Part shown: one piece after another, positions 1 to 64,000 of the stretch
Position numbering within the stretch: the stretch's first letter is position 1
How the letters are laid out: every line of letters starts with the position of its first letter
DNA from: Actinomycetota bacterium
Lineage (GTDB): Bacteria > Actinomycetota > UBA4738 > HRBIN12
NCBI GenBank assembly: GCA_040511595.1
Contig: JBEVGU010000038.1
Coordinates: 23,903-87,902, forward strand
Length of the DNA stretch: 64,000 bases
Direction: 5' to 3'
Program-made: the position numbers and the translations under genes
The notes under the pieces: model-generated
The model's database searches: none
Seen by the model: the letters and a program-made list of their open reading frames with translations, nothing else
Told to the model about the DNA's origin: nothing

Positions 1-1
1 G

Positions 2-1018
2 ACGCAGCTGCTGCACTACTCCGCGTCGGACTTCTACCTGCCCATGTACTCCGACGTGTGCGAGCAGCTCGACGCGATGGCGCCGTTCGGGGGCGTCAGG
101 GCCCGTTCGTTCCTGACGAACTCGGGCACCGAGTCGGTGGAGGCGGCGATCAAGCTCGCGCGCTACGCGACCGGGCGCCAGTACCTGATCGGCTTCTATC
201 GGTCGTTCCACGGGCGCTCGATGGGGTCGGTCTCGCTCACCGCGTCGAAGGCGAAGTACCGCACTCGATTCGGCCCCATGATGCCGAGCGTGTACCACTC
301 GTTCTACGGGGACTTCGACTACCTCGAGCAGGTGCTCTTCACGCGCATGGTCTCGCCGACCGAGGTTGCGGCGATCGTCGTGGAATCGTGGCTCGGCGAG
401 GGCGGGTACGAGCTTCCGCCAGAGGGCTGGTTCACGCACCTGCGAGAGCTCTGCGACCGCCACGGCATCCTGCTCGTCTGCGACGAAGTGCAGTCGGGCA
501 TGGGCCGCAGCGGCACGTTGTGGGCGATCGAGCAGGAAGGCGTCGCGCCCGACATCGTCACGGCGGGCAAGGGCATCGCGAGCGGCTTGCCGCTCGGGGC
601 GATGATCGCCCGCGACGACCTCATGACCTGGGAGCTCGGGGCGCACGGCTCCACATACGGTGGCTCGCCGATCTCCTGCGCCGCTGCGCTCGCGACCTTC
701 GACGTGCTCGAGCGCGAAGACCTGCTCGGGAACGCTCGCTCGGTGGGCGAGGTGCTCCTCGAGGGGCTGCGAGGCATCGCCGACCGGCACCCGATGATCA
801 CCGAGGTGCGCGGCCGGGCCCTGTGGATCGGGCTCTCCTTCGCCGACCACGCCCAGGCCACCGCCGTCGAGCACGCGTCGTTCCGGCGCGGGCTGCTCGT
901 GCTCGGCTGCGGCGACGACGCGATCCGCATCTCGCCGCCGCTGGTGCTCCGAGACGACCAGGCGCGCGCCGCGCTCGAGATCTTCGAGGAAGCGGTCGCC
1001 GAGGCCGAGGGTCCGTAG
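2..1018 (+). CDS. class-III (PLP-dependent) aminotransferase, 5' end outside window
   Basis: Reading frame is open from position 2. Contains the motifs LVCDEVQSGMGRSG and DIVTAGKGIASG typical of GabT/ArgD-type aminotransferases. Confidence 0.85.
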   Translation, partial: TQLLHYSASDFYLPMYSDVCEQLDAMAPFGGVRARSFLTNSGTESVEAAIKLARYATGRQYLIGFYRSFHGRSMGSVSLTASKAKYRTRFGPMMPSVYHSFYGDFDYLEQVLFTRMVSPTEVAAIVVESWLGEGGYELPPEGWFTHLRELCDRHGILLVCDEVQSGMGRSGTLWAIEQEGVAPDIVTAGKGIASGLPLGAMIARDDLMTWELGAHGSTYGGSPISCAAALATFDVLEREDLLGNARSVGEVLLEGLRGIADRHPMITEVRGRALWIGLSFADHAQATAVEHASFRRGLLVLGCGDDAIRISPPLVLRDDQARAALEIFEEAVAEAEGP

Positions 1019-1075
1019 GCCGGGCGTGACCTCGCTCGACGACCACGTGCGCGTCCACGACCCGACAGCGGCGCG

Positions 1076-1993
1076 ATGAGCAAGGTCTCGACGATGCAGG
1101 ATGCCGTGGGCGAACTCGTGCACGACGGCGACACCGTGGCGATCGAGGGCTTCACGCACCTGATCTGCTTCGCGGCCGGGCACGAGATCATCCGCCAGCG
1201 CCGGCGAGACCTGACGCTCGCCCGCATGACGCCCGACGTCGTGTACGACCAGATGATCGGCGCCGGCGTGGCGTCGAAGCTGATCTTCAGCTGGATGGGG
1301 AACCCCGGCGTCGGCAACCTGCACGCCGTGCGCCGGCGCATCGAGAACGCCGACCCCCAGCCGCTCGAGATCGAGGAGTACTCGCACTTCGGCATGGTCT
1401 GCCGGTACATGGCGGGTGCGGCCAACCTTCCCTTCTTCCCGATCAGGAGCTACTACGAGAGCGACATCCCGAAGGTGAACCCGAACATCGTGTCGATGGC
1501 CTCGCCCTACGACGCGGGCGACGAGGTCTACGTCGTGCCGCCGCTCAGGCCCGACGTGGCGGTCGTGCACGCTCAGCGGGCCGATGCCTCGGGCGACACG
1601 CAGATCTGGGGGCTGATGGGCTGTCAGAAGGAGGTGGCGTTCGCCGCCCGGTCGGTGATCGTGGTCGTCGAGGAGGTCGTCGACGAGTCAGTGATCCGGC
1701 GCGATCCGAACCGCACCGCGATCCCGGGCGCCGTGGTCGACGCGGTGGTCGAGGAGCCGTTCGCCTGCCACCCGTCGTTCGCGCAGGGGTACTACGACCG
1801 GGACAACCGCTTCTACCTCGAGTGGGATCGCATCGCCAAGGAGCAGGAGACGCTCGACGCCTGGCTCGACGAGTGGGTCTACGGCCTCTCGAACCATCGC
1901 GACTACATCCAGAAGTACGGCGACGCACACTGGGACGCCCTGCGCCCGGAGCCCGCGCTCTCCGGTGAGGTCGACTACGGGAGGTACGCGTGA
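1076..1993 (+). CDS. CoA-transferase subunit A (3-oxoacid/glutaconate CoA-transferase family)
   Basis: The N-terminus (MSKVSTMQDAVGELVHDGDTVAIEGF) and the SWMGNPGVG motif match CoA-transferase family I alpha subunits. Confidence 0.8.
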   Translation: MSKVSTMQDAVGELVHDGDTVAIEGFTHLICFAAGHEIIRQRRRDLTLARMTPDVVYDQMIGAGVASKLIFSWMGNPGVGNLHAVRRRIENADPQPLEIEEYSHFGMVCRYMAGAANLPFFPIRSYYESDIPKVNPNIVSMASPYDAGDEVYVVPPLRPDVAVVHAQRADASGDTQIWGLMGCQKEVAFAARSVIVVVEEVVDESVIRRDPNRTAIPGAVVDAVVEEPFACHPSFAQGYYDRDNRFYLEWDRIAKEQETLDAWLDEWVYGLSNHRDYIQKYGDAHWDALRPEPALSGEVDYGRYA

Positions 1994-2772
1994 GCGGGAC
2001 CGGCACCGACCCGGGCTACTCGAAGTCGGAGCTGATGATCGCGGCGAGCGCTCGACAGCTCACCGGCGTCGGCAACTGCTTCGTCGGGGTCGGGCTTCCC
2101 AATATCGTCTGCAACCTGGCCCAGCGCACCGTGTCCCCCTCGCTCCAGCTCGTGTACGAATCGGGGGTGTTCGGCGCGCGGCCCGAGCGGCTTCCACTCT
2201 CGATCGGCGATCCCACGCTCGCCACGGGCTCGACCGCCGTCACGAGCATGTTCGAGCTGTTCGCGTTCTACCTGCAGGCGGGACTGATCGACGTGGCCTT
2301 CCTCGGCGGGGCCCAGATCGATCGGTTCGGGAACCTCAACACGACCGTGATCGGTGACTACCGTCATCCGAAGGTGCGCCTCCCGGGGTCGGGGGGCGCG
2401 TGCGAGATCGCGATCCACGCCCGGCAGATCCTGGTGATCATGCGGCAGGCCCAGCGGTCGTTCGTCGATCGTCTCGATTTCAGGACGTCGCCGGGGCACT
2501 CGGGCGACCCGGAACGCGACGAGGCTCGCGGTTGGCACGGGAGCGGTCCGACGAGCGTCGTCACCGACCTCGCGACCTACACGTTCGACGAAGCCACCGG
2601 GGAGATGGTGCTGCGGACCACGCACCCCGGAGTCACGCTCGACGACGTGCGGGCGAACATGGGCTGGGAGCCTGCGATCACCGAGGACCTCGGCGAGACG
2701 TCCGCGCCGACCGACGAGGAGCTCCGGCTGATCCGGGAGGAGCTCGACCCGGGCGGGGTCTACACGAAGTGA
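1990..2772 (+). CDS. CoA-transferase subunit B
   Basis: GTG start overlaps the stop of subunit A (GTGA). Sequence shows beta-subunit family similarity (GVGLPNIV, GGAQIDRFGNLN). Confidence 0.8.
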   Translation: MSGTGTDPGYSKSELMIAASARQLTGVGNCFVGVGLPNIVCNLAQRTVSPSLQLVYESGVFGARPERLPLSIGDPTLATGSTAVTSMFELFAFYLQAGLIDVAFLGGAQIDRFGNLNTTVIGDYRHPKVRLPGSGGACEIAIHARQILVIMRQAQRSFVDRLDFRTSPGHSGDPERDEARGWHGSGPTSVVTDLATYTFDEATGEMVLRTTHPGVTLDDVRANMGWEPAITEDLGETSAPTDEELRLIREELDPGGVYTK

Positions 2773-4151
2773 CCGAGGCGAGCCAACGGAAACGAGCGGC
2801 CTCCAGAGCCGGGCACGGCGGGGCCGACGGGCTCGGATCGGCGAGCCGGGTCTTCCCCCGCGTGTTCGACCGGGAGCTGCCCGTCGCCGTGTCGTCCGAC
2901 GGCGCCTGGATCGCGACGTCGGATGGGCGAAGGTTCCTCGATGCGGCCGGGGGCGCGATCGTGGTGAACGTGGGCCACGGAGAACGGGTCGTCATCGAGG
3001 CGATCGGTGAGCAGCTCGCCCGCACCCAGTACGTGCACGGCACGATGTTCACGACCGAGTCGGTCGAGGACTACGCGGCGGAGGTGGCCCCGTTGCTGCC
3101 CATGGATGACGCCCGCATCTACCCCGTGTCGGGGGGCAGCGAGGCGGTCGAGACCGCGTTAAAGCTCGCGCGGGCCTACCACCTGGCTCGCGGGCAGCCC
3201 TCGCGATTCGTCGTGATCGGGCGCCGCGGCAGCTACCACGGCAACACCATCGGCGCGCTCGATGCGAGCGGCAAGGAGCCCCTGCGCAAACCGTACACCC
3301 CGTGGCTCGGCCGGTTCCTGCACGGGCCGCCGGCCTATGGATACCGCTGTGAGAACCCGCATCATCCGAAGGCGTGCGGCGCGTGGCACGCCGCCGAACT
3401 CGAGCGCATGATCTCCCAGTCTCCGCCGAACTCGGTCGCGGCGTTCATCGCGGAGCCCGTCGCCGGGGCCACGCTCGGCGCCGCGGTGCCCTGCGACGAC
3501 TACTGGTCCTCGGTCGTCGAGGTCTGCCGGCGACACGGGGTCATCGTGATCGCCGACGAGGTGATGACCGGCATGGGCCGCACCGGCCGGTGGTTCGGCG
3601 TCGACCATTGGGGGGTGCGGCCCGACATCATCACCGCGGGCAAGGGGACCACGAGCGGATACGTGCCGTTCGGCTTCGCCGCCGCGAGCGGTGAGGTGTT
3701 CGAAACGGTCGCGACCGTGGGGTTCGTGCACGGATTCACGTGGTCGCACAACGCGCTCGGGGCGGCCGCGGCAGGCGCGGTGCTCCGCCTCCTGCGTGAT
3801 CGAGACCTCGTCGCGAGGTCGGCGTCGGTGGGGGAGCACCTCCTGGCCGACCTCGGCGCCGCGCTGGCCGACGTGCCGATCGTCGGCGAGGTGCGGGGCC
3901 TGGGCACGCTGATCGGCATCGAGCTCGTGCGCGACCGAGAGACGAAGGAGCCGTTCGCTCGCGCCGATCGGGTGACCGAGCGCGTGGTCGGCGCGGCGCG
4001 CGACGACGGGCTGCTGCTCTACTCCTCGACCGGCCACGTCGACGGACACGACGGGGACTTGCTCGTGCTGGGCCCACCGTTCGTGCTCTCCGACGACGAC
4101 ATCACCACGGTCGTCCAGGGCACCGCCGCGGCGATCCATTCGGTCTCGTGA
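2769..4151 (+). CDS. class-III aminotransferase (omega-aminotransferase-like)
   Basis: GTG start overlaps the CoA-transferase B stop. Contains the motifs IADEVMTGMGRTG and DIITAGKGTTSGY. The listed 583-aa ORF from 2400 is an upstream over-extension of this frame. Confidence 0.85.
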   Translation: MTEASQRKRAASRAGHGGADGLGSASRVFPRVFDRELPVAVSSDGAWIATSDGRRFLDAAGGAIVVNVGHGERVVIEAIGEQLARTQYVHGTMFTTESVEDYAAEVAPLLPMDDARIYPVSGGSEAVETALKLARAYHLARGQPSRFVVIGRRGSYHGNTIGALDASGKEPLRKPYTPWLGRFLHGPPAYGYRCENPHHPKACGAWHAAELERMISQSPPNSVAAFIAEPVAGATLGAAVPCDDYWSSVVEVCRRHGVIVIADEVMTGMGRTGRWFGVDHWGVRPDIITAGKGTTSGYVPFGFAAASGEVFETVATVGFVHGFTWSHNALGAAAAGAVLRLLRDRDLVARSASVGEHLLADLGAALADVPIVGEVRGLGTLIGIELVRDRETKEPFARADRVTERVVGAARDDGLLLYSSTGHVDGHDGDLLVLGPPFVLSDDDITTVVQGTAAAIHSVS

Positions 4152-5335
4152 GCGGCTCGGTCGCGCTCGTCGTGGTGCCCGAGGCGGCGGGGTACGACCA
4201 CGGCCCGGGGCACCCGCTTCGCCCCCAGCGGGTCGCGCTCACGTGGGATCTGATCGCCGAGTACGGGCTGGACCGTGCGTCCGGCGTGACCCGGATCGGC
4301 GCCACCGCGGCAGACGACGAGACCCTTCGGCGGGTGCACACCCAGGAGTTCATCGAAGCGACCCGTGACGCCGGGCACGGGGTCGCGGGCGCTTGGGGCC
4401 GGTTCGGCTATGGGCCGGGCGACAACCCGATCTTCGACCAGATGCACGAGGCCGGAGCCCTGGTGGCGGGGGCCAGCGTGGCCGCGGCCCGGGCGGTGCT
4501 GGCTGGAGAGGCGGCGCACGCCTTCAACGCCCCCGGCGGCCTGCATCACGCGATGCCGTCGCGCGCGTCGGGGTTCTGCGTCTACGACGACCCCGCCGTC
4601 GCGATCGCGTGGATGCTCGCGCAGGGGGTCGAGCGTGTCGCTTACGTCGACGTCGACGTGCATCACGGCGACGGTGTGCAGGCGATCTTCTGGGACGAGC
4701 CGAGGGTGCTCACGATCTCGATCCACGAATACGCCCCGCAGCTCGGGTTCTTTCCCGGCACAGGCGGGCTCTCCGAACGCGGTGGTCCGGACGCATGGGG
4801 GTCCGCGGTGAACCTCCCCCTGGCCCCCGGCACCGGCGACCAGGGGTGGCTCGAGGCGTTCCTGGCCGCCGTGCCGCCGCTCGTGCGCGCCTTCAGCCCC
4901 GACGTGCTCGTTACCCAGCTCGGGTGCGACACCCACGCGACCGACCCACTCGCCCATCTGGGACTGACGACACGCGCCTACAGGGAGGCGGCGTCAGTGC
5001 TGCACGAGCTCGCCCACGAGACGGCGGGGGGGCGATGGGTCGCGACCGGTGGAGGCGGCTATCAGTGGGCCCGGGTCGTTCCGCGCGCGTGGACCCTGTA
5101 CTTCGCCGAGATGGCCGGGGCCGCGGCCACGCTACCCGACGAGCTGCCCCAGGCGTGGATCGAGCGCGCCGAGTTCGCTCAGCACGGCGAGGTCCCGGCC
5201 ACGATGTCGGAGCCGGCCGCGCATCGCAGTCCCGCCGACGAGGAGGCCGCAGACGTAGCGCTCGCGGCGCTATCGGCCGCCGGCATCGAGCCTCCCGACG
5301 CCGGCTCGCCCTCCCGAGATGGGTCGGCTCCATGA
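4148..5335 (+). CDS. histone-deacetylase-family protein (AcuC / acetylpolyamine amidohydrolase-like)
   Basis: GTGA overlap with the upstream gene. Contains arginase/deacetylase-fold motifs including HHGDGVQAIF and an Asp/His metal-ligand pattern. Confidence 0.8.
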   Translation: MSGSVALVVVPEAAGYDHGPGHPLRPQRVALTWDLIAEYGLDRASGVTRIGATAADDETLRRVHTQEFIEATRDAGHGVAGAWGRFGYGPGDNPIFDQMHEAGALVAGASVAAARAVLAGEAAHAFNAPGGLHHAMPSRASGFCVYDDPAVAIAWMLAQGVERVAYVDVDVHHGDGVQAIFWDEPRVLTISIHEYAPQLGFFPGTGGLSERGGPDAWGSAVNLPLAPGTGDQGWLEAFLAAVPPLVRAFSPDVLVTQLGCDTHATDPLAHLGLTTRAYREAASVLHELAHETAGGRWVATGGGGYQWARVVPRAWTLYFAEMAGAAATLPDELPQAWIERAEFAQHGEVPATMSEPAAHRSPADEEAADVALAALSAAGIEPPDAGSPSRDGSAP

Positions 5336-5674
5336 GCGCCACCGACACCACGGGTGCGACGGGCGCTTCGGGTCCGACTCCAGCGTCGCTCGCTGTACTT
5401 GGGGGGTGGTGCCCCTGAGCGCCGAGCACCCCTCCGACACCGATGCGACGGTGGGCCTGATGGACCGAGGGCTGCTCGGGCATGGCCTCGCCGAGCACGG
5501 CTCGCTGGTCGTGATGGCGGCCTCGTCGCCCGCGGGGCGAACGACGACGAACATGTTGAAGCTGCACGTGGTCGGCTCCCCGGTTCGCTGATCGTGGGGG
5601 CCGCTCGACCGACGCCTGGATCATGTGTACGCTCGGATCGTCGTCGCTCGAGATCCGTGAGAAAGAACGCTGAA

Positions 5675-5854
5675 GTGCCACCACGCACTCCTGCCGACTA
5701 CCCGGGCCGACCGGGGCCTACGTCGGTGCCGAACGAAACCGACTTCATGGACCTCGACGAGAAGGTGGCGCGTCGGGACGCGCTCCGGAAGGCCCGTGCG
5801 CGAGACGACGCCGTGCCGTGGTACCGGCGCCTCTTCCGAAGAAGGAAGTCCTAG
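5675..5854 (+). CDS. small basic hypothetical protein (about 59 aa from GTG; alternative ATG at 5747)
   Basis: ORF with the purine-rich stretch gaaagaacgctgaa upstream. The C-terminus RRLFRRRKS is highly basic. No family recognised. Confidence 0.2.
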   Translation: MPPRTPADYPGRPGPTSVPNETDFMDLDEKVARRDALRKARARDDAVPWYRRLFRRRKS

Positions 5855-6360
5855 CCCTCTTCGTCCGAGGCCTCGAGCTCGTCGTCGAGCGCCTGTATCA
5901 CCCAGCCCTGGAGCCACGTGAGGTAGCCGTAGAGGGCGAACATCTCGCTCTGCTCCTCGTCGCCATGGAAGTCTCGCTCCGTCGACTCCTCGGTCACGCC
6001 GAGCCGCGTGCCGACGACGAGCCGGATCGAGTTCAGCGAGCCGAGCCACGCGAGCAGCTCGTCATCGGAGAGCTCGTGGCGATCGATCGTGCGCTCCACC
6101 ACCTCGAGCGCCTCCAGCTTGCCCAGCAGGAGCTCGTTCCCGTGCTGCTGCTCCCACTCCAGGTTGCCGAGGACGTCGTCTTCCGGCAGCGCCGGAGGGA
6201 ACAGGCGCACCATCGCCGGATCGCTCGAAGGGCTCTCCGACGTGAGCAGCTGCCGCAGTTGCCCGCAGAACGTACGGACCGCGTCGCGCTCTTGCGCGGA
6301 CAGCCGAACCCCGAACCGCCGAGGGCCGATCCGCCGTACCGGTCCCCTGCGCAGCCGCAC
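5851..6360 (-). CDS. DUF2017-domain protein (ClpS partner)
   Basis: Acidic protein immediately downstream of clpS, as in actinobacteria. Its start abuts the ClpS stop. Confidence 0.7.
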   Translation of the reverse strand: MRLRRGPVRRIGPRRFGVRLSAQERDAVRTFCGQLRQLLTSESPSSDPAMVRLFPPALPEDDVLGNLEWEQQHGNELLLGKLEALEVVERTIDRHELSDDELLAWLGSLNSIRLVVGTRLGVTEESTERDFHGDEEQSEMFALYGYLTWLQGWVIQALDDELEASDEEG

Positions 6361-6660
6361 CTAGCGGTCCTTCTGCATCGTCGCCCACAGGCCGTAGGCG
6401 TGCAGGCGCGCAACGTCGCGCTCGGCCTCGTCACGGGTGCCGTTCGACACCACGGCCCTGCCCTTCGTGTGCACGTCCCACATCAGCTTCTCCGCTTTCG
6501 CTCGCGGGTATCCGAACAGCTTCTGGAAGACCCAGGTCACGTAGGACATCAGGTTGATCGGGTCGTTCCAGACGATGACGATCCACGGCACGTCCTCTTC
6601 GACGTGCTCGACCGTCTCCGGACGGCCGATCTCGACGGGGGCGGTGCTCATGGTCGTCAT
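6361..6660 (-). CDS. clpS: ATP-dependent Clp protease adaptor ClpS
   Basis: Contains PWIVIVWNDPINLMSYVTWVFQKLFGY and HTKGRAVV. The ATG overlaps the SDR stop (ATGA). Confidence 0.85.
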   Translation of the reverse strand: MTTMSTAPVEIGRPETVEHVEEDVPWIVIVWNDPINLMSYVTWVFQKLFGYPRAKAEKLMWDVHTKGRAVVSNGTRDEAERDVARLHAYGLWATMQKDR

Positions 6661-7478
6661 CGGTTCGCCCGTGTCGCCCTGACCCCGGTTCGGCGGGCCT
6701 GGCGCACTCCCCAACGGTACAGCGGCGGCGTGAGCACGCGGAAGGCCTGGAACGGCGCGACCCAGCGGGGCACGGAGTACTCGGGGGCGATCCCCTCGCG
6801 CACGACGTTCACGATCGCGCCGGCCACGCGGGCGGCGGACATCACCGCCCACGATGGAAGCCCGTCCTGCGGGAACCCCTCGGTCGCGGCGAGGCCGGGG
6901 TTCACGGCGGTCACGTGCACCCCGCGGGCCTCGGCGTCGTAGTTCGCCGATTCGCTCGCCGCCACGACGGCATGCTTCGTGGCGGCGTACAGGCCTGTTC
7001 CGGGCGTGGCGAACCGTCCGGCGAGCGAGGCGACATTCACGACGTGACCGTGGCCGCGCCGGAGCATCTCAGGGAGGAACGCCCGCATGCCGTAGAGCAC
7101 GCCGAGCAGGTTCACGTCGACGACCGCTCGGATCTGGTCATAGCTGAGATCCTCGATCGCCCCGCCGCCCGGCACGCCGGCGTTGTTCACGAGCACGTCG
7201 GCGGGGCGTCCGTACACCTCGCGCACCAGAGTCGGCAGGCTGTCGACTTCGCGAGGCCGGGTCACGTCGACTCGCAGGGCGAGCGCCGACCCTCCCGCTC
7301 GCTCGATGCGATCGGCGAGCGCTTCCAGTCGGTCGAGGCGTCGCGCCGCGAGCACGACGCGGGCGCCGCGTTCGGCGAAGGCGACCGCGGTGGCCTCGCC
7401 GATGCCGGAGGAGGCGCCCGTGACGACGACGATCGCGTCCTTCAGGTCCACGCGTTCCCTCGGCGGTCGGCCATCCAT
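6657..7478 (-). CDS. short-chain dehydrogenase/reductase (SDR)
   Basis: TGASSGIG Rossmann motif and the YAATK catalytic motif are present. Confidence 0.85.
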   Translation of the reverse strand: MDGRPPRERVDLKDAIVVVTGASSGIGEATAVAFAERGARVVLAARRLDRLEALADRIERAGGSALALRVDVTRPREVDSLPTLVREVYGRPADVLVNNAGVPGGGAIEDLSYDQIRAVVDVNLLGVLYGMRAFLPEMLRRGHGHVVNVASLAGRFATPGTGLYAATKHAVVAASESANYDAEARGVHVTAVNPGLAATEGFPQDGLPSWAVMSAARVAGAIVNVVREGIAPEYSVPRWVAPFQAFRVLTPPLYRWGVRQARRTGVRATRANR

Positions 7479-7589
7479 GGACGTTATCGAAGCTGAGCGC
7501 TGCTGCCCGCATCGACGCAGGTCAGGTGGGGTGTGCACCTGCTCGCGCACCAGCTCAGTCGTTGGAAGTCGTTTGGCAAGGTAGGCAAG

Positions 7590-8075
7590 TAGGGGCCGGG
7601 ATGGGTGGGCTAGCAACTAGAGGAGGGAGGACGTCCCGCCTGCCCATGCCTCCATGCATCAAGGATTAGTCGTACAGCCACCGATGATGTCGACGACGGG
7701 CCGATGCCATTACCCCCTAAGTCCGACACGCCGGACCCTGGCCTAGGCCACGTCAGAGCGACGCCATCCCGCCAGGAGCGCGGTGACCCCCGGGGGGGTC
7801 TCTCCCGTCGCGGGGCGCCCGATACGGGGAGTTGGAAGGCCGGGGGCCTCCACGTTCGACGCTGCGTCCAGATCCGGACCACTGGGGTCCTTCGTGGTCC
7901 GCCCCCGATCAAGAGCTTGCGTCGTACCCAAGGCTAACGCAGGGCCAGGGCGGCGATAGGGTCCGGGTGCCTAGCCCAACTGAGTTAGGACGGCTGACCA
8001 CGCGTGCGAGAGAACGCCGAGATCCGGTCTGGGGGATAATCGGAGCAGGACGTACGTCGAGTGCCCGCAGGGAGG
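7590..8075. other. ~500-bp non-coding low-GC stretch; candidate structured RNA of unknown class
   Basis: No credible ORF in any frame. GC content is visibly lower than in flanking coding DNA. Multiple short GC hairpins and a CCCCCGGGGGGG palindrome are present. A 5' tmRNA-like GGGGG(N8)TTCGAC motif occurs at ~7836, but there is no T-arm. Confidence 0.2.
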
Positions 8076-8083
8076 CCTGATCC

Positions 8084-8452
8084 ATGCTTGATCAGTTCGC
8101 GACTCATGCCACCTTGGCAGTCTCGGACATCGAACGGGCGAAGACCTGGTACGCGGAGAAACTGGGACTGACTCCCGCGAGCGAGGATCCCGGTGGCGTC
8201 CGCTACGAGAGCGGCGGAAGCGCCTTCACGCTCTTCCCGACGCCTTATGCCGGCACCGCGAAGAACACGGTGATGGAGTGGACCGTCGATGACGTCGAGA
8301 AGGAGGTCACCGAGCTGAAGGGTCGCGGGGTCAGCTTCGACACCTTCGAGATGGACGGAATCGAGTGGAGCGGGGACATCGCCACGATGGGTGAGAGCAA
8401 GGCTGCGTGGTTTAAGGACAGCGAAGGCAACATCCTCGCGATCACACACTAG
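8084..8452 (+). CDS. glyoxalase/bleomycin-resistance (VOC) family protein
   Basis: VOC fold similarity. Low GC relative to surrounding genes. Confidence 0.75.
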   Translation: MLDQFATHATLAVSDIERAKTWYAEKLGLTPASEDPGGVRYESGGSAFTLFPTPYAGTAKNTVMEWTVDDVEKEVTELKGRGVSFDTFEMDGIEWSGDIATMGESKAAWFKDSEGNILAITH

Positions 8453-8514
8453 CGGGCGTCCACCGGAGTCCACTTGATGTGAGCCCGGGGCGTCAGCTGT
8501 AACGTCACGTCCCG

Positions 8515-9360
8515 ATGCCGGCGCCTGAACCGACCATCGACGTCATCGGACGCCACGTCCGGCGCCTGCCCTCGCTCGACGATCGCTGGCTGCCACGCCC
8601 GCTCCCGCGGGCCGCGCTCGAGGCCGCTCTGCTCGAGGGAGAGGTCGCCGGCACGGCCACGCATCCCCTCGACAACGTTCGTGCGAACGCGCTGATGCTG
8701 ATCGACGGCGACCCGGACAAGCTGTTCGGGCTCTCGGGCATGCCGGGCGCGTTCGACCTCGACGCGATCCTCGACCTCGTCGCGGCCGAGGCCAGGGCGC
8801 CGATCGACCACGAGGACCGCTTCGGTCCCGTGCACGTCGACCCCAGGCCGATCGTGGATGCATGCGAGGCCGCGGGCGACCGGCTCGCTCGGTCGGCGAG
8901 CCGCGGCGAGACGGTCGTGCTCGCGACCGGGCATCCCGTCGGCCTGGCGCTGCTCTACCGCGCGATCGATCGGCTGCTCGCCGAGCGGGGGACGAGGGTC
9001 GCGCGGGCGGCGCACGGCGAGCGGTGGCGATCATCCGGCCTGACCCACGATTGGATCGTCGATCATTGGGGCGGGGTCGGCATGCTCACCGACGGACGGG
9101 AACCGCGCCACACCCACCGGCCCGAGGCGATGGAGCGCATGCTCGCCGACGTACGTCCCGACCTCGTCGTCGCCGACCACGGGTTCGCGGGCGCGGCGAT
9201 CGAGGCCGGCGTCGAGACGATCTCGATCGCCGACGTGAACGATCCCGCCTTGATCGTGGCCAAGGCCCAGGGTCGCACCGAGATCGTCGTCGTGATGGAC
9301 GACCACGTGGAGCCCGACGCCTATTGGCCGTGCTACCAGGCGATCGCCTCGCGGTTCTGA
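8515..9360 (+). CDS. conserved hypothetical protein
   Basis: Codon usage is typical of coding DNA in this window. No recognisable family motif. Confidence 0.5.
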   Translation: MPAPEPTIDVIGRHVRRLPSLDDRWLPRPLPRAALEAALLEGEVAGTATHPLDNVRANALMLIDGDPDKLFGLSGMPGAFDLDAILDLVAAEARAPIDHEDRFGPVHVDPRPIVDACEAAGDRLARSASRGETVVLATGHPVGLALLYRAIDRLLAERGTRVARAAHGERWRSSGLTHDWIVDHWGGVGMLTDGREPRHTHRPEAMERMLADVRPDLVVADHGFAGAAIEAGVETISIADVNDPALIVAKAQGRTEIVVVMDDHVEPDAYWPCYQAIASRF

Positions 9361-9413
9361 GGCCCCGGGCGGAGCAGTGAACCGGGGCTATCCAGGGAGC
9401 AGCCCGAGCGCCT

Positions 9414-9626
9414 ATGATGCCGCCCATCGTGGAGAGAGAACCCTTCACCGAGGCTCGGCTGAAGACCGTCAGCGAGGTCGCGGACCTCTTGCGTGTATCC
9501 AGGATGACCGTCTACCGCATGATCAAGACCGGAGAGATGCCCGCCGTCCGGGTGGGCCGGAGCTATCGGCTCCGTGAGGAAGACGTCCACAGCTACCTGA
9601 TGGAGCGGTATACCGAGGCCGGCTGA
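9414..9626 (+). CDS. helix-turn-helix DNA-binding protein, excisionase/MerR-like family (Rv0500A-like)
   Basis: Contains LRVSRMTVYRMIKTGEMPAVRVGRSYRL, a classic excisionase-family HTH. Confidence 0.75.
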   Translation: MMPPIVEREPFTEARLKTVSEVADLLRVSRMTVYRMIKTGEMPAVRVGRSYRLREEDVHSYLMERYTEAG

Positions 9627-9690
9627 GGCCGGTCACCCGTTCCGACGCAGACGCGTCCAAGCCGACCTCCGTGGGAACGGAGCGGGCGCA

Positions 9691-10581
9691 GTGAACGAGC
9701 ACGATCGGCTCGTCGATCGAGCCGCGCGCGAAGCACGCACGGTGTTGTTCGTCGGTGGCCTGGATGCCGGCAAGAGCACCCTCGCGCGCGCCACGGCGGC
9801 GTTCGCGCTTCGCCTCGGCCGCACCGTTGCCTACCTCGATGCCGACGTGGCCCAGAAGACCGTGGGACCGCCCGCCACGGTGGGGCTCAAACACATCCAC
9901 ACGCCCGACGACCTCACGTTCGAACGCCTCTCGCAACCCGACGCACTCGGGTTCGTCGGGTCGACCGGTCCCCAAGGGCACGTGCTGCCGCTCGTGGGCG
10001 CCCTCGTCCGTCTGCGCGACAGGGGCCGAGCCGAGGGCGCCGACCTGATCGTGGTCGACACGAGCGCGATGGTGAGCGGCATCTGGGGCCAGCTCGTGAA
10101 GTACTACAAGGTCGACCTGCTCGAGCCCGACCTCGTCGTGGGACTGCAGCGGGGGGAGGAGCTCGAACCCGTGCTGGGGGTGATCCAGCGCTTCTTCGGG
10201 GTCGAGCTCGCGACCCTGCCCGTGCATCCGAAGGTCGTGACCACCGGTGTCGACCACCGGTCCGAGCAGCGTGAGCGGGCCATGGCCGGCTACTTCGCAG
10301 GTGAGCTGCAACGCTTTCGAGTGAAACCCACCGTGTTCATGCCGACCCTGCCGCCCCTGTTCGATCTGCGTGAGCTCGACCGGTTGCTGGTCGGTCTGTC
10401 CGACGGCGCCGGCGGGTTCACGGGTCTCGGCTACCTCGAGTACGTGCCCGAGGATCAAGGACTGCGGTTGATCTCGCCCGTGGCAGAGCCGCCGAAAGCG
10501 CTTAGACTGGGGTCCGTTCGTCTGGGGGAGACCTTCCGCGTCAAGCGTGTCGACCTCCGGAACCTCTTCGGAACCGAGTGA
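9691..10581 (+). CDS. Clp1-like P-loop polynucleotide kinase / NTPase family protein
   Basis: Walker A motif GGLDAGKSTLA and a Clp1_P-like architecture. Confidence 0.6.
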   Translation: MNEHDRLVDRAAREARTVLFVGGLDAGKSTLARATAAFALRLGRTVAYLDADVAQKTVGPPATVGLKHIHTPDDLTFERLSQPDALGFVGSTGPQGHVLPLVGALVRLRDRGRAEGADLIVVDTSAMVSGIWGQLVKYYKVDLLEPDLVVGLQRGEELEPVLGVIQRFFGVELATLPVHPKVVTTGVDHRSEQRERAMAGYFAGELQRFRVKPTVFMPTLPPLFDLRELDRLLVGLSDGAGGFTGLGYLEYVPEDQGLRLISPVAEPPKALRLGSVRLGETFRVKRVDLRNLFGTE

Positions 10582-10596
10582 AAGGCCTACCGCTTG

Positions 10597-10695
10597 CCGT
10601 CGCTGATCAAGAAGCGCCGCAAGAAGATGCGGAAGAAGAAGCACAAGAAGCTCCTGAAGCGCACGCGGCACCAGCGCATGAAGCTGGGTAAGTAA
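10597..10695 (+). CDS. 30S ribosomal protein bS22 (AURKAIP1/COX24-like 33-aa basic protein)
   Basis: TTG start. The product MPSLIKKRRKKMRKKKHKKLLKRTRHQRMKLGK matches the mycobacterial bS22 consensus ([33 protein letters not shown]) in length and sequence. It is below the ORF-track size cutoff. Confidence 0.8.
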   Translation, partial: PSLIKKRRKKMRKKKHKKLLKRTRHQRMKLGK

Positions 10696-10707
10696 GCGCG
10701 ACCGGCT

Positions 10708-11490
10708 GTGCACGCGCCCCGATCCCGGCTCGTCCGGCTCGCGGCCGCGATGTCGGTCGCGACCATCGTCCTCGTGGCCTGTGACGACGCGGATCCGTCC
10801 GCGCCGCCGGCCGGGTCCGAGGCCGTCTCCTTCACCACCGCCGACGGGGTCGAGATCGACGGACGGCTCTTCGGCGATCCGGGCTCTTCGGCCGGCGTGG
10901 TGCTCGCCCACATGCAACCCGCCGATCAGACGTCGTGGTACGGCTTCGCGGAGACTTTGGCCGACGAGGGCTACCGGGCGCTCACCTTCAACTTCCGCGG
11001 CTATTGCCCCGGCGGCGAAGCCGGGTGCTCCGGCGGCGAGACCGACCAGGCCCAGCTGTGGCAGGACGTGGAGGCGGCCGCTGGGTTCCTCCGCTCGAAG
11101 GGGGTGCCCAGGATCGGAGTGATCGGCGCCAGCATGGGCGGGACGGCCGCCCTGGTGGCGGCCTCTCAGCCGGGGTCTCGCATCGGCTCCGCCGCCACGC
11201 TCTCGGCGCCGATGTCGATCGGGGCGCTCACGGTGACGCCGGAGCAACTCTCGTCGACGGGCGCCGCCAAGCTCTTCGTCGCCGGCAACGGCGACGCCGT
11301 CGCGGCCGAGGCCGCGCAGCAGCTCTACGACCTGAGCATCCCGCCGAAGCGCGTGGAGATCTTCCCGTCGGAGGACCACGGCACCGACCTGCTCGAGGGC
11401 AACCAGGGCCCGAACGTGCGGCAACTGCTGCTGCGCTGGCTCGCGCAGTTCCTGCCCGAGGCCCCCGCCGGCGACGAGAGCTCGTCGTGA
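10708..11490 (+). CDS. alpha/beta-hydrolase-fold lipoprotein (dienelactone-hydrolase-like)
   Basis: Signal peptide with an LVAC lipobox. Nucleophile elbow GASMGG is present. Confidence 0.7.
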   Translation: MHAPRSRLVRLAAAMSVATIVLVACDDADPSAPPAGSEAVSFTTADGVEIDGRLFGDPGSSAGVVLAHMQPADQTSWYGFAETLADEGYRALTFNFRGYCPGGEAGCSGGETDQAQLWQDVEAAAGFLRSKGVPRIGVIGASMGGTAALVAASQPGSRIGSAATLSAPMSIGALTVTPEQLSSTGAAKLFVAGNGDAVAAEAAQQLYDLSIPPKRVEIFPSEDHGTDLLEGNQGPNVRQLLLRWLAQFLPEAPAGDESSS

Positions 11491-12272
11491 CGCGGCCGAT
11501 CGTCTTCTGCACGGACTACGGGCTCGCCGACGTGTTCGTGGGAGTCTGCCACGGGGTCATGGCCGCGATCGCGCCGGACTCCCGAGTGATCGACCTCACC
11601 CACTCCGTGCCGCGACAGGACGTGGTGCGCGGCGCCGTCGCGATCGGACGCGCCACCCCCTTCATGCCCGCGGACGCCGTCTACGTGGCCGTCGTCGACC
11701 CCGGCGTGGGCTCGGAGCGCCACCCGATCGCCCTCCGCGCGGCGACGGGAGCCCTGCTCGTCGGACCAGACAACGGCGTGCTCTCGCTCGCGTGGGCGTC
11801 GCTCGGCGGGATCGAGGCGGCCGTCACGATCGAGGATCATCGGGTGATGCTGCATCCCGTGTCGACGACGTTCCATGGACGCGATGTCTTCGCCCCGACA
11901 GGAGCCCATCTCGCCGGCGGGTTCCCGCTCGAGGAGGTGGGGCCGTCGATCGAGCCCGATGCGCTGTCGATGGTCGACATGCCCGCACCGATGGTCACGC
12001 CCGGCGCGGTCGGGACTCGGGTGGTCGACGTCGACGCGTTCGGCAACGTGCAGCTGAGCGCCCGCCCGGTCGATCTCGACGCCGCGGACCTCGGCAATCC
12101 ACTCGGCATAGCAGGGCGACAGGTACCGCTCGTCTCGACCTTCGCCGACGTACCCGAAGGCGTGCTCGCCGCGATCATCGACTCCCAGGGCTCCATCGCC
12201 CTCATCGTGAACCGGGGGAGCGCAGCCCAGATGCTGAATCTCCGCGTGGGCAGCAGCGTGGTCCTGGAGTGA
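11487..12272 (+). CDS. SAM hydroxide adenosyltransferase family protein (DUF62)
   Basis: GTGA overlap with the upstream gene. Contains VVDPGVG and the FHGRDVFAP motif of the DUF62 family. Confidence 0.75.
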   Translation: MTRPIVFCTDYGLADVFVGVCHGVMAAIAPDSRVIDLTHSVPRQDVVRGAVAIGRATPFMPADAVYVAVVDPGVGSERHPIALRAATGALLVGPDNGVLSLAWASLGGIEAAVTIEDHRVMLHPVSTTFHGRDVFAPTGAHLAGGFPLEEVGPSIEPDALSMVDMPAPMVTPGAVGTRVVDVDAFGNVQLSARPVDLDAADLGNPLGIAGRQVPLVSTFADVPEGVLAAIIDSQGSIALIVNRGSAAQMLNLRVGSSVVLE

Positions 12273-12280
12273 GGTGATCT

Positions 12281-12440
12281 CAGGCCGAGGCCGATGCCGA
12301 GGCGCTCGGCAGCTGGCCGGGGCTCGCCGGCCCGGGCAAGGGTTGGTCCGCGTCGCCGCTCGCGATCACGAACTGGGCGACCGCCGCCGCGACGATCAGC
12401 ACGAACAGGACGACGATCATGAGGAAGGTCGGCCTGCGCA
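12281..12440 (-). CDS. small single-TM membrane protein (53 aa), hypothetical
   Basis: ATG start. The hydrophobic core MIVVLFVLIVAAAVAQFVIA is followed by an Ala/Ser/Pro tail. Confidence 0.2.
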
Positions 12441-12475
12441 TCTCGGGCCGAGGCTAGCAGGCGCCCAAGGGGCCT

Positions 12476-13297
12476 TTACGGAGCGTCGTGCACGCCCGAA
12501 CCGAGGGCCCCTTCGGCGCGCTCGCGCATCTGTACCATCACGGCTCGAAGACGCGCCGGGTCGGTGAGGTACGTGCGCAGGTCGACCTCGAGCGAGACCG
12601 CTCCTCGGTAGCCGTCGGCCGCGAGTACGTCACAGAACGCGTCGAGGTCGAGCACTCCCTGCCCAGGCGGCAGGTGGGAGTCCCAGCCCTTCCCCGCGTT
12701 GTCGGATAGGTGCACGTGCCGGAGCCGGTCGCCGAACCGGCGGCGGACCTCGATCGGGTCGTGCCCGGCGACCGCGGCGTGACTCGTGTCGAGCACGAGG
12801 TGCGGCAACCCTTCGAGCTCCTCGAGATCCTGGTTCGCGTGGAGCGTGACGCTCCGTCGCCCCATGCGCAGGGGGAACATGTTCTCGATGGCGACCGTGA
12901 CGCCGGTGCGCTGTTCCAGGACCGGAAGCTCCTCGACGAGCCATCGCCGGTACGCCGATTGCCACCGGAACGGCGGGTGCATCACGACCGTCGGCACCTC
13001 GGCCTGCTCGGCGACCTGGATCGCCCGGTCGATCTTGCCGATCGGATCCGTGCCCCAGACCTTCCTGGTCACGAGGAGGGCCGGCGCGTGGATCGCGCCG
13101 ATCGTGAGGCCGTGCTCCTTCGCCAGCGCCCGCATGCGGTCGGGGTCCTGGCTTGCGGGGTCCTTCGTGACCATCACCTCGACGCCGGTGTATCCGGTCT
13201 CGGCCACGATGCGGAACGTGTTCGAGAGCGGCCGGGCGAAGAACGCGGCGGAGGAGAAGAGCAGGTGGGGAATGGTCACGACCTCCATCGTAGGCAA
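12476..13297 (-). CDS. sugar-phosphate isomerase/epimerase (xylose-isomerase-like TIM barrel)
   Basis: TIM-barrel family pattern with HAP, ENM and HLSD metal-ligand motifs. Confidence 0.75.
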   Translation of the reverse strand: MPTMEVVTIPHLLFSSAAFFARPLSNTFRIVAETGYTGVEVMVTKDPASQDPDRMRALAKEHGLTIGAIHAPALLVTRKVWGTDPIGKIDRAIQVAEQAEVPTVVMHPPFRWQSAYRRWLVEELPVLEQRTGVTVAIENMFPLRMGRRSVTLHANQDLEELEGLPHLVLDTSHAAVAGHDPIEVRRRFGDRLRHVHLSDNAGKGWDSHLPPGQGVLDLDAFCDVLAADGYRGAVSLEVDLRTYLTDPARLRAVMVQMRERAEGALGSGVHDAP

Positions 13298-13344
13298 CGG
13301 GGAGCCCCGGCGTCGCCCCGAGGTGGCCCCCGTATGCTGGGCCC

Positions 13345-14052
13345 ATGTGGGTGTTCCCGCTGGTCGCCGCCGTGGTCGCCGTGGTCTTCGCCGGCCTCGT
13401 CACGAGGCAGTACCTCGCCCGCCGCCGCCCGTACCAACTCGCCTGGGCGCTCTCGCTCGTGATGTACGCGGTGGCTTCGGCCGCCGTCGTGCTCGGAGCC
13501 TCGGGGGGCTGGACCCCCGGAGAGTTCAAGCTCTACTGGGCCCTCGGGGCGGTGTTGAACGTGCCGTTCCTCGCCGGAGGCGAGCTGATGCTGCTGGTCC
13601 GCAACCGCGTGTTCCAGGCCGGCGTGTGGGTCGTGCTCGTGTTCGTGACCGCCTACACCGTGTCGGTCCTGAGGGGCGCGTCGCTCGATGCGGCGGCGCT
13701 CACTACGGACCTGCCGTCGGGCAAACTCGTGTTCGGCGACGGTTCGGCGGCGCACCGGCTGCCGCAGCTGATCTCGATCCCCTCGTACCTCGTGCTGCTC
13801 GGGGGCGCCCTGTGGTCGGCCTGGCGCCTGCGGGGGCGCCGCGAGCTCCGCGACCGGTTCGTCGGCACCCTGTTGATCGTCCTCGGCGCGAGCGTCATCG
13901 CGGGGTTCGGTTCCGCGTTCGCGGCGCTGGGGTACCTGGCGTCGTTCTCGGTGGCGCTGGCGGTGGGCATCGTGGTGATGTTCCTGGGGTTCCTGCGCGC
14001 AAGCCGGCCGGCTATCGCGCCGGCCGAGAGGGCGTCGGAGCCTGTCTTCTGA
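13345..14052 (+). CDS. integral membrane protein, hypothetical
   Basis: About six hydrophobic helices. Confidence 0.55.
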   Translation: MWVFPLVAAVVAVVFAGLVTRQYLARRRPYQLAWALSLVMYAVASAAVVLGASGGWTPGEFKLYWALGAVLNVPFLAGGELMLLVRNRVFQAGVWVVLVFVTAYTVSVLRGASLDAAALTTDLPSGKLVFGDGSAAHRLPQLISIPSYLVLLGGALWSAWRLRGRRELRDRFVGTLLIVLGASVIAGFGSAFAALGYLASFSVALAVGIVVMFLGFLRASRPAIAPAERASEPVF

Positions 14053-14059
14053 TGCCGGA

Positions 14060-14827
14060 TCAGGCGGCGGCGGAGGTGCCCGACTCCGAGGCGCGCCACT
14101 GCACGTCGGTCGGGGCGTCGGCGGGAGCGTCGGCCGGCTCGATCGAGATCCACAGGTCGTCGTAGCTGCTGGGGTCGAACGGCACCACCAGGAACACGCG
14201 GCCGGCATCGGGCAGGAAGTCGACCACGAAGGTCGGCGTGCCGCCCGACACGAGCCACACCCGATAGACCAGCCCCGCGGGCGGGGAGGGCACGCCCTCG
14301 CCCATGACGTAGAACTCCTCTTCGCCGGGGGCCGAGACCTCGTTCACCGGACCGACGGGCACGAGGCGGGCGTCGGGGCGCTGTGCGATCAGGGCTGCGT
14401 TCGCGAGCGCGTCGGCCCGTCCGTCGGCGTTGTTGGCCCGGATGTTCTGGCTGACCGTGAGGCCGGCGAGGCCCACCACCACGGCGACCCCGGCGGCCAC
14501 GGCGAACATCTGCATCGGCCTGCGGCGGGGTGCCGGCGGCTCGAGCTCGTGGTGCAGGCGGGGCAGCAGCGTCTCGGGCGGCGCGATCGGCTCGGCCGCG
14601 AACGCGAGGTCGGCCGAGATCTGCTGGAAGGTCGCGAGCGAGTCACGACAGGCGCCGCATCCGGGCACGTGCTCGGAGAGCAGCCGGTCGGCCTCGGCGG
14701 CGTCGTCGCCGGAGAGGCTGCGCAGCACGTAGCCGGCCAGCAGCTCCTCGATATGCTCGTGGTCCTCGATCACTCGGTCCTCCGGGTCCTGGGGCGATCC
14801 ATGGGGCGGTTCATGGGGCGGTTTCAT
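14060..14827 (-). CDS. rskA: anti-sigma-K factor RskA (zinc-finger anti-sigma)
   Basis: N-terminal HxxxCxxC zinc motif (HVPGCGACRD), a single TM helix and a C-terminal RskA domain. ATGA overlap with sigK. Confidence 0.8.
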   Translation of the reverse strand: MKPPHEPPHGSPQDPEDRVIEDHEHIEELLAGYVLRSLSGDDAAEADRLLSEHVPGCGACRDSLATFQQISADLAFAAEPIAPPETLLPRLHHELEPPAPRRRPMQMFAVAAGVAVVVGLAGLTVSQNIRANNADGRADALANAALIAQRPDARLVPVGPVNEVSAPGEEEFYVMGEGVPSPPAGLVYRVWLVSGGTPTFVVDFLPDAGRVFLVVPFDPSSYDDLWISIEPADAPADAPTDVQWRASESGTSAAA

Positions 14828-15387
14828 GGGCGGTCGAGCACCCCTCTGAGCTTGCGCATCGCCGCCAAGGTGCGGGTCTTGACGGTGCCGAGGGGGATCT
14901 GTAGTCGTTCGGCGATCTGCACCTGCGTCGATCCGTCGAAATACGCCATCTCGAGCACCTGTCGTTGTTCCGGGGGGAGCGTCTCGAGCGCCGCACGGAC
15001 CTCGAGCCGCCGATCGGCCACGTCGGCCGCGTCGGCTACGCCCTCCGCTGGGTCTTCGACGGCCAGCGGCTCGAGGTTCGCCGCTCGTTGCTGGCGGGCC
15101 CGGATGCGTTCTTCGCGTCGCACGGTGTCGACCGCCCGATGGTGCACGAGCGAGAGGAAGAACGTGCGGAAGGCGCCCCGTGCCGGGTCGAACGCCTCGG
15201 GCGCCCGCCAGAGCGCCATGAACGCGTCGTGCACGACGTCCTGCGCGAGCAGCTGCTGCCCGGTGATGCGATATGCGAGCCCGTACGATGACGCGGAGTA
15301 CCGACGGTACAGCTCGTCGAAGGCCAAGCGATCCCCGTCGATGAGGCGGCGGTGCAGCTCCAGATCGTCGCGATCGCCCTCGCGCAT
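14824..15387 (-). CDS. sigK: ECF RNA polymerase sigma factor SigK
   Basis: Sigma-70 regions 2 and 4 (DVVHDAFMALW; QIAERLQIPLGTVKTR). Confidence 0.85.
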   Translation of the reverse strand: MREGDRDDLELHRRLIDGDRLAFDELYRRYSASSYGLAYRITGQQLLAQDVVHDAFMALWRAPEAFDPARGAFRTFFLSLVHHRAVDTVRREERIRARQQRAANLEPLAVEDPAEGVADAADVADRRLEVRAALETLPPEQRQVLEMAYFDGSTQVQIAERLQIPLGTVKTRTLAAMRKLRGVLDRP

Positions 15388-15462
15388 GGGGCGTATCCTC
15401 CCAGACGTCCCCGGCCAGACCTCTCCGGCGGAACCCCGCGGCCCCCGGTACGCTCTGCGCCG

Positions 15463-15705
15463 ATGACGCTCCCGAAGGTCGTGCTGTACTCCCGCCCGGG
15501 CTGTCACCTCTGCGACGAGGCCCGCGAGGTGGTCCTCGCCGAGCGGTGCACGACGCCATTCGAGCTCGAGGAGATCGACATCGAGACCGATGACGCGCTG
15601 CTGCTCGACTACGGCATGAGGATCCCCGTGGTCACGATCGGTGGTGACGAGGCGTTCGAGTACACCGTCGATGCCCGGGCCTTCGCGGAACTCGTTCGAG
15701 GCTGA
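15463..15705 (+). CDS. glutaredoxin-like protein (DUF836/Grx2 family)
   Basis: Thioredoxin-fold CHLC redox motif in YSRPGCHLCDEA. Confidence 0.7.
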   Translation: MTLPKVVLYSRPGCHLCDEAREVVLAERCTTPFELEEIDIETDDALLLDYGMRIPVVTIGGDEAFEYTVDARAFAELVRG

Positions 15706-15785
15706 CAGGGAAGGCCGTGGCTCCCCGCTTGTGACCTTGTGAACGGTGCGAGGCCGAGCTAGGCTGAAGCCATGCAGCGGAGCGC

Positions 15786-16478
15786 ATGCCGATGGTGAGG
15801 GATCGGTCGATCCCGGAGGCCACGGTGGGCCGACTCCCCCTCTACCTGCGAGCGCTGGTCGACCTGGCCGAGGCCGGCGCAGGCACGGTCTCGAGCGACG
15901 AGCTGGCCGAGGCGGCCGGCGTGAACTCCGCGAAGGTTCGCAAAGACCTGTCGCACCTCGGCTCGTACGGCACGAGAGGCGTCGGCTACGACGTCGCATA
16001 CCTGATCCATCAGATCCGGCGGGAGCTCGGTCTCACGCAGCACTGGGCGATCGTCATCGTCGGCATCGGCAACCTCGGCCATGCCCTCGCGAACTACGGT
16101 GGGTTCGCCGAGCGAGGGTTCCGGATCGCGGCGCTCGTGGACGTCGACGACGCTCGCGTGGGCGAGCAGGTGGGCGAACTGCGGATCGAGCATGTCGACT
16201 CGCTGTCACGCCTGGTCGAGGAGCTCGACATCGCGATCGGCGTCATCGCGACCCCCGCGACGGCGGCCCAAGAGGTGGCCGACGGTCTCACGGAGGCCGG
16301 TGTGCGATCGATCCTGAACTTCGCGCCCGCGATGATCGCCGTGCCTCCCGGGGTGTCGGTCCGCAAGGTCGATCTCGCGATCGAGCTCCAGATCCTCGCG
16401 TTCTACGAGCAGCGAAAGGCCACCCTCGCCGACGTGAAGCGGCGAGGCCGCGCCGTGGCAGACGTCACCCGCGCATGA
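15786..16478 (+). CDS. rex: redox-sensing transcriptional repressor Rex
   Basis: Winged-helix N-terminus plus Rossmann fold (VIVGIGNLG). Confidence 0.9.
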   Translation: MPMVRDRSIPEATVGRLPLYLRALVDLAEAGAGTVSSDELAEAAGVNSAKVRKDLSHLGSYGTRGVGYDVAYLIHQIRRELGLTQHWAIVIVGIGNLGHALANYGGFAERGFRIAALVDVDDARVGEQVGELRIEHVDSLSRLVEELDIAIGVIATPATAAQEVADGLTEAGVRSILNFAPAMIAVPPGVSVRKVDLAIELQILAFYEQRKATLADVKRRGRAVADVTRA

Positions 16479-16499
16479 AGCGAGCATGGCGTCGCGCCG

Positions 16500-16613
16500 C
16501 TACTTCGAGATCGTGACCCAGAGGGCGATGAAGACGACGATGATCATGATGCCCATCAGGATGAACTGCACGCTTCCCTGTTCGAGCAGCGGGACCTCGA
16601 TGTTGGCGATCAT
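16500..16613 (-). CDS. 37-aa hydrophobic micro-protein, hypothetical
   Basis: Product MIANIEVPLLEQGSVQFILMGIMIIVVFIALWVTISK. It lies at the distal end of the b6c operon. Confidence 0.25.
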   Translation of the reverse strand: MIANIEVPLLEQGSVQFILMGIMIIVVFIALWVTISK

Positions 16614-16640
16614 GTGTTCGTCCTTCCCTGATGAGGTTGC

Positions 16641-17390
16641 CTAGGCCGGCCCGTACCAGGCGGGCGCGCCGCCACCGGTGAGGAACTCCTTGCGCTTCTT
16701 CTCGGCGCGATCGAGCAACGGCAGGAAGATCAGGAACGCCACGATCGAGCCGCCCAGGAACATGTAGGAGTAGCGAGGCACGCTGCCGGAGTCGAAGTAG
16801 AGCGAGACCGTCCACAGGGGACCGCCGCCGGTGAAGTGCGACTGCACGACGGCGAGCTTCGTGCCGTCGTCCTCGTTCGCGAACCTGATCGAGTCGATCG
16901 CGAACTGGGTGCCCTGGATCGCGGTGGGGTCGGTCTCTGCGACCCCGAGCTCCTCGTTCGTCTTCTCCGCGAGGAACGTCGTCACGGCGCCGCTGGCGCT
17001 CTGCACGTCGGCCGACTGCTCGGTGTTGGCCGGGTCGGGCACGGCCCATGGGTCACCCGGCCAGCTCGAGTACGTCTCGAAGCGGTTCGACGTCTCGTCG
17101 ACCGCGGCCTCGACCGCGACCCATGCCGGCTCCGACCCGCGTGGCCCGAGGTTCGTGGGGGTCTCGATACCCTGGGACCAGAAGCCGAAGAGCCAGAGCG
17201 CGGAGAGCATGACCATCCAGCCCGAGAACGACACCGCGAGCACGAGGAAGCCGAGCCAGCGCCCGACGATCGCGATCAGCAGCACGTACACGCTGAAGAT
17301 GAACAGCGTGAAGCCCATGATCGTGACGCCGGCACCCTTCCACAGGGTGCCGCACTCGACCGCGAACCCGAGGCAGCTGTGCTGCTCCAT
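16641..17390 (-). CDS. membrane protein associated with the b6c operon, hypothetical
   Basis: Two N-terminal TM helices, an extracytoplasmic domain and a C-terminal TM helix. Its start abuts the cytochrome c stop. Confidence 0.6.
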   Translation of the reverse strand: MEQHSCLGFAVECGTLWKGAGVTIMGFTLFIFSVYVLLIAIVGRWLGFLVLAVSFSGWMVMLSALWLFGFWSQGIETPTNLGPRGSEPAWVAVEAAVDETSNRFETYSSWPGDPWAVPDPANTEQSADVQSASGAVTTFLAEKTNEELGVAETDPTAIQGTQFAIDSIRFANEDDGTKLAVVQSHFTGGGPLWTVSLYFDSGSVPRYSYMFLGGSIVAFLIFLPLLDRAEKKRKEFLTGGGAPAWYGPA

Positions 17391-18125
17391 CTACGGGTCC
17401 CTCGGGTTCAGGTCGGTCTCGGCGAGCGCCCGGGCCGAGGCCTCGGGGTTCAAGCACACGTTGTCTTCGAACGGCACGTTCTCGGAGCTCATCTTGACCA
17501 GGAAGACGACGAGGTCGTTGATCTGCTGGTCGTTGAGGGCGCCCTGGAACCTGATGCTCCACGACGGCATCACCGGCCGTTCCGGCGGGCGGCCTTCCTC
17601 GATGACCTGATAGATGTCGTCCTGGGAGAGGATCGCCGGGTGTGGCGGATCCCCGAAGGGGCCGGCGCAGATGTTGGTGAGGTTCGGGGGGTGTGCGATC
17701 GTGTCGCCCGCCTGGATCACGCCGCCGCGGAGCTCGGGTCCGTGGCATCGCACGCACCCGACGCCGAGCTGGTTCTCCTCGGAGAAGTTCTGGACCGCGA
17801 GCTCGCCGCGGTCGAAGGCGAGCACCTCGAGATCCTCCTCCTGCTTCAGGTTCGTCGAGGGCTCGGTGAGCCAGCTGTACGGCACGAAGACCACGAAGAA
17901 GGCGACCAGCACCACGCCCCAGCCCTGCAGCTTCTGCAGCAGCGGGGTCTCGAGCGCTGCGTCGGCCGGGCCTGGGCGCATGCCGCGCGGGATGTCGACC
18001 GGCCGCTCCTTCTGGCGGCTGCGGAAGTAGAGCGCGGCCGCGGCCGCGGCCACGAAGATCGCGCCCAGCACGAGCAGCACGACGCCCGCTGTCGTCGTGG
18101 CGGCGAGCACGTTCGGCGCGAGCAT
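17391..18125 (-). CDS. membrane-anchored monoheme cytochrome c
   Basis: Single CVRCH heme-binding motif with a downstream Met ligand region. N-terminal TM anchor. Confidence 0.8.
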   Translation of the reverse strand: MLAPNVLAATTTAGVVLLVLGAIFVAAAAAALYFRSRQKERPVDIPRGMRPGPADAALETPLLQKLQGWGVVLVAFFVVFVPYSWLTEPSTNLKQEEDLEVLAFDRGELAVQNFSEENQLGVGCVRCHGPELRGGVIQAGDTIAHPPNLTNICAGPFGDPPHPAILSQDDIYQVIEEGRPPERPVMPSWSIRFQGALNDQQINDLVVFLVKMSSENVPFEDNVCLNPEASARALAETDLNPRDP

Positions 18126-18154
18126 CTCCGTCGTTCGTTCCTCCCCTCGAAGCC

Positions 18155-18874
18155 TCAGCCGGTCGCGACGCAGAACGGGCCCTGCGGCGGCTGATCGATC
18201 GTGTCGGTGCCGCGGGGCGGACCGAGGATCACCTCGGACGTGTCGACGACCACGCTGCCGTCGGTGATCTCGAGCATGAACCGGTCCATGCCTCGGGGCG
18301 CTGGGCCGAGCCGATACTCGCCGGCGCCGTTGTACTTCGAGCCGTGGCACGGGCATTCGAACCATCGTGAGGCCTGACAGAACGGCACCCGGCAGCCGAG
18401 GTGCACGCAGCGCTGGTACAGAGGCATGATGCCCTCGGCGGTGACCCCCTCGGTCGCGTAATCGACGTCGCCGCTCGGCGATCCGTTGTAGTTCACGACG
18501 TAGAAGCGGCCGGTGCCGTTGTAGGCCACGCCGTTGTCGTTGATCTCGGCCTTGATGTCGTCGATGTTGCCCGCGTCGACGAGCGATCCGAAGCCGCCCT
18601 TGAGGTTGGGCCACAGGAACGCGACCGTGGCCCCCCCGAACTGGGCGCCGAACACGAGCAACGACGTGAGCAGCGACCGACGGAAGAAGTCGCGACGCGA
18701 GAGCGACTTGACAGGCTTGCCGGCCACCTCGATCTGGCCGTCGGCAGTCTCGCGCGCGGCGCGGTTCGCCCGCGCGAAGGACAGGCCGAACACGATCGCG
18801 AAGATGTCGAGCACGATGAACGCGAGGATGGCCGCGACGAGCGGCGTCGAGATGCCGAGCAGGCCGAGCGGCAT
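18155..18874 (-). CDS. qcrA: Rieske [2Fe-2S] iron-sulfur subunit of the cytochrome bc complex
   Basis: Twin-arginine motif (SRRDFFRRS). Rieske boxes CVHLGC and CPCHGS. Confidence 0.9.
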   Translation of the reverse strand: MPLGLLGISTPLVAAILAFIVLDIFAIVFGLSFARANRAARETADGQIEVAGKPVKSLSRRDFFRRSLLTSLLVFGAQFGGATVAFLWPNLKGGFGSLVDAGNIDDIKAEINDNGVAYNGTGRFYVVNYNGSPSGDVDYATEGVTAEGIMPLYQRCVHLGCRVPFCQASRWFECPCHGSKYNGAGEYRLGPAPRGMDRFMLEITDGSVVVDTSEVILGPPRGTDTIDQPPQGPFCVATG

Positions 18875-18879
18875 GGTGC

Positions 18880-19740
18880 TCACAGCTCGAAGAACACCCC
18901 CTGCGCCCACGGCCAGATCCAGTTGTAGCCGGGGCCGCGGAAGAACGAGCCGATGATCGTGAGCACGCCGCCGAACATGAACAGGATCGTGAACATCGTG
19001 ATCGCGATCTTGCGGTCGCCCGGCTTGATGCTCGGGTTGCGGTCGACGTAGGGCACCGCGGCGAGCCCGACCAGGATGAACGTCGGGATCGTGATGCCCG
19101 CGATCATCGGGTGGAAGTAGCGAAGCAGCTCCTGCAGACCGAGGAAGTACCACGGGGCCTTCGACGGGTTGGGCGTAAGGTTCGGGTTCGCGAGCTCACG
19201 CAGCGGCGCGTTGATGAACGCCGAGAAGAACGTCAACGCCGCGAGCAGGATGAACATCGCGACGAACTCCTCGATCAGCAGATGGGGCCAGACGTTGACG
19301 CGGTCGCCCTGTTCGCGTTCGACGCGTTGGATGCCCTCGGGCGGGACGAGCGCCAGCAGGCGATGCTTGTCGGCGGCTCCCTTCTTGGGCGTGGGCAGGT
19401 TGCCCGTGGGCAACGGGGCTTCGCGGGCCGGGGTGGTAGCCGGCGCCGCCGCCACCGCGACCGGGGCGCCGGCGGCTGCCGCTGCAGGCGCGCCCGCCGC
19501 GGCAGGCGCGCCTGCAGATGCGGCCGCGGCGGCGGGTTGGGCAGCGCCACCATTGCCACCGGCGGTGGGCGCGGCGGCCTCGTGCCTCGCCGCTTCCTCG
19601 GGGTTCGCGGCGCGGTAGGCGCGCACGGCCGCCGAGCGGGCGCGGCCCTCGGCCACGCGACGGTCGGTTCCCTTGGCCAGCTCTGCCTCGAGCGTGGAGT
19701 CGAAGACCGATTGGTCGAGCGGGGTGTCTTCCTTGGCCAC
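18880..19740 (-). CDS. cytochrome b C-terminal domain protein (b6f subunit-IV-like) with Ala/Pro-rich N-terminal extension
   Basis: GTG start after AGGAG. PEWY-like region APWYFLGLQELLRYF. About 110 aa of low-complexity A/P-rich sequence precede the membrane domain. Confidence 0.8.
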   Translation of the reverse strand: MAKEDTPLDQSVFDSTLEAELAKGTDRRVAEGRARSAAVRAYRAANPEEAARHEAAAPTAGGNGGAAQPAAAAASAGAPAAAGAPAAAAAGAPVAVAAAPATTPAREAPLPTGNLPTPKKGAADKHRLLALVPPEGIQRVEREQGDRVNVWPHLLIEEFVAMFILLAALTFFSAFINAPLRELANPNLTPNPSKAPWYFLGLQELLRYFHPMIAGITIPTFILVGLAAVPYVDRNPSIKPGDRKIAITMFTILFMFGGVLTIIGSFFRGPGYNWIWPWAQGVFFEL

Positions 19741-19751
19741 CGATGACTCCT

Positions 19752-20522
19752 TTACAGGGGACCCGAGATGCCGCCGTCCTTGCGGATGCGCCAGAAGTGC
19801 ACCGAGAGGAAGATCACCAACACGAACGGCAGCGCCAGCACGTGCAAGACGTACCAGCGCAGCAGGGTCTCGGGGCCGACCACGACGCCGCCCAGCAGGA
19901 GGAAGTTCGCCTGCTTCGCGATGAACGGCGAGTACCCCGCGAGCGACGTGCCCACGGTGACCGCCCAGATCGCGAGCTGGTCCCACGGCAGCAGATAGCC
20001 CGTGAACGACAGGCCGAGCGTGAGGAACAGCAGGATCACGCCGACGACCCAGTTGAACTCGCGCGGCGGCTTGTAGGCCCCGGTGTAGAACACCCGGGCC
20101 ATGTGCAGCGTCACGCTGAAGACCATGAGGTGGGCCCCCCACCGATGCAGGTTGCGCACGAGATCGCCGAAGAACACCGAAGTGCGGATGTTCTGCATGT
20201 CCGTGAACGCCTGCGCGCCCCCGATGTCGGCCGTCGGCCGGTAGAAGAACATCAGGAAGATGCCGGTGATCGTGAGCAGGATGAACAGGAAGAATGAGAG
20301 CCCGCCGAGGCAGAACGTGTAGGTCAGTTTCAGCCCGTGCCGCTTCACCTTCACCGGGTGCAGGTGGTACAGCACGTTGTTCATCGTCGCGAGCGCTCGG
20401 TCGCGCGAGGTGTCCTTGTACCCCTTGCGGAAGATGGAGCCCGGCCGAAAGATCGACTTCCAGACCTCGGTCTCGCGGATGCGATCACCCAGGTCGCTGG
20501 GTGAGGGCGGCTTCAGCTTCAC
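19752..20522 (-). CDS. qcrB: cytochrome b6-type (N-terminal half of cytochrome b) with heme-ci cysteine
   Basis: Heme His ligands in HRWGAHL and TLHMARV. The FCLGG cysteine matches the heme-ci Cys of Bacillus and b6f cytochrome b6. The C-terminus RIRKDGGISGPL matches Bacillus QcrB. Confidence 0.85.
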   Translation of the reverse strand: MKLKPPSPSDLGDRIRETEVWKSIFRPGSIFRKGYKDTSRDRALATMNNVLYHLHPVKVKRHGLKLTYTFCLGGLSFFLFILLTITGIFLMFFYRPTADIGGAQAFTDMQNIRTSVFFGDLVRNLHRWGAHLMVFSVTLHMARVFYTGAYKPPREFNWVVGVILLFLTLGLSFTGYLLPWDQLAIWAVTVGTSLAGYSPFIAKQANFLLLGGVVVGPETLLRWYVLHVLALPFVLVIFLSVHFWRIRKDGGISGPL

Positions 20523-20926
20523 CGCGTTCCCTCTTCGGCAGCCTGTGACATCGGGACTTGGGCCATCGTGCGCGAACCGGCTTTGGACCCCTCGGGCAGT
20601 CGCGCGTAGTAGAGCGTGTCGGTCGGGCACCGATCGACGCACACGGAACAGCGCGTGCACGCGTTGTCATCGACCACGAACACCGCCGTGGCCGTGTCCA
20701 CCTCGTCCCCGACGGCGTCCTCGGCGGAGTCGCGCACGATGCCCGTCGACATCATGTAGATGCAGTTCCAGGGACAGACGTCTTCGCACGCCCGGCAGAG
20801 GATGCAGTTGTCGGGGTCGAGCATCAGGTGCTTCGGGGACTTGACCCCTTGGGCGAGCCACGCGGGGTCGACCGCTTCCACGACGTAGTCCTCGTGGATG
20901 TCGACCTCGGTCTTGGTGAACGGCAT
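20519..20926 (-). CDS. 2x[4Fe-4S] dicluster ferredoxin
   Basis: Two CxxCxxCxxxCP motifs. Its stop overlaps the qcrB GTG start (GTGA). Confidence 0.85.
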   Translation of the reverse strand: MPFTKTEVDIHEDYVVEAVDPAWLAQGVKSPKHLMLDPDNCILCRACEDVCPWNCIYMMSTGIVRDSAEDAVGDEVDTATAVFVVDDNACTRCSVCVDRCPTDTLYYARLPEGSKAGSRTMAQVPMSQAAEEGTR

Positions 20927-20938
20927 GGGCTCCAGCTC

Positions 20939-21364
20939 CTAGCGGTACCCGCCCGTCGGTCGGCTCTCCGACGAGCCGCGCAGCTTGTGTCGCCAGTTCT
21001 GCATGATCGCGGCGGCCACGAGCACCGTGATGATAGGTCCGGTCGACAACCCCATCGCGATGGCGTCGCGAACCTGCAGCAGCAGCTCCTGGTACTGGGC
21101 CGGCTGGCCGCCGGGCAGCAACGTCGGGATCTCCTGCAGGGCAGCCTCGATGTCGGTCGGCCCCTGCCACCCGAGCTTCTGCTCGGAGACGTACAGCCAG
21201 AACGACGGCAGCACGGATGTGGTGATCAACAGGAAGAACACGATTCCCACCGAGAAGGCGACGGCAGTGGTCCACGTCCACTCGAACCCCTTGAGGAACG
21301 CCTCGACGCGCTCCTTGCGGCTCTGCGTGGACTTCATGGGCGTCGCCGTCTCGACCTGGCTCAT
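20939..21364 (-). CDS. membrane protein, hypothetical (first gene of the ferredoxin-b6c operon)
   Basis: Two to three TM helices. Start assigned at MSQVETATP. Confidence 0.5.
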   Translation of the reverse strand: MSQVETATPMKSTQSRKERVEAFLKGFEWTWTTAVAFSVGIVFFLLITTSVLPSFWLYVSEQKLGWQGPTDIEAALQEIPTLLPGGQPAQYQELLLQVRDAIAMGLSTGPIITVLVAAAIMQNWRHKLRGSSESRPTGGYR

Positions 21365-21435
21365 GCGCTCCCGAGTCTCCTGAGGCGGGGGGATTATAGA
21401 CATGTGTCCCGCGGGCCCGACGACCCGCGGGTGAC

Positions 21436-21453
21436 TCGTGAATCGCTTCACAA
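21436..21453. promoter_or_regulatory. candidate Rex operator (TCGTGAA-TCGC-TTCACAA) in the divergent promoter between the b6c and ccdA operons
   Basis: Matches 17 of 18 positions of the TTGTGAA-N4-TTCACAA Rex consensus. AT-rich palindrome in a GC-rich intergenic region. Confidence 0.5.
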
Positions 21454-21572
21454 GCCCCCTCGCCTACTATCGCTGCAGATCCACAGCTCGTGCAAGCCAG
21501 GTGCTGGCTTCGTCCTAGCCGAGACGGTCTCCGGGTGCCTGGCCGGGCCTCGTCCACGTCGCCGGAGCCGCC

Positions 21573-22301
21573 GTGATCGCCGACATCGTGCAGACCGGTC
21601 TCGCCTCGTGGTGGGCGCCGCTGCTGGCGTTCGCCGCGGGGTTGGTGTCGTGCGTGAGCCCCTGTGTGTGGCCGCTGGTGCCCGGATACGTCTCGTTCGT
21701 CGCCGGCGAGCGGATCGCCGAGGGGGGGCGCCGCCCGCTGGCCCCGATGCTCCTGTTCATCCTCGGGTTCACGATCGTGTTCGTGCTGCTCGGCGCGTTC
21801 GCCTCGACGTTCGTGAGGGTGTTCAAAGGCACCTCGGGCCAGCGCATCGGTGGGGCGATCGTGATCGCGTTCGGCGTGCTGATGATCGGCTATGCCCTCG
21901 GGCGAGGATCGCTGGCGCTCTACGCGGAGCGGCGCCCGTTCCTCGAACGCGTGAGGCCCGGAAGCGTCGGAGCCGTGCCGCTCGGCATGGCCTTCGCCGC
22001 GGGGTGGACACCGTGCATCGGCCCCGTGCTCGGCTCGATCCTGGCGATCGCGGCCACGGGAAGCACGGCACGCGCCGTGCTGCTGCTCGCGAGCTACTCG
22101 GTCGGCCTCGGCGTGCCGTTCCTGCTCGTCGGGCTCGGCGTCACGCGCTTCATGGGCGCCTTCGACTGGATCAAGCGCCGATACACCGCGATCGCGGTGG
22201 TCTCGGGCGCGTTGATGGTCGGGCTCGGCGTGCTGCTGTTCACGGGCCGGTTCACGCGCCTGGTCGCGCCGCTCGCCGAGCGCTTCACCCCCGGCATCTG
22301 A
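21573..22301 (+). CDS. ccdA: cytochrome c-type biogenesis protein CcdA (DsbD-like)
   Basis: CVSPC motif. Six TM helices. Confidence 0.85.
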   Translation: MIADIVQTGLASWWAPLLAFAAGLVSCVSPCVWPLVPGYVSFVAGERIAEGGRRPLAPMLLFILGFTIVFVLLGAFASTFVRVFKGTSGQRIGGAIVIAFGVLMIGYALGRGSLALYAERRPFLERVRPGSVGAVPLGMAFAAGWTPCIGPVLGSILAIAATGSTARAVLLLASYSVGLGVPFLLVGLGVTRFMGAFDWIKRRYTAIAVVSGALMVGLGVLLFTGRFTRLVAPLAERFTPGI

Positions 22302-22348
22302 GCGCCGCCCAGGCCAGGAAGCCGTCCGTCTAGGATGAGGAGGTCCAC

Positions 22349-23962
22349 ATGACCTCAGCTCAGCGACCCACGCTGCATCAGTCCGTCGCCCTCGTGTGGC
22401 GGACGCTGCGCTCGATGCGCACGGCGCTGATCCTGCTGTTGATGATCGGGCTCGCGTCCGTCGCGGGGTCGCTGCTCCCCCAATGGCCGAACTCGCCCGA
22501 GCGCGTGATCGAGTATCGGGCCGAGCACGCGTTCTGGGGCACGTTCTTCGACCGCGCCGGACTCTTCGACGTCTTCGGTTCCTGGTGGTTCGTGCTGCTC
22601 ACCACGCTGTTGTTCGTCTCGCTGATCGCCTGCCTCGTGCCTCGTACCCGCGCGCTGTGGAGGGCGCTGCGCACGCCGCCGATGCATGCCCGCGAGATCG
22701 ACGCCTTCCCGTGCTACACGGACATGGCCGTCGTCGCCGCACCCGACGTATCGCTCGAGGCTGCGAGCCACACCCTGCGGCGACGCCGCTTCCGCGTCGC
22801 GCGCGATCCCGGGCGCCCAGCGCTCGCCGCCGAGAAGGGCGTCGCGCGCGAGGTGGGGAGCCTCGCGTTCCACTGGGCCTTCATCCTGTTGCTCGCCGGG
22901 GTGCTCTACGGCAAGGGCACCGGCTTCAGCGGGTTCGCGGTGGTCGTCGAAGGGCAGACGTGGATCGACGCCCAGGCGAACTACGACGGGCAGATCCGGA
23001 CGGGCCGGTTCTTCGACGGCGACTTCACGGGAGCCGGCGTGCGACTGCGCGACTTCCGCAGCGACTTCCGCCGCACGGGCCAGCCGATGGACTTCGTCTC
23101 CGAGGTCGACCTGCTCGGCCCCGACGGGTCGGTGCTCGGGCCCGCGGACATCAGGGTGAACCACCCCGCGTCGATCGAGGGCATCCGGATCTACCAGATC
23201 AACTTCGGATGGGCGCCGACGATCGAGATCCGCGACCGCGGCGAGGTGATCGCATCGGGCGCGGTCGTGATGGATCGCGACCCCGCGCCCGAGGGCGTCG
23301 AGGACTTCGCGATGCCGTGGCGAGGCATCGTCAAGCAGCCGGGAGCCGGCGCCGGCGGCGCCGATCGCGCGATCGAGCTCGAGCTCTGGCCCGACAGCCG
23401 CGGGCTCGCCGCGCTGCTCCAGGGCGACGAGCCCCAGGCGATGCTCGTGGAGTTCGATCCCATCATCAGGTTCACGGTGTGGGAAGGCACGCTCACCGAC
23501 CTCTCGACGAACCGGCTCGACACGAGGCTCCTGGACGAGGTCTCCACGGGGATCCTCGGCGCCGGGCGCACGGCCGATCTCGCCGACGGGAGGGAGCTCA
23601 CCGCGGGGGAGACGGCCTCGGGCTCGGCGATCTCGTTCCCGGAGCTCCGCCAGTACTCGGTGTTCCAGGTGAGCCGCGACGCCGGGGTGCCCCTGGTGCT
23701 GGCCGCGGCTATCCTCATCCTCGTGGGATTGCTGCCCGCGCTGTACGGCTCCCGGCGGAAGGTCTGGGTCCGGATCGACCCCGACGGTGAGGGAGCCAGG
23801 GTGCGGGTCGGTGGTCTCGCGATGCAACGCAAACCGCAGTTCGAGGATGAGTTCGCCCGGCTGGTCGACGCGATCGCGTCGGCGGCCGGTGGCGCGAGGG
23901 CGCAGGTTCCGGCGCCCGACGATCGAGAGCCGGACGACCGAGAAAAGGTGCAGACACGGTGA
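22349..23962 (+). CDS. resB: cytochrome c biogenesis protein ResB (Ccs1)
   Basis: System II ResB architecture. Confidence 0.85.
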   Translation: MTSAQRPTLHQSVALVWRTLRSMRTALILLLMIGLASVAGSLLPQWPNSPERVIEYRAEHAFWGTFFDRAGLFDVFGSWWFVLLTTLLFVSLIACLVPRTRALWRALRTPPMHAREIDAFPCYTDMAVVAAPDVSLEAASHTLRRRRFRVARDPGRPALAAEKGVAREVGSLAFHWAFILLLAGVLYGKGTGFSGFAVVVEGQTWIDAQANYDGQIRTGRFFDGDFTGAGVRLRDFRSDFRRTGQPMDFVSEVDLLGPDGSVLGPADIRVNHPASIEGIRIYQINFGWAPTIEIRDRGEVIASGAVVMDRDPAPEGVEDFAMPWRGIVKQPGAGAGGADRAIELELWPDSRGLAALLQGDEPQAMLVEFDPIIRFTVWEGTLTDLSTNRLDTRLLDEVSTGILGAGRTADLADGRELTAGETASGSAISFPELRQYSVFQVSRDAGVPLVLAAAILILVGLLPALYGSRRKVWVRIDPDGEGARVRVGGLAMQRKPQFEDEFARLVDAIASAAGGARAQVPAPDDREPDDREKVQTR

Positions 23963-24924
23963 CCGACCTGCAGTGGGCACGCATCTCGAACGACGCATTC
24001 AACGTGGCGCTGTTCGCCTACATCGCGGCGATGATCGGCTCCTTCGTGTTCCTCGCGTTCCGACGCGACGCGATCTGGCAGGTCTCCAGAGCGATCGCCG
24101 TTGCCGGCGTGGCCGCGAACCTCGTCTCGATCGCAGCTCGCGGGCTCGCAGCCCACCGCGTGCCGTGGGGCAACATGTACGAGTACTCCTCGCTGCTTGC
24201 ACTGCTCGTCGTGATCGGGGCGCTGGTCGTGCTCGAGGGCGTCTACAAGGTGCGGTCGCTGACCGGCTTCGCTCTGATGTTCAGCGTGCTGACGATGGCG
24301 GTCGCGGTGTCGTTCCTCTACGTGGGACCCGGGCCGCTCGTGCCGGCGCTCGACTCCTACTGGATCAAGATCCACGTGCAGGCCGCGATCTGGGGCTCGT
24401 CGCTGTTCGCGCTCGGCGGCATCGCCACGATCGCGTACCTGATCGTCGACCGGGCCGAGCGCCGGAAGCTCGCAGCGCTCGGCTCCCAGTCGCCGCCGCC
24501 GATCATGGGCGGCTCGCTCGACCTCGACGCGGTGAGCTCCGATGCGCCGGACGATCTCGTGGCCGACTCGGCCGAAGACGTGCGGGAGCGGCCCTCGGAG
24601 CGGCGGCTCGTGCCGTCGGCCGCCGGGCTCGACCGGCTCGCGTATCGCATCATCTCGGTGGCGTTCCCGATCTGGACGTTCGCGGTGATCGCCGGTGCGA
24701 TCTGGGCACAGGAGGCGTGGGGCCGGTACTGGGGCTGGGACCCGAAGGAGACGTGGTCGTTCATCACGTGGGTGATCTTCGCGGGGTACCTGCACGCGCG
24801 GGCCACGAGCGGTTGGAAAGGCCGCCGCGCGGCCGTGATCGCGCTCGTCGGGTTCGCCTCGCTGCTCGTCACGTATTACGTGGTGAACCTGTGGATCGTG
24901 GGCCTGCACAGCTATGCGAAATGA
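23959..24924 (+). CDS. resC: cytochrome c biogenesis protein ResC/CcsA
   Basis: GTGA overlap with resB. Trp-rich WWD-type region and conserved His residues. Confidence 0.85.
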   Translation: MTDLQWARISNDAFNVALFAYIAAMIGSFVFLAFRRDAIWQVSRAIAVAGVAANLVSIAARGLAAHRVPWGNMYEYSSLLALLVVIGALVVLEGVYKVRSLTGFALMFSVLTMAVAVSFLYVGPGPLVPALDSYWIKIHVQAAIWGSSLFALGGIATIAYLIVDRAERRKLAALGSQSPPPIMGGSLDLDAVSSDAPDDLVADSAEDVRERPSERRLVPSAAGLDRLAYRIISVAFPIWTFAVIAGAIWAQEAWGRYWGWDPKETWSFITWVIFAGYLHARATSGWKGRRAAVIALVGFASLLVTYYVVNLWIVGLHSYAK

Positions 24925-25044
24925 GGCCCGACCCGTGCCTGCACCCAGTGTCGCAGTCATGGATGACTGCGCAGACACCGGTGATACAGTGCGCGCTCGG
25001 GCAGGCCTGAACAGTCGCAACGACGGCTAGGAGAGAGAGCGATC

Positions 25045-26136
25045 GTGCGGAAGAAGGCGCTGTGGACCCTGGGCCTGGCGGTCCTGGGACTGCTGCTCGG
25101 CGCGTGCGCTCAGAACGCCGGACAGGACACGCTCGACCCCGTCGGCGACGTCGCGAAGCAACAGAAGGCCCTGTTCGTGCCCGTGTTCTGGGTCGCGACG
25201 GTCGTGTTCGTGATCGTGCAGGGCGGCATCATCTACATCGCCCTCCGCTTCCGCCACCGCAAGGGGCAGGAACGCATGCCCAGACAGACGCATGGGAATA
25301 CCAGGCTCGAGATCGGCTGGACGATCGTCCCGACGGTGGTGCTCGCCGTGGTGATGGTGCCCGCCATCTCGCTGCTGTGGGAGCTCGCTCGGCCCCCCGA
25401 GGCCGGCGCCCTGAACATCACGGTGCAGGGATTCCAGTGGTGGTGGGGGTTCAGCTACCCCGACGGGGACATGGCCACCGATTGGGACACCCCGATCACG
25501 ATCGCCGACACGATGATTGTGCCAACCGACCGCGATGTCTACCTCTCGCTCGAAGCGATGGGCGGCGCCGCGAAGGACGACGACGGGAGTCCCGACCACG
25601 AGGTGATCCACTCCTTCTGGGTGCCCCAGCTGTTCGGGAAGCAAGACGTGGTGCCCAACCGCACGAACCACATCCAGTTCAGTGTCGACGAGCCGGGTCT
25701 GTACACGGGTCAGTGCGCGGAGTTCTGCGGCCTGCAGCACGGACGCATGAAGCTCGAGGTCGTGGCCCTTGCGCCGGACGACTGGGACGCCTGGGTCGAG
25801 AACCAGCGGACCCTGCCGCCCAGTCCCACCGATCCGCTCGCCGAACGGGGTGAGGAGATCTTCCTGAACCCGCTATCCGACGGCCGCGGAAGCTGTACCG
25901 CGTGTCACACCGTGGGGGACAACCCGGGCGGGGCGGCGGCGCCCAACCTGTCGCACTTCGCCGACGAGCAGCACACGTGCTTCGCCGGGTGCAACTGGCC
26001 GGTCTCCGATCGTGAGGCGCTCGCCGCCTGGCTCGCCGACCCGAGCGCCGAGAAGCTCGGGGCGAAGATGCCTGACTACCAGCTCACCGACGAGGAGATC
26101 CAGGCCCTCGTCGCCTACCTGTACAGCCTGACGTGA
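25045..26136 (+). CDS. ctaC: cytochrome c oxidase subunit II with C-terminal fused cytochrome c (caa3-type)
   Basis: Lipobox LLGAC. CuA site (CAEFCGLQHGRM). C-terminal CTACH heme-c motif. Confidence 0.9.
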   Translation: MRKKALWTLGLAVLGLLLGACAQNAGQDTLDPVGDVAKQQKALFVPVFWVATVVFVIVQGGIIYIALRFRHRKGQERMPRQTHGNTRLEIGWTIVPTVVLAVVMVPAISLLWELARPPEAGALNITVQGFQWWWGFSYPDGDMATDWDTPITIADTMIVPTDRDVYLSLEAMGGAAKDDDGSPDHEVIHSFWVPQLFGKQDVVPNRTNHIQFSVDEPGLYTGQCAEFCGLQHGRMKLEVVALAPDDWDAWVENQRTLPPSPTDPLAERGEEIFLNPLSDGRGSCTACHTVGDNPGGAAAPNLSHFADEQHTCFAGCNWPVSDREALAAWLADPSAEKLGAKMPDYQLTDEEIQALVAYLYSLT

Positions 26137-26155
26137 CGGAGGCGATCACCGAACC

Positions 26156-28066
26156 ATGGCGAGCGTGAGCGTTCCCGCGAGCGGGCGAGGCCTGCTGCGC
26201 CGACCCGTGTCCGTCACGGGTTTCTGGAGCTGGTTCACCACCGTGGACCACAAGAAGATCGGCATCATGTACGGGGTCGTGGCCTTCGCGTTCTTCGTGA
26301 TCGGGGGTCTCGAAGCCCTGCTGATCCGGGCCCAGCTCGCGCGGCCCGACGGCACGCTGCTGAACGCCGACCAGTACAACCAGGTCTTCACGATGCACGG
26401 CCTCACGATGATCTTCCTGTTCGTCATGCCGATGTCCTCGGGGCTGTTCAACTACCTGATCCCCCTGATGATCGGCGCCCGCGACGTGGCGTTCCCTCGC
26501 CTGAACGCCTACAGCTTCTGGGCGTTCGCGATGGGCGGGCTCTTCCTCTACTCGAGCGTGTTCCTCGGCGGCGCGCCGAACGGCGGCTGGTTCGGCTACG
26601 CGCCCAACTCGACCACCGATCCCTCGATCGGCATGACGTTCTACGCGCTCGGTCTGATCATCACCGGCATCGCGTCGACCGCGGGCGCCATCAACCTGGC
26701 CGTCACGGTCATCAACATGCGCGCGCCCGGACTCACGCTCTTCCGCATGCCGCTGTTCGTGTGGATGGGGCTCGTCGTCCAGTTCCTGCTCGTGTTCTCG
26801 CTGCCGATCATCACGGTGGCGTTGTTCCAGCTGTTGTTCGACCGGCGGTTCGACACCGCGTTCTTCGACCCGACGCGCGGCGGCGATCCGATCCTGTGGC
26901 AGCACCTGTTCTGGCTCTTCGGCCATCCCGAGGTGTACATCCTGATCCTGCCGGCGTTCGGCATCATCAGCGAGGTGTTGCCGGTGTTCAGCCGCAAGCC
27001 GCTCTTCGGCTATCAGTTCGTGGTCTTCTCGGGCATCGCGATCGGGTTCATCGGGTTCGGCGTCTGGGCCCACCACATGTTCGCGGTGGGCCTCGGCCCG
27101 GTGGCCAACACGGCGTTCGGCATCTCGACGGCGATCATCGCGATCCCGACCGGGGTGAAGATCTTCAACTGGATGGGCACGATGTACGGAGGCGACATCC
27201 GGTTCGCCTCACCGATGCTGTTCGCGATCGGCGCGGTCTCGATGTTCGTGATCGGGGGCCTGTCGGGTGTAACGCATGCGATCGTGCCGAGCGACTACCA
27301 ACAGACCGATACGTACTACATCGTCGCGCACTTCCACTATGTGCTCTTCGGGGGCGCCGTCTTCGGCTTCTTCTCGGCCTTCCACTACTGGTGGCCGAAG
27401 GTGTTCGGCCGGCGGCTGGGCGAGGCGGTCGGCAAGGCGCAGTTCTGGGTGTTGCTGATCGGGTTCAACCTGGCGTTCGGGCCCATGCACATCCTCGGCA
27501 TGCAGGGCATGATCCGACGTGAGTACACCTATCCCGAGTCGCTCGGGCTCACCTTCTGGAACGAGATCTCGACCGTCGGCGCGTTCCTGATCGCGCTCTC
27601 GGTGCTGATGTTCCTCGTCAACGTGGTGCGCACCGGCCTGCGGCGGGGGGTCGAGGCGGTCGAGGACCCGTGGGACGCGCGCACGATGGAGTGGATGACC
27701 ACGAGCCCGCCGCCGCCCCACAACTTCGACGAGATCCCGACCGTGCATGCGCTCGACGAGTTCTGGCACCGCAAATACGTCGAGGACGAGCGCACCGGCC
27801 GGCTCGTGCCGGCCCAGGCAGGGGCGTCGGACCCCCACGACGTACGCGGCGTCGCCGGCGCCGCTCCCGAGGAGGCGTCCGGGCACGGGAGCGGGCACTC
27901 GATCCACCTCCCGAGCCCGTCGTATTGGCCCCTCGTGTCGAGCCTCGGGCTGCCGATCATGGCCTACGGGGTGCTCTACTCCTGGTGGCTGGTCGGCCTC
28001 GGGGCCCTGGTGGTCTTGACCGGCTTCTACGGATGGGCGCTCGAGCCCTCGGTCGCGGAGGAGTAG
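26156..28066 (+). CDS. ctaD: cytochrome c oxidase subunit I with ~80-aa C-terminal two-TM extension
   Basis: Canonical subunit-I sequence. The extra C-terminal hydrophobic hairpin resembles a fused small subunit. Confidence 0.9.
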   Translation: MASVSVPASGRGLLRRPVSVTGFWSWFTTVDHKKIGIMYGVVAFAFFVIGGLEALLIRAQLARPDGTLLNADQYNQVFTMHGLTMIFLFVMPMSSGLFNYLIPLMIGARDVAFPRLNAYSFWAFAMGGLFLYSSVFLGGAPNGGWFGYAPNSTTDPSIGMTFYALGLIITGIASTAGAINLAVTVINMRAPGLTLFRMPLFVWMGLVVQFLLVFSLPIITVALFQLLFDRRFDTAFFDPTRGGDPILWQHLFWLFGHPEVYILILPAFGIISEVLPVFSRKPLFGYQFVVFSGIAIGFIGFGVWAHHMFAVGLGPVANTAFGISTAIIAIPTGVKIFNWMGTMYGGDIRFASPMLFAIGAVSMFVIGGLSGVTHAIVPSDYQQTDTYYIVAHFHYVLFGGAVFGFFSAFHYWWPKVFGRRLGEAVGKAQFWVLLIGFNLAFGPMHILGMQGMIRREYTYPESLGLTFWNEISTVGAFLIALSVLMFLVNVVRTGLRRGVEAVEDPWDARTMEWMTTSPPPPHNFDEIPTVHALDEFWHRKYVEDERTGRLVPAQAGASDPHDVRGVAGAAPEEASGHGSGHSIHLPSPSYWPLVSSLGLPIMAYGVLYSWWLVGLGALVVLTGFYGWALEPSVAEE

Positions 28067-28068
28067 GC

Positions 28069-28713
28069 GTGTCGGACCTGGCCGTCACCCCCGGGCACGG
28101 ACCCGCCGACGCCGGCTCGCACGACGAGCACGCGACCGTGACGGGGCTGCCGAACACCAAGATCGCGATGTGGCTGTTCCTGGCCTCGGAATGCCTGCTC
28201 TTCGGAGCGTTGATCACCACCTACGTGCTGTACCGGGGGGCCAGCGAGATCGGGCCCTATCCCGCCGACATCTACGACATCCCGTACACGTCGGTCTCGT
28301 CGTTCGTGCTGCTGGCGTCGTCGCTCACGATGGTGCTGGCGCTCGCGGCGGCGCAGAAGCGCGACGGGACCCGAATGCGGCTGTGGCTGATCGCCACCGC
28401 GATGCTCGGCCTCACGTTCGTCGGAGGCCAGGTCTACGAGTTCACGACGTTTTACGACGAGGGCCTAGCGCTCGGGACGAACCTGTTCGGCACGACGTTC
28501 TACGTGCTCACCGGGTTCCACGGGGTGCACGTGACGGTGGGCATCCTCATGCTGCTCTCGCTCGTGGGCCTCTCGACCCTCGATCGCCTTCCGGACGACG
28601 CGGCGTTCCCCGTCGAGATGGTCGGTCTGTACTGGCACTTCGTCGACATCGTCTGGATCGTCATCTTCACCATCGTCTACCTGATCCCGTCCCCGTCCGG
28701 GCCGCCCGCATGA
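28069..28713 (+). CDS. ctaE: cytochrome c oxidase subunit III
   Basis: GTG start immediately after the ctaD stop. Subunit-III helices are present. Confidence 0.85.
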   Translation: MSDLAVTPGHGPADAGSHDEHATVTGLPNTKIAMWLFLASECLLFGALITTYVLYRGASEIGPYPADIYDIPYTSVSSFVLLASSLTMVLALAAAQKRDGTRMRLWLIATAMLGLTFVGGQVYEFTTFYDEGLALGTNLFGTTFYVLTGFHGVHVTVGILMLLSLVGLSTLDRLPDDAAFPVEMVGLYWHFVDIVWIVIFTIVYLIPSPSGPPA

Positions 28714-28720
28714 GGAGGCG

Positions 28721-29086
28721 GTGACGGTGTCGGATGTCGAGACCCCGTTCGAGCAGGAGCTCGGCGCGCGAGACATGCCCGACCCCGGTGAGGCAGGGGC
28801 GCCGCATCACGAGCACCCGAGCCCCAAGGAGTACATCCGCATCGGTGTGATCCTCGCGGTCCTCACCGGCCTCGAGGTCGCCACGTACTACGTCGACGTC
28901 GGAGGCGTGCTCGTGCCCACCCTGCTCGGCTTGGCGGCCGTGAAGTTCGCGCTCGTCGTGATGTGGTTCATGCACCTCAGGTTCGACAGTCCCACGTACG
29001 CGCGGTTCTTCCTGATGGGTCTCGCGGGCGCGGCCACCCTGTATCTGGTCGTGCTGATCTCCTTCGGCATCTTCTTGGTGGACTGA
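28721..29086 (+). CDS. cytochrome c oxidase subunit IV (prokaryotic CtaF/CoxIV family)
   Basis: Small protein with three TM helices and family similarity to CoxIV. Confidence 0.7.
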   Translation: MTVSDVETPFEQELGARDMPDPGEAGAPHHEHPSPKEYIRIGVILAVLTGLEVATYYVDVGGVLVPTLLGLAAVKFALVVMWFMHLRFDSPTYARFFLMGLAGAATLYLVVLISFGIFLVD

Positions 29087-29092
29087 GCGACG

Positions 29093-29923
29093 ATGCAGCT
29101 CCCCGGCTGGCACGCGCATCCCGACGTCTGGCTGTTGTTCGGGTCGATCGTCGCGGCCTACCTGATCGCGACGCGCCGGCACCTGGCGGCCACGGGGGAG
29201 GCGACCCCGCGACGGAAGACCACGCTGTTCATCGCGGGCATCGGCGTGCTGTGGCTCGGCGCGGACTATCCCGTGCACGACCTCGCCGAGGGCTACCTGT
29301 ACCTCATGCACATGACGCAGCACCTGGTGTTCACGCTGGTGGCGGCACCGCTGCTGATCGCGGGCATGCCGGTATGGATGCTGCGGGCCCTGCTCGCCCC
29401 GGCCGCCGCGAGGCGCCTGTTCCGGTTCTTTACGCGTCCGGTGATCGCGTTGATCCTCTTCAACGGCGTGCTGCTGTTCACCCACTGGCCGCAGGTGGTC
29501 GAGGCATCGGTCGGTTCGGAGATGGTCCACTTCGCCCTGCACGTGCTGATCGTCGCCTCGGCGCTCGTGATGTGGTGGCCCGTGATGTCGCCGTTGCCCG
29601 AGCTGCCCTCGCTGTCGCCCCCCGGGCAGATGATCTACCTGTTCCTGCAATCCCTCGCGCCCACGATCCCGGCGTCGTTCCTGACGTTCGGCCACTCGCC
29701 GCTGTACCCGGTATACGCGACCTTCCCCCGCATCTGGGGCATCTCGGCGCTGACCGACCAGCTGATCGCGGGCCTCATCATGAAGCTCGCCGGCGGCCTG
29801 GTGCTCTGGGTCGTCATCGCGGTGATCTTCTTCCGCTGGTTCGCGCAGGAGCAGCGAGACGGACTCGATGCCTCGGCCTACCAGGACGTGCAGCGAGAGA
29901 TCGGCGCGGAGCTGGGCCGATGA
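29093..29923 (+). CDS. ctaG: caa3-type cytochrome oxidase assembly factor CtaG (Caa3_CtaG family)
   Basis: Polytopic membrane protein similar to Bacillus CtaG. Confidence 0.7.
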   Translation: MQLPGWHAHPDVWLLFGSIVAAYLIATRRHLAATGEATPRRKTTLFIAGIGVLWLGADYPVHDLAEGYLYLMHMTQHLVFTLVAAPLLIAGMPVWMLRALLAPAAARRLFRFFTRPVIALILFNGVLLFTHWPQVVEASVGSEMVHFALHVLIVASALVMWWPVMSPLPELPSLSPPGQMIYLFLQSLAPTIPASFLTFGHSPLYPVYATFPRIWGISALTDQLIAGLIMKLAGGLVLWVVIAVIFFRWFAQEQRDGLDASAYQDVQREIGAELGR

Positions 29924-29959
29924 GCTCACGGCGATGCGCAGGAAGGGAGCACGAGGCTG

Positions 29960-31264
29960 ATGCGTGAGGGCAAGAATCGGCAGAGCCTGCTGCTGCCGAT
30001 CCTGATCCCCCTGGCGGTGCTCGCCGTGATCGGGCTGGTGCTGGTTGGATTCTCCCGCGTGCTGCTCGCCGTCTCGCACACCGCGGCGACCGTCGTGGCC
30101 CTCGTGGCCGCCGCCGCGGTCGTGGCGGTTGGAGGGTACGTCGCATCGAGGCGACGCGTGAGCGGCGCCACGCTCTTCTCGATGGTGGCGGCGGTGACGG
30201 GCATCGCGATGCTCGCCGGTGGCCTGGCCGTCGTGGCCGCGCCGTTGGAGGAGGAGGGCGGGGGCGAGCCGGCGGAGGGGCCCGTGGTGACGCTCGCGGC
30301 TCCCGAGGGCGCCGCGGCCGACGGCTTCTCGACCGACGAGCTGTCCGCGCCCTCGGACGAGCCCTTCACGCTCGAGTTCGACAACGAGGATCCGTCGGTG
30401 GCCCACAACGTGGTGCTCTTCGACGGCCCGGACGCCGACGCACCGGCGCTCTTCACCGGCGGGCTGGTCACGGGGCCGAGCACCGCCAACTACTCGGTCG
30501 AGGCGGTGCCCGAGGGGAAGTACTTCTTCCACTGCGAGGTGCACCCGACGACCATGACGGGCACGATGACGGCCGCGCCGGGCGGCGGTGGCGGTGGCGG
30601 CGGCGGTGGCGGCGTCACGGTGGTCGCTGCCGACCTCGCCTTCGACACCGATACGATCGAGCTGGCGCCCGACGTCGAGAACACGATCACGTTCGACAAT
30701 CAGGACGCGGGCACGCCGCACAACATCGCGATCTACACCGATGACTCGCTCTCCGAGTCGCTGTTCGTGGGCGATCTCGTGACCGGTCCCGACACCATCG
30801 AGTACACGATCGCCCCCATCCCCCCCGGTGAGTACTACTTCCACTGCGACGTGCACCCCACCATGAGCGGGACGGTCGTCGTGGCCGCCGATGGCGGTGG
30901 CGGAGGGGGTGGTAGCGGCGGTGGCGGCGGCGAACCGTCGGATGAGCCGCCCGCCGACGGGGGTGGAGGCGGTGCTGGCACCGCGACGGCCTCGATCGGG
31001 GCCGAGGGCACGGCGTTCGACACATCCACCCTCAGCTGGCCCGCCGACTCCGACGTGACGCTCTCGTTCGACAATCGCGATCCCGTCGACGTGGCCGGGC
31101 CGCACAACGTGGCGGTCTACGACGGCGAAGCGGCGCTGTTCACCGGCGAGCTGGTCGAGGGGCCGGCCACCGTCGACTACGTGGTCCCGCCCATGCCGGC
31201 GGGGAGCTACGAGTTCCGATGCGACGTGCATCCGACGATGGCCGGGACGGTCGAGGTCACCTGA
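29960..31264 (+). CDS. membrane-anchored protein with three tandem type-1-copper cupredoxin domains joined by poly-Gly linkers
   Basis: Three N-terminal TM helices. The motif HN...(43-44 aa)...C-x2-H-x3-M occurs three times (AHNVV/HCEVHPTTM; PHNIA/HCDVHPTM; PHNVA/RCDVHPTM). Confidence 0.8.
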   Translation: MREGKNRQSLLLPILIPLAVLAVIGLVLVGFSRVLLAVSHTAATVVALVAAAAVVAVGGYVASRRRVSGATLFSMVAAVTGIAMLAGGLAVVAAPLEEEGGGEPAEGPVVTLAAPEGAAADGFSTDELSAPSDEPFTLEFDNEDPSVAHNVVLFDGPDADAPALFTGGLVTGPSTANYSVEAVPEGKYFFHCEVHPTTMTGTMTAAPGGGGGGGGGGGVTVVAADLAFDTDTIELAPDVENTITFDNQDAGTPHNIAIYTDDSLSESLFVGDLVTGPDTIEYTIAPIPPGEYYFHCDVHPTMSGTVVVAADGGGGGGGSGGGGGEPSDEPPADGGGGGAGTATASIGAEGTAFDTSTLSWPADSDVTLSFDNRDPVDVAGPHNVAVYDGEAALFTGELVEGPATVDYVVPPMPAGSYEFRCDVHPTMAGTVEVT

Positions 31265-31272
31265 CGACGTCC

Positions 31273-31872
31273 GTGGACGAGCCCACAGCCCGCCAGGAAG
31301 ACCGGGTCGGCAGGCGCGAGGGCCGCCGCACGTGGGGGATCGTCGCGTCGATCGCGTCGATCGTCGTCGTCGTCGGGATCCTCGCCTATGCCCTTCGCCC
31401 GACGACCGATCCGCGGGTGGAAGGAGGCGTCGCGGAGCTGGACGATCCGTTGCCGCGCCTGCAGGGGGAGGGGGTCGCCGGCGCCGCCGTCGACACCGAT
31501 GCGATGGAGTGGTCGGCGCTGGTGGTGAACGTCTGGGCGACCTGGTGCGAGCCCTGCCGTCGCGAGCAGCCCGCGTTGCGGCAGGTGCGATCCGACTTCG
31601 AGGCTCGCGACGTCGAGTTCCTCGGCGTCGACTATCGCGACGACCGGGCGGCGGCGATGCGGTGGATCGAGGACTTCGACGTGTCGTATCCGAGCCTGCA
31701 CGACCCGGACGGGCGGACCGCCGCGCTGCTGGGCTTCCCGTTCCTGCCCGACACGTACGTCGTCGACGCCTCCGGCACGATGCGCTACGCGATCTACGGC
31801 GAGACGAACGCTGAGGAGCTCTCGGGGCTGATCGAGGAGGTGCTGGCGGAGCAGGACGCCGCCGAGGCCTAG
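31273..31872 (+). CDS. thiol-disulfide oxidoreductase ResA/TlpA-like
   Basis: TM anchor plus WATWCEPC thioredoxin motif. The start codon is uncertain (GTG at 31273 or upstream). Confidence 0.75.
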   Translation: MDEPTARQEDRVGRREGRRTWGIVASIASIVVVVGILAYALRPTTDPRVEGGVAELDDPLPRLQGEGVAGAAVDTDAMEWSALVVNVWATWCEPCRREQPALRQVRSDFEARDVEFLGVDYRDDRAAAMRWIEDFDVSYPSLHDPDGRTAALLGFPFLPDTYVVDASGTMRYAIYGETNAEELSGLIEEVLAEQDAAEA

Positions 31873-33692
31873 ACGACGGCGTCGAGCGCGACCGCGCCGA
31901 ACAGGGCCGCGAGGTAGACGATGGAGTACGTGAACAGCCGCCACGACCGGTTCGCGTCGGCGTGGCGCCACAGCGCCAGCGCCCGGTAGACGAACAGCCC
32001 GCCGAGCGTGACCGCCGTGATGGTGTAGATCGGCCCGAGGCCGGCGGCCGGGACGAGGAGCAGCGTCGTGCCGAACAGCGCGAGTGAGTACACGAAGATC
32101 TGTCGCCGCGTCTCGTCGTCGCCCTTGACCACGGGCAGCATCGGCACGCCTGCCGCCGCGTAGTCGCCGCTGAACCGGAGCGAGAGCGCCCAGAAGTGCG
32201 GCGGCGTCCAGACGAAAACGATCGCGAACAGGATCCAGGCTGGCAGGGCGAGCGAACCGGTCACCGCGGCCCATCCGATCAGCGCCGGCGCGGCGCCGGC
32301 CGCTCCGCCGATCACGATGTTCTGCGTAGTCGAGCGCTTCAGCCACATCGTGTAGACGACCACGTAGAAGGCGATCGCCGCGAGCGAGAGGGTTGCCGCC
32401 AGAACGTTCACGGTCATCGCCAGGAACAAGAAGGAGAACGCACCGAGCCAGAACCCGAAGGCGAGCGCGCGTTCGGGCGTGACCTGGTCGGCGGGGAGCG
32501 GGCGGCCACGGGTGCGGCGCATCACCTCGTCGATGTCGCGGTCGAGGTACATGTTGATCGCGTTCGCCCCGCCCGCGGCGAGCGAGCCGCCGACCAGGGT
32601 CGCGAGCACGAGCCAGGGCGACGGCACGGCGCCCTCGGCGAGCATCATCGCGGGAACGGTCGTGATGAGCAGCAGCACGATGATGCGTGGCTTCGTGAGC
32701 CGGTAGTAGGCAGTGATCGTGTCGGACAGCGGCGTGGGGGCGGCGATCTCCGCCGCTCGTTCCCGGGGTTCCGCGAGAGCGTCGTCACCGCCGAGACTCG
32801 GCTCGCGCCGGGCGACCACGGCGAGGGCGACGACGGTGGCCCAGATGACGGCCGACGCGGCCACGTGCAGCGCTCGGGGCCAGGTCGAGAGCTCCGTGGC
32901 CACGTTGATGCCGCCGATCGCGACTTGCGCCACGAACAGCCCGCCGGCCAACGTCGAGAGGTGGACGAGCCTGGTCGAGCGCACGGGCATCGTTCGCGCG
33001 CGAACGACGAGCCAGAGCACCAGCGCGGCCACCGCGATCGCGAGCACGCGGTGGGCGAACATCTCGGCCGCTCCCTGTGGGCCGAACGACGGGATGAGCC
33101 GCCCGCCCATCAACGGCCAGTCCCGGAAGGCGAGCCCCGCCCCCTCGGCGCGCACGTACGTCCCGACGAGCAGCAGGCCGAACGTCGCGACGGCCGTGAG
33201 CATCGCGAGCCTCGCGTAGGCCCGGTCGCCGGCGCGCCGGTCCCCCTCGAACGCCAGCGCGGTGGCGGCGACCAGCACGCCGAGCACGATCATCGCGAGT
33301 CCGAAATGCAGGGTGACCACGGCGGGGTCGAGGGCGCTGTTCACGACCGCGCCGCCGAGCGCTCCCTGTACTCCGAACAACGGCACCAGCGCCACGGCGA
33401 GCCAGACGGCCGAGCGCGGCGTGGCGCTCGGGTGCCCACGTCGGGCGCGCACCAGCTCCACGACCCCGGCCACGGCCAGCATCACCGCGAGCAGCCCCGA
33501 GACGACGCCGAGCGCTCGGTGCGTGTACTCGATCAGCGTGTGGTACTCCCACCTCGGCACCCAGCTGCCGAAGCACCTCGGCCAGTCCGGGCACCCGTCG
33601 CCCGACCCGGTGGCGCGCACCAGTCCGCCCCATGCGACCAGCACCACGGTCGAGACCGTGGTGGCGACGGCCAGTCTCTGGAAGCGGGTCAT
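31869..33692 (-). CDS. ctaAB: fused heme A synthase (CtaA/COX15) and protoheme IX farnesyltransferase (CtaB/heme O synthase)
   Basis: The N-terminal half has the CtaA motifs GCPDWPRC and EYTHR. The C-terminal half has the UbiA motifs YYRLTKPRI and NMYLDRDID. Confidence 0.85.
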   Translation of the reverse strand: MTRFQRLAVATTVSTVVLVAWGGLVRATGSGDGCPDWPRCFGSWVPRWEYHTLIEYTHRALGVVSGLLAVMLAVAGVVELVRARRGHPSATPRSAVWLAVALVPLFGVQGALGGAVVNSALDPAVVTLHFGLAMIVLGVLVAATALAFEGDRRAGDRAYARLAMLTAVATFGLLLVGTYVRAEGAGLAFRDWPLMGGRLIPSFGPQGAAEMFAHRVLAIAVAALVLWLVVRARTMPVRSTRLVHLSTLAGGLFVAQVAIGGINVATELSTWPRALHVAASAVIWATVVALAVVARREPSLGGDDALAEPRERAAEIAAPTPLSDTITAYYRLTKPRIIVLLLITTVPAMMLAEGAVPSPWLVLATLVGGSLAAGGANAINMYLDRDIDEVMRRTRGRPLPADQVTPERALAFGFWLGAFSFLFLAMTVNVLAATLSLAAIAFYVVVYTMWLKRSTTQNIVIGGAAGAAPALIGWAAVTGSLALPAWILFAIVFVWTPPHFWALSLRFSGDYAAAGVPMLPVVKGDDETRRQIFVYSLALFGTTLLLVPAAGLGPIYTITAVTLGGLFVYRALALWRHADANRSWRLFTYSIVYLAALFGAVALDAVV

Positions 33693-33796
33693 CGTGGGTT
33701 CCTCACCGTGCCTCGGGGGTTGGCTCACCGCGACGGCCACGCGGCGCCCACATGATAGTGCGGGGGTCGCCCGGCGAGCTGCGAGATACTCCGCAC

Positions 33797-34696
33797 ATGA
33801 CCATGGAGCCCGCCCTGTCGATCCCCACGCTCGACATCGTTCGCGAGGCCGTCGACCCCGCCGTGCGCCGCGCGCTCGAGGAAGCGGCGTCCGATCTCAC
33901 CACCGTGGATCCACGGGCGGGGCTCGTGGTGGAAGAGATCGCTCGCCTCGTGGACGCCGGTGGGAAGCGGGTCCGCCCGGCGTTCTGCGTGTGGGGGTTC
34001 CGGGCCGGGGGCGGCGATGCGGGTCCTGCCGAGGGGATCCGAGGGCCGATCGTCCGGGTCGCCGCCGCGCTCGAGCTCCTGCACACGATGGCGCTGATCC
34101 ACGACGACCTCATGGACGAGGCGTCCGAGCGCCGGGGCGTAGCTGCGACGGCTTCCCACCTGTCGGCGGAGGCCGTGCGCCGCGGCCTCGCGGTCGACGC
34201 CGCACGCTTCGGACGCTCGGGCGCGATCCTCGCCGGCGACCTCGCCGCGGTGCTGGCCGATCGGCTGATGGTGAGCAGCGGATTCCGCTCCGAGGTCCTC
34301 GTCCGAGCCCTGGTCCGCTACCACGAGATGCGCATCGACATGGCCGCCGGCCAGATGCTCGACGTGGCCGGACTCGCCGAGCAACCGAGCTCGGCCCTCG
34401 CCGCCGCTCGGCTGAAGGGCGGCAGCTATTCCGTGGAAGGCCCCCTGCTCATCGGCGCGACGCTCGCCGACGCCGAGCCCGCTGTGATCGATGCGCTCAG
34501 CGCGTTCGGTGCCCCGCTGGGGGAGGCATTCCAATTGCGGGACGACTTGCGCGATCGCGACGGCGCGCACGGAGCCACGCCCGAGACCGTGAACCACCTC
34601 GTGGCGCGGGCGCGCGCCGCGCTGCGCCCTGCGCCGATCGCTTCGGAGTCGGCGGGCGCGCTCGACGAGCTGGCCAGCTCGGTGGCGGTTCGGTGA
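33797..34696 (+). CDS. polyprenyl diphosphate synthase (GGPP-synthase-like)
   Basis: First aspartate-rich motif LIHDDLMD. Second motif region RDDLRD. Confidence 0.75.
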   Translation: MTMEPALSIPTLDIVREAVDPAVRRALEEAASDLTTVDPRAGLVVEEIARLVDAGGKRVRPAFCVWGFRAGGGDAGPAEGIRGPIVRVAAALELLHTMALIHDDLMDEASERRGVAATASHLSAEAVRRGLAVDAARFGRSGAILAGDLAAVLADRLMVSSGFRSEVLVRALVRYHEMRIDMAAGQMLDVAGLAEQPSSALAAARLKGGSYSVEGPLLIGATLADAEPAVIDALSAFGAPLGEAFQLRDDLRDRDGAHGATPETVNHLVARARAALRPAPIASESAGALDELASSVAVR

Positions 34697-35118
34697 GCGA
34701 CGATCTCGAGGGCCTGCGGCGGTCGTTCGGCGACGTGCCGGCGTGTCGGATCGCCACGGTGCGCCTCGACGGGGGGCCCTACGTGGCTCCGCGGTGGTTC
34801 GTCTGGCGCGACGATGGCCTCTGGGTCGCCACGAGGGTCGGCGACGCCACCTGGGAGCACACGCAGCGCGACGGTCGGGTCTCGGTGCTGATCGATCGAG
34901 GACGCGACTGGAGCGAGCTCGCGGGCGTACGGATCGAAGGCGTCGCCGAGACCTACCCCGCGGAGCATCCGGATCTGCGCGGACCCATGTCGAGCTGGCA
35001 CGAGAAGTACCGCACGATGTTCGCCGGAGACGGCTTCGAGTCGTTCACCCGCGACGTGATCGCTCTCGGGTTCCTTCGGGTCGTTCCCTCGCGCGTCGAC
35101 GCCTGGAGCCACCGCTGA
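34693..35118 (+). CDS. pyridoxamine-5'-phosphate-oxidase-fold (PPOX/F420-dependent family) protein
   Basis: GTGA overlap with the upstream gene. Split-barrel fold similarity. Confidence 0.6.
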   Translation: MSDDLEGLRRSFGDVPACRIATVRLDGGPYVAPRWFVWRDDGLWVATRVGDATWEHTQRDGRVSVLIDRGRDWSELAGVRIEGVAETYPAEHPDLRGPMSSWHEKYRTMFAGDGFESFTRDVIALGFLRVVPSRVDAWSHR

Positions 35119-35229
35119 CACGTGTGCCGCCGGCCGAAGGAACGGCTCCGCCCACGTGCGTTGCCCGTCGTCGCGAGGGCGGGGTAGCGTGGCCGGTGCG
35201 CATCGGGACGACGTGCGGTAGCCTGAGCT

Positions 35230-35247
35230 TTGTGAAGGTTTTCACAA
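35230..35247. promoter_or_regulatory. Rex operator TTGTGAAGGTTTTCACAA
   Basis: Perfect 7-4-7 inverted repeat matching the actinobacterial Rex box. It sits ~80 bp upstream of the reductase gene that leads into the nuo operon. Confidence 0.7.
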
Positions 35248-35326
35248 GCCTCTCCCGACCTGTCGGTCAGATGGGGCCGGCGGATCGGAGCGGCGATCGT
35301 GTCCTCACCGCCTGGAGGGGATCGGC

Positions 35327-36577
35327 GTGAACGGACAGCCAGTGCAGACCGACGTGCTCGTGGTCGGAGGCGGACCGGGCGGCGCCGCGGCCGCCTATCA
35401 CCTGGCTCGGCACGGCCTCGACGTCACGGTCGTCGATCGCTCGACGTTCCCTCGGGAGAAGGTCTGCGGCGACGGGCTCACCCCTCGCAGCGTCGCCGCC
35501 CTGGTGCGCATGGGGATCGACACCGACGACCCGGGCTTCCAGCGCGTGCAGGGCCTGCGCGTGTATTCGCGCTACGCCACGATCGAGCTCCCCTGGCCGG
35601 AGCTCTCGAGCTGGCCCGACTACGGCCTCGTGATGCCGCGAGCGAGGTTCGACCACCTGTTGATCGAGCGGGCCCAGAAGGCCGGCGCGCGGCTGCTCGA
35701 GCGGACCGAGGCGGTGGAGCCGCTCCTCGACGGCGTGTGGGTGACGGGGGCCAGCGTTCGGCCGGCAGGGGATCGCGAGGCGGAGCCGACCCAGATCGTC
35801 GCTCGGTTCACGATCGCCGCCGACGGCGCCGCCAGCCGGTTCGCGACGCCGGCCGGTGTGCGCCGCGACGACTCCCGCCCGCTCGGCATCGCCGCACGCC
35901 GGTACTACCGCGTGCCCTACCATCCCGGTCCGTGGTTCGAGTCGTGGCTCGACCTGTGGGAAGGCGACCTGTTGCTGCCGGGGTACGGCTGGCTCTTCCC
36001 CATGGTGGGGGGCCGTATCAACCTCGGGGCGGGTCTGCTCAACACGTTCAAGGACTTCAAGCAGATCTCCGCCCAGCGCCTGTTCGACGCGTTCGCGACG
36101 ATGCTGCCCGAGGACTGGGGCATCGGCGAGGAGGCGGCGGAGGGACGGGTGCTCTCTGGGCCCTTGCCGATGGGCCTGAACCGCGTGCCCGAGGTCGTGC
36201 CGGGCATGCTGTTGATCGGCGACGCGGCCGGGGCCGTGAACCCGTTCAACGGCGAGGGCATCGCCTACGCGATGGAGACCGCGGAGGTCGCCTCCGAGCT
36301 CGTCCACGAGGCGCTCGTGCGGGACCGTCCGGGCATCGCGATGATGTACCCAACCGTGTTACGAGAGCGATACGGCGAGTACTTCTCGATCGGCCGGGGC
36401 TTCGCGAAGCTGATCGGACGCCCGGCGATCATGGGGCGAGCCACGAAGTACATGCTCCCGAATCGACGCGTGATGAGCTTCGCGATGCGCGTGATGGCCA
36501 ACCTCACCGATGGGCCCGAGGGTGACCGACAGGACCGGCTCTTCCATCTGATGCAACGGATCGCGAGCGCGTCGTGA
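35327..36577 (+). CDS. FAD-dependent geranylgeranyl reductase family protein (MenJ-like isoprenoid quinone side-chain reductase)
   Basis: Contains VLVVGGGPGGAAAAY and the GDAAG motif. Similar to the geranylgeranyl reductase / MenJ family. Confidence 0.8.
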   Translation: MNGQPVQTDVLVVGGGPGGAAAAYHLARHGLDVTVVDRSTFPREKVCGDGLTPRSVAALVRMGIDTDDPGFQRVQGLRVYSRYATIELPWPELSSWPDYGLVMPRARFDHLLIERAQKAGARLLERTEAVEPLLDGVWVTGASVRPAGDREAEPTQIVARFTIAADGAASRFATPAGVRRDDSRPLGIAARRYYRVPYHPGPWFESWLDLWEGDLLLPGYGWLFPMVGGRINLGAGLLNTFKDFKQISAQRLFDAFATMLPEDWGIGEEAAEGRVLSGPLPMGLNRVPEVVPGMLLIGDAAGAVNPFNGEGIAYAMETAEVASELVHEALVRDRPGIAMMYPTVLRERYGEYFSIGRGFAKLIGRPAIMGRATKYMLPNRRVMSFAMRVMANLTDGPEGDRQDRLFHLMQRIASAS

Positions 36578-36593
36578 CCGTTAGGATCCGCGC

Positions 36594-37049
36594 GTGTTGA
36601 TCGACTACCTGCCGATCGTCGCGATGGCCGGGCTGGCGGTCGCGTTCGGGGTGGCATCGCTGGTGGTCTCCCGCGCGTTCCGTCCCAACCGGCCCTATCC
36701 CGTGAAGCTGTCGGCCTACGAGTCCGGCAACGACCCCGTGCGGCTGCCGAAGGGCGAGAAGTTCAGCGTCAAGTTCTACGTCGTCGCGATGCTGTTCATC
36801 ATCTTCGACATCGAGGCCATCTTCCTCTTCCCGTGGGCGGTGCACTTCCGTCAGCTCGGGTTGTTCGGCCTGGTCGAGATGGGCATCTTCATCGCGCTCG
36901 TGTTCGTGGCCTATGTCTACGTCTGGCGCTCAGGGGGGTTCGACTGGGTCGAGGCCGCCGAGACGCCGCTCGAGCCCGACACGGAGACGGCGGCCGGGGG
37001 CGACGGGTCTGGTGCGGCGCGCGAAGCGGAGGTGGCCGGTGCCCGTTGA
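36594..37049 (+). CDS. nuoA: NADH-quinone oxidoreductase subunit A
   Basis: NuoA family similarity. GTG start. Carries a C-terminal acidic extension. Confidence 0.9.
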
Positions 37050-37557
37050 GCGGCTCGAGGGAGCGCGCCTCGGCAAGACGCCCGAGGAGGTCGAGGAAGA
37101 GGTGCGGCGCGGCGTGCTGCTGACCACGCTCGACCGGGCCGTGGGGTGGGCCAGGAAGCAGTCGATGTGGCCGGCCACGTTCGGGCTCGCGTGCTGCGCG
37201 ATCGAGATGATGTCCGCCGGCGCGGGCAAGTACGACCTCTCACGGTGGGGCATGGAGCTGTTCCGGGCGTCGCCCCGTCAGGCCGACCTGATGATCGTGG
37301 CCGGTCGTGTCAGCCAGAAGATGGCTCCCGTGCTGCGGCGCGTCTACGACCAGATGCCCGAGCCCCGATGGGTCATATCCATGGGCGTGTGTGCGAGCGC
37401 CGGAGGCATGTTCACGAACTACGCGATCGTGCAGGGCGTCGACACGATCGTGCCGGTCGACATCTACGTCCCCGGGTGCCCGCCCAAGCCCGAGATGCTG
37501 TTGCACGGCATCCTCAAGCTGCACGAGAAGGTCCGGACCACGGAGCCGTTCAAGTGA
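37039..37557 (+). CDS. nuoB: NADH-quinone oxidoreductase subunit B
   Basis: CCAIE and PGCPP N2-cluster ligands. GTG start after GGAGG. Confidence 0.9.
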
Positions 37558-38051
37558 AGCCCGACGACGTCGCCGCTCGCGTTCGAACTCGTTGCCCCGA
37601 CACCGTGGTGGCCCGCGACGAGGTCACGACCGTTGTCGGCCGTGACGACCTGCTCGAGACCCTCCGGTGGCTCCGCGACGACCCGAAGCTCTCCCTCTCG
37701 TTCTGCTCGAGCGTGACGGCCACCGACTGGCCCGGTTCCGATCCGCGTCTGTGGGTCGCCTACGAGCTGCGCGCGGTCGACTTCGCGCAGCGGCTGCGCG
37801 TGAAGGTCGGGTTGGCCGAGGGCGATCCGCACGTGCCGACGATCACCACGCTCTACCCGACCGCGAACTGGCACGAGCGGGAGACGCACGACTTCTACGG
37901 CATCGTCTTCGACGGCCATCCCAACCCGCGTCCCCTCATGCTGCCCGAGGGGTGGGAAGGCTTCCCGCTGCTCAAGACGGAGGAGCTCGGCGGCGTGAAC
38001 ACCCGGTTCCACGGCGCGTTCATCCCGCCGGTCGACACGCGGACCACCTGA
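37554..38051 (+). CDS. nuoC: NADH-quinone oxidoreductase subunit C
   Basis: [12 protein letters not shown] motif. GTGA overlap with nuoB. Confidence 0.9.
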
Positions 38052-38060
38052 GGCTAGCCG

Positions 38061-39407
38061 ATGCCCGACGCCTCCACGCCGCCCACCGCTCACGATCGGC
38101 GCAGCGCGGAGATGCAGATCGGTCCGGACACCGCCGAGGTCCACCTGGACGAGCAGCACGAGCGCGTCGATCCTCGCACGGGCGAGATCCGGCAGGAGAC
38201 GATGATCATCAACATGGGGCCGCAGCACCCCTCGACCCACGGGGTGCTGCGCCTGCTGTTGGAGCTCGACGGCGAGACGGTGATCAAGTGCACGCCGATC
38301 ATCGGCTACCTGCACACCGGCATCGAGAAGAACACCGAGTACCGCACGTGGATGCAGGGGGTCACCTACGTCACGCGCGCCGACTACCTCTCTCCGTTCT
38401 TCAACGAGCTGGGGTACTGCCTCGCGGTGGAGCGGCTGCTCGGCATCGAGGCGCCGCCGCGCGCCCAGGTCATCCGGGTGCTGATGATGGAGCTGAACCG
38501 CATCTCCTCGCACCTGGTGTGGCTCGCCACGGGCAGCCTGGAGCTCGGCGCGGTGAGCGTGATGCTGTACGGCTTCCGCGAGCGCGAGGTCCTGCTGGAG
38601 ATCTTCGAAGAGGCCACCGGGCTTCGCATGAACCACGCGTACATCCGCATCGGCGGCGTGATCATGGATCTCACCGACGAGGGAATCGAGAAGATCGAAC
38701 GGTTCCTCGAGGAGATGCCGAGTCGCATCGACGAGTACGAGGCGATCCTGAACGAGAACCCGATCTGGCTCGAGCGCAACGTGGGCGTCGGGAAGCTCTC
38801 CGCCGAGGACGCCCTCGCACTCGGCGTCACCGGGCCGATGCTGCGATCGGCCGGCGTGAGCACCGACGTGCGCAAGGACGCCCCGTACTGCGGGTACGAG
38901 ACCTACGAGTTCGACGTGCCCGTGCGCACCGAGGCCGACGCGTACGCGCGCTACCGCATCCGCCTCGACGAGATGCGCGAATCGATGAAGATCGTGCGCC
39001 AGTGCCTCGAGCGGCTCGAGGAACCCGGCCCCGTGATGGTCGAGGATCCGAAGGTGGCGTGGCCGGCCAGGCTCTCCGTCGGTCCCGACGGCATCGGCAA
39101 CGACCCGGCGTACATCCGCCACATCATGGAAGAGTCGATGGAGGCGCTGATCCATCATTTCAAGATGGTCACCGAGGGGGTCGAGGTACCGCCCGGAGAG
39201 GTGTACCAGCCGGTCGAGTCGCCCCGCGGCGAGCTGGGGTTCTACGTGGTCTCCGACGGTGCACACCGGCCGTACCGCGTCAAGATCCGAGACCCGTCGT
39301 TCGTGAACCTGCAGGCGGTCCCGACGATGGTGGAAGGGTCGCTCGTGGCCGACGCGATCGCCTCGATCGCCTCGCTCGACCCCGTGATGGGCGGGGTGGA
39401 CCGCTGA
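38061..39407 (+). CDS. nuoD: NADH-quinone oxidoreductase subunit D
   Basis: 49-kDa subunit similarity. Confidence 0.9.
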
Positions 39408-39994
39408 TGGCGATCTTCGAAGGCGACCGGCTCGACGAGGCGAACGCGATCATGGCCCGCTACCCCGAGGGCCGCCAACGTTCGGCGGTCATGCCGCTCC
39501 TGTACCTCGCGCAATCGGTCGAGGGCCGGGTCACGCGCGACGCGCTGCGAGAGGTCGCCGGATTGATCGGCCTGCGCACCGCGGAGGTCGAGGCGGTCGC
39601 GAGCTTCTACACGATGCTCCGGCTTCGGCCGACCGGGACCCATCTGATCGCGGTCTGCACGAACCTGCCCTGCGCCCTGCGGGGAGCCAACGACGTGTAC
39701 GAGTCGGCTCACGCCGCGACAGGCATCCCGCACGGCGGGGACGTCTCCGACGACGACCTGTTCAGCGTGCACGAGGAGGAGTGCCTGGGCGTGTGTGAGC
39801 TCGCCCCTGTCGTGCAGGTGAACGTCGCGAACCACGACCGCGTCACGCCCGAGCGGGTCGCCGAGATCGTGGATGCCCTGCGGGCGGGCGAGGTGCCCGA
39901 TCCCTCGCGGGGCCGGGCGATCGAGAGCTACCGGGCGGCCTCGCGCATCCTCGCGGGCCTCGATCCGCTGCCGGCGGAGGGAGCGACCGCATGA
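39407..39994 (+). CDS. nuoE: NADH-quinone oxidoreductase subunit E
   Basis: Thioredoxin-like [2Fe-2S] cysteines. TGATG overlap with nuoD. Confidence 0.85.
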   Translation: MAIFEGDRLDEANAIMARYPEGRQRSAVMPLLYLAQSVEGRVTRDALREVAGLIGLRTAEVEAVASFYTMLRLRPTGTHLIAVCTNLPCALRGANDVYESAHAATGIPHGGDVSDDDLFSVHEEECLGVCELAPVVQVNVANHDRVTPERVAEIVDALRAGEVPDPSRGRAIESYRAASRILAGLDPLPAEGATA

Positions 39995-41346
39995 GCGGGG
40001 TCCGCCGCGTGCTCACCGCGCACTGGGACGATCCGGCGGTGATCCCGCTCGAGGGCTACGAGGCGGCAGGAGGCTACCGGGCGCTGCGCACCGCGCTCGG
40101 CCGGAGCGCCGACGAGCTGATCCAGCTCGTGAAGGACTCGGGCCTGCGCGGACGCGGGGGAGCCGGCTTCCCGACGGGCATGAAGTGGTCGTTCGTGCCG
40201 CGCAGTACAGGCAAGCCCACGTACGTGACGGTGAACTTCGACGAGTCCGAGCCCGGCACGTGCAACAACCGCGAGCTCGTGGAGCGCGAGCCGCACGCGT
40301 TGATCGAAGGCACGGGCATCGCAGCCAAGGCGATCGATTGCCATCTCGCGTTCATCTACATCCGGGGTGAGTACCTGTGGCAGGGCCAGGTGCTCCAGCG
40401 TGCGCTCGAGGAGGCCTACGCGGCCGGGTACCTCGGCCGTGGCGTCATGGGCAGCGACTACGACCTCGACATCGTGCTCCACCGAGGCGCCGGGGCCTAC
40501 ATCTGCGGCGAGGAGACCGCGTTGCTCTCGAGCCTCGAGGGGTTCCGAGGCCAGCCGCGGCTCCGCCCGCCCTTCCCGGCGGTCGAGGGGCTCTACGAGT
40601 CGCCGACCGTGATCAACAACGTCGAGACGCTGATGAACGTGCCGCACATCGTGAACAACGGGGCCGACTGGTTCAAAGAGGTGGGCACCGAGAAGGCGCC
40701 CGGCACGAAGGTGTTCACCATCAGCGGGAAGGTCGAGCGTCCCGGTAACTACGAGCTGCCCATGGGCACGCCGCTGCGCGTGCTGCTGGAGGAGTACGCG
40801 GGTGGCGTGCTCGGCGGCAAGGCGATCAAGGCGTGGACGCCCGGCGGATCCTCGACGCCGTTCCTCACGGCCGACCACCTCGACGTCGGTCTCGACTTCG
40901 AGTCGGTCATGGAGGCGGGCTCGTTGCTCGGCACGGGGGCGATCATGGTGCTCGACGAGTCCGACTGCATGGTGGAAGCCGCACGCCGGCTCGTCGAGTT
41001 CTACGCGCACGAGTCCTGCGGCAAGTGCACGCCGTGCCGGGAGGGAACCTGGTGGGCCGCGCGGGTGCTCGGTCGTATCGAGGATGGCTACGGACGCCCG
41101 GACGACCTTCCCGTCATGAGCGACATGGGCGAGAACATCTTGTTCCGGGCGTTCTGCGCCCTCGCCGACGGCGCGGTCTCTCCGATCCAATCGACGCTGA
41201 AACACTTCAAGGACGAGTACGAGGCGCACATCCGGGACGGCCGCTGCCCGGTGACCGGCGAAGGCCCGGGCCGCGAGGTGGAGCTCGAACAACCCGACGT
41301 GACGTTCGCTCCCACCGGCCCCTTCGAGATCCAAGGCGCGGGCTGA
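39991..41346 (+). CDS. nuoF: NADH-quinone oxidoreductase subunit F
   Basis: FMN/NADH-binding motif GRGGAGFPTG and the N3-cluster motif ESCGKCTPCREG. Confidence 0.9.
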   Translation: MSGVRRVLTAHWDDPAVIPLEGYEAAGGYRALRTALGRSADELIQLVKDSGLRGRGGAGFPTGMKWSFVPRSTGKPTYVTVNFDESEPGTCNNRELVEREPHALIEGTGIAAKAIDCHLAFIYIRGEYLWQGQVLQRALEEAYAAGYLGRGVMGSDYDLDIVLHRGAGAYICGEETALLSSLEGFRGQPRLRPPFPAVEGLYESPTVINNVETLMNVPHIVNNGADWFKEVGTEKAPGTKVFTISGKVERPGNYELPMGTPLRVLLEEYAGGVLGGKAIKAWTPGGSSTPFLTADHLDVGLDFESVMEAGSLLGTGAIMVLDESDCMVEAARRLVEFYAHESCGKCTPCREGTWWAARVLGRIEDGYGRPDDLPVMSDMGENILFRAFCALADGAVSPIQSTLKHFKDEYEAHIRDGRCPVTGEGPGREVELEQPDVTFAPTGPFEIQGAG

Positions 41347-41390
41347 TGGAGCGGGGGTACGGGGGGCTCGAGAGCGAGCCACGAGGAACG

Positions 41391-43853
41391 ATGAGGGTGG
41401 GTGAGTTGGCGAGCGCTAGCCCTCCGGAGCAGGAAGGCGTCACGCTCTCGATCGACGGGAAGGAGATCACCGTGCCCGAGGACACGTTGATCATCCGCGC
41501 CGCCGAGCAGGTCGGCGTCGAGATCCCCCGGTTCTGCGACCATCCGCTGCTCGAGCCGGTGGGCGCCTGCCGGCAGTGCTACGTCGAGATCGAGGGCCAG
41601 CGGAAGCTGTTCACTTCCTGCACGACGGCGGTGGCCCAAGGCATGGTCGTGCGGACTCAGAACACGAGCGACGTGGCGCACGAGGCGCAAGTCGCGAACC
41701 TCGAGTTCCTGCTGCTGAACCACCCGCTCGACTGCCCGATCTGCGACCGGGGCGGCGAGTGCCCCCTGCAGGACCAGACGCTCGCGTTCGGCCCGGGCGA
41801 GAGCCGCTACCGGGAGGCCAAGCGTGTCTACCCCAAGCCGCTGGCGCTCTCGCCGCTCGTGAACCTCGATCGGGAGCGGTGCGTGTTGTGCGCGCGATGC
41901 ACCCGGTTCTGCGACGAGATCTCGGGCGACCGATTCATCGAGCTGTTCGCGAGGGGCGCCGCCGAACAGGTGGCGATCGCGCCCGGCGAAGACTTCCGTT
42001 CACCGTTCAGCGGCAACACCGTGCAGATCTGTCCGGTCGGCGCCCTCACGTCCACCCCCTATCGGTTCGCGGCGCGCCCGTTCGATCTCTCCACGGTCGA
42101 CACGGTCTGCCCCCACTGCAGCGCCGGCTGCAACATCAAACTCGACATGCGCCGAGGCGAGGTCGTGCGCCATCTCGCGCGAGACAACTACGACGTGAAC
42201 GACGCGTGGCTGTGCGACAAGGGGCGATCCGCCTTCCGGTTCCCGGACTCGCCGGTGCGTGTCGCGATGCCGCTGATCCGCGACCACGGGCTCGAGCCCG
42301 CCTCGTTCGGCGAGGTGCTCACCCGGGTCGCCGGGTGGACGGAGGGCAAGCGCGTCGCGATCCTCACCGGCGGTCGGCTGATGGACGAGGACTACTACGC
42401 GCTCTCGAAGCTGGCGCGCACGGTGTTCCGGACGAACGACCTGGATCACCGGCGCACGGCCGATGCCGGCGCGGCCGGTGCGGAGCGCCGGGCCGCATCG
42501 ACCCCGATGGCCGTCACCTACAAGGACGTGGAACGAGCCGACGCGATCCTGCTGGTCGGCCTCGACGCCGAGCAAGAAGTGCCGATCCTGCACCTGCGGC
42601 TGCGCAAAGCCGCCCGTCGCGGGGCTCGGATCTGGGTGCTGCACCCTCGGCGCACCCGTCTGCACGATGTCGCGACGCACGTGCTCTGCGCCCCCGGCGA
42701 CGAGGCTCGCCTGCTCGCGGGAGGTTCGGACCCGACGCTCGACGAGGCGCTGACCGCGATCCGCGAGGCGGGTGCCGCGGCGGTCGTGCTCGCGGGCGAG
42801 CGGACTGGGGCGGCCGACGCCGCGATGGCGGCGGCCGATGCCGCCGGCGCGCGTTTCCAGTACGTCACACGGCGGGCGAACGACCGCGGGGCGCTGCTCG
42901 CGGGTGTGCACCCTGCGCTGCTGCCCGGTGGGCGGTCCATCGACGAGGTCGACGACGTCGAGCGCGCCTGGGGTCCATTGATGAACCGGGAGCCTGGCCG
43001 CGACACGATCGGCATCCTGCGGGCGTGTGCCGATCGTGAGGTCGACGTTCTGCTCCTGGTCGGCGTCGACCCGCTCCGCGACGTGCCCGACGCTCTCCTC
43101 GTGACCCGGGCGCTCGACAACGTGCCCGTCAAGATCGTGCAGTCGCTCGAGCTCGGCTCGCTCGAGCCCTTCGCCGACGCGTTCCTGCCGGCGAGCGCCT
43201 TCCTCGAGAAGGACGGGCACGTCTCGACGTGGGAGGGCCGCGGTCAGCGTCTGCGCGCGATCCGTGGACGCGACGGCATCAGCCTCGCGGACTGGGAGAT
43301 CCTCGCGAGCATGGCGCTCGCGTGCGGCGGCGACCTCGGGTTCGAGACGCTCGACGAGCTGCACGAGGAGATGGGGCGGCTGGTGGGGCCGCGCGAGGAG
43401 GCCCAGAACTCCGCCGAAGCCACTGTCGACCCCGCCGCGGACGAGCCGGCCCCGGACAAGCCCGTCGCGGGGGAGGGCATGCTGCTGTTCACGTATCCCT
43501 TGCTCGTCGACGACGGACGGCTGTCCGAGCGGGCCGACGAGCTGAAGGCCGCGCTCGGCGAAAAGCCGTTCGTCGAGGTGCACCCGTCCGACGCGTCGAC
43601 CCTCGGGCTCACCGACGGCGGCGGGGCGAGCGTTCGCACCGACGCCGGGGCGGCAGAGCTGCCCGTCCGTGTCACCGAGCACGTCGCCGTCGGCGCGGCG
43701 TTCGTGCCCTTCAACCAGCCCGGCCTGGCGACGAACACCTTGCTGTCGGGACGGATGGTCGCTCGGGCGACGATCGAGCCGGTGGGGCCGGCCGAGCCTG
43801 CGGTGGGTGCCGACGCCGTAGTGGAACCGGCCTCGGTCGGGAGCGAGGGCTGA
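41391..43853 (+). CDS. nuoG: NADH-quinone oxidoreductase subunit G
   Basis: N-terminal [2Fe-2S] and [4Fe-4S] Cys motifs. Start chosen at the ATG after GAGGAA; an alternative ATG lies at 41346. Confidence 0.85.
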
Positions 43854-44986
43854 TGGACTGGGTCGACTGGGCGATCCTGGTGGTGCGGGTCGTGATCGTC
43901 TTCTTCGCCCTGCTGATCTCGGTGATGCTCTACATCTGGATGGAACGCAAGGTGATCGCCGACATGCAGACGCGGGTCGGACCGATGCGGGCCGGCCCTC
44001 GCGGCGTGCTGATCACGCTGGCCGACGGCATCAAGCTCTTCTTCAAGGAAGGCATCATCCCGACCGCCGCCGATCGCCCCGTGTACGCGATCGCGCCGAT
44101 CCTCGCGATGTTCCCGGGGTTCCTGGCGTTCTGCGTGATCCCGTTCGGCACCGAGATCACGCTGTTCGGGCGCGAGATCCCGTTCCAGCTCGCCGACCCG
44201 AACATCGGCATCCTCTGGATCCTGGCGATGACGTCGATCTCGGTCTACGGCGTGGTGTTGGCGGGCTGGTCGAGCGGGTCGAACTATCCGCTGCTCGGGG
44301 CCGTGCGCTCCAGCGCGCAGATGGTCTCCTACGAAGTCGGCATGGGGCTCGCGCTCGTCGCGGTCCTGATGTACAGCGGCTCGCTCCGCTTGAGCGAGGT
44401 GGTCGCGTCGCAGGGCACGGTCTGGAACGTGATCCCGCAGTTCCCGGCGTTCATGGTGTTCCTGATCGGCGCGATCGCCGAGACGAACCGGCCGCCGTTC
44501 GACCTGGCCGAGGCCGAGACGGAGCTGGTGGCCGGCTTCCACACGGAGTACTCCGGCATCAAGTTCGCGATGTTCTTCCTGGGCGAGTACGTGAGCACCG
44601 TGACCGTCGCGGCGGTCATCGTCACGCTGTTCCTCGGCGGGTGGCGCGGATGGTGGCCCTTCGACGGCGCCGTGGCGTGGGTCGGCCCGTTCCTCTGGTT
44701 CGTGGTGAAGGTCACCGCCGTGATCTACGTCATGATCCTGGTGCGCGCGTCGCTGCCCCGCATGCGCTACGACCGGTTGATGAACTTCGGATGGAAGGTG
44801 CTCATCCCGTTCGGCCTGCTGTGGGTGATGATCACCGGCGTCGTCGTGGTGCTGCCCCAGGAGTACGGCAACCGTGGGCGCTACATCGCCGCGGCCGTGA
44901 TCGTCGGGGTCGCGGCGCTCGCGACCCTCGTGGCGCCGGCGTTCTCGCGCGTCCGTGCGTCCGATCGGGAGGAGGTGAGCGCATGA
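43853..44986 (+). CDS. nuoH: NADH-quinone oxidoreductase subunit H
   Basis: NuoH/ND1 similarity. Confidence 0.9.
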
Positions 44987-45522
44987 CCGAGAGGGACGAG
45001 CCGCACGGTGCCCGGGAGCAGCCGGCCGACGAGCCCCAGCAGGGCGACCAGGGAGCCTGGGACGCGGCCGTGGCGATCGGCAAGGGTATGGCCACGGTCT
45101 TCAAGCAGACCTTCCGCCCCGACAACACCGAGCGCTACCCCCAGGAGATCGCGCCGAACCCCCCGCGAGCGCACACCGGTCGTCACCGACTCAACAAGCA
45201 CGATGACGGCCTCGAGAAGTGCATCGGGTGCGAGCTGTGCGCCTTCGCCTGTCCCGCCGACGCGATCTGGGTCGAGGGGGCGGACAACGATCCCGAGCAC
45301 CCCACGAGTCCGGGAGAGCGCTACGCGAAGGACTACCAGATCAACTACCTCCGCTGCATCATGTGCGGGCTCTGCGTCGAAGCCTGCCCCACGCGAGCGC
45401 TGACCCTCACCGACTACTACGAGCTGGCGTTCACGAGTCGCGAAGAGGCGATCTGGACGAAGGAACAGCTGCTCGAGCCCCCTCCCCCCCTGGGCACAGA
45501 TCCCGCGGACCGGGAGGGCTAG
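44983..45522 (+). CDS. nuoI: NADH-quinone oxidoreductase subunit I
   Basis: Two CxxCxxCxxxCP motifs. Confidence 0.9.
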
Positions 45523-45527
45523 GCAGG

Positions 45528-46177
<650 letters not shown>

Positions 46178-46181
<4 letters not shown>

Positions 46182-46483
46182 GGACCCCCATCGCCTACTT
46201 CCTGCTGCTGTCCGCGATCCTGTTCGCCCTCGGCTCTATGACGGTGTTGCTGCGCCGCAACGCATTGCGCATCTTCATGGGGGTCGAGCTCCAGCTGAAC
46301 GCCGTGAACCTCTCGCTCGTGGCGTTCTCCCGCATGCACCTTGAGCTCGACGGGCAGATCCTGGCGTTCTTCTCGATGGTCGTGGCCGCCGCCGAGGTGG
46401 TGGTGGGGCTCGCAATCATCGTCGCGGTGGTCCGACGAACGTCCACCACCGTCGTGGACCGAGCGGATGTGTTGCGCGGATGA
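46178..46483 (+). CDS. nuoK: NADH-quinone oxidoreductase subunit K
   Basis: NuoK/ND4L similarity. Confidence 0.9.
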
Positions 46484-48396
46484 TCGAGCTGATCGGCCTC
46501 GCGATCGCGCTCCCGCTCGGCGCGGCCGGCGTGAACCTGCTGTTCGGCAATCCTCTGTGGGCGTGGACGGCCCGAGGAACGGGCCGAGGAACGGGCCAAG
46601 GAGCGGGCTGGTTCGCGACCGCCGCGATGGCCGCGGCGTTCGCGGTGGCGCTCGGGGCGTTGTTGGAGCTGCTCTCGCTCCCCCCCGATGAACGCACCCA
46701 GGTGGTCACCGTAGTGGAGTGGATCCGCGCGGGCGCGGTGAGCGTCTCGCTCAACCTGCGCGTCGACCCCCTCTCGATCACGATGGCCCTGGTGGTCACG
46801 GGCGTCGGGACGCTGATCCACCTCCACGCGATCGGGTACATGGGGAACGACCCGCGGCCGGCCCGGTTCTTCGGATACATGAACCTGTTCTGCGCCTTCA
46901 TGCTGGCGCTCGTCCTCGCGAACGATTTCCTGTTGCTCTACCTCGGCTGGGAAGGCGTCGGCCTCTGCTCGTACCTGCTCATCGGGTTCTGGAGCGAGCG
47001 TCCCGAGGCGGCGAACGCGGCGAAGAAGGCGTTCATCACGACCCGCATCGGGGACGTGTTGCTGTTGCTGGGGCTGTTCGCGATGTGGGTGCACTTCGGA
47101 TCGTTCGACTTCGACACGGTGCTCGGCGCCGAGGGATCGCTGCCCGAGATCGCCACGGGCACCGCCAGCGCGATCTCGCTCTTGCTGTTGGGCGGTGCGG
47201 TCGGCAAGTCGGCACAGCTGCCGCTCCACGTCTGGCTGCCCGACGCCATGGCCGGACCCACTCCCGTGTCGGCCCTGATCCACGCCGCCACGATGGTCAC
47301 GGCGGGCGTCTACCTCGTCGTGCGGTCGCACGCGCTCTTCGAGGTCTCGGGCACCGCGCTCGACGTCGTGGCTGTGGTGGGGCTCGCGGGGGCGATCTAC
47401 GGAGGCCTAGGGTCGCTCGGCCAGTACGACATGAAGCGAGCGCTCGCGTACTCGACGATGTCGCAGCTGGGGTTCATGTTTCTCGCGGCCGGGCTCGGCC
47501 TGTATCCGATCGCGATCTCCCTGCTGGTCGCTCACGCCTTCTACAAGGCCTTGTTGTTCCTCTCGTCGGGCAATGTGATGCACGGCCTGCACGACGAGAT
47601 CGACGTGCGGCGGCTCGGGGGCCTGCAGCGCGACATGCCCTGGACGACCGCGCTGTTCGCCGCCGGCGCGCTCGCGCTCTCCGGACTGCCCCCGTTCAGC
47701 GGGTTCTTCACCAAGGACTCGATCTTCGAGCTCGCGAGCCACGACGGCGAGGTGTGGGCGTACGTGCTCGGGTCGCTCGCCGCGATGCTCTCGGCCTGGT
47801 ACATCGCTCGGTTGGTGTTCCAGGCGTTCATCGGCCGCCGGCGATACAAGGGCCACGCGCACGAGGCGTCGCCGGTGATGCTGGCGCCGCTGGTCGTGCT
47901 GGCGGTGGGCGCGCTGTTCGCGGGGCTCGCGCTCGCCTCGACCCCCGAGGGGCGACTCGCGGTGTTCCTCGAGCCGACCCTCGGCCCCGTGTCGGAGGGC
48001 CACGCCGGTCCCTCCACCGGGGTCCTGATCGCGATCTCCGTCATCGTGACCGTCATCGGCATCGGGATCGCCTGGCGCCTCTACCGTCCCTCGCAGGACG
48101 AGCGGTGGATCTCGTTCCCCGAACGCGAGCCCGGCATGGCGGGCGCGCTCGGCCACGCCTTCTACATCGATGACCTCTATGCGTGGGTGGTGAGCAACGT
48201 CGCCCTTCGAGGAGCCGCCGCCCTGGAGTGGTTCGACCGCACCGTGATCGACGGCGCGGTCAACGGGGTCGGACGGCTCGTGAGGCGGGCCGCCGGCCTC
48301 GCGCCCGTCTGGCAGTCGGGCAAGGTCCGCCGATACGCGTTGTCGTTGCTCGCCGGGGCCGCCGTGCTGCTCCTGTTCGCGGTGGTGAGGATCTAG
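46480..48396 (+). CDS. nuoL: NADH-quinone oxidoreductase subunit L
   Basis: NuoL/ND5 similarity. Contains an in-frame 12-nt tandem repeat insertion near the N-terminus. Confidence 0.9.
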
Positions 48397-49941
48397 ATGG
48401 ACGTCCCGTGGCTGACCCTCGTGATCGTGGCGCCGCTCGTGGGCGTGCCGGTGCTCTTCGCGTGGCGCGCAATCCCCGACGGAGCCGCGCGCTGGGTGGC
48501 CCTGGGCGCCTCCCTCCTCGCGTTCGCGGTCTCGGTGGGCATGCTGATGAACTTCGACACGGGCGAGCCCGGGTTCCAGATGATCTCGAAGCACCCATGG
48601 GTCGAGTCGCTCGGGCTGTCGTGGTTCGTCGGCGTCGACGGCTTCTCGCTCTGGCTCGTGATCGTGACCACGTTCCTGTTCCCGATCGCGATCGCCGCGT
48701 CGTGGAGGGTCGACCATCAGGTGCGGCGCTACATGGCGATGGCGCTGTTCCTCGAGACCGTGATCGTCGGCGCGTTCCTCTCGCTGGACCTGCTCGTGTT
48801 CTTCCTGTTCTTCGAGGCGCTGCTGTTCCCGATGTACTACATCATCGGCGTGTGGGGATCGAAGCGGCGCGTGTACGCCGCGACGAAGTTCCTGCTGTAC
48901 ACGATGTTCGGCTCGGCGTTCCTGCTCGTCGGCATCCTGGTCCTCTACGTCGAGTCGGGGAACCAGCTCGGTCGGTCGACCTTCGACCTCACGGCGCTGG
49001 AGCACGTGCAGCTGTCGACGGGCGTCGGGAGGTGGTTGTTCCTCGCGTTCTTCATCGGCTTCGCGGTGAAGGTGCCGGTCTGGCCCCTGCACACGTGGCT
49101 GCCCGACGCTCACACCGAGGCACCGACGAAGGGCTCGGTGGTGCTGGCCGCGATCCTGTTGAAGACCGGTCCCTACGGCATGTTGCGGTTCAACCTCGAT
49201 CTGTTCCCCGAGGCGTCGCGCTACTTCGCGTTCTCCATCGAGATCCTGGCGGTGGTCGGCATCATCTACGGCGCGATCGTGGCGATGATGCAGACCGATA
49301 TCAAGCGCCTGATCGCCTACTCGTCGGTGAGCCACATGGGGCTGATCGTGCTGGGCATCTTCGCCTTTACCGCCGAGTCGATGGACGGCGCGGTGCTGCA
49401 GATGGTGAACCACGGGCTGTCGACGGGCATGCTCTTCCTGGTGTTCGGCATGCTCTACGAGCGCACGCACACCCGTGAGATCGTCGATCTGGGCGGCATC
49501 GTGCAGGTCACGCCGTGGCTCGCGGGCGCGTACATGGTCGCGCTGCTCTCGTCGATCGGTCTGCCCGGGCTCAACAACTTCGTCGGCGAGTTCCTCGTGC
49601 TGCTCGGCACGTTCTCGGTCGACCGAGCGCTCGCGGCGATCGCGATCGTGGGGGTGATCCTCTCCGCGATCTACATGCTCTGGTCCTACCAGCGAACGTT
49701 CCAAGGGTCGTTGAAGGAGCGATGGGGGTCGCTGCCCGACCTCTCGTGGCGCGAGGGCGCGATCGTCGTGCCGATCGTCGCGGCGATGCTGTGGATCGGC
49801 CTGCATCCCTCCCCGGTGCTCGAGCGCTTGCGACCGACCTCCGAGCAGGTCTCGGAGCGGATGCGCACCGTGGAGGTCGGCCAGCCGGTCCAGCCATCGG
49901 TCGAGGCGGCCGACGCGAGCGGCGGGGGAGCGGCACCGTGA
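48397..49941 (+). CDS. nuoM: NADH-quinone oxidoreductase subunit M
   Basis: NuoM/ND4 similarity. Confidence 0.9.
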   Translation: MDVPWLTLVIVAPLVGVPVLFAWRAIPDGAARWVALGASLLAFAVSVGMLMNFDTGEPGFQMISKHPWVESLGLSWFVGVDGFSLWLVIVTTFLFPIAIAASWRVDHQVRRYMAMALFLETVIVGAFLSLDLLVFFLFFEALLFPMYYIIGVWGSKRRVYAATKFLLYTMFGSAFLLVGILVLYVESGNQLGRSTFDLTALEHVQLSTGVGRWLFLAFFIGFAVKVPVWPLHTWLPDAHTEAPTKGSVVLAAILLKTGPYGMLRFNLDLFPEASRYFAFSIEILAVVGIIYGAIVAMMQTDIKRLIAYSSVSHMGLIVLGIFAFTAESMDGAVLQMVNHGLSTGMLFLVFGMLYERTHTREIVDLGGIVQVTPWLAGAYMVALLSSIGLPGLNNFVGEFLVLLGTFSVDRALAAIAIVGVILSAIYMLWSYQRTFQGSLKERWGSLPDLSWREGAIVVPIVAAMLWIGLHPSPVLERLRPTSEQVSERMRTVEVGQPVQPSVEAADASGGGAAP

Positions 49942-51383
49942 TCGAGACCCCGCGCATCGAGCTGATCCCGATCCTCCCCGTGCTCATCCTGTTCGGTGGC
50001 GGCGTCGTGGCGCTGCTCGGCGCCGCCTTCGCCCGGCGCACGGCGCAGACCCCGTTCCTCTTCTTCACCGTCGCCGTGCTGGCGGGCACCGCCGCGGCCT
50101 CGCTCTTCCTGTGGGATCGTCCGGCCGCGACGGCGATGCAGGGCATGGTCAGCGTCGATCGCCTCGCCGTGATCGCCACGCTCGCGCTCTGCGGCATCGG
50201 GGCATACGGCGCCTACCTCGGGTTCCACTACTTCGAGGCCGACGCGGCGCGTCGCAACGAGTTCTACGCCCTGCTGCTGTTCGCCCTGGGCGGCATGGCG
50301 TTGCTCGCGCAGGCGGCCGATCTGATCGTGGTCTTCCTCGCGGTCGAGGTGCTCTCGCTCGCCCTGTACGTGCTGACGGCGCTCACCTTCCGTCGCGGCC
50401 CGACCGAGGCGTCGGTCAAGTACTTCCTGCTCGGCGCGTTCGCCTCGGCGTTCCTGCTCTACGGCGTGGCCATGAGCTACGGAGCGGCGGCGACGACCAG
50501 CATCCAGGGGCTAGCGCGTGCGCTCGCCGGAACGACCGGAAGCCAGGCGCTCGCGGTGGTGGGCGCGATGCTGCTGCTCGTCGGGTTCGGATTCAAGGTC
50601 TCGCTCGTGCCGTTCCATATGTGGACGCCGGACGTCTACCAGGGGGCGCCCAGCCCGGTCACCGCGTTCATGTCCGCGGCAACCAAGGTCGCCGTCTTCG
50701 TCGGGCTCGTGCGCGTGCTCGACGTCGCATTCGTGGCCCTGCAGTGGGACCTGCGGCCGGCGGTCGCGGCGCTCTCGGCCGTCTCGATGGTCGTGGGCAG
50801 CGTGCTCGCGATCGCGCAGACCGATGTGAAGCGCATGCTGGCGTACTCGAGCGTCGCGCATGCAGGCTTCATTTTGTCGGCGTTCGTCCTCCCCGGACGC
50901 GAGGGCATCTCCGCCGCGCTGTTCTACCTGATCATCTACAGCCTCTCGGTGATCGGGGCCTTCGGCGTCGTGATGTTGATCTCCGGCGGCATCGCCGAGC
51001 AGACCGGGTTCGAACGCTTCTACGGGCTCGGACGGCGTCAGCCCGTGCTCGCCGCGTTGCTCACGCTGTTCCTCCTCTCGCTCGCGGGCATCCCCCCCAC
51101 GGCGGGACTGATCGCCAAGGCGCTGGTCCTCGGAGCGGCGACGAGGGCCGGATACTGGCCACTCGCGCTGATCGGCGTCCTCGCCGCTGTGGTCGGCGCG
51201 TTCTTCTACCTGCGCGTCGTCGCGATCATGGCGATGCGAGAGCCCGAAGGTGACGACGTCGCCGACCCGGCGCCCCTTCCGAGGCTGGTGCTCGCGGTGC
51301 CCGCGGTCGCGGTCGTGGCGCTGGGTATCGTGCCGGGTGTGATCGTGCCGTTCCTCCAGGAAGCGGGGGTGCTCACATGGTGA
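49938..51383 (+). CDS. nuoN: NADH-quinone oxidoreductase subunit N
   Basis: NuoN/ND2 similarity. GTGA overlap with nuoM. Confidence 0.9.
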   Translation: MIETPRIELIPILPVLILFGGGVVALLGAAFARRTAQTPFLFFTVAVLAGTAAASLFLWDRPAATAMQGMVSVDRLAVIATLALCGIGAYGAYLGFHYFEADAARRNEFYALLLFALGGMALLAQAADLIVVFLAVEVLSLALYVLTALTFRRGPTEASVKYFLLGAFASAFLLYGVAMSYGAAATTSIQGLARALAGTTGSQALAVVGAMLLLVGFGFKVSLVPFHMWTPDVYQGAPSPVTAFMSAATKVAVFVGLVRVLDVAFVALQWDLRPAVAALSAVSMVVGSVLAIAQTDVKRMLAYSSVAHAGFILSAFVLPGREGISAALFYLIIYSLSVIGAFGVVMLISGGIAEQTGFERFYGLGRRQPVLAALLTLFLLSLAGIPPTAGLIAKALVLGAATRAGYWPLALIGVLAAVVGAFFYLRVVAIMAMREPEGDDVADPAPLPRLVLAVPAVAVVALGIVPGVIVPFLQEAGVLTW

Positions 51384-51405
51384 GCCATCTCGGACGGAGC
51401 GCGCC

Positions 51406-52416
51406 GTGAGCCGGCGGGTGATCCCGGGGCTCGGGGCGCCCGACGCCACGCTCGAGTCGGAGGTGCGCACCCGCCTCGACCAGGTCGAGGAGGCGCTCGA
51501 GAAGTCCGTGCGGGTCGAGGCCTCGGGCATGCTCGCCGAGACGTCGTCGTACCTGATCGCCGCCGGCGGGAAGCGGTTCCGGGCGATGCTCGTGTTGCTC
51601 GCCGGCTACTTCGGCGACGCGGCCGACCCCAGGCTCGTGCCCGGCTCGGTCTCGATCGAGCTCGTGCACCTCGCCACGCTGTACCACGACGACGTCATCG
51701 ACGAGGCCGACGCCAGGCGAGGCGCGCCAAGCGCCAACATGCGATGGGACAACACCGTCGCGATCCTCACCGGCGACTACCTGTTCGCCCGCGCCTCGGA
51801 GATCTCCACGGACCTCGGCACCGAGGTCTGTCGCCTGCTCGCCCGCACGATCGCGATCCTCTGCGACGGACAGATCCGCGAGGTCGACAGCTCGGCCGAG
51901 GTCGAGCAAGAGATCGCGGCGTATCTGGAGATCATCCGCCGGAAGACGGCCTCGTTGATCGCGACCTCGTGCCGTCTCGGCGGCATGCTCTCCGACGCCG
52001 ACCCGGAACACGTCGACGTGCTCGAGCGGTTCGGCGGCGCCCTGGGCATGGCCTACCAGCTCTCCGACGACATCATGGACATCACGTCGTCGCAGATGGA
52101 GCTCGGCAAGGAGCCGGGGCAGGACCTCCGCGAGGGCGTGTACACCCTGCCGGTGCTGCACGCTCTGGCGCACGACGACCGCCGGCAAGAGCTCGCTCGC
52201 GTTCTGTCCCACGGGCCGCCCGACGGCGAGCTGCTCGACCGCGCCCTCGAGATCGTCCGGTCCGGTGGCTCGGTCGACGCGGCGAGGGCGGCCGTGGCCG
52301 ACGAGGTGCGACTGGCGACGCAGCTGGCCGAGCGACTCCCCGAGCGGCACGCCAGGCTCGCGCTGATCCAGCTGGCGGGGTTCCTCGCGGCCCGGTGCGG
52401 GGCGGAGGTCGCATGA
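51406..52416 (+). CDS. long-chain polyprenyl diphosphate synthase (IspB/GrcC1-like)
   Basis: Both aspartate-rich motifs are present (LYHDDVIDEAD; QLSDDIMD). Confidence 0.85.
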   Translation: MSRRVIPGLGAPDATLESEVRTRLDQVEEALEKSVRVEASGMLAETSSYLIAAGGKRFRAMLVLLAGYFGDAADPRLVPGSVSIELVHLATLYHDDVIDEADARRGAPSANMRWDNTVAILTGDYLFARASEISTDLGTEVCRLLARTIAILCDGQIREVDSSAEVEQEIAAYLEIIRRKTASLIATSCRLGGMLSDADPEHVDVLERFGGALGMAYQLSDDIMDITSSQMELGKEPGQDLREGVYTLPVLHALAHDDRRQELARVLSHGPPDGELLDRALEIVRSGGSVDAARAAVADEVRLATQLAERLPERHARLALIQLAGFLAARCGAEVA

Positions 52417-52483
52417 GGGCCGTCCGCGGGGCCAGAAGGAACGCGCTGCTAGGATACGGGCGCCCGGCGAACCCTTCACTGTC

Positions 52484-52849
52484 ATGAGCGACTACTACGC
52501 GTCATACGGAGTGGTGCTGGCGGTCTTGGCCGCCGGAGCACTGTTGGTTGCGGTGGCGTTCACCACGGCCCGGTTGGTGGCCCCCAGCAAGCCCAACCGC
52601 GAGAAGCTCACCACGTACGAGTGCGGCATCGATCCGGTCGGGGAAGGCTGGTCGCAGAGCAACATCCGCTACTACGTATACGGCTTCCTGTTCGTGATCT
52701 TCGACGTGGAGAGCGTGTTCCTCTTCCCCTGGGCGCGAGAGCTCGAGAACATCGGCTACGCCGCCGTGGGCGAGATGGCGGTCTTCATCGGCATCCTGGC
52801 CGTCGGCCTGCTCTACGCCTGGCGCAAGGGGGTCTTGCGGTGGGCCTGA
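52484..52849 (+). CDS. nuoA2: complex-I-like subunit A, second copy
   Basis: Diverged NuoA paralog. Confidence 0.85.
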
Positions 52850-53340
52850 TCACCGAGCGGACCCCACTGCCCAGGATCCAGCCCGTGAAGTTCATCCTCA
52901 ACTGGGGACGCCGCTACTCCCTGTGGGTGATGAACTTCGGCCTGGCCTGCTGCGCGATCGAGTTCATCGCGGCCTCGACCGCCAAGAACGACTTCATCCG
53001 GCTGGGCGTGATCCCCACGGCTCACGGCCCCCGGCAGGCCGACCTGCTCGTGGTGGCCGGCACCCTCACCGACAAGATGGCTCCGGCGCTCAAGCGCGTC
53101 TACGAGCAGATGCCCGATCCGAAGTACGTGATCTCGTTCGGCTCGTGTTCGAACTGCGGCGGCCCGTACTGGGACAGCTACTCGGTGACCAAGGGCGTCG
53201 ACCAGATCGTGCCGATCGATGTGTACGTGCCCGGCTGCCCTCCGCGTCCGGAGGCGCTGCTGCACGGCATCATCGAGCTGCAGAACAAGATCAAGGACGA
53301 GGACATCCAGGAGAAGTTCGGTGCCCCCGCTGTCTCCTGA
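52840..53340 (+). CDS. nuoB2: complex-I-like subunit B, second copy (N2-cluster cysteines retained)
   Basis: [13 protein letters not shown] and PGCPP motifs are present. Confidence 0.85.
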
Positions 53341-53836
53341 CGAGGCCGGCTCACGCATGCGGGCGCGGTTCGGCGCCGACGTCCTCGACGTGGTCGAGCA
53401 ACACGGTCACACGGTCGCGACCGTGTCACGCGGCCGGTACCACGACGTGTGCCGGTTCCTTCGAGACGAACCCGAGTTCGCCTGCGACTACGCCGACTTC
53501 ACTGCGGGGGTCGACCGGGGAACCGATGGCGGCTTCGAGGTCCTGACGCACCTGTTCTCGACCACGCACCATCACAACGTGCGGGTGAAGGTGCAGGTGC
53601 CTGCCGACGACGCGGTGGTGCCCACGGTGAGCGACCTGTGGGCCACCTGTGATTGGCACGAGCGCGAGACGTCCGAGATGTTCGGCATCCGGTTCGAGGG
53701 CCATCCGCAGCCGGTGAAGCTGCTGCTCTCCGAGCCGTTCGAGGGCCACCCGTTGCGCAAGGACTTCCCGCTGATGACCCGCGAGGCCAAGCCGTGGCCC
53801 GGGGCGGTCGAGGGCGAGGAGGACGAGGAGGAATGA
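53321..53836 (+). CDS. nuoC2: complex-I-like subunit C, second copy (30-kDa subunit only, not a C-D fusion)
   Basis: [12 protein letters not shown] motif. Start could be GTG at 53321 or ATG at 53357. The gene ends by overlapping the nuoH2 start. Confidence 0.8.
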
Positions 53837-54846
53837 TCGACCTCCTCGCGCAGGCCGGCGGCTCGATCGTCGAGGAGTGGACCTCGAACTTCTGGTTGGC
53901 GTTGATCCTGAAGACGGTGGCCGTGATGGCGTTCTTCCTCATCGTGCCGCTCGGCGTCGGCTACATGGAGCACAAGGTGCTCGCGCACATGCAGGGTCGG
54001 CTCGGTCCGATGGAAGCCGGCGTGTTCCACGGGTGGGCCCAGCTGATCGCCGACGGCGTGAAGTTCATCCAGAAGGAGGACATCGTCCCCGCCGCGGCCG
54101 ACCGCACGATCTTCACCCTGGCGCCGGCCGTGGCGATGGTGCCCTACATCGCGATCCTCGTCGTGCTGCCGTTCAGCGGGTCGCTGTTCGCCCTCAACCT
54201 CGACGTCGGCATCTTCTTCGTGATGGCGATGTCGAGCGTCTCCGTGATCGGTGTGCTCATGGCCGGGTGGTCCAGCGCCAACAAGTTCTCTTTGATCGGC
54301 GCGCTGCGAGCCGCCGCCCAGCTGATCGCCTACGAGCTGCCGCTCGTGCTGGCTGCCGCGGGCGTCGTGATGCTCGCCGGCGTCACCTCGATGGTCGGCA
54401 TCGTCGAGGCGCAGGAGTCCCTGTGGTACGTCGTGCCGCTCTTCCCGCTGTTCCTGATCTTCATGGTGGCCTCGCTCGCCGAGCTCAGCCGCACGCCGTT
54501 CGACATGCCGATCGCCGACTCCGAGATCATCTACGGCGCCTACACCGAATACGGGGGGCTGAAGTTCGCGTTCTTCCTGCTCGCCGAGTACGGCGGCATC
54601 GTGGCCCTGTCGGGCATCGCGGCGGTGCTGTTCCTCGGGGGCTATCAGGGGCTACCCGGCATCCCGCTTCCCGACCCGATCTGGATGGCACTGAAGATCG
54701 GCCTGCTGTCGTTCGTCGTCATCTGGTGCCGGGCCACCTACCCCCGGCTGCGCGAGGACCAGTTGCAGCGGTTCGCCTGGCTCGCGTTGATCCCCTTGTC
54801 GCTCGTGTGGATCCTGGTCGCGGCCTTCCTCAAGGTCGCGTTCTGA
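53833..54846 (+). CDS. nuoH2: complex-I-like subunit H, second copy
   Basis: ATGA overlap with nuoC2. NuoH paralog. Confidence 0.85.
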
Positions 54847-54871
54847 TCGAGGAATCAGGAAGACGACCCCG

Positions 54872-55402
54872 ATGGCCATCGACACGTCGCAGCGGAAGGA
54901 TCAGCCGGAGTCCGGCGCGGGCCAGGGCCTGCTCAAGGGACTCAGCGTCACGCTGAAGACGATGCTGAAGCCCGCCGTCACGGTCCAGTACCCGCACGTG
55001 AAGCCCGACCTGCCGGCCCGCACTCGAGGCGTGATCGCGCTGAAGGAGGGCAACTGCACGGTCTGCTACAAGTGCTCGCGCGAGTGCCCCGACTGGTGCA
55101 TCTACATCGACGCGCACAAGGAGACGCACGAGCCGGCCGCCGGCGGACGAGGCAGGTCGATGAAGGTCCTCGACCGGTTCGCGATCGACTACGCCCTGTG
55201 CATGTACTGCGGCATCTGCGTCGAGGTGTGCCCGTTCGACGCGCTCTTCTGGAGTCCGGAGTTCGAGTACGCGGAGTACGAGATGGACCTGCTCATCCAT
55301 GAGAAGGATCGCCTCGAGGAGTGGACGTACACGGTGCTGCCGCCGCCGCCCCTCGAGGCCGGCGCCGAAGGCGCTCCGGCAGCCGAAGGCGGGAGCGCGT
55401 GA
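54872..55402 (+). CDS. nuoI2: complex-I-like subunit I, second copy
   Basis: Two 4Fe-4S motifs ([12 protein letters not shown]; [12 protein letters not shown]). Confidence 0.85.
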
Positions 55403-55902
55403 CGGCGCAGGAGTACGCCTTCCTCGTGATGGCCGTGGTGGGCGGGCTGGCGGCGATCGCCGTCGTGACAGCCCGCAACGTGGTGCACGCCGCGCTCTAC
55501 CTCGTGGTCGCGCTGCTGTCGGTGGCGGGCGTCTACCTACTGCTCGGCGCCGAGTTCGTCGGATGGGTCCAGATCCTGATCTACGTGGGCGCGATCGTGA
55601 TCCTGTTCCTGTTCGGCCTGATGTTGACCAAGGCCCCGATCGGTCGCGACACGCTCGACAATCAGCAGCGGTGGCTCGGCGCGCTCGTCGGCGTCGGCGT
55701 GTTCGCGGGGCTCGTCTTCCTGATTCAAGAGGCGTTCCCGGTGCAGGAGGCGCAGGCCTTCGAGACGTTCCAGGGCACCACGGGCGCGGTGGGCGAGGCG
55801 ATCTTCAGCACGTACGTGCTGCCGTTCGAGGCGGTCTCGTTCCTGTTGCTGGCGGCGTTGATCGGCGCCATCGTGCTCGCGCGGAAGGACGATGCGACGT
55901 GA
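55399..55902 (+). CDS. nuoJ2: complex-I-like subunit J, second copy
   Basis: GTGA overlap with nuoI2. NuoJ paralog. Confidence 0.8.
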
Positions 55903-56201
55903 TCCGGCTGCCGCTCGTGCTGATGTTCTCCGCCCTGCTGTTTTCCGCCGGCGTCTACGGCGTGCTCGCGCGACGCAACGCGATCATGGTGCTGATGGCG
56001 ATCGAGCTGATGCTGAACGCCGTCAACGTGAACCTCGTCGCGTTCGCCTCGGCCTTCCACGAGATGGGCGGGCAGGTGTTCGCCCTCTTCGTGATCGCCG
56101 TGGCCGCCGCAGAGGTCGGCATAGGGCTGGCGATCGTGATCCTGCTCTTCCGCACGCGCGAGTCGATCAACGTGGACGAGGTGAACCTGCTCAAGTGGTG
56201 A
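55899..56201 (+). CDS. nuoK2: complex-I-like subunit K, second copy
   Basis: GTGA overlap with nuoJ2. NuoK paralog. Confidence 0.85.
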
Positions 56202-58195
56202 ACCTGCTGGCCGCCGAGGGCGACATCACGTACCGGGCCACGACGAACGGAACATGGTTCGTCGAGCACGCGTGGATCTTAGTGCTGCTGCCGATGATCT
56301 CGGCGGTCCTGATCCTGCTCCTCGGCAAGCGCACGCCCGGCAGGGGCGCCGTCTACGGCATCGCCGGCGTGGGTGCTGCGTTCGTGTGCGCGCTCGGGGT
56401 GCTCTGGCACTTCGTGGAGGGCGGCGGTCCGTTCGAGGGGAGCATCGACTGGTTCACGGTGGGGCCGCTCCACCTCGAGCTCGGCATCCTCGTCGACGGT
56501 CTCACGGGCGTCATGGTGGTGGTCGTCACCGCGGTCTCGCTCTGTGTGCACGTCTACTCGCTCGGCTACATGCACGGCGACGAGCGGTTCACGTGGTTCT
56601 ACGCCGTGCTGTCGCTGTTCACCGCCGCGATGCTCACGGTGGTCGTCTCGAACAACCTGATCCAGCTGCTCGTGGGCTGGGAGGTCATGGGCGTCTGCTC
56701 GTACCTGTTGATCGGCCATTGGTGGGAGGTCAAGGAGAACTCCGACGCCGCGATCAAGGCGTTCATCACGACCCGGGTCGGCGACGTGCCGTTCACGTTC
56801 GGCATCATCGGGTTGATCGCCGTGACCGGGTTCACGACGACCAACATCGGCGAGATCTCCCACGAGCTCGGGCTCGGTGGGGTCTCACCGCTGTACATCT
56901 CGGTGGCGGCGATCCTGTTGTTCGGCGGGACCGTCGGGAAGTCGGCCCAGTTCCCCCTGCACGTCTGGCTCCCCGACGCGATGGCGGGCCCGACCCCCGT
57001 GTCGGCCCTGATCCACGCGGCCACGATGGTGGCGGCCGGGGTCTACCTGATCGGACGGCTCTTCGAGGTCTTCATCCTCGCCGACCAATGGGTGCTGACC
57101 ACGGTCAGCATCGTCGCGGCGATCACAGCGCTCGGGGCGGCCGTGCTCGCGATCGTGCAGGACGACATCAAGCGGGTGCTGGCCTACTCGACGCTCTCGC
57201 AGCTCGCGTACATGGTCGCCGGGCTCTCGCTCGGCGAGCTCGGGCTCACGGCGGGGTTCTTCCACCTGTTCACGCACGCGTTCTTCAAGGCGCTGCTCTT
57301 CCTCTGCGCGGGCTCTGTGATCCACGCCGTGCACTCGAACAACATGAGCGACATGGGGGGCCTCCGGAAGTCGATGCCGGTCACGTTCTGGACCATGCTG
57401 ATCGGCTCGCTCGCGCTCGCGGGCATCTTCCCGCTCGCGGGGTTCTGGTCGAAAGACGAGCTGCTCGTCGTGGCTCAGGAGGAGCACGTGACGTGGCTGT
57501 TCGTCGTGTTCCTCGTGACGGCGGTGATCACGGCCTTCTACACGATCCGCATGGTCATGCTCACGTTCTTCGGGGAGTACAGGGGCGAGGCGCACCCGCA
57601 CGAGTCGCCGAGGACGATGACCGGGCCACTGGTCGCGCTCGCCGCCGCGACGATCGGGGTGGGGTTGCTGGGCTCGCCGCAGCTCAACGCCGTGTTCGGA
57701 CAGTGGGTCTTTTTCGAGGCGATCCATGAGGCGGTGTTCGTGCCGTGGATCGCCGTGCTGGCGACCGCGGGAGCGCTGCTCGGCCTCGCCGCCGGATACG
57801 CGCTCTACAAGGAGCGCCGTGCCCCCGATCCGCTGCAGGCCCCGTTGGGCCGGGTGTGGAACGTCCTGGAGAACCGCTACTACATCGACGAGTTCTACAT
57901 GCGGGACATCGTCCGCCCGGTGCGCGACACGTGGTCCGCAGGCGTGAACTGGTTCAACCAGGTCGTCCTCGACGGCGTCGTCAACGGCGCCGCCGTGCTC
58001 GCGAGGACTGGCGCGCAGGCGATCGCCTGGTTCGACCGCACCGTGATCGACGGCGTCGTGAACCTCGTCGGCGAGGGCGCCGGGCGAACCGGCAACGTCT
58101 TGAGGTACCTGCAAACCGGCAACGTGCAGTGGTACGCCGTCGCGCTGTTCGTCGGCGTGATCTCGTTGGCCGTCGTGTTCATCCGAGTCGTCTGA
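56198..58195 (+). CDS. nuoL2: complex-I-like subunit L, second copy
   Basis: GTGA overlap with nuoK2. NuoL paralog (665 aa). Confidence 0.85.
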
Positions 58196-58214
58196 GAGGA
58201 AGCGTGGAGGCCAC

Positions 58215-59750
58215 ATGACCTGGGAGAACTCGGCGATCACGATCACCACCCTGCTGCCCGTCGTGGGGGCGTTGGTGATCCTGGCGATGCCACGGGAGCG
58301 GGAACGCGCGATCCGCGGCCTCGGCATCGCGGTCACGGGATCGGCGCTGGCGCTCGCCGTCGCGATCACGATCGGGTTCGACTACGCGTCCGACGGGCTG
58401 CAGTACGTGCTCGACGTGAACTGGATCAGCGCGATCGGCGTGCGGTACCACGTGGGCATCGACGGCATCTCGCTGCCGCTCTACGTGCTGACGTTCCTGC
58501 TGTCGTTCCTCTGCGCCGTGTACACCTGGCGCTTCGTGCCCGATCCGGGCCGCACCCGCACGTTCCTGGCCCTGATGCTCCTGCTCGAGACCGGCATGGC
58601 CGGCACGTTCATCGCGTTCGACCTGATCCTGTTCTTCGTGTTCTGGGAGATGGTGCTGGTGCCGATGTACTTCCTCATCGCCATCTGGGGCTCGTCGAAC
58701 CGGGAGTACGCGGCGATCAAGTTCTTCCTGTACACGCTGTTCGGCTCGATCTTCATGCTCCTGGGCTTCCTGGCGATGTACTTCCAGGGCCCCGATCCGC
58801 ACACCTTCGACATGGTGGTGCTGCGCGACTTCGGGGCGGGCGGCGGCTTCGGTCAGACGTTCCAGCTGGTCGTCTTCGGCGCCGTGGCGCTCGGGTTCGC
58901 GATCAAGGTCCCGATGTGGCCGTTCCACACGTGGCTGCCCGACGCCCACACCGAGGCGCCGACGATCGGCTCGGTGCTGCTGGCCGGCATCATGCTGAAG
59001 ATGGGCACGTACGGGTTCATCCGCATCGCCATCCCGTTCCTGCCGTACGGAGCGCAGAAGTACGCTCCGTGGATCGGCGGGCTCGCCGCGATCGCGATCG
59101 TGTACGCCGCGCTCGCGTGTCTCGCGCAGAAGGACCTGAAGCGGCTGATCGCGTTCTCCTCGGTGGGACACATGGGCTTCGTGATGCTCGGCATCGCCAC
59201 GCTCACCGAGATCGGCATCCAGGCGGCGATCTTCGGCATGGTGGCCCACGGGGTGATCACGGGCATGCTGTTCTTCTGCGTCGGCTCGATCTACGACCGG
59301 TACCACACGCGGGAGATCGCGAAGATCGGCGGAGGCATGTTGCAGACGATGCCGAAGCTCGGAAGTGTTTTCGCGTTCGTGGCGATCGCGTCCCTCGGCC
59401 TCCCCGGGCTCGCCGGGTTCTGGGGCGAGCTCATGGCGCTGCTCAGCTCGTTCAGCCCGAACGAGTTCGTCCTCGCCGACCAGGTCGGGCTCTTCCGGAC
59501 GTTCATGGTCATGGGGGGCATCGGCACGGTGCTCACGGCCGGCTACTTCCTGTGGATGCTGCAGCGGGTGAACATGGGCAGGCTGCCGGACCAGTGGCGC
59601 GAAGCCGGCCTGCGCGACGTGCTCGCGGTCGAGTGGGTGTCGTGGCTGCCGTTGCTCGCGCTGATCGTCGTGCTCGGGCTCTACCCGCGGCTGGTCTTCG
59701 GGGTCACCGACGAGACGGTGAACGGGCTCACGAGACTGCTGGGAGGCTAG
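58215..59750 (+). CDS. nuoM2: complex-I-like subunit M, second copy
   Basis: NuoM paralog. Confidence 0.85.
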   Translation: MTWENSAITITTLLPVVGALVILAMPRERERAIRGLGIAVTGSALALAVAITIGFDYASDGLQYVLDVNWISAIGVRYHVGIDGISLPLYVLTFLLSFLCAVYTWRFVPDPGRTRTFLALMLLLETGMAGTFIAFDLILFFVFWEMVLVPMYFLIAIWGSSNREYAAIKFFLYTLFGSIFMLLGFLAMYFQGPDPHTFDMVVLRDFGAGGGFGQTFQLVVFGAVALGFAIKVPMWPFHTWLPDAHTEAPTIGSVLLAGIMLKMGTYGFIRIAIPFLPYGAQKYAPWIGGLAAIAIVYAALACLAQKDLKRLIAFSSVGHMGFVMLGIATLTEIGIQAAIFGMVAHGVITGMLFFCVGSIYDRYHTREIAKIGGGMLQTMPKLGSVFAFVAIASLGLPGLAGFWGELMALLSSFSPNEFVLADQVGLFRTFMVMGGIGTVLTAGYFLWMLQRVNMGRLPDQWREAGLRDVLAVEWVSWLPLLALIVVLGLYPRLVFGVTDETVNGLTRLLGG

Positions 59751-59759
59751 GCCGCCTCG

Positions 59760-61232
59760 ATGGACATCGACTACCACGCCCTGTTGCCGGAGATCCTGCT
59801 CTCGGCCACGATCCTGCTGGTGCTCGTCGTCGACGTGTTCCTGCCCGAGCGCGCGAAGTGGTTCGCGATGCCGATCGGGCTCGCAGGCGTGGTCGCCTCG
59901 CTCGTCGCGGTGGCATCGCTGATCGGGGCCGGCACGCGCGTGAGCTTCGGCGGCACCTACGTCGTCGACGAGTTCGCGCTGTTGTTCAAGGGCTTCTTCC
60001 TCGTGACGGCGATCCTCGTGCTGGGGGTGTCGCTGCGGTACTTCCGGGAAGGCGGCTTCTACCAGGGTGAGTACTACTTCCTGCTGCTCACGTCGTTCTT
60101 GGGCTGCGTGATGATGCCCAGCTCACGCGACATGCTGCTGCTCTTCATCGCGCTCGAGCTGGTCTCGGCGCCCGGCTTCCTGATGGCGGCGTTCCGCAAG
60201 GGCGACGTGAAGTCGAACGAGGCCGGCGTGAAGTTCTTCATCATCGGCGTGCTGTCGACCGCCGTGATGCTGTTCGGCATGAGCCTCATCTACGGCGTGA
60301 CCGGCGGGGAGACGCAGCTCGCGGCCATCGCCGCCGCCCTCGCCGACGTGACGGGAGACATGGAGACCCTCGCCTTCGCGGCGATCCTGTTCGTGGTCGT
60401 GGGGTTCGCGTTCAAGGTCTCCGCGGTCCCGTTCCAGTTCTGGGCTCCCGACACGTACGAGGGCTCCCCGGTGCCGGTGGCGGCGTTCCTCGCGGTCGCC
60501 TCGGCCGTGGCCGGCTTCGCGGGCCTGCTCCAACTGATGTTCGTGGCCTTCGCCGGCCAGCACGAGTTCTGGGTTCCGATCTTCGCGCTCCTGTCGATCG
60601 CGACGATGACCGTGGGGAACCTGGTGGCGTTGCAGCAGACGCAGATGGTCCGGCTGCTCGCCTACTCGGGCATCGCCCAGTCGGGCTACATCCTGATGAC
60701 GTTCGCGCTCGTGACCGACGACGCCGCTTCGAACCGCACGGCGTTCGCTGCGGCGGTCGCCTACATCCTGATCTACGGCATCATGAACCTCGGCGCGTTC
60801 GCCGCGACCGTGGCCGTCTCTCGCCGCCACCCCGCCGTGAGGATCGCCGACTTCGCGGGGCTGCGCGAGACCGCGCCGTTGATCGCCGTGGGCATGGCCG
60901 TGTTCATGATCTCCCTCGCCGGCGTGCCGCCCACGGGCGGGTTCTGGGGGAAGCTGCTGATCTTCCAGGCCGCGATCGAACGCGGCGGCTCGCTCGGGCC
61001 GGCGCTCGCGGTCGTCATGCTCGTGAACTCCGTGATCAGCGTCTTCTACTACCTGCTGGTGCCGCGACAGATGTTCCTGGAGCCGGCCGCCGACCGCTCA
61101 CGACTGCGAGTGCCGGTGCTCGTTACCGCCGTGGTGGCGCTGGCGACCGTGGCGCTCGTGGCCATCTTCGTGCTGCCGAACCCCGTCGCGAGGCTCGCGG
61201 AGATCTCCACGCTGGTTGGCGTCGGCCCCTGA
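59760..61232 (+). CDS. nuoN2: complex-I-like subunit N, second copy
   Basis: NuoN paralog. Confidence 0.85.
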   Translation: MDIDYHALLPEILLSATILLVLVVDVFLPERAKWFAMPIGLAGVVASLVAVASLIGAGTRVSFGGTYVVDEFALLFKGFFLVTAILVLGVSLRYFREGGFYQGEYYFLLLTSFLGCVMMPSSRDMLLLFIALELVSAPGFLMAAFRKGDVKSNEAGVKFFIIGVLSTAVMLFGMSLIYGVTGGETQLAAIAAALADVTGDMETLAFAAILFVVVGFAFKVSAVPFQFWAPDTYEGSPVPVAAFLAVASAVAGFAGLLQLMFVAFAGQHEFWVPIFALLSIATMTVGNLVALQQTQMVRLLAYSGIAQSGYILMTFALVTDDAASNRTAFAAAVAYILIYGIMNLGAFAATVAVSRRHPAVRIADFAGLRETAPLIAVGMAVFMISLAGVPPTGGFWGKLLIFQAAIERGGSLGPALAVVMLVNSVISVFYYLLVPRQMFLEPAADRSRLRVPVLVTAVVALATVALVAIFVLPNPVARLAEISTLVGVGP

Positions 61233-61360
61233 GGCTCGGCACGGCACGGTTCGGCACGGTTCTGTTCGGGTTTCGGCCGGGCTGCGCTCGATGGAACCGC
61301 CGGATCCGTCGTATCGAACCCGCTATGAGACCATCGGTCTCGAGGCTCCTCGAGGAGGGG

Positions 61361-62248
61361 ATGAAGGTGACACCTGGTATCAACCGCGCCAAGACATGGG
61401 TCCTGATCGCGGGACTGCTCGGCCTCTTCCTGGTGATCGGGTACCTGATCGGCGGACGGGAGGGCGCGACGATCGCGCTCGTGCTCGGCCTCGGCTTCAA
61501 CCTCGCGATGTATTGGTGGTCGGGTTCGATCGCGGTCCGCTCGACCCGGTCTCGTGAGGTGAGCGAGGCGGAATACCCGCAGCTGTATCGCATCGTGCGG
61601 GAGCTGACCCAGGCCGAGGGCATGCCGATGCCCGGCATCTACGTCTCGGAGATGCAGCAGCCCAATGCGTTCGCGACCGGACGCAATCCACAGAACGCCA
61701 AGGTCGCCGTGACGAAGGGCATCCTGCAGATCCTGGACGAGCCGGAGCTCCGCGGTGTGCTGGCTCACGAGCTGAGCCACGTCGCGAACCGCGACATCCT
61801 GGTCAGCTCGATCGCCGCCGCGATCGCCACATCGATCAGCTACCTGGCCATGATGGCCTTCTGGTTCGGGGGCGACGACGAGGGAGGGAACCCGATCGTG
61901 CTGCTGGTCGCGTGGATCCTGGCGCCGATCGCGGCGGGGTTGATCCAGATGGCCATCTCGCGCTCGCGCGAATACCAGGCCGACGAGTCCGGCGCGTTCC
62001 TCTCGCGGGACCCGCAGGCCCTCGCGAGCGCGCTGCAGAAACTGGAACAGACGAGTCGCCGGGTGCCTCCCCCTCGGTCGTTGCAGCCCGGCGAGGCGCA
62101 TCTGTTCATCGTGAACCCGCTGGCCGCGGTCAAGGGTCGCGGCATCATGAGCTTGTTCTCGACTCACCCGCCGACCGAGGAGCGGGTCGCGCGCTTGATG
62201 GCGGTGCAGGAAGAGATCTATCGCCAGCAGGGCCCGATCGGGCGCTGA
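61361..62248 (+). CDS. htpX: zinc metalloprotease HtpX (M48 family)
   Basis: HELSH zinc motif. Four TM helices. Confidence 0.85.
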   Translation: MKVTPGINRAKTWVLIAGLLGLFLVIGYLIGGREGATIALVLGLGFNLAMYWWSGSIAVRSTRSREVSEAEYPQLYRIVRELTQAEGMPMPGIYVSEMQQPNAFATGRNPQNAKVAVTKGILQILDEPELRGVLAHELSHVANRDILVSSIAAAIATSISYLAMMAFWFGGDDEGGNPIVLLVAWILAPIAAGLIQMAISRSREYQADESGAFLSRDPQALASALQKLEQTSRRVPPPRSLQPGEAHLFIVNPLAAVKGRGIMSLFSTHPPTEERVARLMAVQEEIYRQQGPIGR

Positions 62249-62259
62249 GCTTCGGCGAC

Positions 62260-63639
62260 CTACGACATCGTGCCGAGCACCGCGCGCACGTGGTCGATCG
62301 TCGTGCGGGGGTTCACGAAGCACAGGCGTGCGAGCTTCTCGCCCTTCCATGTCGTGGGTTGCACGAACGCGATCTGCGCCTCGAGCAACCGACGCCACCA
62401 CGCCTCGTAGTCCGCGTCGCCCCACCCTCGTCGACGGAACAGCACGACCGAGAGCTCGGGGTCCATCAGGAGCTCGAGCTCGTCGCGCGTGCGGATCTCC
62501 TCGGCCGTCTCGCGGGTGAGCGCGAGCACCCGCTCCACCGCGTCGCGATACGCATCGGTGCCATACGTCGCGAGCGAGAACCAGAGGGGGAGTCCGCGCG
62601 CTCGTCGCGACAGGTGATAGGCGTAGTCGGCCGGGTTCCACTCGCTCCACTCGGCGTTGGCTTGGTTCACCGTGTCGAGGTAGCCGGCTTCCTGCCGGAA
62701 GACCCCGTGCGCGACCGCGGGGTCTCGATAGACGAGGGCGCAGCAATCGTAGGGAGCGAACAGCCACTTGTGCGGGTCGACGATGAAAGTGTCGGCTCGC
62801 TCGATGCCGCGGAAGCGATCGCGCACGCTGGGCGCGGCGAGCCCGGCACCCCCGTAGGCGGCATCGACGTGGAACCAGATCGAGCGGTCGGCGCACACGT
62901 CGGCCACGCCGGCGAGGTCGTCGACCGTGCCGGCGTTCGTCGCGCCGGCGCTCGCCACCACCGCAAACACGCTCGGGGCTCCCTCGGGGCCCAGCGCGTC
63001 GAGCGTGGCGGCGAGCTCCGCGCCGGTGAGCCGCCCGCGTTCGTCGCCCGCCACGTCGACGACGCCGACGTCGATCACGCGGGCGGCGGTAACGACCGAC
63101 GAGTGCACGCTGTCTGCGACAGCGATCTTCCACCCCCCGGCCGGACGGCCTCCGAGACGCGCGGACGCCGTGGCACGGGCAGCGACGAGCGCCGACAGGT
63201 TGCCCGCAGAGCCGCCGCTCACGAAGATCCCGCCCGCCGCGGTCGGGAAACCGGCGAGGTCGGCGAGCCAGCGAAGCGCCTGGTTCTCCGCCCAGATCGC
63301 GCCGGCGCCGTCGATCCAGCCGGCGGCGATCGTCGACGATGCGCCCACGATCAGGTCGAAGAGGACCGCGGCCTTGGTCGGGGCGCCGGGCACGAAGGCC
63401 ATCGACGATGGATGGTCGGTCGAGATCGTGGCGGGAGCGAGCACCTCGGCCCACACCCGCAAGGCTTCTTCGCCACCGATGCCCTCGGGGATGACCGTCT
63501 CGCCTGCCCTGCGCGAGAGCTCCTCGACCGTGGCCGAGCCGTCGAGCGGTTGGGGGCTCGCGATGCGGTTGCGGGCGTACGCGACGATCGCGCGCGAGAG
63601 CGCGTCGGTCTGGTCGGTGTAGCGGTGCATGTCGCCCAT
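62260..63639 (-). CDS. PLP-dependent group II amino-acid decarboxylase
   Basis: DPHKWLF lysine motif. Group II decarboxylase similarity. Confidence 0.8.
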   Translation of the reverse strand: MGDMHRYTDQTDALSRAIVAYARNRIASPQPLDGSATVEELSRRAGETVIPEGIGGEEALRVWAEVLAPATISTDHPSSMAFVPGAPTKAAVLFDLIVGASSTIAAGWIDGAGAIWAENQALRWLADLAGFPTAAGGIFVSGGSAGNLSALVAARATASARLGGRPAGGWKIAVADSVHSSVVTAARVIDVGVVDVAGDERGRLTGAELAATLDALGPEGAPSVFAVVASAGATNAGTVDDLAGVADVCADRSIWFHVDAAYGGAGLAAPSVRDRFRGIERADTFIVDPHKWLFAPYDCCALVYRDPAVAHGVFRQEAGYLDTVNQANAEWSEWNPADYAYHLSRRARGLPLWFSLATYGTDAYRDAVERVLALTRETAEEIRTRDELELLMDPELSVVLFRRRGWGDADYEAWWRRLLEAQIAFVQPTTWKGEKLARLCFVNPRTTIDHVRAVLGTMS

Positions 63640-63661
63640 CGACGGTGCACCGCGAGCGCGG

Positions 63662-64000
63662 CTAGCGCACGAGCTCCTGGCAGAACTCGCCGAACGCGTC
63701 GACGTAGATCTGGATGTCGTCCTCGGTGTGCTGCACCGAGATCGTCCACTGCTCCTCGTCGCCGGGCGTCATGAAGATGCCCCGGTTGACCATCCACGGG
63801 TACGAGGCCCAGTAGATCTCAGGGATCGTCTCCAGGAAGTCCCGGTAGTTCGTGAGCGGCTCGGCCCGATAGGAGACGCAGCCCTTGGCCCCGAGATCGA
63901 CTGTGTGCGCCGGGATGCCGCTGTCGGCGATCGCCCGGTTGCATCCTTCCGCGAGCATCGTGCCGAGCTTGCCGAGGTGGTCGTAGGCGTCGCGAGTGAG
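63662..64000 (-). CDS. class-III aminotransferase (glutamate-1-semialdehyde aminomutase-like), C-terminal part; 5' end outside window
   Basis: The reading frame stays open to the window edge. C-terminal GSA-AT-like sequence. Confidence 0.7.
   Translation of the reverse strand, partial: LTRDAYDHLGKLGTMLAEGCNRAIADSGIPAHTVDLGAKGCVSYRAEPLTNYRDFLETIPEIYWASYPWMVNRGIFMTPGDEEQWTISVQHTEDDIQIYVDAFGEFCQELVR

Follow-up and report, generated by a model that had tools for sequence, protein, structure and literature searches.

A dicluster ferredoxin gene within a split cytochrome b/Rieske operon of uncultured Actinomycetota

The operon and its surroundings

The window (the whole 64-kb stretch of DNA analysed) comes from an uncultured soil actinobacterium. 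Its minus strand carries an eight-gene operon at 16500-21364, in the order given by the preliminary description: memA, ferredoxin, cytochrome b6, a subunit IV homologue (SUIV), Rieske protein, cytochrome c, memB and a 37-aa protein. memA (20939-21364) encodes a small membrane protein with two predicted transmembrane (TM) helices. Its open reading frame spans 20939-21451, and ATG 21364 was taken as the likely start because the relatives begin MSQVET... and the GTG at 21451 falls inside a Rex operator (described below). The second gene encodes a 2x[4Fe-4S] ferredoxin (20519-20926; 135 aa; Pfam Fer4 families) and is followed by those for a four-helix cytochrome b6 (19752-20522; 256 aa; Pfam Cytochrome_B, E 1.2e-42), SUIV (18880-19740; 286 aa; Pfam Cytochrom_B_C), a Rieske [2Fe-2S] protein (18155-18874; Pfam Rieske; CVHLGC...CPCHGSKY) and a membrane-anchored monohaem cytochrome c (17391-18125; 244 aa; Pfam Cytochrom_C; single CVRCH). 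memB (16641-17390) has N- and C-terminal TM helices around a central domain, and the 37-aa micro-protein (16500-16613) has a single TM helix. Neither memA nor memB matched a Pfam or NCBIfam family.

The TGA of the ferredoxin gene (20521-20519) overlaps the GTG of b6 (20522-20520) as GTGA, provided that the GTG is correctly called as the b6 start; a Shine-Dalgarno sequence (GAGGGAA) lies 5 nt upstream of it. This overlap had been read as translational coupling that implied stoichiometric expression. It is present in the window but is not conserved, being found in 4 of 78 relatives; the gap between the two genes was at most 70 nt in the 78 relatives, with a median of 28 nt. The remaining junctions, from memA (12 nt to the ferredoxin gene) onwards, measure 12, 11, 5, about 29, 0 and 27 nt. 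The 5-nt SUIV/Rieske gap gives way to a 4-nt overlap, reaching the SUIV stop, if the Rieske protein starts at an alternative GTG (18883); SUIV and Rieske genes overlap in 54/55 relatives. A sequence scan of the minus strand within the operon found no promoter-like or terminator-like site.

A Rex operator-like palindrome, TTGTGAAGCGATTCACGA (minus strand), lies at 21436-21453 in the divergent ccdA/memA intergenic region. It has one mismatch to TTGTGAA-N4-TTCACAA (0.01 such sites expected by chance in the window). A site with two or fewer mismatches occupies the same place in 61 of 79 relatives, and none was found elsewhere in 1.0 Mb of loci. A gene for the redox-sensing repressor Rex itself (15786-16478, plus strand; Pfam Put_DNA-bind_N and CoA_binding) is transcribed towards the 3' end of the operon and is syntenic in 52 relatives. 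With operator and rex gene both present, the operon is predicted to belong to the Rex regulon, and a single transcription unit with a Rex-controlled promoter best explains the layout.

Divergent from the operon, on the plus strand, are genes for System II cytochrome c maturation (21573-24924): CcdA (21573-22301; Pfam DsbD_TM), ResB (22349-23962; assigned by synteny with loci L086 and L087) and CcsA (23959-24924; Pfam Cytochrom_C_asm). A caa3-type oxidase cluster follows on the same strand (25045-29923; COX2 with a fused cytochrome c domain, COX1 and CtaG; Pfam COX2 and Cytochrom_C, COX1, Caa3_CtaG), and L087 has the same oxidase neighbourhood. Electrons leaving the complex probably go to this oxidase. 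Complex I genes also lie in the surroundings of the operon, and no second complex III was seen within the 64-kb window.

Motifs and class of the complex

The segment 68-YTFCLGG of b6 aligns with 32-IFYC(I/L)GG of solved b6f structures (1q90_B, E 4.2e-46; 6rqf and 2zt9 likewise), placing Cys71 on Cys35, the haem-ci ligand. A failure of this Cys to align had been named beforehand as a possible refutation. Both pairs of b-haem histidines are conserved against the same three structures, and the match to chloroplast b6 reached 161 bits. YTFCLGG is present in 78/78 relatives and the Cys is also invariant in five other lineages; Cys71 is accordingly placed, as a prediction from the alignment, at the covalent attachment position of haem ci. 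Within the class, b6 identity is 88-98%. SUIV has three TM helices, the Qo motif APWY and a cytoplasmic N-terminal extension of about 150 aa with an Ala/Pro-rich low-complexity linker; NPSKAPWYF was found in 58/58 relatives and is invariant across six lineages (that of the window and five others). The Pfam matches and the structure alignment thus bear out a Rieske complex with a split cytochrome b (b6/SUIV) and a haem-ci Cys. In the Rieske sequence an internal twin-arginine motif (SRRDFF) follows a TM helix, and CPCHGSKY is kept in 55/55 relatives. The cytochrome c has one CxxCH in the window, as against two in five other ferredoxin-bearing lineages.

The best NCBIfam model for b6 was Geobacter ExtP (290.2 bits; cut-off 290), and SUIV scored 53.7 bits against ExtQ. 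The cytochrome b6 subfamily model PRK03735 gave 204 bits (cut-off 325), below ExtP, and the actinobacterial models bc1_QcrB_actin and bc1_QcrA_actin gave 110 bits (cut-off 500) and 22.8 bits (cut-off 275). By its motifs the complex has its closest relatives in the APWY clade defined by Kao & Hunte in 2014 (PMC4122944), a group that probably corresponds to what Dibrova et al. called subfamily G (PMC5600118). The clade includes deep-branching Actinobacteria (Ilumatobacter, Rubrobacteridae), in which a split APWY-type cytochrome b was noted earlier, and groups with cytochrome b of delta-proteobacteria, Chloroflexi, Nitrospirales and Planctomycetes (PMC4122944). The window shares with it the split b6 and SUIV, the APWY motif and CxGG, and differs in having FCLGG in place of the usual WCMGG. 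To our knowledge, no member of the clade has been characterised biochemically, in either direction of operation.

Rieske/cytochrome b complexes with an NAD(P) oxidoreductase are encoded by the anammox bacterium Kuenenia (Kuste4569-4574, Kustd1480-1485; PMC12954380, PMC5600118); their n-side FeS chains have been modelled from haem bN/cN to FAD, and their Rieske potentials of +303 and +335 mV have been tied to a Ser/Tyr pair (PMC12954380). Likened by description, they share with the window a b6-type core, an n-side Fe-S module and the high-potential Rieske signature (Ser/Tyr). The window differs in having a 135-aa dicluster protein without a flavin/NAD(P) domain, a monohaem cytochrome c (dihaem in the sister lineages) where the anammox complexes have hexa- or octahaem ones, and an aerobic context (caa3 oxidase).

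Cyanobacterial and chloroplast b6f complexes have in common with the window a four-helix b6 ending in GISGPL, the Cys35 equivalent, the four haem histidines, a separate SUIV and a Rieske protein. The complex of the window is respiratory, however, and lacks PEWY, cytochrome f and the small Pet subunits, whereas b6f has no co-encoded ferredoxin subunit. Haem ci has long been debated as the entry point of ferredoxin electrons in b6f cyclic flow. The b6c complexes of Bacillus and heliobacteria (QcrABC/PetCBDA), also Gram-positive, resemble the window in b6-type menaquinol oxidation and covalent haem ci; they differ by PDWY or PEWY, a Rieske gene in first place, the lack of a ferredoxin gene and, in Bacillus, an SUIV fused to cytochrome c. 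The actinobacterial QcrCAB bc1 complex (Mycobacterium, Corynebacterium) belongs to the same phylum, has a Rieske TM helix before a twin-arginine motif and a likely aa3/caa3 partner, and its QcrC resembles the dihaem cytochrome c of the other ferredoxin-bearing lineages; unlike the window, it has a long unsplit QcrB without the haem-ci Cys and a dihaem QcrC.

Conservation and relatives of the ferredoxin

The presence of a dicluster ferredoxin inside the operon was confirmed by two complete CxxCxxCxxxCP motifs (C41xxC44xxC47xxxC51P and C89xxC92xxC95xxxC99P), the Fer4 matches and the position between memA and b6. The protein is acidic (pI 4.3), has no signal peptide and, in a TM scan, no TM helix; it is predicted to be cytoplasmic. 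Each of the eight Cys is kept throughout 42 homologues, which represent three lineages, and in 80/80 loci. Within the class the ferredoxin is 77-89% identical, as against 50-70% for the periplasmic subunits. Its N- and C-terminal extensions are specific and conserved, and a C-terminal tail motif, R.(M/L)..VP..Q.A, is common to four branches. A single-chain AlphaFold2 model was poor (pLDDT 46.5).

Comparison with close relatives, proposed in the preliminary description, found the whole arrangement in 80/80 related loci wherever the contig was long enough, a recurrence that speaks against chance. Strict synteny from memA to memB was seen in 80 uncultured Actinomycetota (species-level genomes), with memA upstream of the ferredoxin gene in every one of the 80 loci, memB conserved in 54 relatives and the 37-aa protein in 49 (51-86% identity, tblastn). 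Synteny of the operon extends to five branches of greater divergence, Acidimicrobiia among them. The divergent ferredoxin homologues looked up there (38-51% identity; L082, from Acidimicrobiia, and L083 to L087) all lie in syntenic operons. Unannotated genes occupy the memA position (123-154 aa) and the memB position after cytochrome c (232-332 aa) in all five branches, and L082 and L084 have small ORFs of 58-71 aa in place of the 37-aa protein. The flanking genes differ among the ferredoxin-bearing lineages (Ccm or ResB systems). Since the linkage of ferredoxin and complex is kept over such deep divergence, a functional tie between them is very likely on this comparative evidence. The architecture had been called atypical for the lineage; it is instead the rule in the uncultured class, in Acidimicrobiia and in three other branches. 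A limited literature search found no mention of the memA-ferredoxin pair or of memB, which appear to be specific to this actinobacterial subgroup.

The b6 is 48-57% identical to that of 80 APWY-bearing metagenome loci, and at least 76 of the 80 nearest non-actinobacterial APWY-type loci have no ferredoxin; a few bear a GltD-like NAD(P) oxidoreductase instead, which is the anammox-type architecture. Among the non-actinobacterial relatives retrieved, the majority show G(M/L)GG, without the Cys, in the order Rieske-b-SUIV, and no ferredoxin. Some of these loci (L125, L128, L155 and L163) have CMGG or CLGG and no ferredoxin nearby, and at L088 the cytochrome b with a flavoprotein partner has WGLGG, without the haem-ci Cys; ferredoxin and haem ci are therefore not strictly linked. 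An N-terminal extension of b6, W[KR]S[IM]FR, was considered as a marker of ferredoxin docking and rejected, as many APWY-type loci without a nearby ferredoxin share it.

Among the more distant homologues of the ferredoxin are GltD-like NAD(P) oxidoreductases whose C-terminal domain is of dicluster type; by BLASTP the ferredoxin is homologous to that domain (37% identity over 81 aa, E 2e-16), the likeness spanning the generic dicluster core only (ferredoxin residues 32-110). Pfam found no Pyr_redox or Fer4_20 domain in the ferredoxin itself. Two of four such flavoproteins looked up are encoded directly upstream of Rieske genes (L088, L092), and the other two (P0241, P0255) do not adjoin a cytochrome b. 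At L088 the Rieske gene is followed by a cytochrome b that is 53% identical to the b6 of the window and also has APWY, and the locus carries an 8-CxxCH cytochrome; L092 ends within its Rieske gene.

Proposed role of the ferredoxin

An aerobic menaquinol:cytochrome c reductase, of b6c type and APWY clade, with a dedicated cytoplasmic ferredoxin partner is the preferred reading, with a probability of roughly 0.55. The operon would supply the lineage's menaquinol:cytochrome c oxidoreductase, with split b6 and SUIV and haem ci, and the membrane-anchored monohaem cytochrome c would carry electrons from the complex to the caa3 oxidase encoded nearby. The ferredoxin would be a dedicated n-side partner, most likely a peripheral subunit and perhaps held through memA, and, in evolutionary terms, the module that the anammox-type NAD(P) oxidoreductases carry as their C-terminal dicluster domain. 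We infer its binding to the complex, the proximity of its clusters to the haems and the direction of electron flow. The low-potential chain (bL, bH, ci) would be lengthened on the cytoplasmic side by the two [4Fe-4S] clusters of the ferredoxin, and the complex would gain a second port for electrons in addition to the Qi site. During quinol oxidation one electron could be expelled to the ferredoxin, a bifurcation as proposed for Kuenenia; the reverse, from reduced ferredoxin through haem ci to menaquinone, is equally allowed. The invariant Ser/Tyr pair in box II (CPCHGSKY) points to a Rieske centre of high potential paired with a quinone of low potential; under the symmetry rule bL would then have a very low potential, making electron export to the ferredoxin feasible. 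A ferredoxin:quinone or ferredoxin:cytochrome c route, as first suggested, is possible. Against the preferred reading, typical [4Fe-4S] potentials lie far below the measured haem-ci potentials.

It is unlikely that the protein is a freely diffusing general ferredoxin, co-regulated through the Rex regulon and without specific interaction with the b6c complex. Small size, solubility and acidity are traits that it shares with housekeeping ferredoxins, its 4-nt overlap with b6 is not conserved and its model was too poor to support a modelled interaction; but its place between memA and b6 is constant despite 38-51% identity and differing flanks, every homologue of the family looked up is bc-linked, and its specific extensions are conserved. 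Slightly less probable is a role for the ferredoxin, together with memA, in assembly or maturation and not as a catalytic subunit; it could, for example, supply n-side reducing power for the attachment of haem ci to Cys71, or for cofactor insertion, in a role that would resemble that of the b6f CCB system. The two genes come first in the operon and adjoin the cytochrome c maturation genes, the CLGG Cys is kept in every ferredoxin-bearing operon examined, and no CCB-like family was detected among the operon genes with Pfam or NCBIfam. Other APWY-type loci with CMGG or CLGG, however, manage without such a ferredoxin nearby, its very high conservation and place directly before b6 better fit a stoichiometric partner, and the homologous domain of the anammox-type complexes belongs to a catalytic subunit (PMC12954380).

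That the complex normally runs in reverse, with electrons from cytochrome c and ferredoxin converging on menaquinone, seems improbable. Kao & Hunte proposed reverse operation for the clade and tied it to the APWY motif (PMC4122944), which is invariant here, and n-side ferredoxin input would suit confurcation. The operon nevertheless sits among caa3 oxidase, cytochrome c maturation and complex I genes, and forward operation seems necessary for aerobic respiration because the 64-kb window shows no other complex III. The original proposal of a Firmicute-type b6c complex acquired by a QcrCAB-type lineage, with a ferredoxin translationally coupled to b6, has very little left in its favour: a b6 that is split and has CxGG, like those of Bacillus and heliobacteria, and the GTGA in the window agree with it, but it is contradicted by APWY in place of PDWY, an unfused SUIV, the order b6-SUIV-Rieske-c, the better ExtP/ExtQ scores, vertical conservation across several actinobacterial classes and the rarity of the overlap.

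On the preferred reading, of a reductase with its own ferredoxin partner, the constancy of the ferredoxin in this operon could open the debated route from ferredoxin to haem ci to testing.

Gene organization and type of complex

The operon consists of eight packed genes on the minus strand (16500-21364); the genes and coordinates of the preliminary description proved correct, and the five recognisable proteins were confirmed with Pfam and NCBIfam. The first gene, memA (20939-21364), codes for a protein with two predicted transmembrane helices and no Pfam or NCBIfam family match; its start was placed at the ATG at 21364 on the basis of a TATAAT at 21393-21398 and of the N-termini of relatives. 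It is followed by genes for a 135-residue ferredoxin with two complete CxxCxxCxxxCP motifs (20519-20926), a 256-residue cytochrome b6 (19752-20522), a 286-residue subunit IV (SUIV; 18880-19740), a Rieske protein (18155-18874), a monohaem, membrane-anchored cytochrome c of 244 residues (17391-18125), the product of memB (16641-17390), for which neither database returned a family, and a 37-residue micro-protein with one transmembrane helix (16500-16613). The TGA of the ferredoxin gene overlaps the GTG of b6 (GTGA), with a Shine-Dalgarno sequence upstream, and the remaining genes are spaced by 0 to about 29 nt. On its coding strand the operon contains no signal resembling a promoter or terminator, and an Rfam scan of the window (G+C content of 66-72%) found no RNA family.

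Cytochrome b6 was compared with solved structures, and the top matches were the chloroplast and cyanobacterial proteins (1q90_B, E 4.2e-46; also 6rqf, 2zt9 and 1vf5). The segment YTFC71LGG was aligned to IFYC35(I/L)GG, both haem-histidine pairs are conserved, and the C-terminus is GISGPL, as in solved b6. The cysteine of FCLGG, previously proposed as the ligand of haem ci, thus corresponds to Cys35 of the solved structures. The designation of the complex as Firmicute-type was not supported, since the Qo motif of SUIV is APWY (NPSKAPWYF), instead of PDWY as in the Firmicutes or PEWY as in b6f, SUIV and cytochrome c are encoded separately, and the Rieske gene is located after, not before, b6. 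Among the NCBIfam models, ExtP of Geobacter (290.2 bits against a cut-off of 290) and ExtQ ranked highest; PRK03735, the model for the cytochrome b6 subfamily, reached 204 bits (cut-off 325) and the actinobacterial QcrB model 110 bits (cut-off 500). ExtM, considered as a possible ferredoxin beside ExtOPQ in the Geobacter ext cluster, was set aside, as the published ExtM is a 12-haem cytochrome.

Split, CxGG-bearing cytochromes b have been described as the "APWY clade", with members in delta-proteobacteria, Chloroflexi, Nitrospirales, Planctomycetes, Symbiobacterium and a few deep-branching Actinobacteria; none has been characterised, and operation in reverse was speculated upon (Kao & Hunte, PMC4122944). 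This clade probably corresponds to the taxonomically diverse subfamily G, in which large cytoplasmic subunits of the NAD(P)/Fe-S oxidoreductase type accompany some members (Dibrova et al., PMC5600118).

In the Rieske protein, the twin-arginine motif (SRRDFF at 59) is preceded by a hydrophobic helix (residues 12-30), which gives an internal Tat signal resembling that of the multi-helix Rieske proteins of other Actinobacteria. The N-terminal 150 codons of SUIV specify a long predicted cytoplasmic extension, in which a basic, helix-like segment is conserved and a low-complexity linker is rich in Ala and Pro; 43 to 226 residues precede the first transmembrane helix, depending on the lineage.

Conservation of the ferredoxin linkage and respiratory context

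The protein collection contained more than 1000 close relatives of the ferredoxin, with identities of 81% or more for the best 120. A genome scan produced 80 species-level genomes, all of uncultured Actinomycetota, including Bacterium HR12 and the isolates AC_66 and AC_69, whose names alone suggest that the GTDB placeholders UBA4738; HRBIN12; AC-69 were called after them. The order memA-ferredoxin-b6-SUIV-Rieske-cytochrome c-memB-micro-protein was kept in every locus with a long enough contig, flanked by Rex on one side and by CcdA and ResB on the other. Identities within the 80 genomes were of 88-98% for b6, 77-89% for the ferredoxin and 50-90% for the periplasmic subunits. An exhaustive HMMER search of representatives yielded more distant ferredoxins (36-51% identity) with the N-terminal region in common, and all those with a readable context were encoded in the same kind of operon: in an Acidimicrobiia MAG (locus L082), in two branches whose neighbouring cytochrome c maturation genes are of the Ccm type (L083 and L084), and in L085 and L086. 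The eight ferredoxin cysteines, CLGG, APWY and the Rieske motifs CxHLGC/CPCHGSKY are invariant over the six lineages. The architecture, which had been regarded as atypical for the lineage, is therefore typical of several deep actinobacterial classes.

The GTGA overlap, from which translational coupling had been proposed, is present in the window but is not a conserved trait: only 4 of 78 relatives have overlapping genes, and the ferredoxin and b6 genes are separated by a median of 28 nt (range -4 to 70). There is good support for co-transcription of the operon, and none for obligatory translational coupling of ferredoxin and b6. Apparent ferredoxin-b6 and memA-ferredoxin fusions in the protein collection (P0125, P0126, P0138, P0141, P0171 and P0195) were rejected as frameshifted read-throughs, with alternating in-frame and out-of-frame segments; such entries could mislead surveys of domain architecture.

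Although without Pfam or NCBIfam assignment, memA and memB occupy the same position across all ferredoxin-bearing lineages. No conserved histidines able to bind haem were seen in memA; a ferredoxin anchor, a supercomplex subunit or an assembly factor are candidate roles for the two proteins. In the Acidimicrobiia assembly GCA_027494165.1, an identical ferredoxin sequence was found on two contigs (L081, 8001-8414, and L082, 8001-8414); in L081 it is followed by about 1.4 kb without a called gene in place of b6. The L081 copy may be a duplication artefact of the assembly, a pseudogene or a second locus. The cytochrome c, monohaem and of 244 residues in the window lineage, is a dihaem protein of 306-390 residues in the five other ferredoxin-bearing lineages (L082-L086), and its second haem domain seems to have been lost in the window lineage. 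In the window lineage, a cytochrome c domain forms part of COX2 of the adjacent caa3 oxidase.

The neighbouring genes code for CcdA, ResB and CcsA, followed by the caa3 oxidase: COX2 with the fused cytochrome c domain, COX1 (26156-28066, plus strand; 636 residues) and CtaG. Residues 578-630 of COX1 match PF12270 (actinobacterial cytochrome c oxidase subunit IV), which suggests a C-terminal COX1-subunit IV fusion. After CtaG lies a gene for a 434-residue protein with three cupredoxin-like stretches (29960-31264, plus strand), which may be a copper electron carrier or chaperone tied to the oxidase; a similar gene is found in L087, a divergent ferredoxin-bearing locus. A single 623-residue reading frame (31869-33740, minus strand) has both a COX15/CtaA (haem a synthase) and a UbiA/CtaB (haem o synthase) domain and is an apparent CtaA-CtaB fusion. 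Complex I genes are also present in the window (NuoD at 38061), and the layout of L087 is as in the window. No conventional qcrCAB, as a second complex III, was seen within the 64-kb window. The caa3 and complex I neighbourhood points to ordinary forward operation of the b6c complex, which would serve an aerobic chain as its quinol:cytochrome c reductase; that the complex runs in reverse is a live alternative.

A Rex operator-like palindrome is located at 21436-21453, in the divergent ccdA/memA region ahead of the b6c operon, and a perfect one (TTGTGAA-N4-TTCACAA) at 35230-35247, upstream of a gene for a GGR-like flavoprotein (35327-36577) with complex I genes downstream; about 0.01 Rex-palindrome matches would be expected by chance in the window. 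Rex-like sites with at most two mismatches were found between ccdA and memA in 61 of 79 relatives, and no further site of this kind occurs in 1.0 Mb of related loci.

Relationship of the ferredoxin to flavoprotein modules

By sequence, the best matches of the ferredoxin among solved structures were polyferredoxins (FwdF, MvhB) and NuoI-type subunits. Its distant homologues include proteins of 550-685 residues with Fer4_20, Pyr_redox_2 and C-terminal dicluster domains. In locus L088 the gene for one of these, P0237, stands ahead of those for a Rieske protein, a long APWY cytochrome b and an eight-haem cytochrome c, and in L092 that for another, P0256, precedes a Rieske gene. An alignment of the ferredoxin with the C-terminal domain of P0237 covers 81 residues at 37% identity (E 2e-16) and takes in the loop between the clusters, which is unusually long. 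The cytochrome b of L088 is 53% identical to b6 and 45% to SUIV. Two of the four such proteins whose contexts were looked up (P0241 and P0255) are not bc-linked, with no adjacent cytochrome b; GltD-ferredoxin proteins were thus rejected as bc-specific, and the domain similarity is suggestive, not exclusive. Two tandem GltD-like genes lie upstream of the Rieske gene in L088 (2-2444), both ending in the same dicluster domain, the first cut by the contig end so that only its C-terminal part is visible. The long cytochrome b of L088 has WGLGG and lacks the haem-ci cysteine.

The architecture of the L088-type loci matches the published description of the Kuenenia complexes. AlphaFold3 models of the latter place a chain of [4Fe-4S] clusters between haems bN/cN and FAD, and Rieske potentials of +303 and +335 mV were measured, consistent with quinol-driven bifurcation to NAD(P)+ (PMC12954380). 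Given its homology to the P0237 domain and the architecture of L088, the actinobacterial ferredoxin looks like a Kuenenia-type Fe-S module without the flavoprotein.

As a control, metagenome contigs were scanned with an alignment led by a related long cytochrome b, giving 80 loci with a cytochrome b 48-57% identical to that of the window. APWY was present in all loci reaching the subunit IV region, the gene order was Rieske-b-SUIV in most, and in most G(M/L)GG replaces CxGG. No convincing ferredoxin homologue was seen beside cytochrome b among the 80 loci (absent in at least 76), and a GltD-like flavoprotein was found in two (L101 and L109); the memA-ferredoxin pair is therefore specific to the actinobacterial subgroup. 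An N-terminal extension of b6 (VW[KR]SIFRPGS; W[KR]S[IM]FR), common to the window protein and the flavoprotein-linked cytochrome b of L088, was considered as a marker of ferredoxin docking and rejected, as it occurs in many control loci with neither ferredoxin nor flavoprotein nearby.

Proposed function and significance

The ferredoxin is acidic (pI 4.3-4.8 in six lineages) and devoid of transmembrane helix and signal peptide; on sequence criteria it is a cytoplasmic protein co-inherited with a haem-ci-type b6. We consider it possible, with a probability of about 0.3, that in deep-branching aerobic Actinomycetota (UBA4738-type lineages, Acidimicrobiia and others) the b6c complex includes, in stoichiometric amount, a 2x[4Fe-4S] subunit that is wired to haem ci; the complex would then act as a Q-cycle enzyme and as a ferredoxin-linked oxidoreductase at once. 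The ferredoxin would bind the n-side of the complex, lengthening the low-potential chain. An AlphaFold2 model of the ferredoxin from a 42-sequence alignment was poor (pLDDT of 46.5). Menaquinone is the quinone assumed for Actinobacteria. The Ser and Tyr after CPCHG in box II of the Rieske protein (CPCHGSKY) are invariant in 55 relatives and in the five other lineages, a pair associated with a high redox potential (PMC12954380, where the symmetry rule is also cited). A high-potential Rieske centre would thus be predicted for the window complex. Together with menaquinone and the symmetry rule, such a centre would imply a very low-potential bL, which would let one electron exit toward the Fe-S clusters. 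In the opposite direction, suggested in the preliminary description, electrons would pass from reduced ferredoxin to haem ci and menaquinone, which would be thermodynamically easy. An invariant Glu of SUIV just ahead of the Phe40-equivalent (WPHL..EF) may, as a conjecture, be an axial ligand lowering the haem-ci potential. Two other explanations are live: that the ferredoxin is an assembly factor for haem ci, or that it is soluble and merely co-regulated with the complex.

The clade to which the core complex probably belongs has been described in silico, and bc complexes with cytoplasmic Fe-S/flavin modules are known as well. In the accessible literature we found no account of a stand-alone dicluster ferredoxin, with memA and memB, fixed in the respiratory b6c operon across deep-branching Actinomycetota, nor of its homology to the flavoprotein Fe-S domain or of conserved Rex control. 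The finding, which rests on genomic inference, is of real interest to bioenergetics.

Electron exchange between ferredoxin and haem ci in b6f-type complexes has been disputed since the first b6f structures, and to our knowledge no complex with a fixed ferredoxin partner has so far been available for testing it. Here a ferredoxin gene is locked into a haem-ci b6-type operon in at least five divergent actinobacterial branches, abundant in soils. The encoded protein shares homology with the Fe-S domain of NAD(P) reductase subunits, which in anammox complexes have been suggested to take electrons away from haem cN. If the proposed wiring is true, the complex would send menaquinol electrons by bifurcation to cytochrome c and a low-potential ferredoxin, or else serve as a built-in ferredoxin:menaquinone reductase, and would be a minimal natural model for the debated ferredoxin-to-haem-ci route of b6f and for the proposed anammox bifurcating complexes. 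Cultured species exist among the Acidimicrobiia, so the system may be open to biochemistry. The finding revises the common picture of Actinobacteria respiring only via QcrCAB and, if the ferredoxin is bound, would offer a compact and manageable system in which to study electron transfer between haem ci and Fe-S clusters in the outward direction, quinol-based bifurcation and the function of the APWY clade.

Follow-up and report, generated by a model that had tools for sequence, protein, structure and literature searches.

Genes at the locus

The analysed window, by which we mean the whole 64-kb stretch of DNA, carries a cluster of genes for a caa3-type cytochrome oxidase, and directly behind ctaG in this cluster lies an open reading frame for a protein of 434 residues with three cupredoxin domains (Table 1). 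The genes from coxII to ctaG (25045..29923) and the cupredoxin gene are located on one strand and are separated by gaps of only 2 to 36 nt, which is an operon-like arrangement. Next comes a gene for a ResA/TlpA-like thiol-disulfide oxidoreductase, which overlaps or abuts the cupredoxin gene at its 3' end and whose position is conserved, and a fused CtaA-CtaB gene follows downstream. The gene order given in a preliminary description of this locus, with the caa3 oxidase genes and CtaG on one side and the ResA-like and CtaA-CtaB genes on the other, was recovered by Pfam searches. The cupredoxin gene is hence surrounded by biogenesis genes (ctaG, resA, ctaAB), a setting that would also be compatible with a role in assembly. 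An alternative reading frame at 28170-28724 was considered for CoxIII and rejected, because its Arg-rich translation marks it as the wrong frame.

On the opposite strand, and divergent from the cox cluster, we identified an operon for a b6c-type complex III with a split cytochrome b. It encodes an unknown membrane protein, a 2x[4Fe-4S] ferredoxin, cytochrome b6, subunit IV, a Rieske protein, a membrane-anchored monohaem cytochrome c (CVRCH) and a second unknown membrane protein. This cytochrome c and CoxII are the only CXXCH proteins that were found in the 64-kb window, and no small cytochrome c is encoded there, although the genome may have one elsewhere. Complex III and the caa3 oxidase both carry cytochrome c domains, and direct electron exchange between them within a supercomplex, with no carrier, is conceivable. 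Scans of the window with Rfam models and for tRNAs gave no matches, and a scan for promoters and terminators gave a signal at the level of shuffled sequence.

The position of the cupredoxin gene directly after ctaG is shared by about 30 loci of uncultured Actinomycetota in which the gene order is conserved, the closest of them being 89% identical. The conserved island around the gene comprises the b6c complex, cytochrome c maturation, the caa3 oxidase, resA and ctaAB, and it is the divergent b6c operon together with the cytochrome c maturation genes that adjoins the cox cluster in related loci.

Table 1. Positions of genes and protein segments in the window (res, residues of the 434-aa protein)
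Feature	Positions	Strand	Basis and details
Complex III operon (b6c-type, split cytochrome b)	16641..21451	-	divergent; Pfam and sequences
Complex III cytochrome c subunit	17391-18125	-	
CoxII with C-terminal cytochrome c	25045-26136	+	Pfam
CoxI	26156-28066	+	Pfam
CoxIII	28069-28713	+	Pfam COX3, E 1e-19
CoxIV	28721-29086	+	Pfam
Caa3_CtaG	29093-29923	+	Pfam
Triple-cupredoxin gene	29960..31264	+	434 aa; stop codon included; ATG start; ORF list
Three-helix membrane anchor	29990..30238	+	TM1 res 11-35, TM2 40-62, TM3 69-93; hydropathy and AF2 helices
Linker 0 (anchor to D1)	30239..30283	+	res 94-108; acidic, Gly/Pro-rich; pLDDT <50 at 95-101
Cupredoxin D1	30284..30577	+	res 109-206; ligands H149 (N150), C192, H195, M199; Cys-x2-His-x3-Met
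Linker 1	30578..30613	+	res 207-218; 11-residue poly-Gly run (208-218), disordered in model
Cupredoxin D2	30614..30883	+	res 219-308; ligands H254 (N255), C296, H299, M302; Cys-x2-His-x2-Met
Linker 2	30884..30982	+	res 309-341, 33 aa; Gly/Pro/Ser-rich, three poly-Gly runs; pLDDT 37-41
Cupredoxin D3	30983..31261	+	res 342-434; ligands H382 (N383), C421, H424, M427; Cys-x2-His-x2-Met
ResA/TlpA-like thiol-disulfide oxidoreductase	31219..31872	+	WCEPC motif; Pfam AhpC-TSA, Redoxin, Thioredoxin

Three type-1 copper domains on a membrane anchor

The open reading frame has a GC3 of 0.91, like the neighbouring genes, and is directly preceded by the Shine-Dalgarno-like stretch GGAAGGGAG. Since homologues align with its product at 100% coverage beginning with residue 1, the ATG at 29960 is the right start. 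We found more than 120 full-length homologues, and the family as a whole comprises 1078 cluster representatives at E-values up to 0.001. All of these cupredoxin-family relatives derive from metagenome-assembled genomes of uncultured bacteria.

Three N-terminal transmembrane helices followed by three cupredoxin domains had been proposed in the preliminary description, and this architecture was borne out by hydropathy, by the AF2 model and by matches of each domain to Pfam Cupredoxin_1. In the anchor, S32-R33 of an FSR(V/I)LL motif are invariant, and the mean column conservation (0.63-0.78) equals that of the copper domains. A basic N-terminus and the SRRR loop at residues 63-66, both cytoplasmic by the positive-inside rule, predict that the C-terminal domains are located outside. 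No Pfam family matched the anchor alone, and a match to NCBIfam ABZJ_00895 was discarded as insignificant (E 0.05). A search with only the anchor was aimed at finding cytochrome c domains on the same three-helix anchor in other lineages, which would amount to a direct swap. None of the 150 representatives retrieved with this anchor contained CXXCH, and among these 150 the anchor occurs with cupredoxins only.

The AF2 model shows beta-sandwich domains at residues 109-206, 219-308 and 342-433 with pLDDT values above 90, joined by linkers with values below 50. The poly-Gly linkers noted earlier were found again, those of linker 2 at residues 312-318, 320-324 and 334-338, and in the DNA the poly-Gly runs correspond to (GGC)n arrays, located at 30581-30614 and at 30892-30932. 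Their character is kept across the family: linker 0 (10-18 residues) consists of 27% Gly, 23% Glu and 13% Pro, linker 1 (6-19 residues) of 63% Gly, and linker 2 (21-54 residues) of 46% Gly.

All 12 copper ligands of the three domains are invariant across 98 homologues with 46-90% identity. The three cysteines of the protein are all copper ligands (there are nine histidines), and the type-1 motif is absent from every other high-GC3 open reading frame of the window. For these three reasons, the occurrence of three motif sets in one protein is not a matter of chance. Whereas a Cys-x2-His-x3-Met loop had been ascribed to all three domains, it holds for D1 alone; D2 and D3 have the shorter amicyanin-type loop Cys-x2-His-x2-Met. 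The full type-1 ligand set is nonetheless present in each of them. In the HMMER alignments, the HN and C-x2-H-x(2-3)-M motifs are in register with the ligands of amicyanin and plastocyanin. D1 aligns in sequence to plastocyanin and auracyanin, D2 aligns to amicyanin with an E-value of 2e-5 and matching ligands, and the ligands of D3 are likewise in register with those of amicyanin. Pfam Cupredoxin_1 (PF13473) matched the whole protein in three stretches (97 bits, E 8e-28) and each domain on its own above the cutoff of 27 (D1 35, D2 42.1 and D3 31.8 bits). Copper-bind (PF00127), the Pfam family first suggested for the domains, passed for the whole protein (46 bits, E 6e-12) and for D2 (28.4 bits), but stayed under its cutoff of 21.2 for D1 alone and D3 alone. 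Structure prediction gave the same picture. A single-domain AF2 model of D2 (pLDDT 97) was matched by Foldseek with a probability of 1.0 to auracyanin, amicyanin, plastocyanin and pseudoazurin (TMq 0.65-0.85), the best fold matches being auracyanin (0.82-0.85), AcoP (0.76) and amicyanin (about 0.7), all of which are electron-transfer cupredoxins.

The reading of the protein as a three-helix anchor that bears three genuine type-1 cupredoxin domains is therefore fully supported, and we infer that these sites are occupied by copper. Assignment to a named cupredoxin family failed in each case: scores were 49.4 bits against a cutoff of 110.2 for the amicyanin equivalog (TIGR02657), 34.2 against 87.85 for plastocyanin (TIGR02656) and 13.4 against 93.8 for halocyanin (TIGR03102), and the 434-aa protein had no match to the sulfocyanin family (SoxE, PF06525) at E-values up to 1. 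The likeness to sulfocyanin and halocyanin that had been drawn at the outset consequently stands as an analogy, not as membership.

Domain number and gene fusions in relatives

The number of cupredoxin domains varies from one to three among orthologues in the same genomic position. Three are found in the clade of the present protein, and two or one in other orthologues. Two domains were probably the ancestral number, and the triplication is specific to this clade. The D1 domains form a clade separate from D2 and D3, and D3 forms a clade of its own in this lineage of Actinomycetota.

Homologous domains also occur fused to respiratory proteins, in three arrangements that were found in another phylum, the Chloroflexota, or in distant Actinomycetota; these fusions report on the partners of homologous domains and not directly on those of the present protein. 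In the first, which is found in Limnocylindria, the last gene of a fer-b6-SUIV-Rieske operon encodes a transmembrane helix, a monohaem cytochrome c, a poly-Gly stretch and a cupredoxin (at locus L056 and, with independent gene calls, at L070). All 120 best-matching homologues have this architecture, and in all 120 the cupredoxin has the Cys-x2-His-x3-Met loop that is specific to D1; by profile, too, D1 is the best match (105 bits, versus 66 and 78). In the second arrangement, CoxII (a transmembrane segment and CuA motif) continues through a linker into a type-1 cupredoxin, and the CoxI gene comes after it. The cupredoxin here takes the place of the caa3 cytochrome c in 120 of the 120 best-matching homologues, and by profile D3 is slightly the best match (91.7 bits, versus 85.4 and 81.3). 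In the third, a gene between coxIII and coxII encodes a module of about 135 residues followed by the three-helix anchor and a cupredoxin. This module matches Cyt_c_ox_IV in 5 of 17 members, with a best E-value of 4e-7. An N-terminal VAEGRA... motif common to the subunit IV extension and to second single-domain cupredoxins at three loci was not statistically significant. Because the CoxII-fused domains prefer D3 by a small margin, the case for a specialisation of domains rests mainly on D1. The three independent fusions support an oxidase-bound copper carrier between complexes III and IV and speak against a copper chaperone or a multicopper oxidase. In the literature covered by our search, which extended to sources outside the subscription journals, we found neither the family described nor the fusions of cupredoxins to CoxII and to cytochrome c.

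Proposed role in respiration and comparison with known systems

On balance, we think it probable that the protein belongs to the caa3 oxidase as a copper-based carrier on the extracytoplasmic side, and that it relays electrons to this oxidase from complex III, a task otherwise done by a small cytochrome c. The three-helix anchor would fix the carrier in the membrane, probably at the oxidase, and the three type-1 copper domains would hang outside the membrane on flexible Gly-rich tethers. Electrons would then pass from menaquinol through the Rieske/b6 complex and the membrane-bound monohaem cytochrome c to the type-1 coppers, and onward within CoxII to its cytochrome c domain and CuA, and then to haem a and a3-CuB. 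A shuttle from the b6c complex to the caa3 oxidase had been suggested before; synteny and the three gene fusions in relatives agree with the two end points, but from the conserved anchor and the fusion to a subunit-IV-like module, a subunit bound to the oxidase seems likelier than a freely moving shuttle. More speculatively, the domains may divide the work, the membrane-proximal D1 accepting electrons from the cytochrome c of complex III and the distal D2 and D3 handing them to the oxidase.

Four other explanations were weighed. The first is that the cupredoxin is associated with the oxidase without linking it to complex III, either as an AcoP-like stabiliser or tuner or as an entry point for other donors such as Fe(II), amine dehydrogenases or other dehydrogenases. 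The position in the cox operon and the subunit-IV fusion tie the protein to the oxidase only, AcoP is itself a membrane-anchored cupredoxin from the rus/cox operon of A. ferrooxidans that matches the fold of D2, and the best sequence match, amicyanin, is a dehydrogenase partner. Against this, the cytochrome c fusions of the D1-type domains in all 120 best relatives point to complex III as a partner, the conserved neighbour is a b6c operon, the amicyanin equivalog score lies well under its cutoff, and neither iron-oxidation genes nor genes for methylamine dehydrogenase or other dehydrogenases were seen among the scanned open reading frames of the window. We consider this explanation unlikely but not negligible.

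It is improbable that the protein acts with CtaG and the thioredoxin-like protein as a copper chaperone or store for CuA and CuB during oxidase assembly. Such a role would suit a gene between ctaG and resA/ctaAB in a cluster that showed neither a Sco nor a PCuAC gene, and PCuAC does have a cupredoxin-like fold. The CEPC motif of the neighbouring thioredoxin-like gene, however, presumably marks a ResA of cytochrome c maturation and not a Sco protein. A redox function, and not copper delivery, fits the permanent fusions, both the one to mature CoxII and, more strongly, the one to the cytochrome c of complex III, a complex that has no copper site to assemble. The ligands are also the buried His-Cys-His-Met set of redox type-1 sites, unlike the H(M)x10Mx21HxM Cu(I) site of PCuAC-type CuA chaperones, which contains no Cys (PMC9145763). 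No match to the PCuAC family was found in the 434-aa protein at E-values up to 1.

There is little likelihood, either, that complex III uses the protein to supply terminal enzymes other than the oxidase, such as NirK or N2O reductase, and that its adjacency to the cox genes is incidental. Pseudoazurin and azurin are cupredoxin carriers to enzymes of this kind, and the fold matches of the whole model include a NirK with a fused cupredoxin. But denitrification genes were not found among the scanned open reading frames of the window, about 30 genomes have the gene behind ctaG, and the fusion partners are CoxII and the subunit-IV-like module. A three-domain multicopper oxidase of the laccase or NirK type, suggested by the top Foldseek matches of the whole model, is effectively refuted, since those matches (TM about 0.2, rmsd above 20 Å) reflect a shared fold only, the HxH motif is absent and nine His with three Cys leave no trinuclear or T2 ligands, the domains are set apart by disordered linkers instead of being packed, and the Cu-oxidase Pfam matches are insignificant.

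The carrier between complex III and the oxidase can tentatively be placed in a wider frame, which we regard as possible but do not favour to the same degree. In two soil phyla, the uncultured Actinomycetota and the Limnocylindria of the Chloroflexota, the interface of complexes III and IV may be built from homologous type-1 modules and not from a diffusible cytochrome c. In Limnocylindria, one such module is fused to the complex III cytochrome c and another to CoxII. In the present lineage of Actinomycetota these modules would form one integral caa3 subunit on a three-helix anchor, a tethered copper wire with several centres and specialised ends, with D1 docking to complex III, D2 and D3 docking to the cytochrome c/CuA side of CoxII, and the number of domains (1-3) tuning reach or capacity. 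Blue-copper stand-ins for cytochrome c occur in cyanobacteria, haloarchaea, Sulfolobales, Chloroflexus and acidophilic iron oxidisers, and to our knowledge no such carrier has been described in Actinomycetota, where respiration is classically ascribed to a bcc-aa3 supercomplex that has a dihaem cytochrome fused to it. If the proposal is true, the combination of a caa3 oxidase with a b6c-type complex and a carrier that holds several coppers on tethers would be another monoderm solution. The cross-phylum fusions predict partners that can be tested, namely the complex III cytochrome c for D1 and CoxII for the distal domains, and the natural series of one, two and three domains offers a way to probe the benefit of tandem redox domains on flexible tethers. 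The family would also raise the copper dependence of respiration in these organisms, which bears on how the metabolism of soil metagenome-assembled genomes is read.

Among the known systems, auracyanin of Chloroflexus and Roseiflexus, a single domain on a simple tether, resembles the present protein as a membrane-tethered type-1 cupredoxin of menaquinone-using organisms, and among solved structures it comes first for D2 by fold and for D1 by sequence (PDB). It differs in having one domain, against three on a conserved three-helix anchor, the sequence identity is about 20%, and we know of no report of auracyanin inside a cox operon. In the photosynthetic chain of Roseiflexus, auracyanin is described as accepting electrons from alternative complex III on the periplasmic side (PMC10873879), whereas the protein described here adjoins a Rieske/b6 complex. 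Amicyanin of Paracoccus is the closest solved relative in sequence, through D2, and has in common with D2 and D3 the short ligand loop HN...YxxHC-x2-H-x2-M. It is a soluble single-domain protein and the partner of methylamine dehydrogenase.

AcoP (Cup) of the Acidithiobacillus ferrooxidans rus operon has been investigated as a partner of cytochrome c oxidase and with regard to how it interacts with a dihaem cytochrome c. It is similar to the present protein in being a membrane-anchored cupredoxin encoded with aa3 oxidase genes and in its fold match to D2, although a sequence-level match to AcoP was not found. It is unlike it in its green copper site, its different ligand loop, its single domain, its origin from an acidophilic iron oxidiser and the location of its gene upstream of coxB. 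Halocyanin of haloarchaea is a membrane-anchored type-1 protein that is regarded as a one-electron carrier to terminal oxidases replacing cytochrome c, and its known gene fusion with an oxidase subunit (CbaD) parallels the cupredoxin fusions described above. It differs in being archaeal and lipid-anchored (Mattar et al. 1994), and it is not known to form a three-domain chain on a three-helix anchor. The proposed functional equivalents are the membrane-anchored cytochromes c550 and c551 of Bacillus subtilis, from which the protein differs in using copper instead of haem, in having more than their one redox centre and in its unrelated fold. These cytochromes are tethered one-electron carriers that connect a b6c-type complex with a caa3 oxidase in a monoderm. 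In the monoderm lineage studied here, a blue-copper protein on a tether would fill the role that is played by c550/c551 in Bacillus, by halocyanin in haloarchaea and by auracyanin in Chloroflexus.

Architecture and predicted copper sites of the triple cupredoxin

The gene for the triple cupredoxin was found with precisely the boundaries and strand assigned to it in the preliminary description. Its GC3 of 0.91 is similar to that of the flanking genes, a ribosome-binding-like stretch (GGAAGGGAG) lies immediately 5′ of the ATG, and residue 1 is already aligned in full-length homologues. The three TM segments claimed from the sequence were recovered as hydrophobic segments (n=3), and an AlphaFold2 model of the whole protein, for which an alignment of 98 sequences was used as input, shows them as helices and the three domains as beta-sandwiches (D1 to D3, from N- to C-terminus). 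The expected poly-Gly linkers were also present, with runs of 11, 7, 5 and 5 residues that are encoded by (GGC)n arrays. The N-terminus is basic and an SRRR loop joins TM2 to TM3; by the positive-inside rule, the anchor would have an N-in, C-out topology, with the domains predicted to be extracellular.

In all three domains an Asn directly follows the first ligand His. The Cys-x2-His-x3-Met spacing previously assigned to every domain, however, applies to D1 only, since D2 and D3 both have Cys-x2-His-x2-Met, a short ligand loop of the amicyanin type. Against Pfam, the whole protein matched Cupredoxin_1 in three stretches (E 8e-28) and Copper-bind (E 6e-12), and the proposed domain-by-domain check gave Cupredoxin_1 scores of 35, 42 and 32 bits for D1, D2 and D3, respectively (cutoff 27). 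Among solved structures, the best sequence matches were to amicyanin (D2 and D3) and to auracyanin A and plastocyanin (D1), and in these alignments the histidine of the HN pair and the Cys, His and Met of the loop fall on the equivalent residues. Modelled alone (pLDDT 97), D2 matched auracyanins (TMq 0.82–0.85), amicyanin (about 0.7), plastocyanin, pseudoazurin, AcoP and rusticyanin, which are single-domain electron-transfer proteins throughout. Fold matches of the whole model included laccase and NirK (TM about 0.2, rmsd >20 Å). Because the protein of 434 aa has three cysteines, each a copper ligand, nine histidines and no HxH motif, these matches reflect a shared fold only, and a multicopper oxidase is excluded. 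Scores for amicyanin, plastocyanin and halocyanin fell far under the NCBIfam cutoffs; on its sequence, the protein is a cupredoxin outside these named families.

The protein database contained 1078 relatives. The best 120 of these are 44–89% identical to the window protein, all carry cupredoxin Pfam domains, and most are 413–454 aa long, a dozen being shorter. Their database names are no more specific than 'cupredoxin domain-containing protein' or 'plastocyanin', and those with an NCBI source name are from uncultured Actinomycetota. Three T1 motifs are present in 115 of the 120; most of the other five are shorter chains that are probably truncated. All 12 copper ligands are invariant in the 98-sequence alignment, which has a mean column identity of 52%. 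The anchor is conserved to the same degree as the copper domains (column means of 0.78, 0.70 and 0.63 for TM1, TM2 and TM3, and 0.65–0.72 for the domains), and in its FSR(V/I)LL motif S32-R33 never varies. Across the family the linkers stay rich in Gly, with lengths that vary (6–19 and 21–54 residues).

Gene neighbourhood and domain number in related loci

On the 5′ side of the cupredoxin gene, on one strand and spaced by 2–36 nt, are coxII, coxI, coxIII, coxIV and a caa3-type ctaG; CoxII bears a C-terminal cytochrome c domain, and ccdA, resB and ccsB lie upstream of the cox genes. On the 3′ side is a gene for a ResA-like thioredoxin with a CEPC motif, and beyond it, on the opposite strand, a fusion of ctaA (haem A synthase) and ctaB (haem O synthase) that is kept in related loci. 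Fusions of this type are reported from other phyla (PMC8239418). An ORF at 28170-28724 (+) was rejected as coxIII: it is an artefact of the wrong frame, its translation is Arg-rich, and its tblastn matches in related loci result from conservation of the true coxIII frame at the DNA level. The CoxI tail (residues 578-630) matches actinobacterial Cyt_c_ox_IV (PF12270), despite which a separate Bacillus-type COX4_pro gene lies further downstream.

Divergent to the cox/cupredoxin run is the operon for a b6c-type complex III, comprising genes for a 2x[4Fe-4S] ferredoxin, cytochrome b6, subunit IV, a Rieske protein, a membrane-anchored, monohaem cytochrome c and two membrane proteins. These last two flank the operon and are without a Pfam family; the synteny of one is kept in most related loci, and the other was seen in one related locus, its position lying beyond the fetched flank in nearly all. 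The Limnocylindria counterpart of the ferredoxin is a 611-aa Fer4 + Pyr_redox_2 protein. Subunit IV has an apparent long Ala/Pro-rich N-terminal extension, in which the short motif VAEGRA is similar to the N-terminal end of another single-domain cupredoxin, the second one in related loci L052, L053 and L058; this match is not statistically significant. Together, a Rex-like redox-sensing regulator adjoining the operon, a downstream nuo-type cluster and another run of large same-strand ORFs indicate that the window is a large respiratory gene island.

Scanning a single genome per species yielded 69 loci, almost all of them in uncultured Actinomycetota. The whole island is kept in about 30 of them, each time with the cupredoxin gene directly after ctaG. 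The triple arrangement initially described holds for the window protein and its clade, but not for the family at large: at the post-ctaG position, three T1 domains are found in this clade and a few other loci (L001-L008, L010, L028), two in most loci (L009, L011-L025, L042) and one in distant lineages (L050, L052, L053, L058). Typing of the domains by profile, together with a rough NJ tree, sets D1 apart as an old type that lies next to the membrane and is common to two- and three-domain proteins; the two-domain proteins are D1 + D2, and D3 is, on this typing, a later addition. D3 was possibly gained more than once, since those of L010 and L028 each group with their own D2. Pairwise identities of 39–49% among the domains of the window protein imply that the triplication is not recent. 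Paralogous ORFs of about 630–730 codons with two C-terminal T1 domains, not adjoining oxidase genes, occur in L026, L029, L030, L034, L035, L038-L046 and L067.

Fusions of homologous domains to respiratory subunits

In Limnocylindria (Chloroflexota), the place of the complex III cytochrome c subunit, after fer-b6-SUIV-Rieske, is taken by a gene whose product joins a TM segment, a monohaem cytochrome c, a poly-Gly stretch and a cupredoxin (fusion A; in L070 from independent gene calls and Pfam labels). All of its 120 best homologues combine cytochrome c with Cupredoxin_1, and each contains a single CXXCH and a single T1 motif, the latter with the x3 loop specific to D1; the D1 profile scored best in 120/120 (105 vs 66 and 78 bits). 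Similarity of the fusion A cytochrome c to that of the window's complex III is weak (27% identity around the haem motif, pairwise E 0.002). In fusion B, also from Limnocylindria, CoxII (TM, CuA motif CxExCxxxHxxM) is followed by an Ala/Ser/Gly linker and a C-terminal T1 cupredoxin, which sits where caa3 enzymes have cytochrome c; the CoxI gene is next. The 120 best homologues share this architecture (CuA motif in 120, T1 motif in 114), and the D3 profile is slightly best by a small margin (91.7, 85.4 and 81.3 bits). In effect, fusion B represents an oxidase of a 'cupredoxin-aa3' type.

With the anchor only (residues 1-108) as query, an exhaustive search returned 219 representatives. Among the best 150, CXXCH was absent, 71 had one to three T1 motifs, and the remaining 79 were mostly short, or truncated or frameshifted in appearance. 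Seventeen, from distant Actinomycetota, carry a further stretch of about 135 aa, with roughly four TM helices, N-terminal to the 3-TM anchor and cupredoxin (fusion C). This added module is similar to subunit IV of actinobacterial oxidases; five of the 17 match PF12270 (best E 4e-7), and in L072 the gene is located between coxIII and a coxII of the caa3 type. In searches of openly accessible full-text literature, neither the family nor either of the two Chloroflexota fusions was found to be described.

Coordinates of features in the window, in the cupredoxin (res, residues) and in related loci (L) or database proteins (P)
Feature	Position	Strand	Remarks
Triple cupredoxin	29960..31264	+	
TM helices	res 11-35, 40-62, 69-93		AlphaFold2
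Domains D1-D3	res 109-206, 219-308, 342-433		AlphaFold2, pLDDT >90
Linkers	res 95-101, 210-216, 312-338		AlphaFold2, pLDDT <50
D1 ligands	H149, C192, H195, M199		
D2 ligands	H254, C296, H299, M302		
D3 ligands	H382, C421, H424, M427		
CoxI	26156-28066	+	636 aa
coxIII	28069-28713	+	
COX4_pro	28721-29086		
CtaA-CtaB fusion	31869-33740	-	623 aa; CtaA res 22-304, CtaB/UbiA res 357-604
Rex-like regulator	15786-16478	+	Put_DNA-bind_N + CoA_binding
Membrane protein	16641-17390	-	one related locus
Subunit IV	18880-20142	-	
2x[4Fe-4S] ferredoxin	20519-20926	-	directly upstream of cytochrome b6
Membrane protein	20939-21451	-	synteny in most loci
nuo-type cluster	36594-51400	+	NADH dehydrogenase, complex I
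Run of large ORFs	53600-61232	+	
Fusion A	L056:9215-10327; L070:8001-9104		
Fusion B	L065:9056-10273; L071:8001-9071		
Fusion C	L072:2375-3418; L066:~9000-10600; P0456-P0509		

Proposed role and known systems

Our functional readings draw on sequence, on predicted structure and on the comparison of genomes from uncultured organisms. Through fusions A to C, homologous T1 domains are joined to the complex III exit, the complex IV entry and an oxidase membrane subunit, and the most economical reading is that the triple cupredoxin would serve as a tethered, oxidase-associated copper carrier. Electrons would leave the complex III cytochrome c through the T1 domains and reach CoxII on its cytochrome c/CuA side. 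A soluble carrier in a monoderm would be lost to the medium, so tethering would be sensible. Being flexible, the Gly linkers (10–50 residues) would give the domains the freedom to move from one partner to another, and having more than one domain could increase the carrier concentration locally or provide a relay. That D1-type domains go together with complex III cytochrome c hints, more tentatively, at D1 as the acceptor end.

Other roles are possible: the two cytochrome c domains could exchange electrons directly in a supercomplex, the cupredoxin being auxiliary, or the protein could partner the oxidase in the manner of AcoP or let in electrons from other donors. A copper chaperone is unlikely, because the ligands are those of buried redox T1 sites and not a PCuAC motif, and a chaperone would have no reason to be fused to a complex III cytochrome c subunit.

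As a candidate tethered carrier, the triple cupredoxin is alike in concept to auracyanin, halocyanin (for which fusion to an oxidase subunit is known), sulfocyanin, AcoP/Cup of the rus operon and the membrane-bound cytochromes c of Bacillus. Four features set it apart from all five: the tandem of three T1 domains, the conserved anchor of three TM helices, a constant location behind ctaG within an actinobacterial caa3 operon, and the pairing with a b6c-type complex.

Follow-up and report, generated by a model that had tools for sequence, protein, structure and literature searches.

A second complex I operon without nuoD, directly behind the canonical nuoA-N operon of an actinobacterium

Gene content and family assignment

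The stretch of DNA analysed here, referred to as the window, is 64 kb of a contig from an Actinomycetota bacterium. Ten genes of one orientation, tightly packed or overlapping, occupy positions 52484-61232 of its forward strand in the order nuoA2-B2-C2-H2-I2-J2-K2-L2-M2-N2 (operon 2). The canonical operon 1, a complete nuoA-N set, begins with nuoA1 at about 36594 and ends with nuoN1 at 51383; a polyprenyl synthase gene (pps) comes next, and then nuoA2. The features are as follows.

38061..39407, +: nuoD1, the sole NuoD gene of the 64-kb window; candidate partner in trans
51406..52416, +: pps, between the two operons; the orthologue in L001-L004 is annotated PF00348
52484..52849, +: nuoA2, 121 aa; PF00507, E=7.7e-36; 42% identity to NuoA1
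52840..53340, +: nuoB2, N2-cluster subunit, 166 aa; PF01058, E=1.1e-27; NCBIfam NuoB subfamily, 222 bits against a cut-off of 116
53321..53836, +: nuoC2, 171 aa; PF00329, E=2.4e-39; GTG start inside the end of nuoB2; acidic C-terminus
53833..54846, +: nuoH2, 337 aa; PF00146, E=1.1e-100
54872..55402, +: nuoI2, 176 aa; Fer4 families; two 4Fe-4S motifs
55399..55902, +: nuoJ2, 167 aa; PF00499, E=1.6e-41
55899..56201, +: nuoK2, 100 aa; PF00420, E=5.9e-29; NCBIfam NuoK equivalog, 121 bits against a cut-off of 57
56198..58195, +: nuoL2, 665 aa; PF00361 and PF00662; NCBIfam NuoL equivalog, 622 bits against a cut-off of 556
58215..59750, +: nuoM2, 511 aa; PF00361, E=9e-77; TIGR01972, 559 bits
59760..61232, +: nuoN2, 490 aa; PF00361, E=3.3e-64; TIGR01770, 376 bits
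61325..62248, +: htpX-like M48 peptidase gene, 3' neighbour; PF01435, E=6.6e-37

Each product matched the Pfam family expected of it; apart from NuoI2, the E-values lay between 1e-27 and 1e-100. All seven membrane subunits (A, H and J-N) matched PF00507, PF00146, PF00499, PF00420 or PF00361. The first-pass annotation was thus right about the gene content (A, B, C and H-N), as it was about the canonical nuoA-N operon and the polyprenyl synthase gene directly upstream. For NuoI2 the 4Fe-4S domains scored about 1e-9, and the NCBIfam NuoI models 1e-27 to 1e-29, under the equivalog cut-offs. NCBIfam cut-offs were passed for the NuoL, NuoH and NuoK equivalogs and for the NuoM and NuoN subfamilies, while C2, I2, A2 and J2 scored below their equivalog cut-offs and are thus divergent members of their families. 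Identity between the paralogues of the two operons was 29-51%, which points to an old divergence and not to a recent duplication.

Alignment to PSST/Nqo6 chains identified C37, C38, C103 and C133 of NuoB2 as the four N2 cysteines, in agreement with the earlier reading that these are kept. NuoI2 carries both CxxCxxCxxxCP motifs, the N6a/N6b ligands, NuoK2 retains both membrane Glu residues, and the TM5 Glu, TM7 Lys and TM12 Lys/Glu motifs are visible in L2, M2 and N2. Overall, 355 of 373 columns that are near-invariant in D-containing operons (about 95%) were retained (B2 34/35, C2 13/14, H2 45/47, I2 27/28; L, M and N together 198/210); for H2, these are columns with 95% or more conservation there. 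NuoN2, however, has no conserved TM8 lysine (K to A249) and differs also at H to Q226.

Two other kinds of membrane complex were considered and rejected. An Mrp-type cation/proton antiporter (MrpA-G) does not fit, as Nuo models scored best, Mrp models were far under their cut-offs, and the set includes the Fe-S subunits B and I. Relatives of the group 4 hydrogenases (Mbh/Mbx/FHL) were discarded for want of a large-subunit homologue of the [NiFe] type; NuoB2 matched PSST of complex I at E of about 1e-55, compared with 6e-31 for MbhJ and 2e-25 for the FHL subunit.

Absence of nuoD and its presence in related operons

No nuoD, nuoE, nuoF or nuoG, nor remnants of them, were found in or near operon 2, and the E, F and G genes of the window belong to operon 1 only, as the first-pass annotation had it. 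When NuoD1 and four NuoD2-type proteins were used as tblastn queries against the whole 64-kb window, only nuoD1 was matched, the next best hit having E of about 0.2; a nuoD gene or pseudogene inside operon 2, such as an overlooked frameshifted copy, is therefore not present. The stop of nuoC2 and the start of nuoH2 share the sequence ATGA, which bears out the earlier remark that there is no space for nuoD between them. With ten genes and D missing, operon 2 falls outside the 11-subunit definition of complex I (nuoABCDHIJKLMN), and it is not a 14-subunit NADH:quinone oxidoreductase either, as the N-module NuoE, F and G is not encoded there.

The synteny comparison that the annotation had called for revealed the same order in relatives, some of them with nuoD2. 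C2, D2 and H2 stand together in the same operon in other Actinomycetota MAGs (L026, L039, L055, L070 and L085-L088), where D2, at 388-398 aa, is an unremarkable member of PF00346 with about 39% identity to D1. The junction nuoN1-pps-nuoA2 is common to the D2-containing L026, L039, L086 and L087; L088 keeps this order too, but with a divergently oriented two-component pair between pps and nuoA2. That other MAGs combine this tandem arrangement with an authentic nuoD2 implies that the ancestor was an ordinary 11-subunit complex I operon. On gene order and sequence, operon 2 is evidently such an operon from which nuoD2 was cleanly deleted, and not a separate invention. Homologues of nuoC2 of 171-176 aa share the N-terminus of C2 in the window.

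The trees were distance-based only (neighbour joining with bootstrap). The window lineage grouped with D2-containing operons, to the exclusion of the Actinomycetes-type clade, in 95-100% of NJ replicates. Monophyly of the D-less operons was recovered in 0-2% of replicates with the concatenated sets and in 15% with L2 alone, and on the former values a D-less state shared by descent with the Streptomyces-type clade was rejected. This placement, among D2-containing operons and away from the Streptomyces-type clade, means that nuoD2 was removed at least two times.

Integrity of the operon and the source of NuoD

Purifying selection acts on all ten genes. Compared with L002, dN/dS was 0.09-0.24 across operon 2, similar to operon 1, with the lowest value in nuoB2 (0.09) and 0.14 in nuoI2, and C2 was not accelerated relative to the other subunits. 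All ten reading frames were intact in the window and across relatives of 60-88% identity, and neither frameshift nor stop was observed in the window genes or in the short-read relatives L006-L008 and L010, in which part or all of the operon was covered. The reading frames split in L001, L003-L005 and L009, and nuoM1 split in L002, seem to reflect errors of long-read sequencing. Overlapping start and stop codons suggest translational coupling, and the ten remaining genes are, as judged from their sequences, evidently functional. Terminator-like or sigma-70-like sites were not found between nuoN1, pps and nuoA2, with an E. coli-type consensus that says little for an actinobacterium of 69% G+C.

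It is improbable that operon 2 is a decaying or silent relic, or that its membrane arm alone serves as an Mrp-like cation/proton antiporter with B2, C2 and I2 as vestiges. The missing nuoD2 and the lost TM8 lysine of NuoN2 would agree with such decay, and membrane-arm-only clusters exist in other actinobacteria, e.g., Salinispora 'partial 2' with nuoA, H and J-N (PMC3314556). However, the genes are free of frameshifts and stops here and in short-read relatives, B2, the most conserved of all, and I2 rank among the best conserved genes and keep all Fe-S ligands, the start/stop overlaps suggest coupling, and proteins of Streptomyces nuo2 have been detected by proteomics (PMC9739823). Still further from what we would expect, and very improbable, is a genuinely NuoD-free complex-I-like pump with its quinone pocket re-formed or absent, or with a non-homologous partner in place of the 49-kDa subunit. 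Such a pump would explain the independent loss of nuoD2 in two actinobacterial lineages as well as the single listed nuoD of the cultured genus Salinispora, and it gains from a D-less state that arose at least twice, has been stable over long divergence and is accompanied by purifying selection. Yet B2, C2 and H2 show no remodelling and have retained what is conserved in enzymes with a D subunit, and a NuoD gene lies 13 kb upstream. To our knowledge, every solved structure of complex I, NDH-1, Mbh or FHL matched by NuoB2 has the B homologue paired with a D homologue, which also argues against a NuoD-free pump.

We consider it likely that the nuo2 products assemble with NuoD made in trans. The ancestor carried an 11-subunit nuoABCDHIJKLMN operon in tandem behind the canonical nuoA-N operon, and the window lineage lost nuoD2 by a clean deletion. 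What remained is a full membrane arm (A, H and J-N) together with B, which carries N2, C, which serves as scaffold, and I, the ferredoxin subunit of N6a/b. Since the quinone/N2 pocket cannot be built without the 49-kDa subunit, we infer assembly with NuoD from elsewhere. Its feasibility is indicated by the single nuoD in the Salinispora list and by the separately encoded nuoD2 of Streptomyces; two MAGs that keep only B2-C2-I2 were also counted in its favour.

As to the source, we tentatively place NuoD1 first, at somewhat less than an even chance; its gene stands in the neighbouring operon 1, some 13 kb upstream. Such borrowing from the first operon had been proposed in the first-pass annotation and remains the leading explanation. 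No clear sequence signature of B2, C2 or I2 adapting to D1 was found, and the few parallel substitutions (e.g., B2 E142H) lie at positions variable among D-containing operons too. In the other version of NuoD supply in trans, a rival to sharing of NuoD1, nuoD2 would survive as an orphan gene that has moved to a site beyond these 64 kb, and the enzyme would be an ordinary self-contained 11-subunit complex I that shares nothing with operon 1. We regard it as rather unlikely, although D2-type NuoD proteins are common in Actinomycetota and a nuoD2 at a chromosomal site apart from nuoA2-N2 is reported for Streptomyces species in two papers (one of them PMC3765725). Neither the window nor the sequence up to 10 kb from 16 D-less loci contained a D2-type match, and a candidate list for Salinispora, compiled by keyword and BLAST, holds one nuoD only, in the complete operon (PMC3314556). 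In addition, none of the D2-type proteins among the best 120 matches per query (identity at least 69% and at least 74%) was traced to contigs of the window lineage, and the four D2 gene contexts inspected, all from the L026 D2 query, were in-operon; both points are weak because they draw on the best 120 matches.

With NuoD supplied in trans, most likely by NuoD1, the cell would possess a second complex I isoform beside the canonical enzyme. The two would share the D subunit and differ in the membrane arm and in the B, C and I subunits. As to the electron donor, the NuoEFG NADH module may be shared as well.

Comparison with known complex I systems

Operon 2 is the actinobacterial 'nuo2' operon, orthologous, with htpX as a shared neighbour, to SCO4599-4608 of Streptomyces and to the 'NDH-1 partial 1' cluster of Salinispora. 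The ten-gene arrangement has already been described (PMC9239103; PMC3765725; PMC3314556), which by the first-pass annotation's own criterion goes most of the way to refuting it. Its suggestion of an undescribed complex-I-like proton pump found no support, nor is the enzyme otherwise of an undescribed type. The order A2B2C2H2-N2-htpX occurs also in loci of Streptomyces, Micromonospora, Nonomuraea, Actinomadura and Phytohabitans. The layout of A2-N2 without D, E, F and G followed by htpX is the same as in L056/L057 (Streptomyces), L061, L078 and L054, and htpX stands 3' of nuoN2 also in L001-L004 and L010; this neighbour evidently marks orthology with the Streptomyces-type operon.

In S. coelicolor the genes (nuoA2, B2, SCO4601, H2-N2) have the same order, belong to the same 'operon 2' clade, and are about 53% identical to the window operon over the concatenated subunits. 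Unlike operon 2, which stands directly behind nuoN1 and pps, the Streptomyces cluster is located away from nuoA-N; its NuoC2 has a low-complexity tail of about 250 aa, compared with 171 aa for the whole of C2 in the window, an orphan nuoD2 is reported (PMC3765725), and the D-less state arose separately. Streptomyces nuo2 is described as being transcribed as one operon (PMC3765725; PMC9739823; PMC9239103), its function was described as unclear, and a 'hybrid machinery' with the canonical complex was proposed (PMC9239103; PMC3765725). The Salinispora cluster (Stro0390-0405), likewise D-less and of unclear function, comprises nuoB, C, H and I-N without D, E, F and G and is reported to be vertically inherited in Actinobacteria (PMC3314556). 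Its pattern matches the Micromonospora loci examined; it differs from the window operon in that no nuoA was listed or detected and unrelated genes are inserted between B/C and H/I.

The closest relatives outside the window lineage are 11-subunit operons of the Nitriliruptoria type (L026, L087, L085 and others); against L026, the concatenated subunits are about 62% identical. These operons contain orthologues of all ten genes and likewise follow nuoN1 and pps in tandem, whereas nuoD2, between C2 and H2 there, is absent in the window. In L085-L088 NuoI2 is 258-294 aa and NuoC2 often 278-358 aa, against 176 aa and 171 aa in the window. With the canonical 14-subunit complex I (operon 1; the M. smegmatis enzyme 8e9g) the ten proteins share families and cofactor ligands, and the difference lies in the identity to operon 1 given above and in the lack of an own D, E, F and G. 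Cyanobacteria have several complex I isoforms per cell (NDH-1L, NDH-1MS), in which core subunits are common and paralogous membrane subunits are swapped, and the donor is ferredoxin. They were invoked as a precedent in the Streptomyces literature (PMC3765725). In cyanobacteria only the NdhD/NdhF paralogues are exchanged, whereas in the window operon the exchange would extend to the whole membrane arm together with B, C and I.

Gene content and setting of the second nuo operon

The second complex I operon consisted of ten ORFs in one orientation (52484-61232, +), all of them intact and joined by overlapping start and stop codons or short gaps. It is separated from the canonical nuoA-N set, operon 1, by a single gene, and paralogues of the two operons shared 29-51% identity.

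Features of the two operons (positions in the window, strand, feature)
~36594 to 51383, operon 1 (canonical nuo)
51406-52416, polyprenyl synthase gene, sole gene between operons 1 and 2
52484-52849, +, nuoA2
52840-53340, +, nuoB2
53321-53836, +, nuoC2
53833-54846, +, nuoH2
54872-55402, +, nuoI2
55399-55902, +, nuoJ2
55899-56201, +, nuoK2
56198-58195, +, nuoL2
58215-59750, +, nuoM2
59760-61232, +, nuoN2

All products except NuoI2 matched the expected Pfam families with E-values from 1e-27 to 1e-100, while NuoI2 was recognized by 4Fe-4S domains and the NCBIfam NuoI models (~1e-29) and carries two CxxCxxCxxxCP motifs. The full core of NuoB2 aligned with the PSST/Nqo6 chains of solved complex I (E ~1e-55), and the ligands of cluster N2, CC...C...C, were present in this alignment. 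The stop codon of nuoC2 and the start codon of nuoH2 overlap as ATGA. The first-pass annotation had described the set as devoid of nuoD, nuoE, nuoF and nuoG, and this description was accurate. The absence of nuoD from operon 2 was confirmed, since tblastn searches of the 64-kb window with NuoD1 and four NuoD2-type proteins (E<=10) returned only nuoD1 (38061-39407), which ruled out a hidden ORF, a frameshifted copy or a remnant; the same five queries found nothing in 16 further loci of the D-less kind. A C-D fusion or cryptic D domain in NuoC2 was also rejected: relatives of 460-530 aa showed only PF00329 and a low-complexity Ala/Pro/acidic tail, and a single match of 551 aa was a frameshifted canonical C-D pair.

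Upstream of nuoA1, positions 19752-36577 form a respiratory island. Besides cytochrome b and the cytochrome c assembly genes ResB and CcsA, it encodes a triple-cupredoxin protein, CoxII fused to a cytochrome c domain and CoxI bearing a subunit IV-like tail. A CtaA-CtaB fusion (COX15 + UbiA) lies on the minus strand (31869-33740), and the gene immediately preceding nuoA1 encodes an FAD-dependent reductase. The G+C content of the window is ~69%, and neither scans for promoters and terminators nor folding of the intergenic regions yielded a signal exceeding that of shuffled sequences.

Relatives and the history of nuoD2

Homologues of NuoC2 number in the thousands; the best 120, from uncultured Actinomycetota, shared 74-89% identity and had lengths of 161-193 aa, in most cases 170-176 aa. 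Long metagenomic contigs with such homologues repeated the layout of the window, i.e., nuoG to nuoN1, polyprenyl synthase, A2 B2 C2 H2 I2 J2 K2 L2 M2 N2 and an M48 peptidase. The NuoC2 alignment was in addition scanned against one genome per GTDB species, which gave 80 loci, and Nuo homologues were mapped in each by tblastn. The layout of the window recurred in six further MAGs (L005-L011; NuoC2 identity 60-79%). A second group, (A2)-B2-C2-H2...N2 without D, comprised Streptomyces, Micromonospora, Asanoa, Phytohabitans, Nonomuraea, Actinomadura and some MAGs; in the loci extending far enough (about seven, including Streptomyces, Micromonospora, Nonomuraea, Actinomadura and Phytohabitans) the same M48 peptidase gene, htpX-like, follows. 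In Micromonosporaceae A2 was undetected by tblastn and unrelated genes were inserted. The third group, A2-B2-C2-D-H2...N2, was found in other Actinomycetota MAGs (L026, L039, L055, L070, L060), in two of which, L026 and L039, the operon comes immediately after nuoN1 and the polyprenyl synthase gene. The D2 of L026 is an intact NuoD of 394 aa with the motifs GPQHPSTHG and GYMHRGFEK and 39% identity to NuoD1. Searches with D2 of L026 and of L039 retrieved hundreds of similar proteins, some named Nitriliruptorales or Egibacteraceae.

Two long-read Actinomycetota MAGs (L012 9504-12004 and L058 9121-12497) contained only nuoB2-nuoC2-nuoI2 followed by an htpX-like gene, with no A, H or J-N homologue detected by tblastn within 10 kb; this further-reduced operon, if functional, would require mixing with canonical subunits. 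Armatimonadota-like MAGs (L029 6088-8764, L044 7538-10339, L076 7743-10369) have a compact nuoB-nuoD-nuoI-nuoC without membrane subunits nearby, which is a different, soluble-looking arrangement of Q-module genes.

The C-terminal tail of NuoC2 in Streptomyces-type and many D2-containing operons is of low complexity (Ala/Pro/acidic), ~100-350 aa long and without Pfam match, and the motif ...R(E/D)AKPWPG preceding it is common to all NuoC2 types. NuoI2 measures 258-294 aa in D2-containing operons vs 176 aa in the window (set compared for tails and NuoI2: L057 9419-11137; proteins P0133, P0134, P0140, P0131; L085-L088).

Concatenated operon-2 subunits were placed in neighbour-joining trees (300 bootstraps), using complete-data taxa only and filtering by position against cross-hits to operon 1. 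This analysis replaced a concatenated tree in which taxa missing L/M/N, or cross-hits to operon 1, had produced artefactual groupings. All actinobacterial operon-2 sets formed one clade (100% in the first NJ version), apart from operon 1 and from the 11-subunit operons of other phyla. Monophyly of the D-less operons was supported by 0-2% of bootstraps when subunits were concatenated and by 15% with L2 on its own. The window lineage grouped with D2-containing operons, to the exclusion of the Streptomyces-type clade and outgroups, in 95-100% of replicates. The L-M set gave 96%, the B-H-J-K-L-M set 95%, and the B-H-I-J-K set 100%, the last in an unrooted test because no outgroup taxon had the complete five. 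The simplest history compatible with these distance trees would start from an 11-subunit operon that followed nuoA-N and the polyprenyl synthase gene in tandem; nuoD2 would then have been removed at least twice, once in the window lineage and once on the stem leading to the Streptomyces/Micromonospora-type clade.

Constraint on the ten genes and the source of NuoD

Relative to L002, the closest relative, dN/dS in operon 2 was 0.09-0.24 (B2 0.09, K2 0.10, I2 0.14, C2 0.21), as compared to 0.14-0.35 for operon-1 genes. Values against more distant relatives were inflated by saturated dS, and those for "operon 1" of L010 were cross-hits and were left out. No split genes were seen in the short-read relatives L006-L008 and L010, which cover part or whole of the operon. 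When D-containing operons of the 14- and 11-subunit types were compared, 373 columns reached 95% conservation or more and were considered near-invariant; the window set retains 355 of these (B 34/35, C 13/14, H 45/47, I 27/28), and its departures are for the most part conservative. Between the window and L005, L009 and L011, identity was 62-86% for NuoL2/M2/N2 vs 50-62% for NuoL1/M1/N1, thus the second membrane arm is the better conserved in this lineage. In NuoN2 (59760-61232) the TM8 lysine is replaced by A249 and a conserved His by Q226, at two positions where D-containing operons show conservation of at least 95%; lysine and His were kept in one of seven window-lineage sequences and in all five Streptomyces-type sequences compared. 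One of the putative proton paths may be altered in NuoN2 of the window lineage.

In every family member known to us, NuoD and NuoH take part in building the quinone cavity and the N2 cluster of NuoB. Given this, and since B2, C2 and H2 retain what D-containing enzymes conserve, the best-supported reading is that the nuo2 products probably assemble with a NuoD made in trans. The conservation of the Fe-S subunits fits poorly with a relic or an antiporter-only role, which appears quite unlikely, and with a truly NuoD-free enzyme, which we regard as very improbable. An orphan nuoD2 elsewhere in the genome is a serious alternative, possible rather than probable. It has a precedent in streptomycetes, which carry extra copies of nuoA2, B2, D2 and H2-N2, contiguous except for nuoD2 and expressed as one operon (Moody et al., 2013, PMC3765725); the separate nuoD2 was stated again for S. 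ambofaciens in 2021 (PMC8388888). Among the best 120 matches to L026 D2 (at least 69% identity) and to L039 D2 (at least 74%), no contig of the window lineage or of Streptomyces appeared, and all four contexts inspected (L085-L088) were A2-B2-C2-D2-H2... operons, three of them with the polyprenyl synthase gene ahead.

For the window lineage we tentatively favour NuoD1 as the partner, with a likelihood slightly short of even. Operon 2 follows operon 1 directly, and the scans detected no terminator between them, which is a weak argument; moreover, nuoD2 could be lost twice. Also, the Salinispora complex I candidate table, compiled by keyword and BLAST searches, lists one nuoD, in the complete operon (Penn and Jensen, PMC3314556), and the two MAGs keeping B2-C2-I2 beside htpX have an arrangement that makes sense only if those subunits can join the canonical set. 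Electrons could enter such an enzyme through a shared NuoEFG or from a ferredoxin-like donor. The latter is the situation in other 11-subunit enzymes.

No decisive signature of adaptation to NuoD1 was seen in C2 relative rates or parallel substitutions. C2 identity divided by the mean for the remaining subunits was 0.62-0.85 in pairs of D-less and D-containing operons and 0.68-0.86 among D-containing pairs, with one close pair at 0.99, giving no signal of C2 acceleration after loss of D2. Parallel Q-module changes in both D-less clades were B2 E142H and I2 S134A, scored relative to actinobacterial D2-containing operons, and C2 A44V/L. NuoB2 H142 (52840-53340) and NuoI2 A134 (54872-55402) match the operon-1 residues, and V/L in C2 resembles the operon-1 L. 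These changes are suggestive at most, because their columns also vary among D-containing operons.

Relation to Streptomyces nuo2 and Salinispora partial 1

Streptomyces genomes have been known for about two decades to carry a second complex I operon without nuoD. The Streptomyces genes SCO4599-4608 were named "nuo2", with function called unclear, and their products were proposed to cooperate with the canonical ones as a hybrid machinery (2022, PMC9239103); the proteins were detected by proteomics (PMC9739823), and a conserved antisense RNA covers nuoL2-M2 (Moody et al., 2013, PMC3765725). In Salinispora the vertically inherited "NDH-1 partial 1" contains nuoB, C, H and I-N (Penn and Jensen, PMC3314556). 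Streptomyces nuo2 was said to be without NuoC and NuoL (PMC9239103). Contrary to this, a NuoC homologue is present between B2 and H2 in the Streptomyces loci L056 and L057 (~10001-15940), with a NuoL homologue 38% identical to NuoL2 over its full length. In one Streptomyces locus this NuoC has a Pro/Ala-rich tail of ~250 aa, and its stop codon overlaps nuoH2.

The first-pass annotation had offered an undescribed complex-I-like pump as one reading. Because the gene separating B2 from H2 in a Streptomyces locus likewise encodes a NuoC, and nuo2 and partial 1 are published, the window operon is an actinobacterial nuo2 operon, known though uncharacterised, and not a new enzyme class. If an orphan nuoD2 were universal, the D-less operon would be an ordinary feature. 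What the present comparison adds is the probable 11-subunit origin, the apparently recurrent loss of nuoD2 and, in the window lineage, the tandem position behind the canonical operon. Taken together, and with the ten genes under selection, these make subunit sharing concrete: a single NuoD, perhaps together with a single NuoEFG module, would serve two different membrane arms, which is testable in cultured actinomycetes and, if true, would be a new mode of flexibility in bacterial respiratory chains. The hybrid-isoform hypothesis raised for Streptomyces nuo2 is thus made sharper and testable by the window and its relatives.
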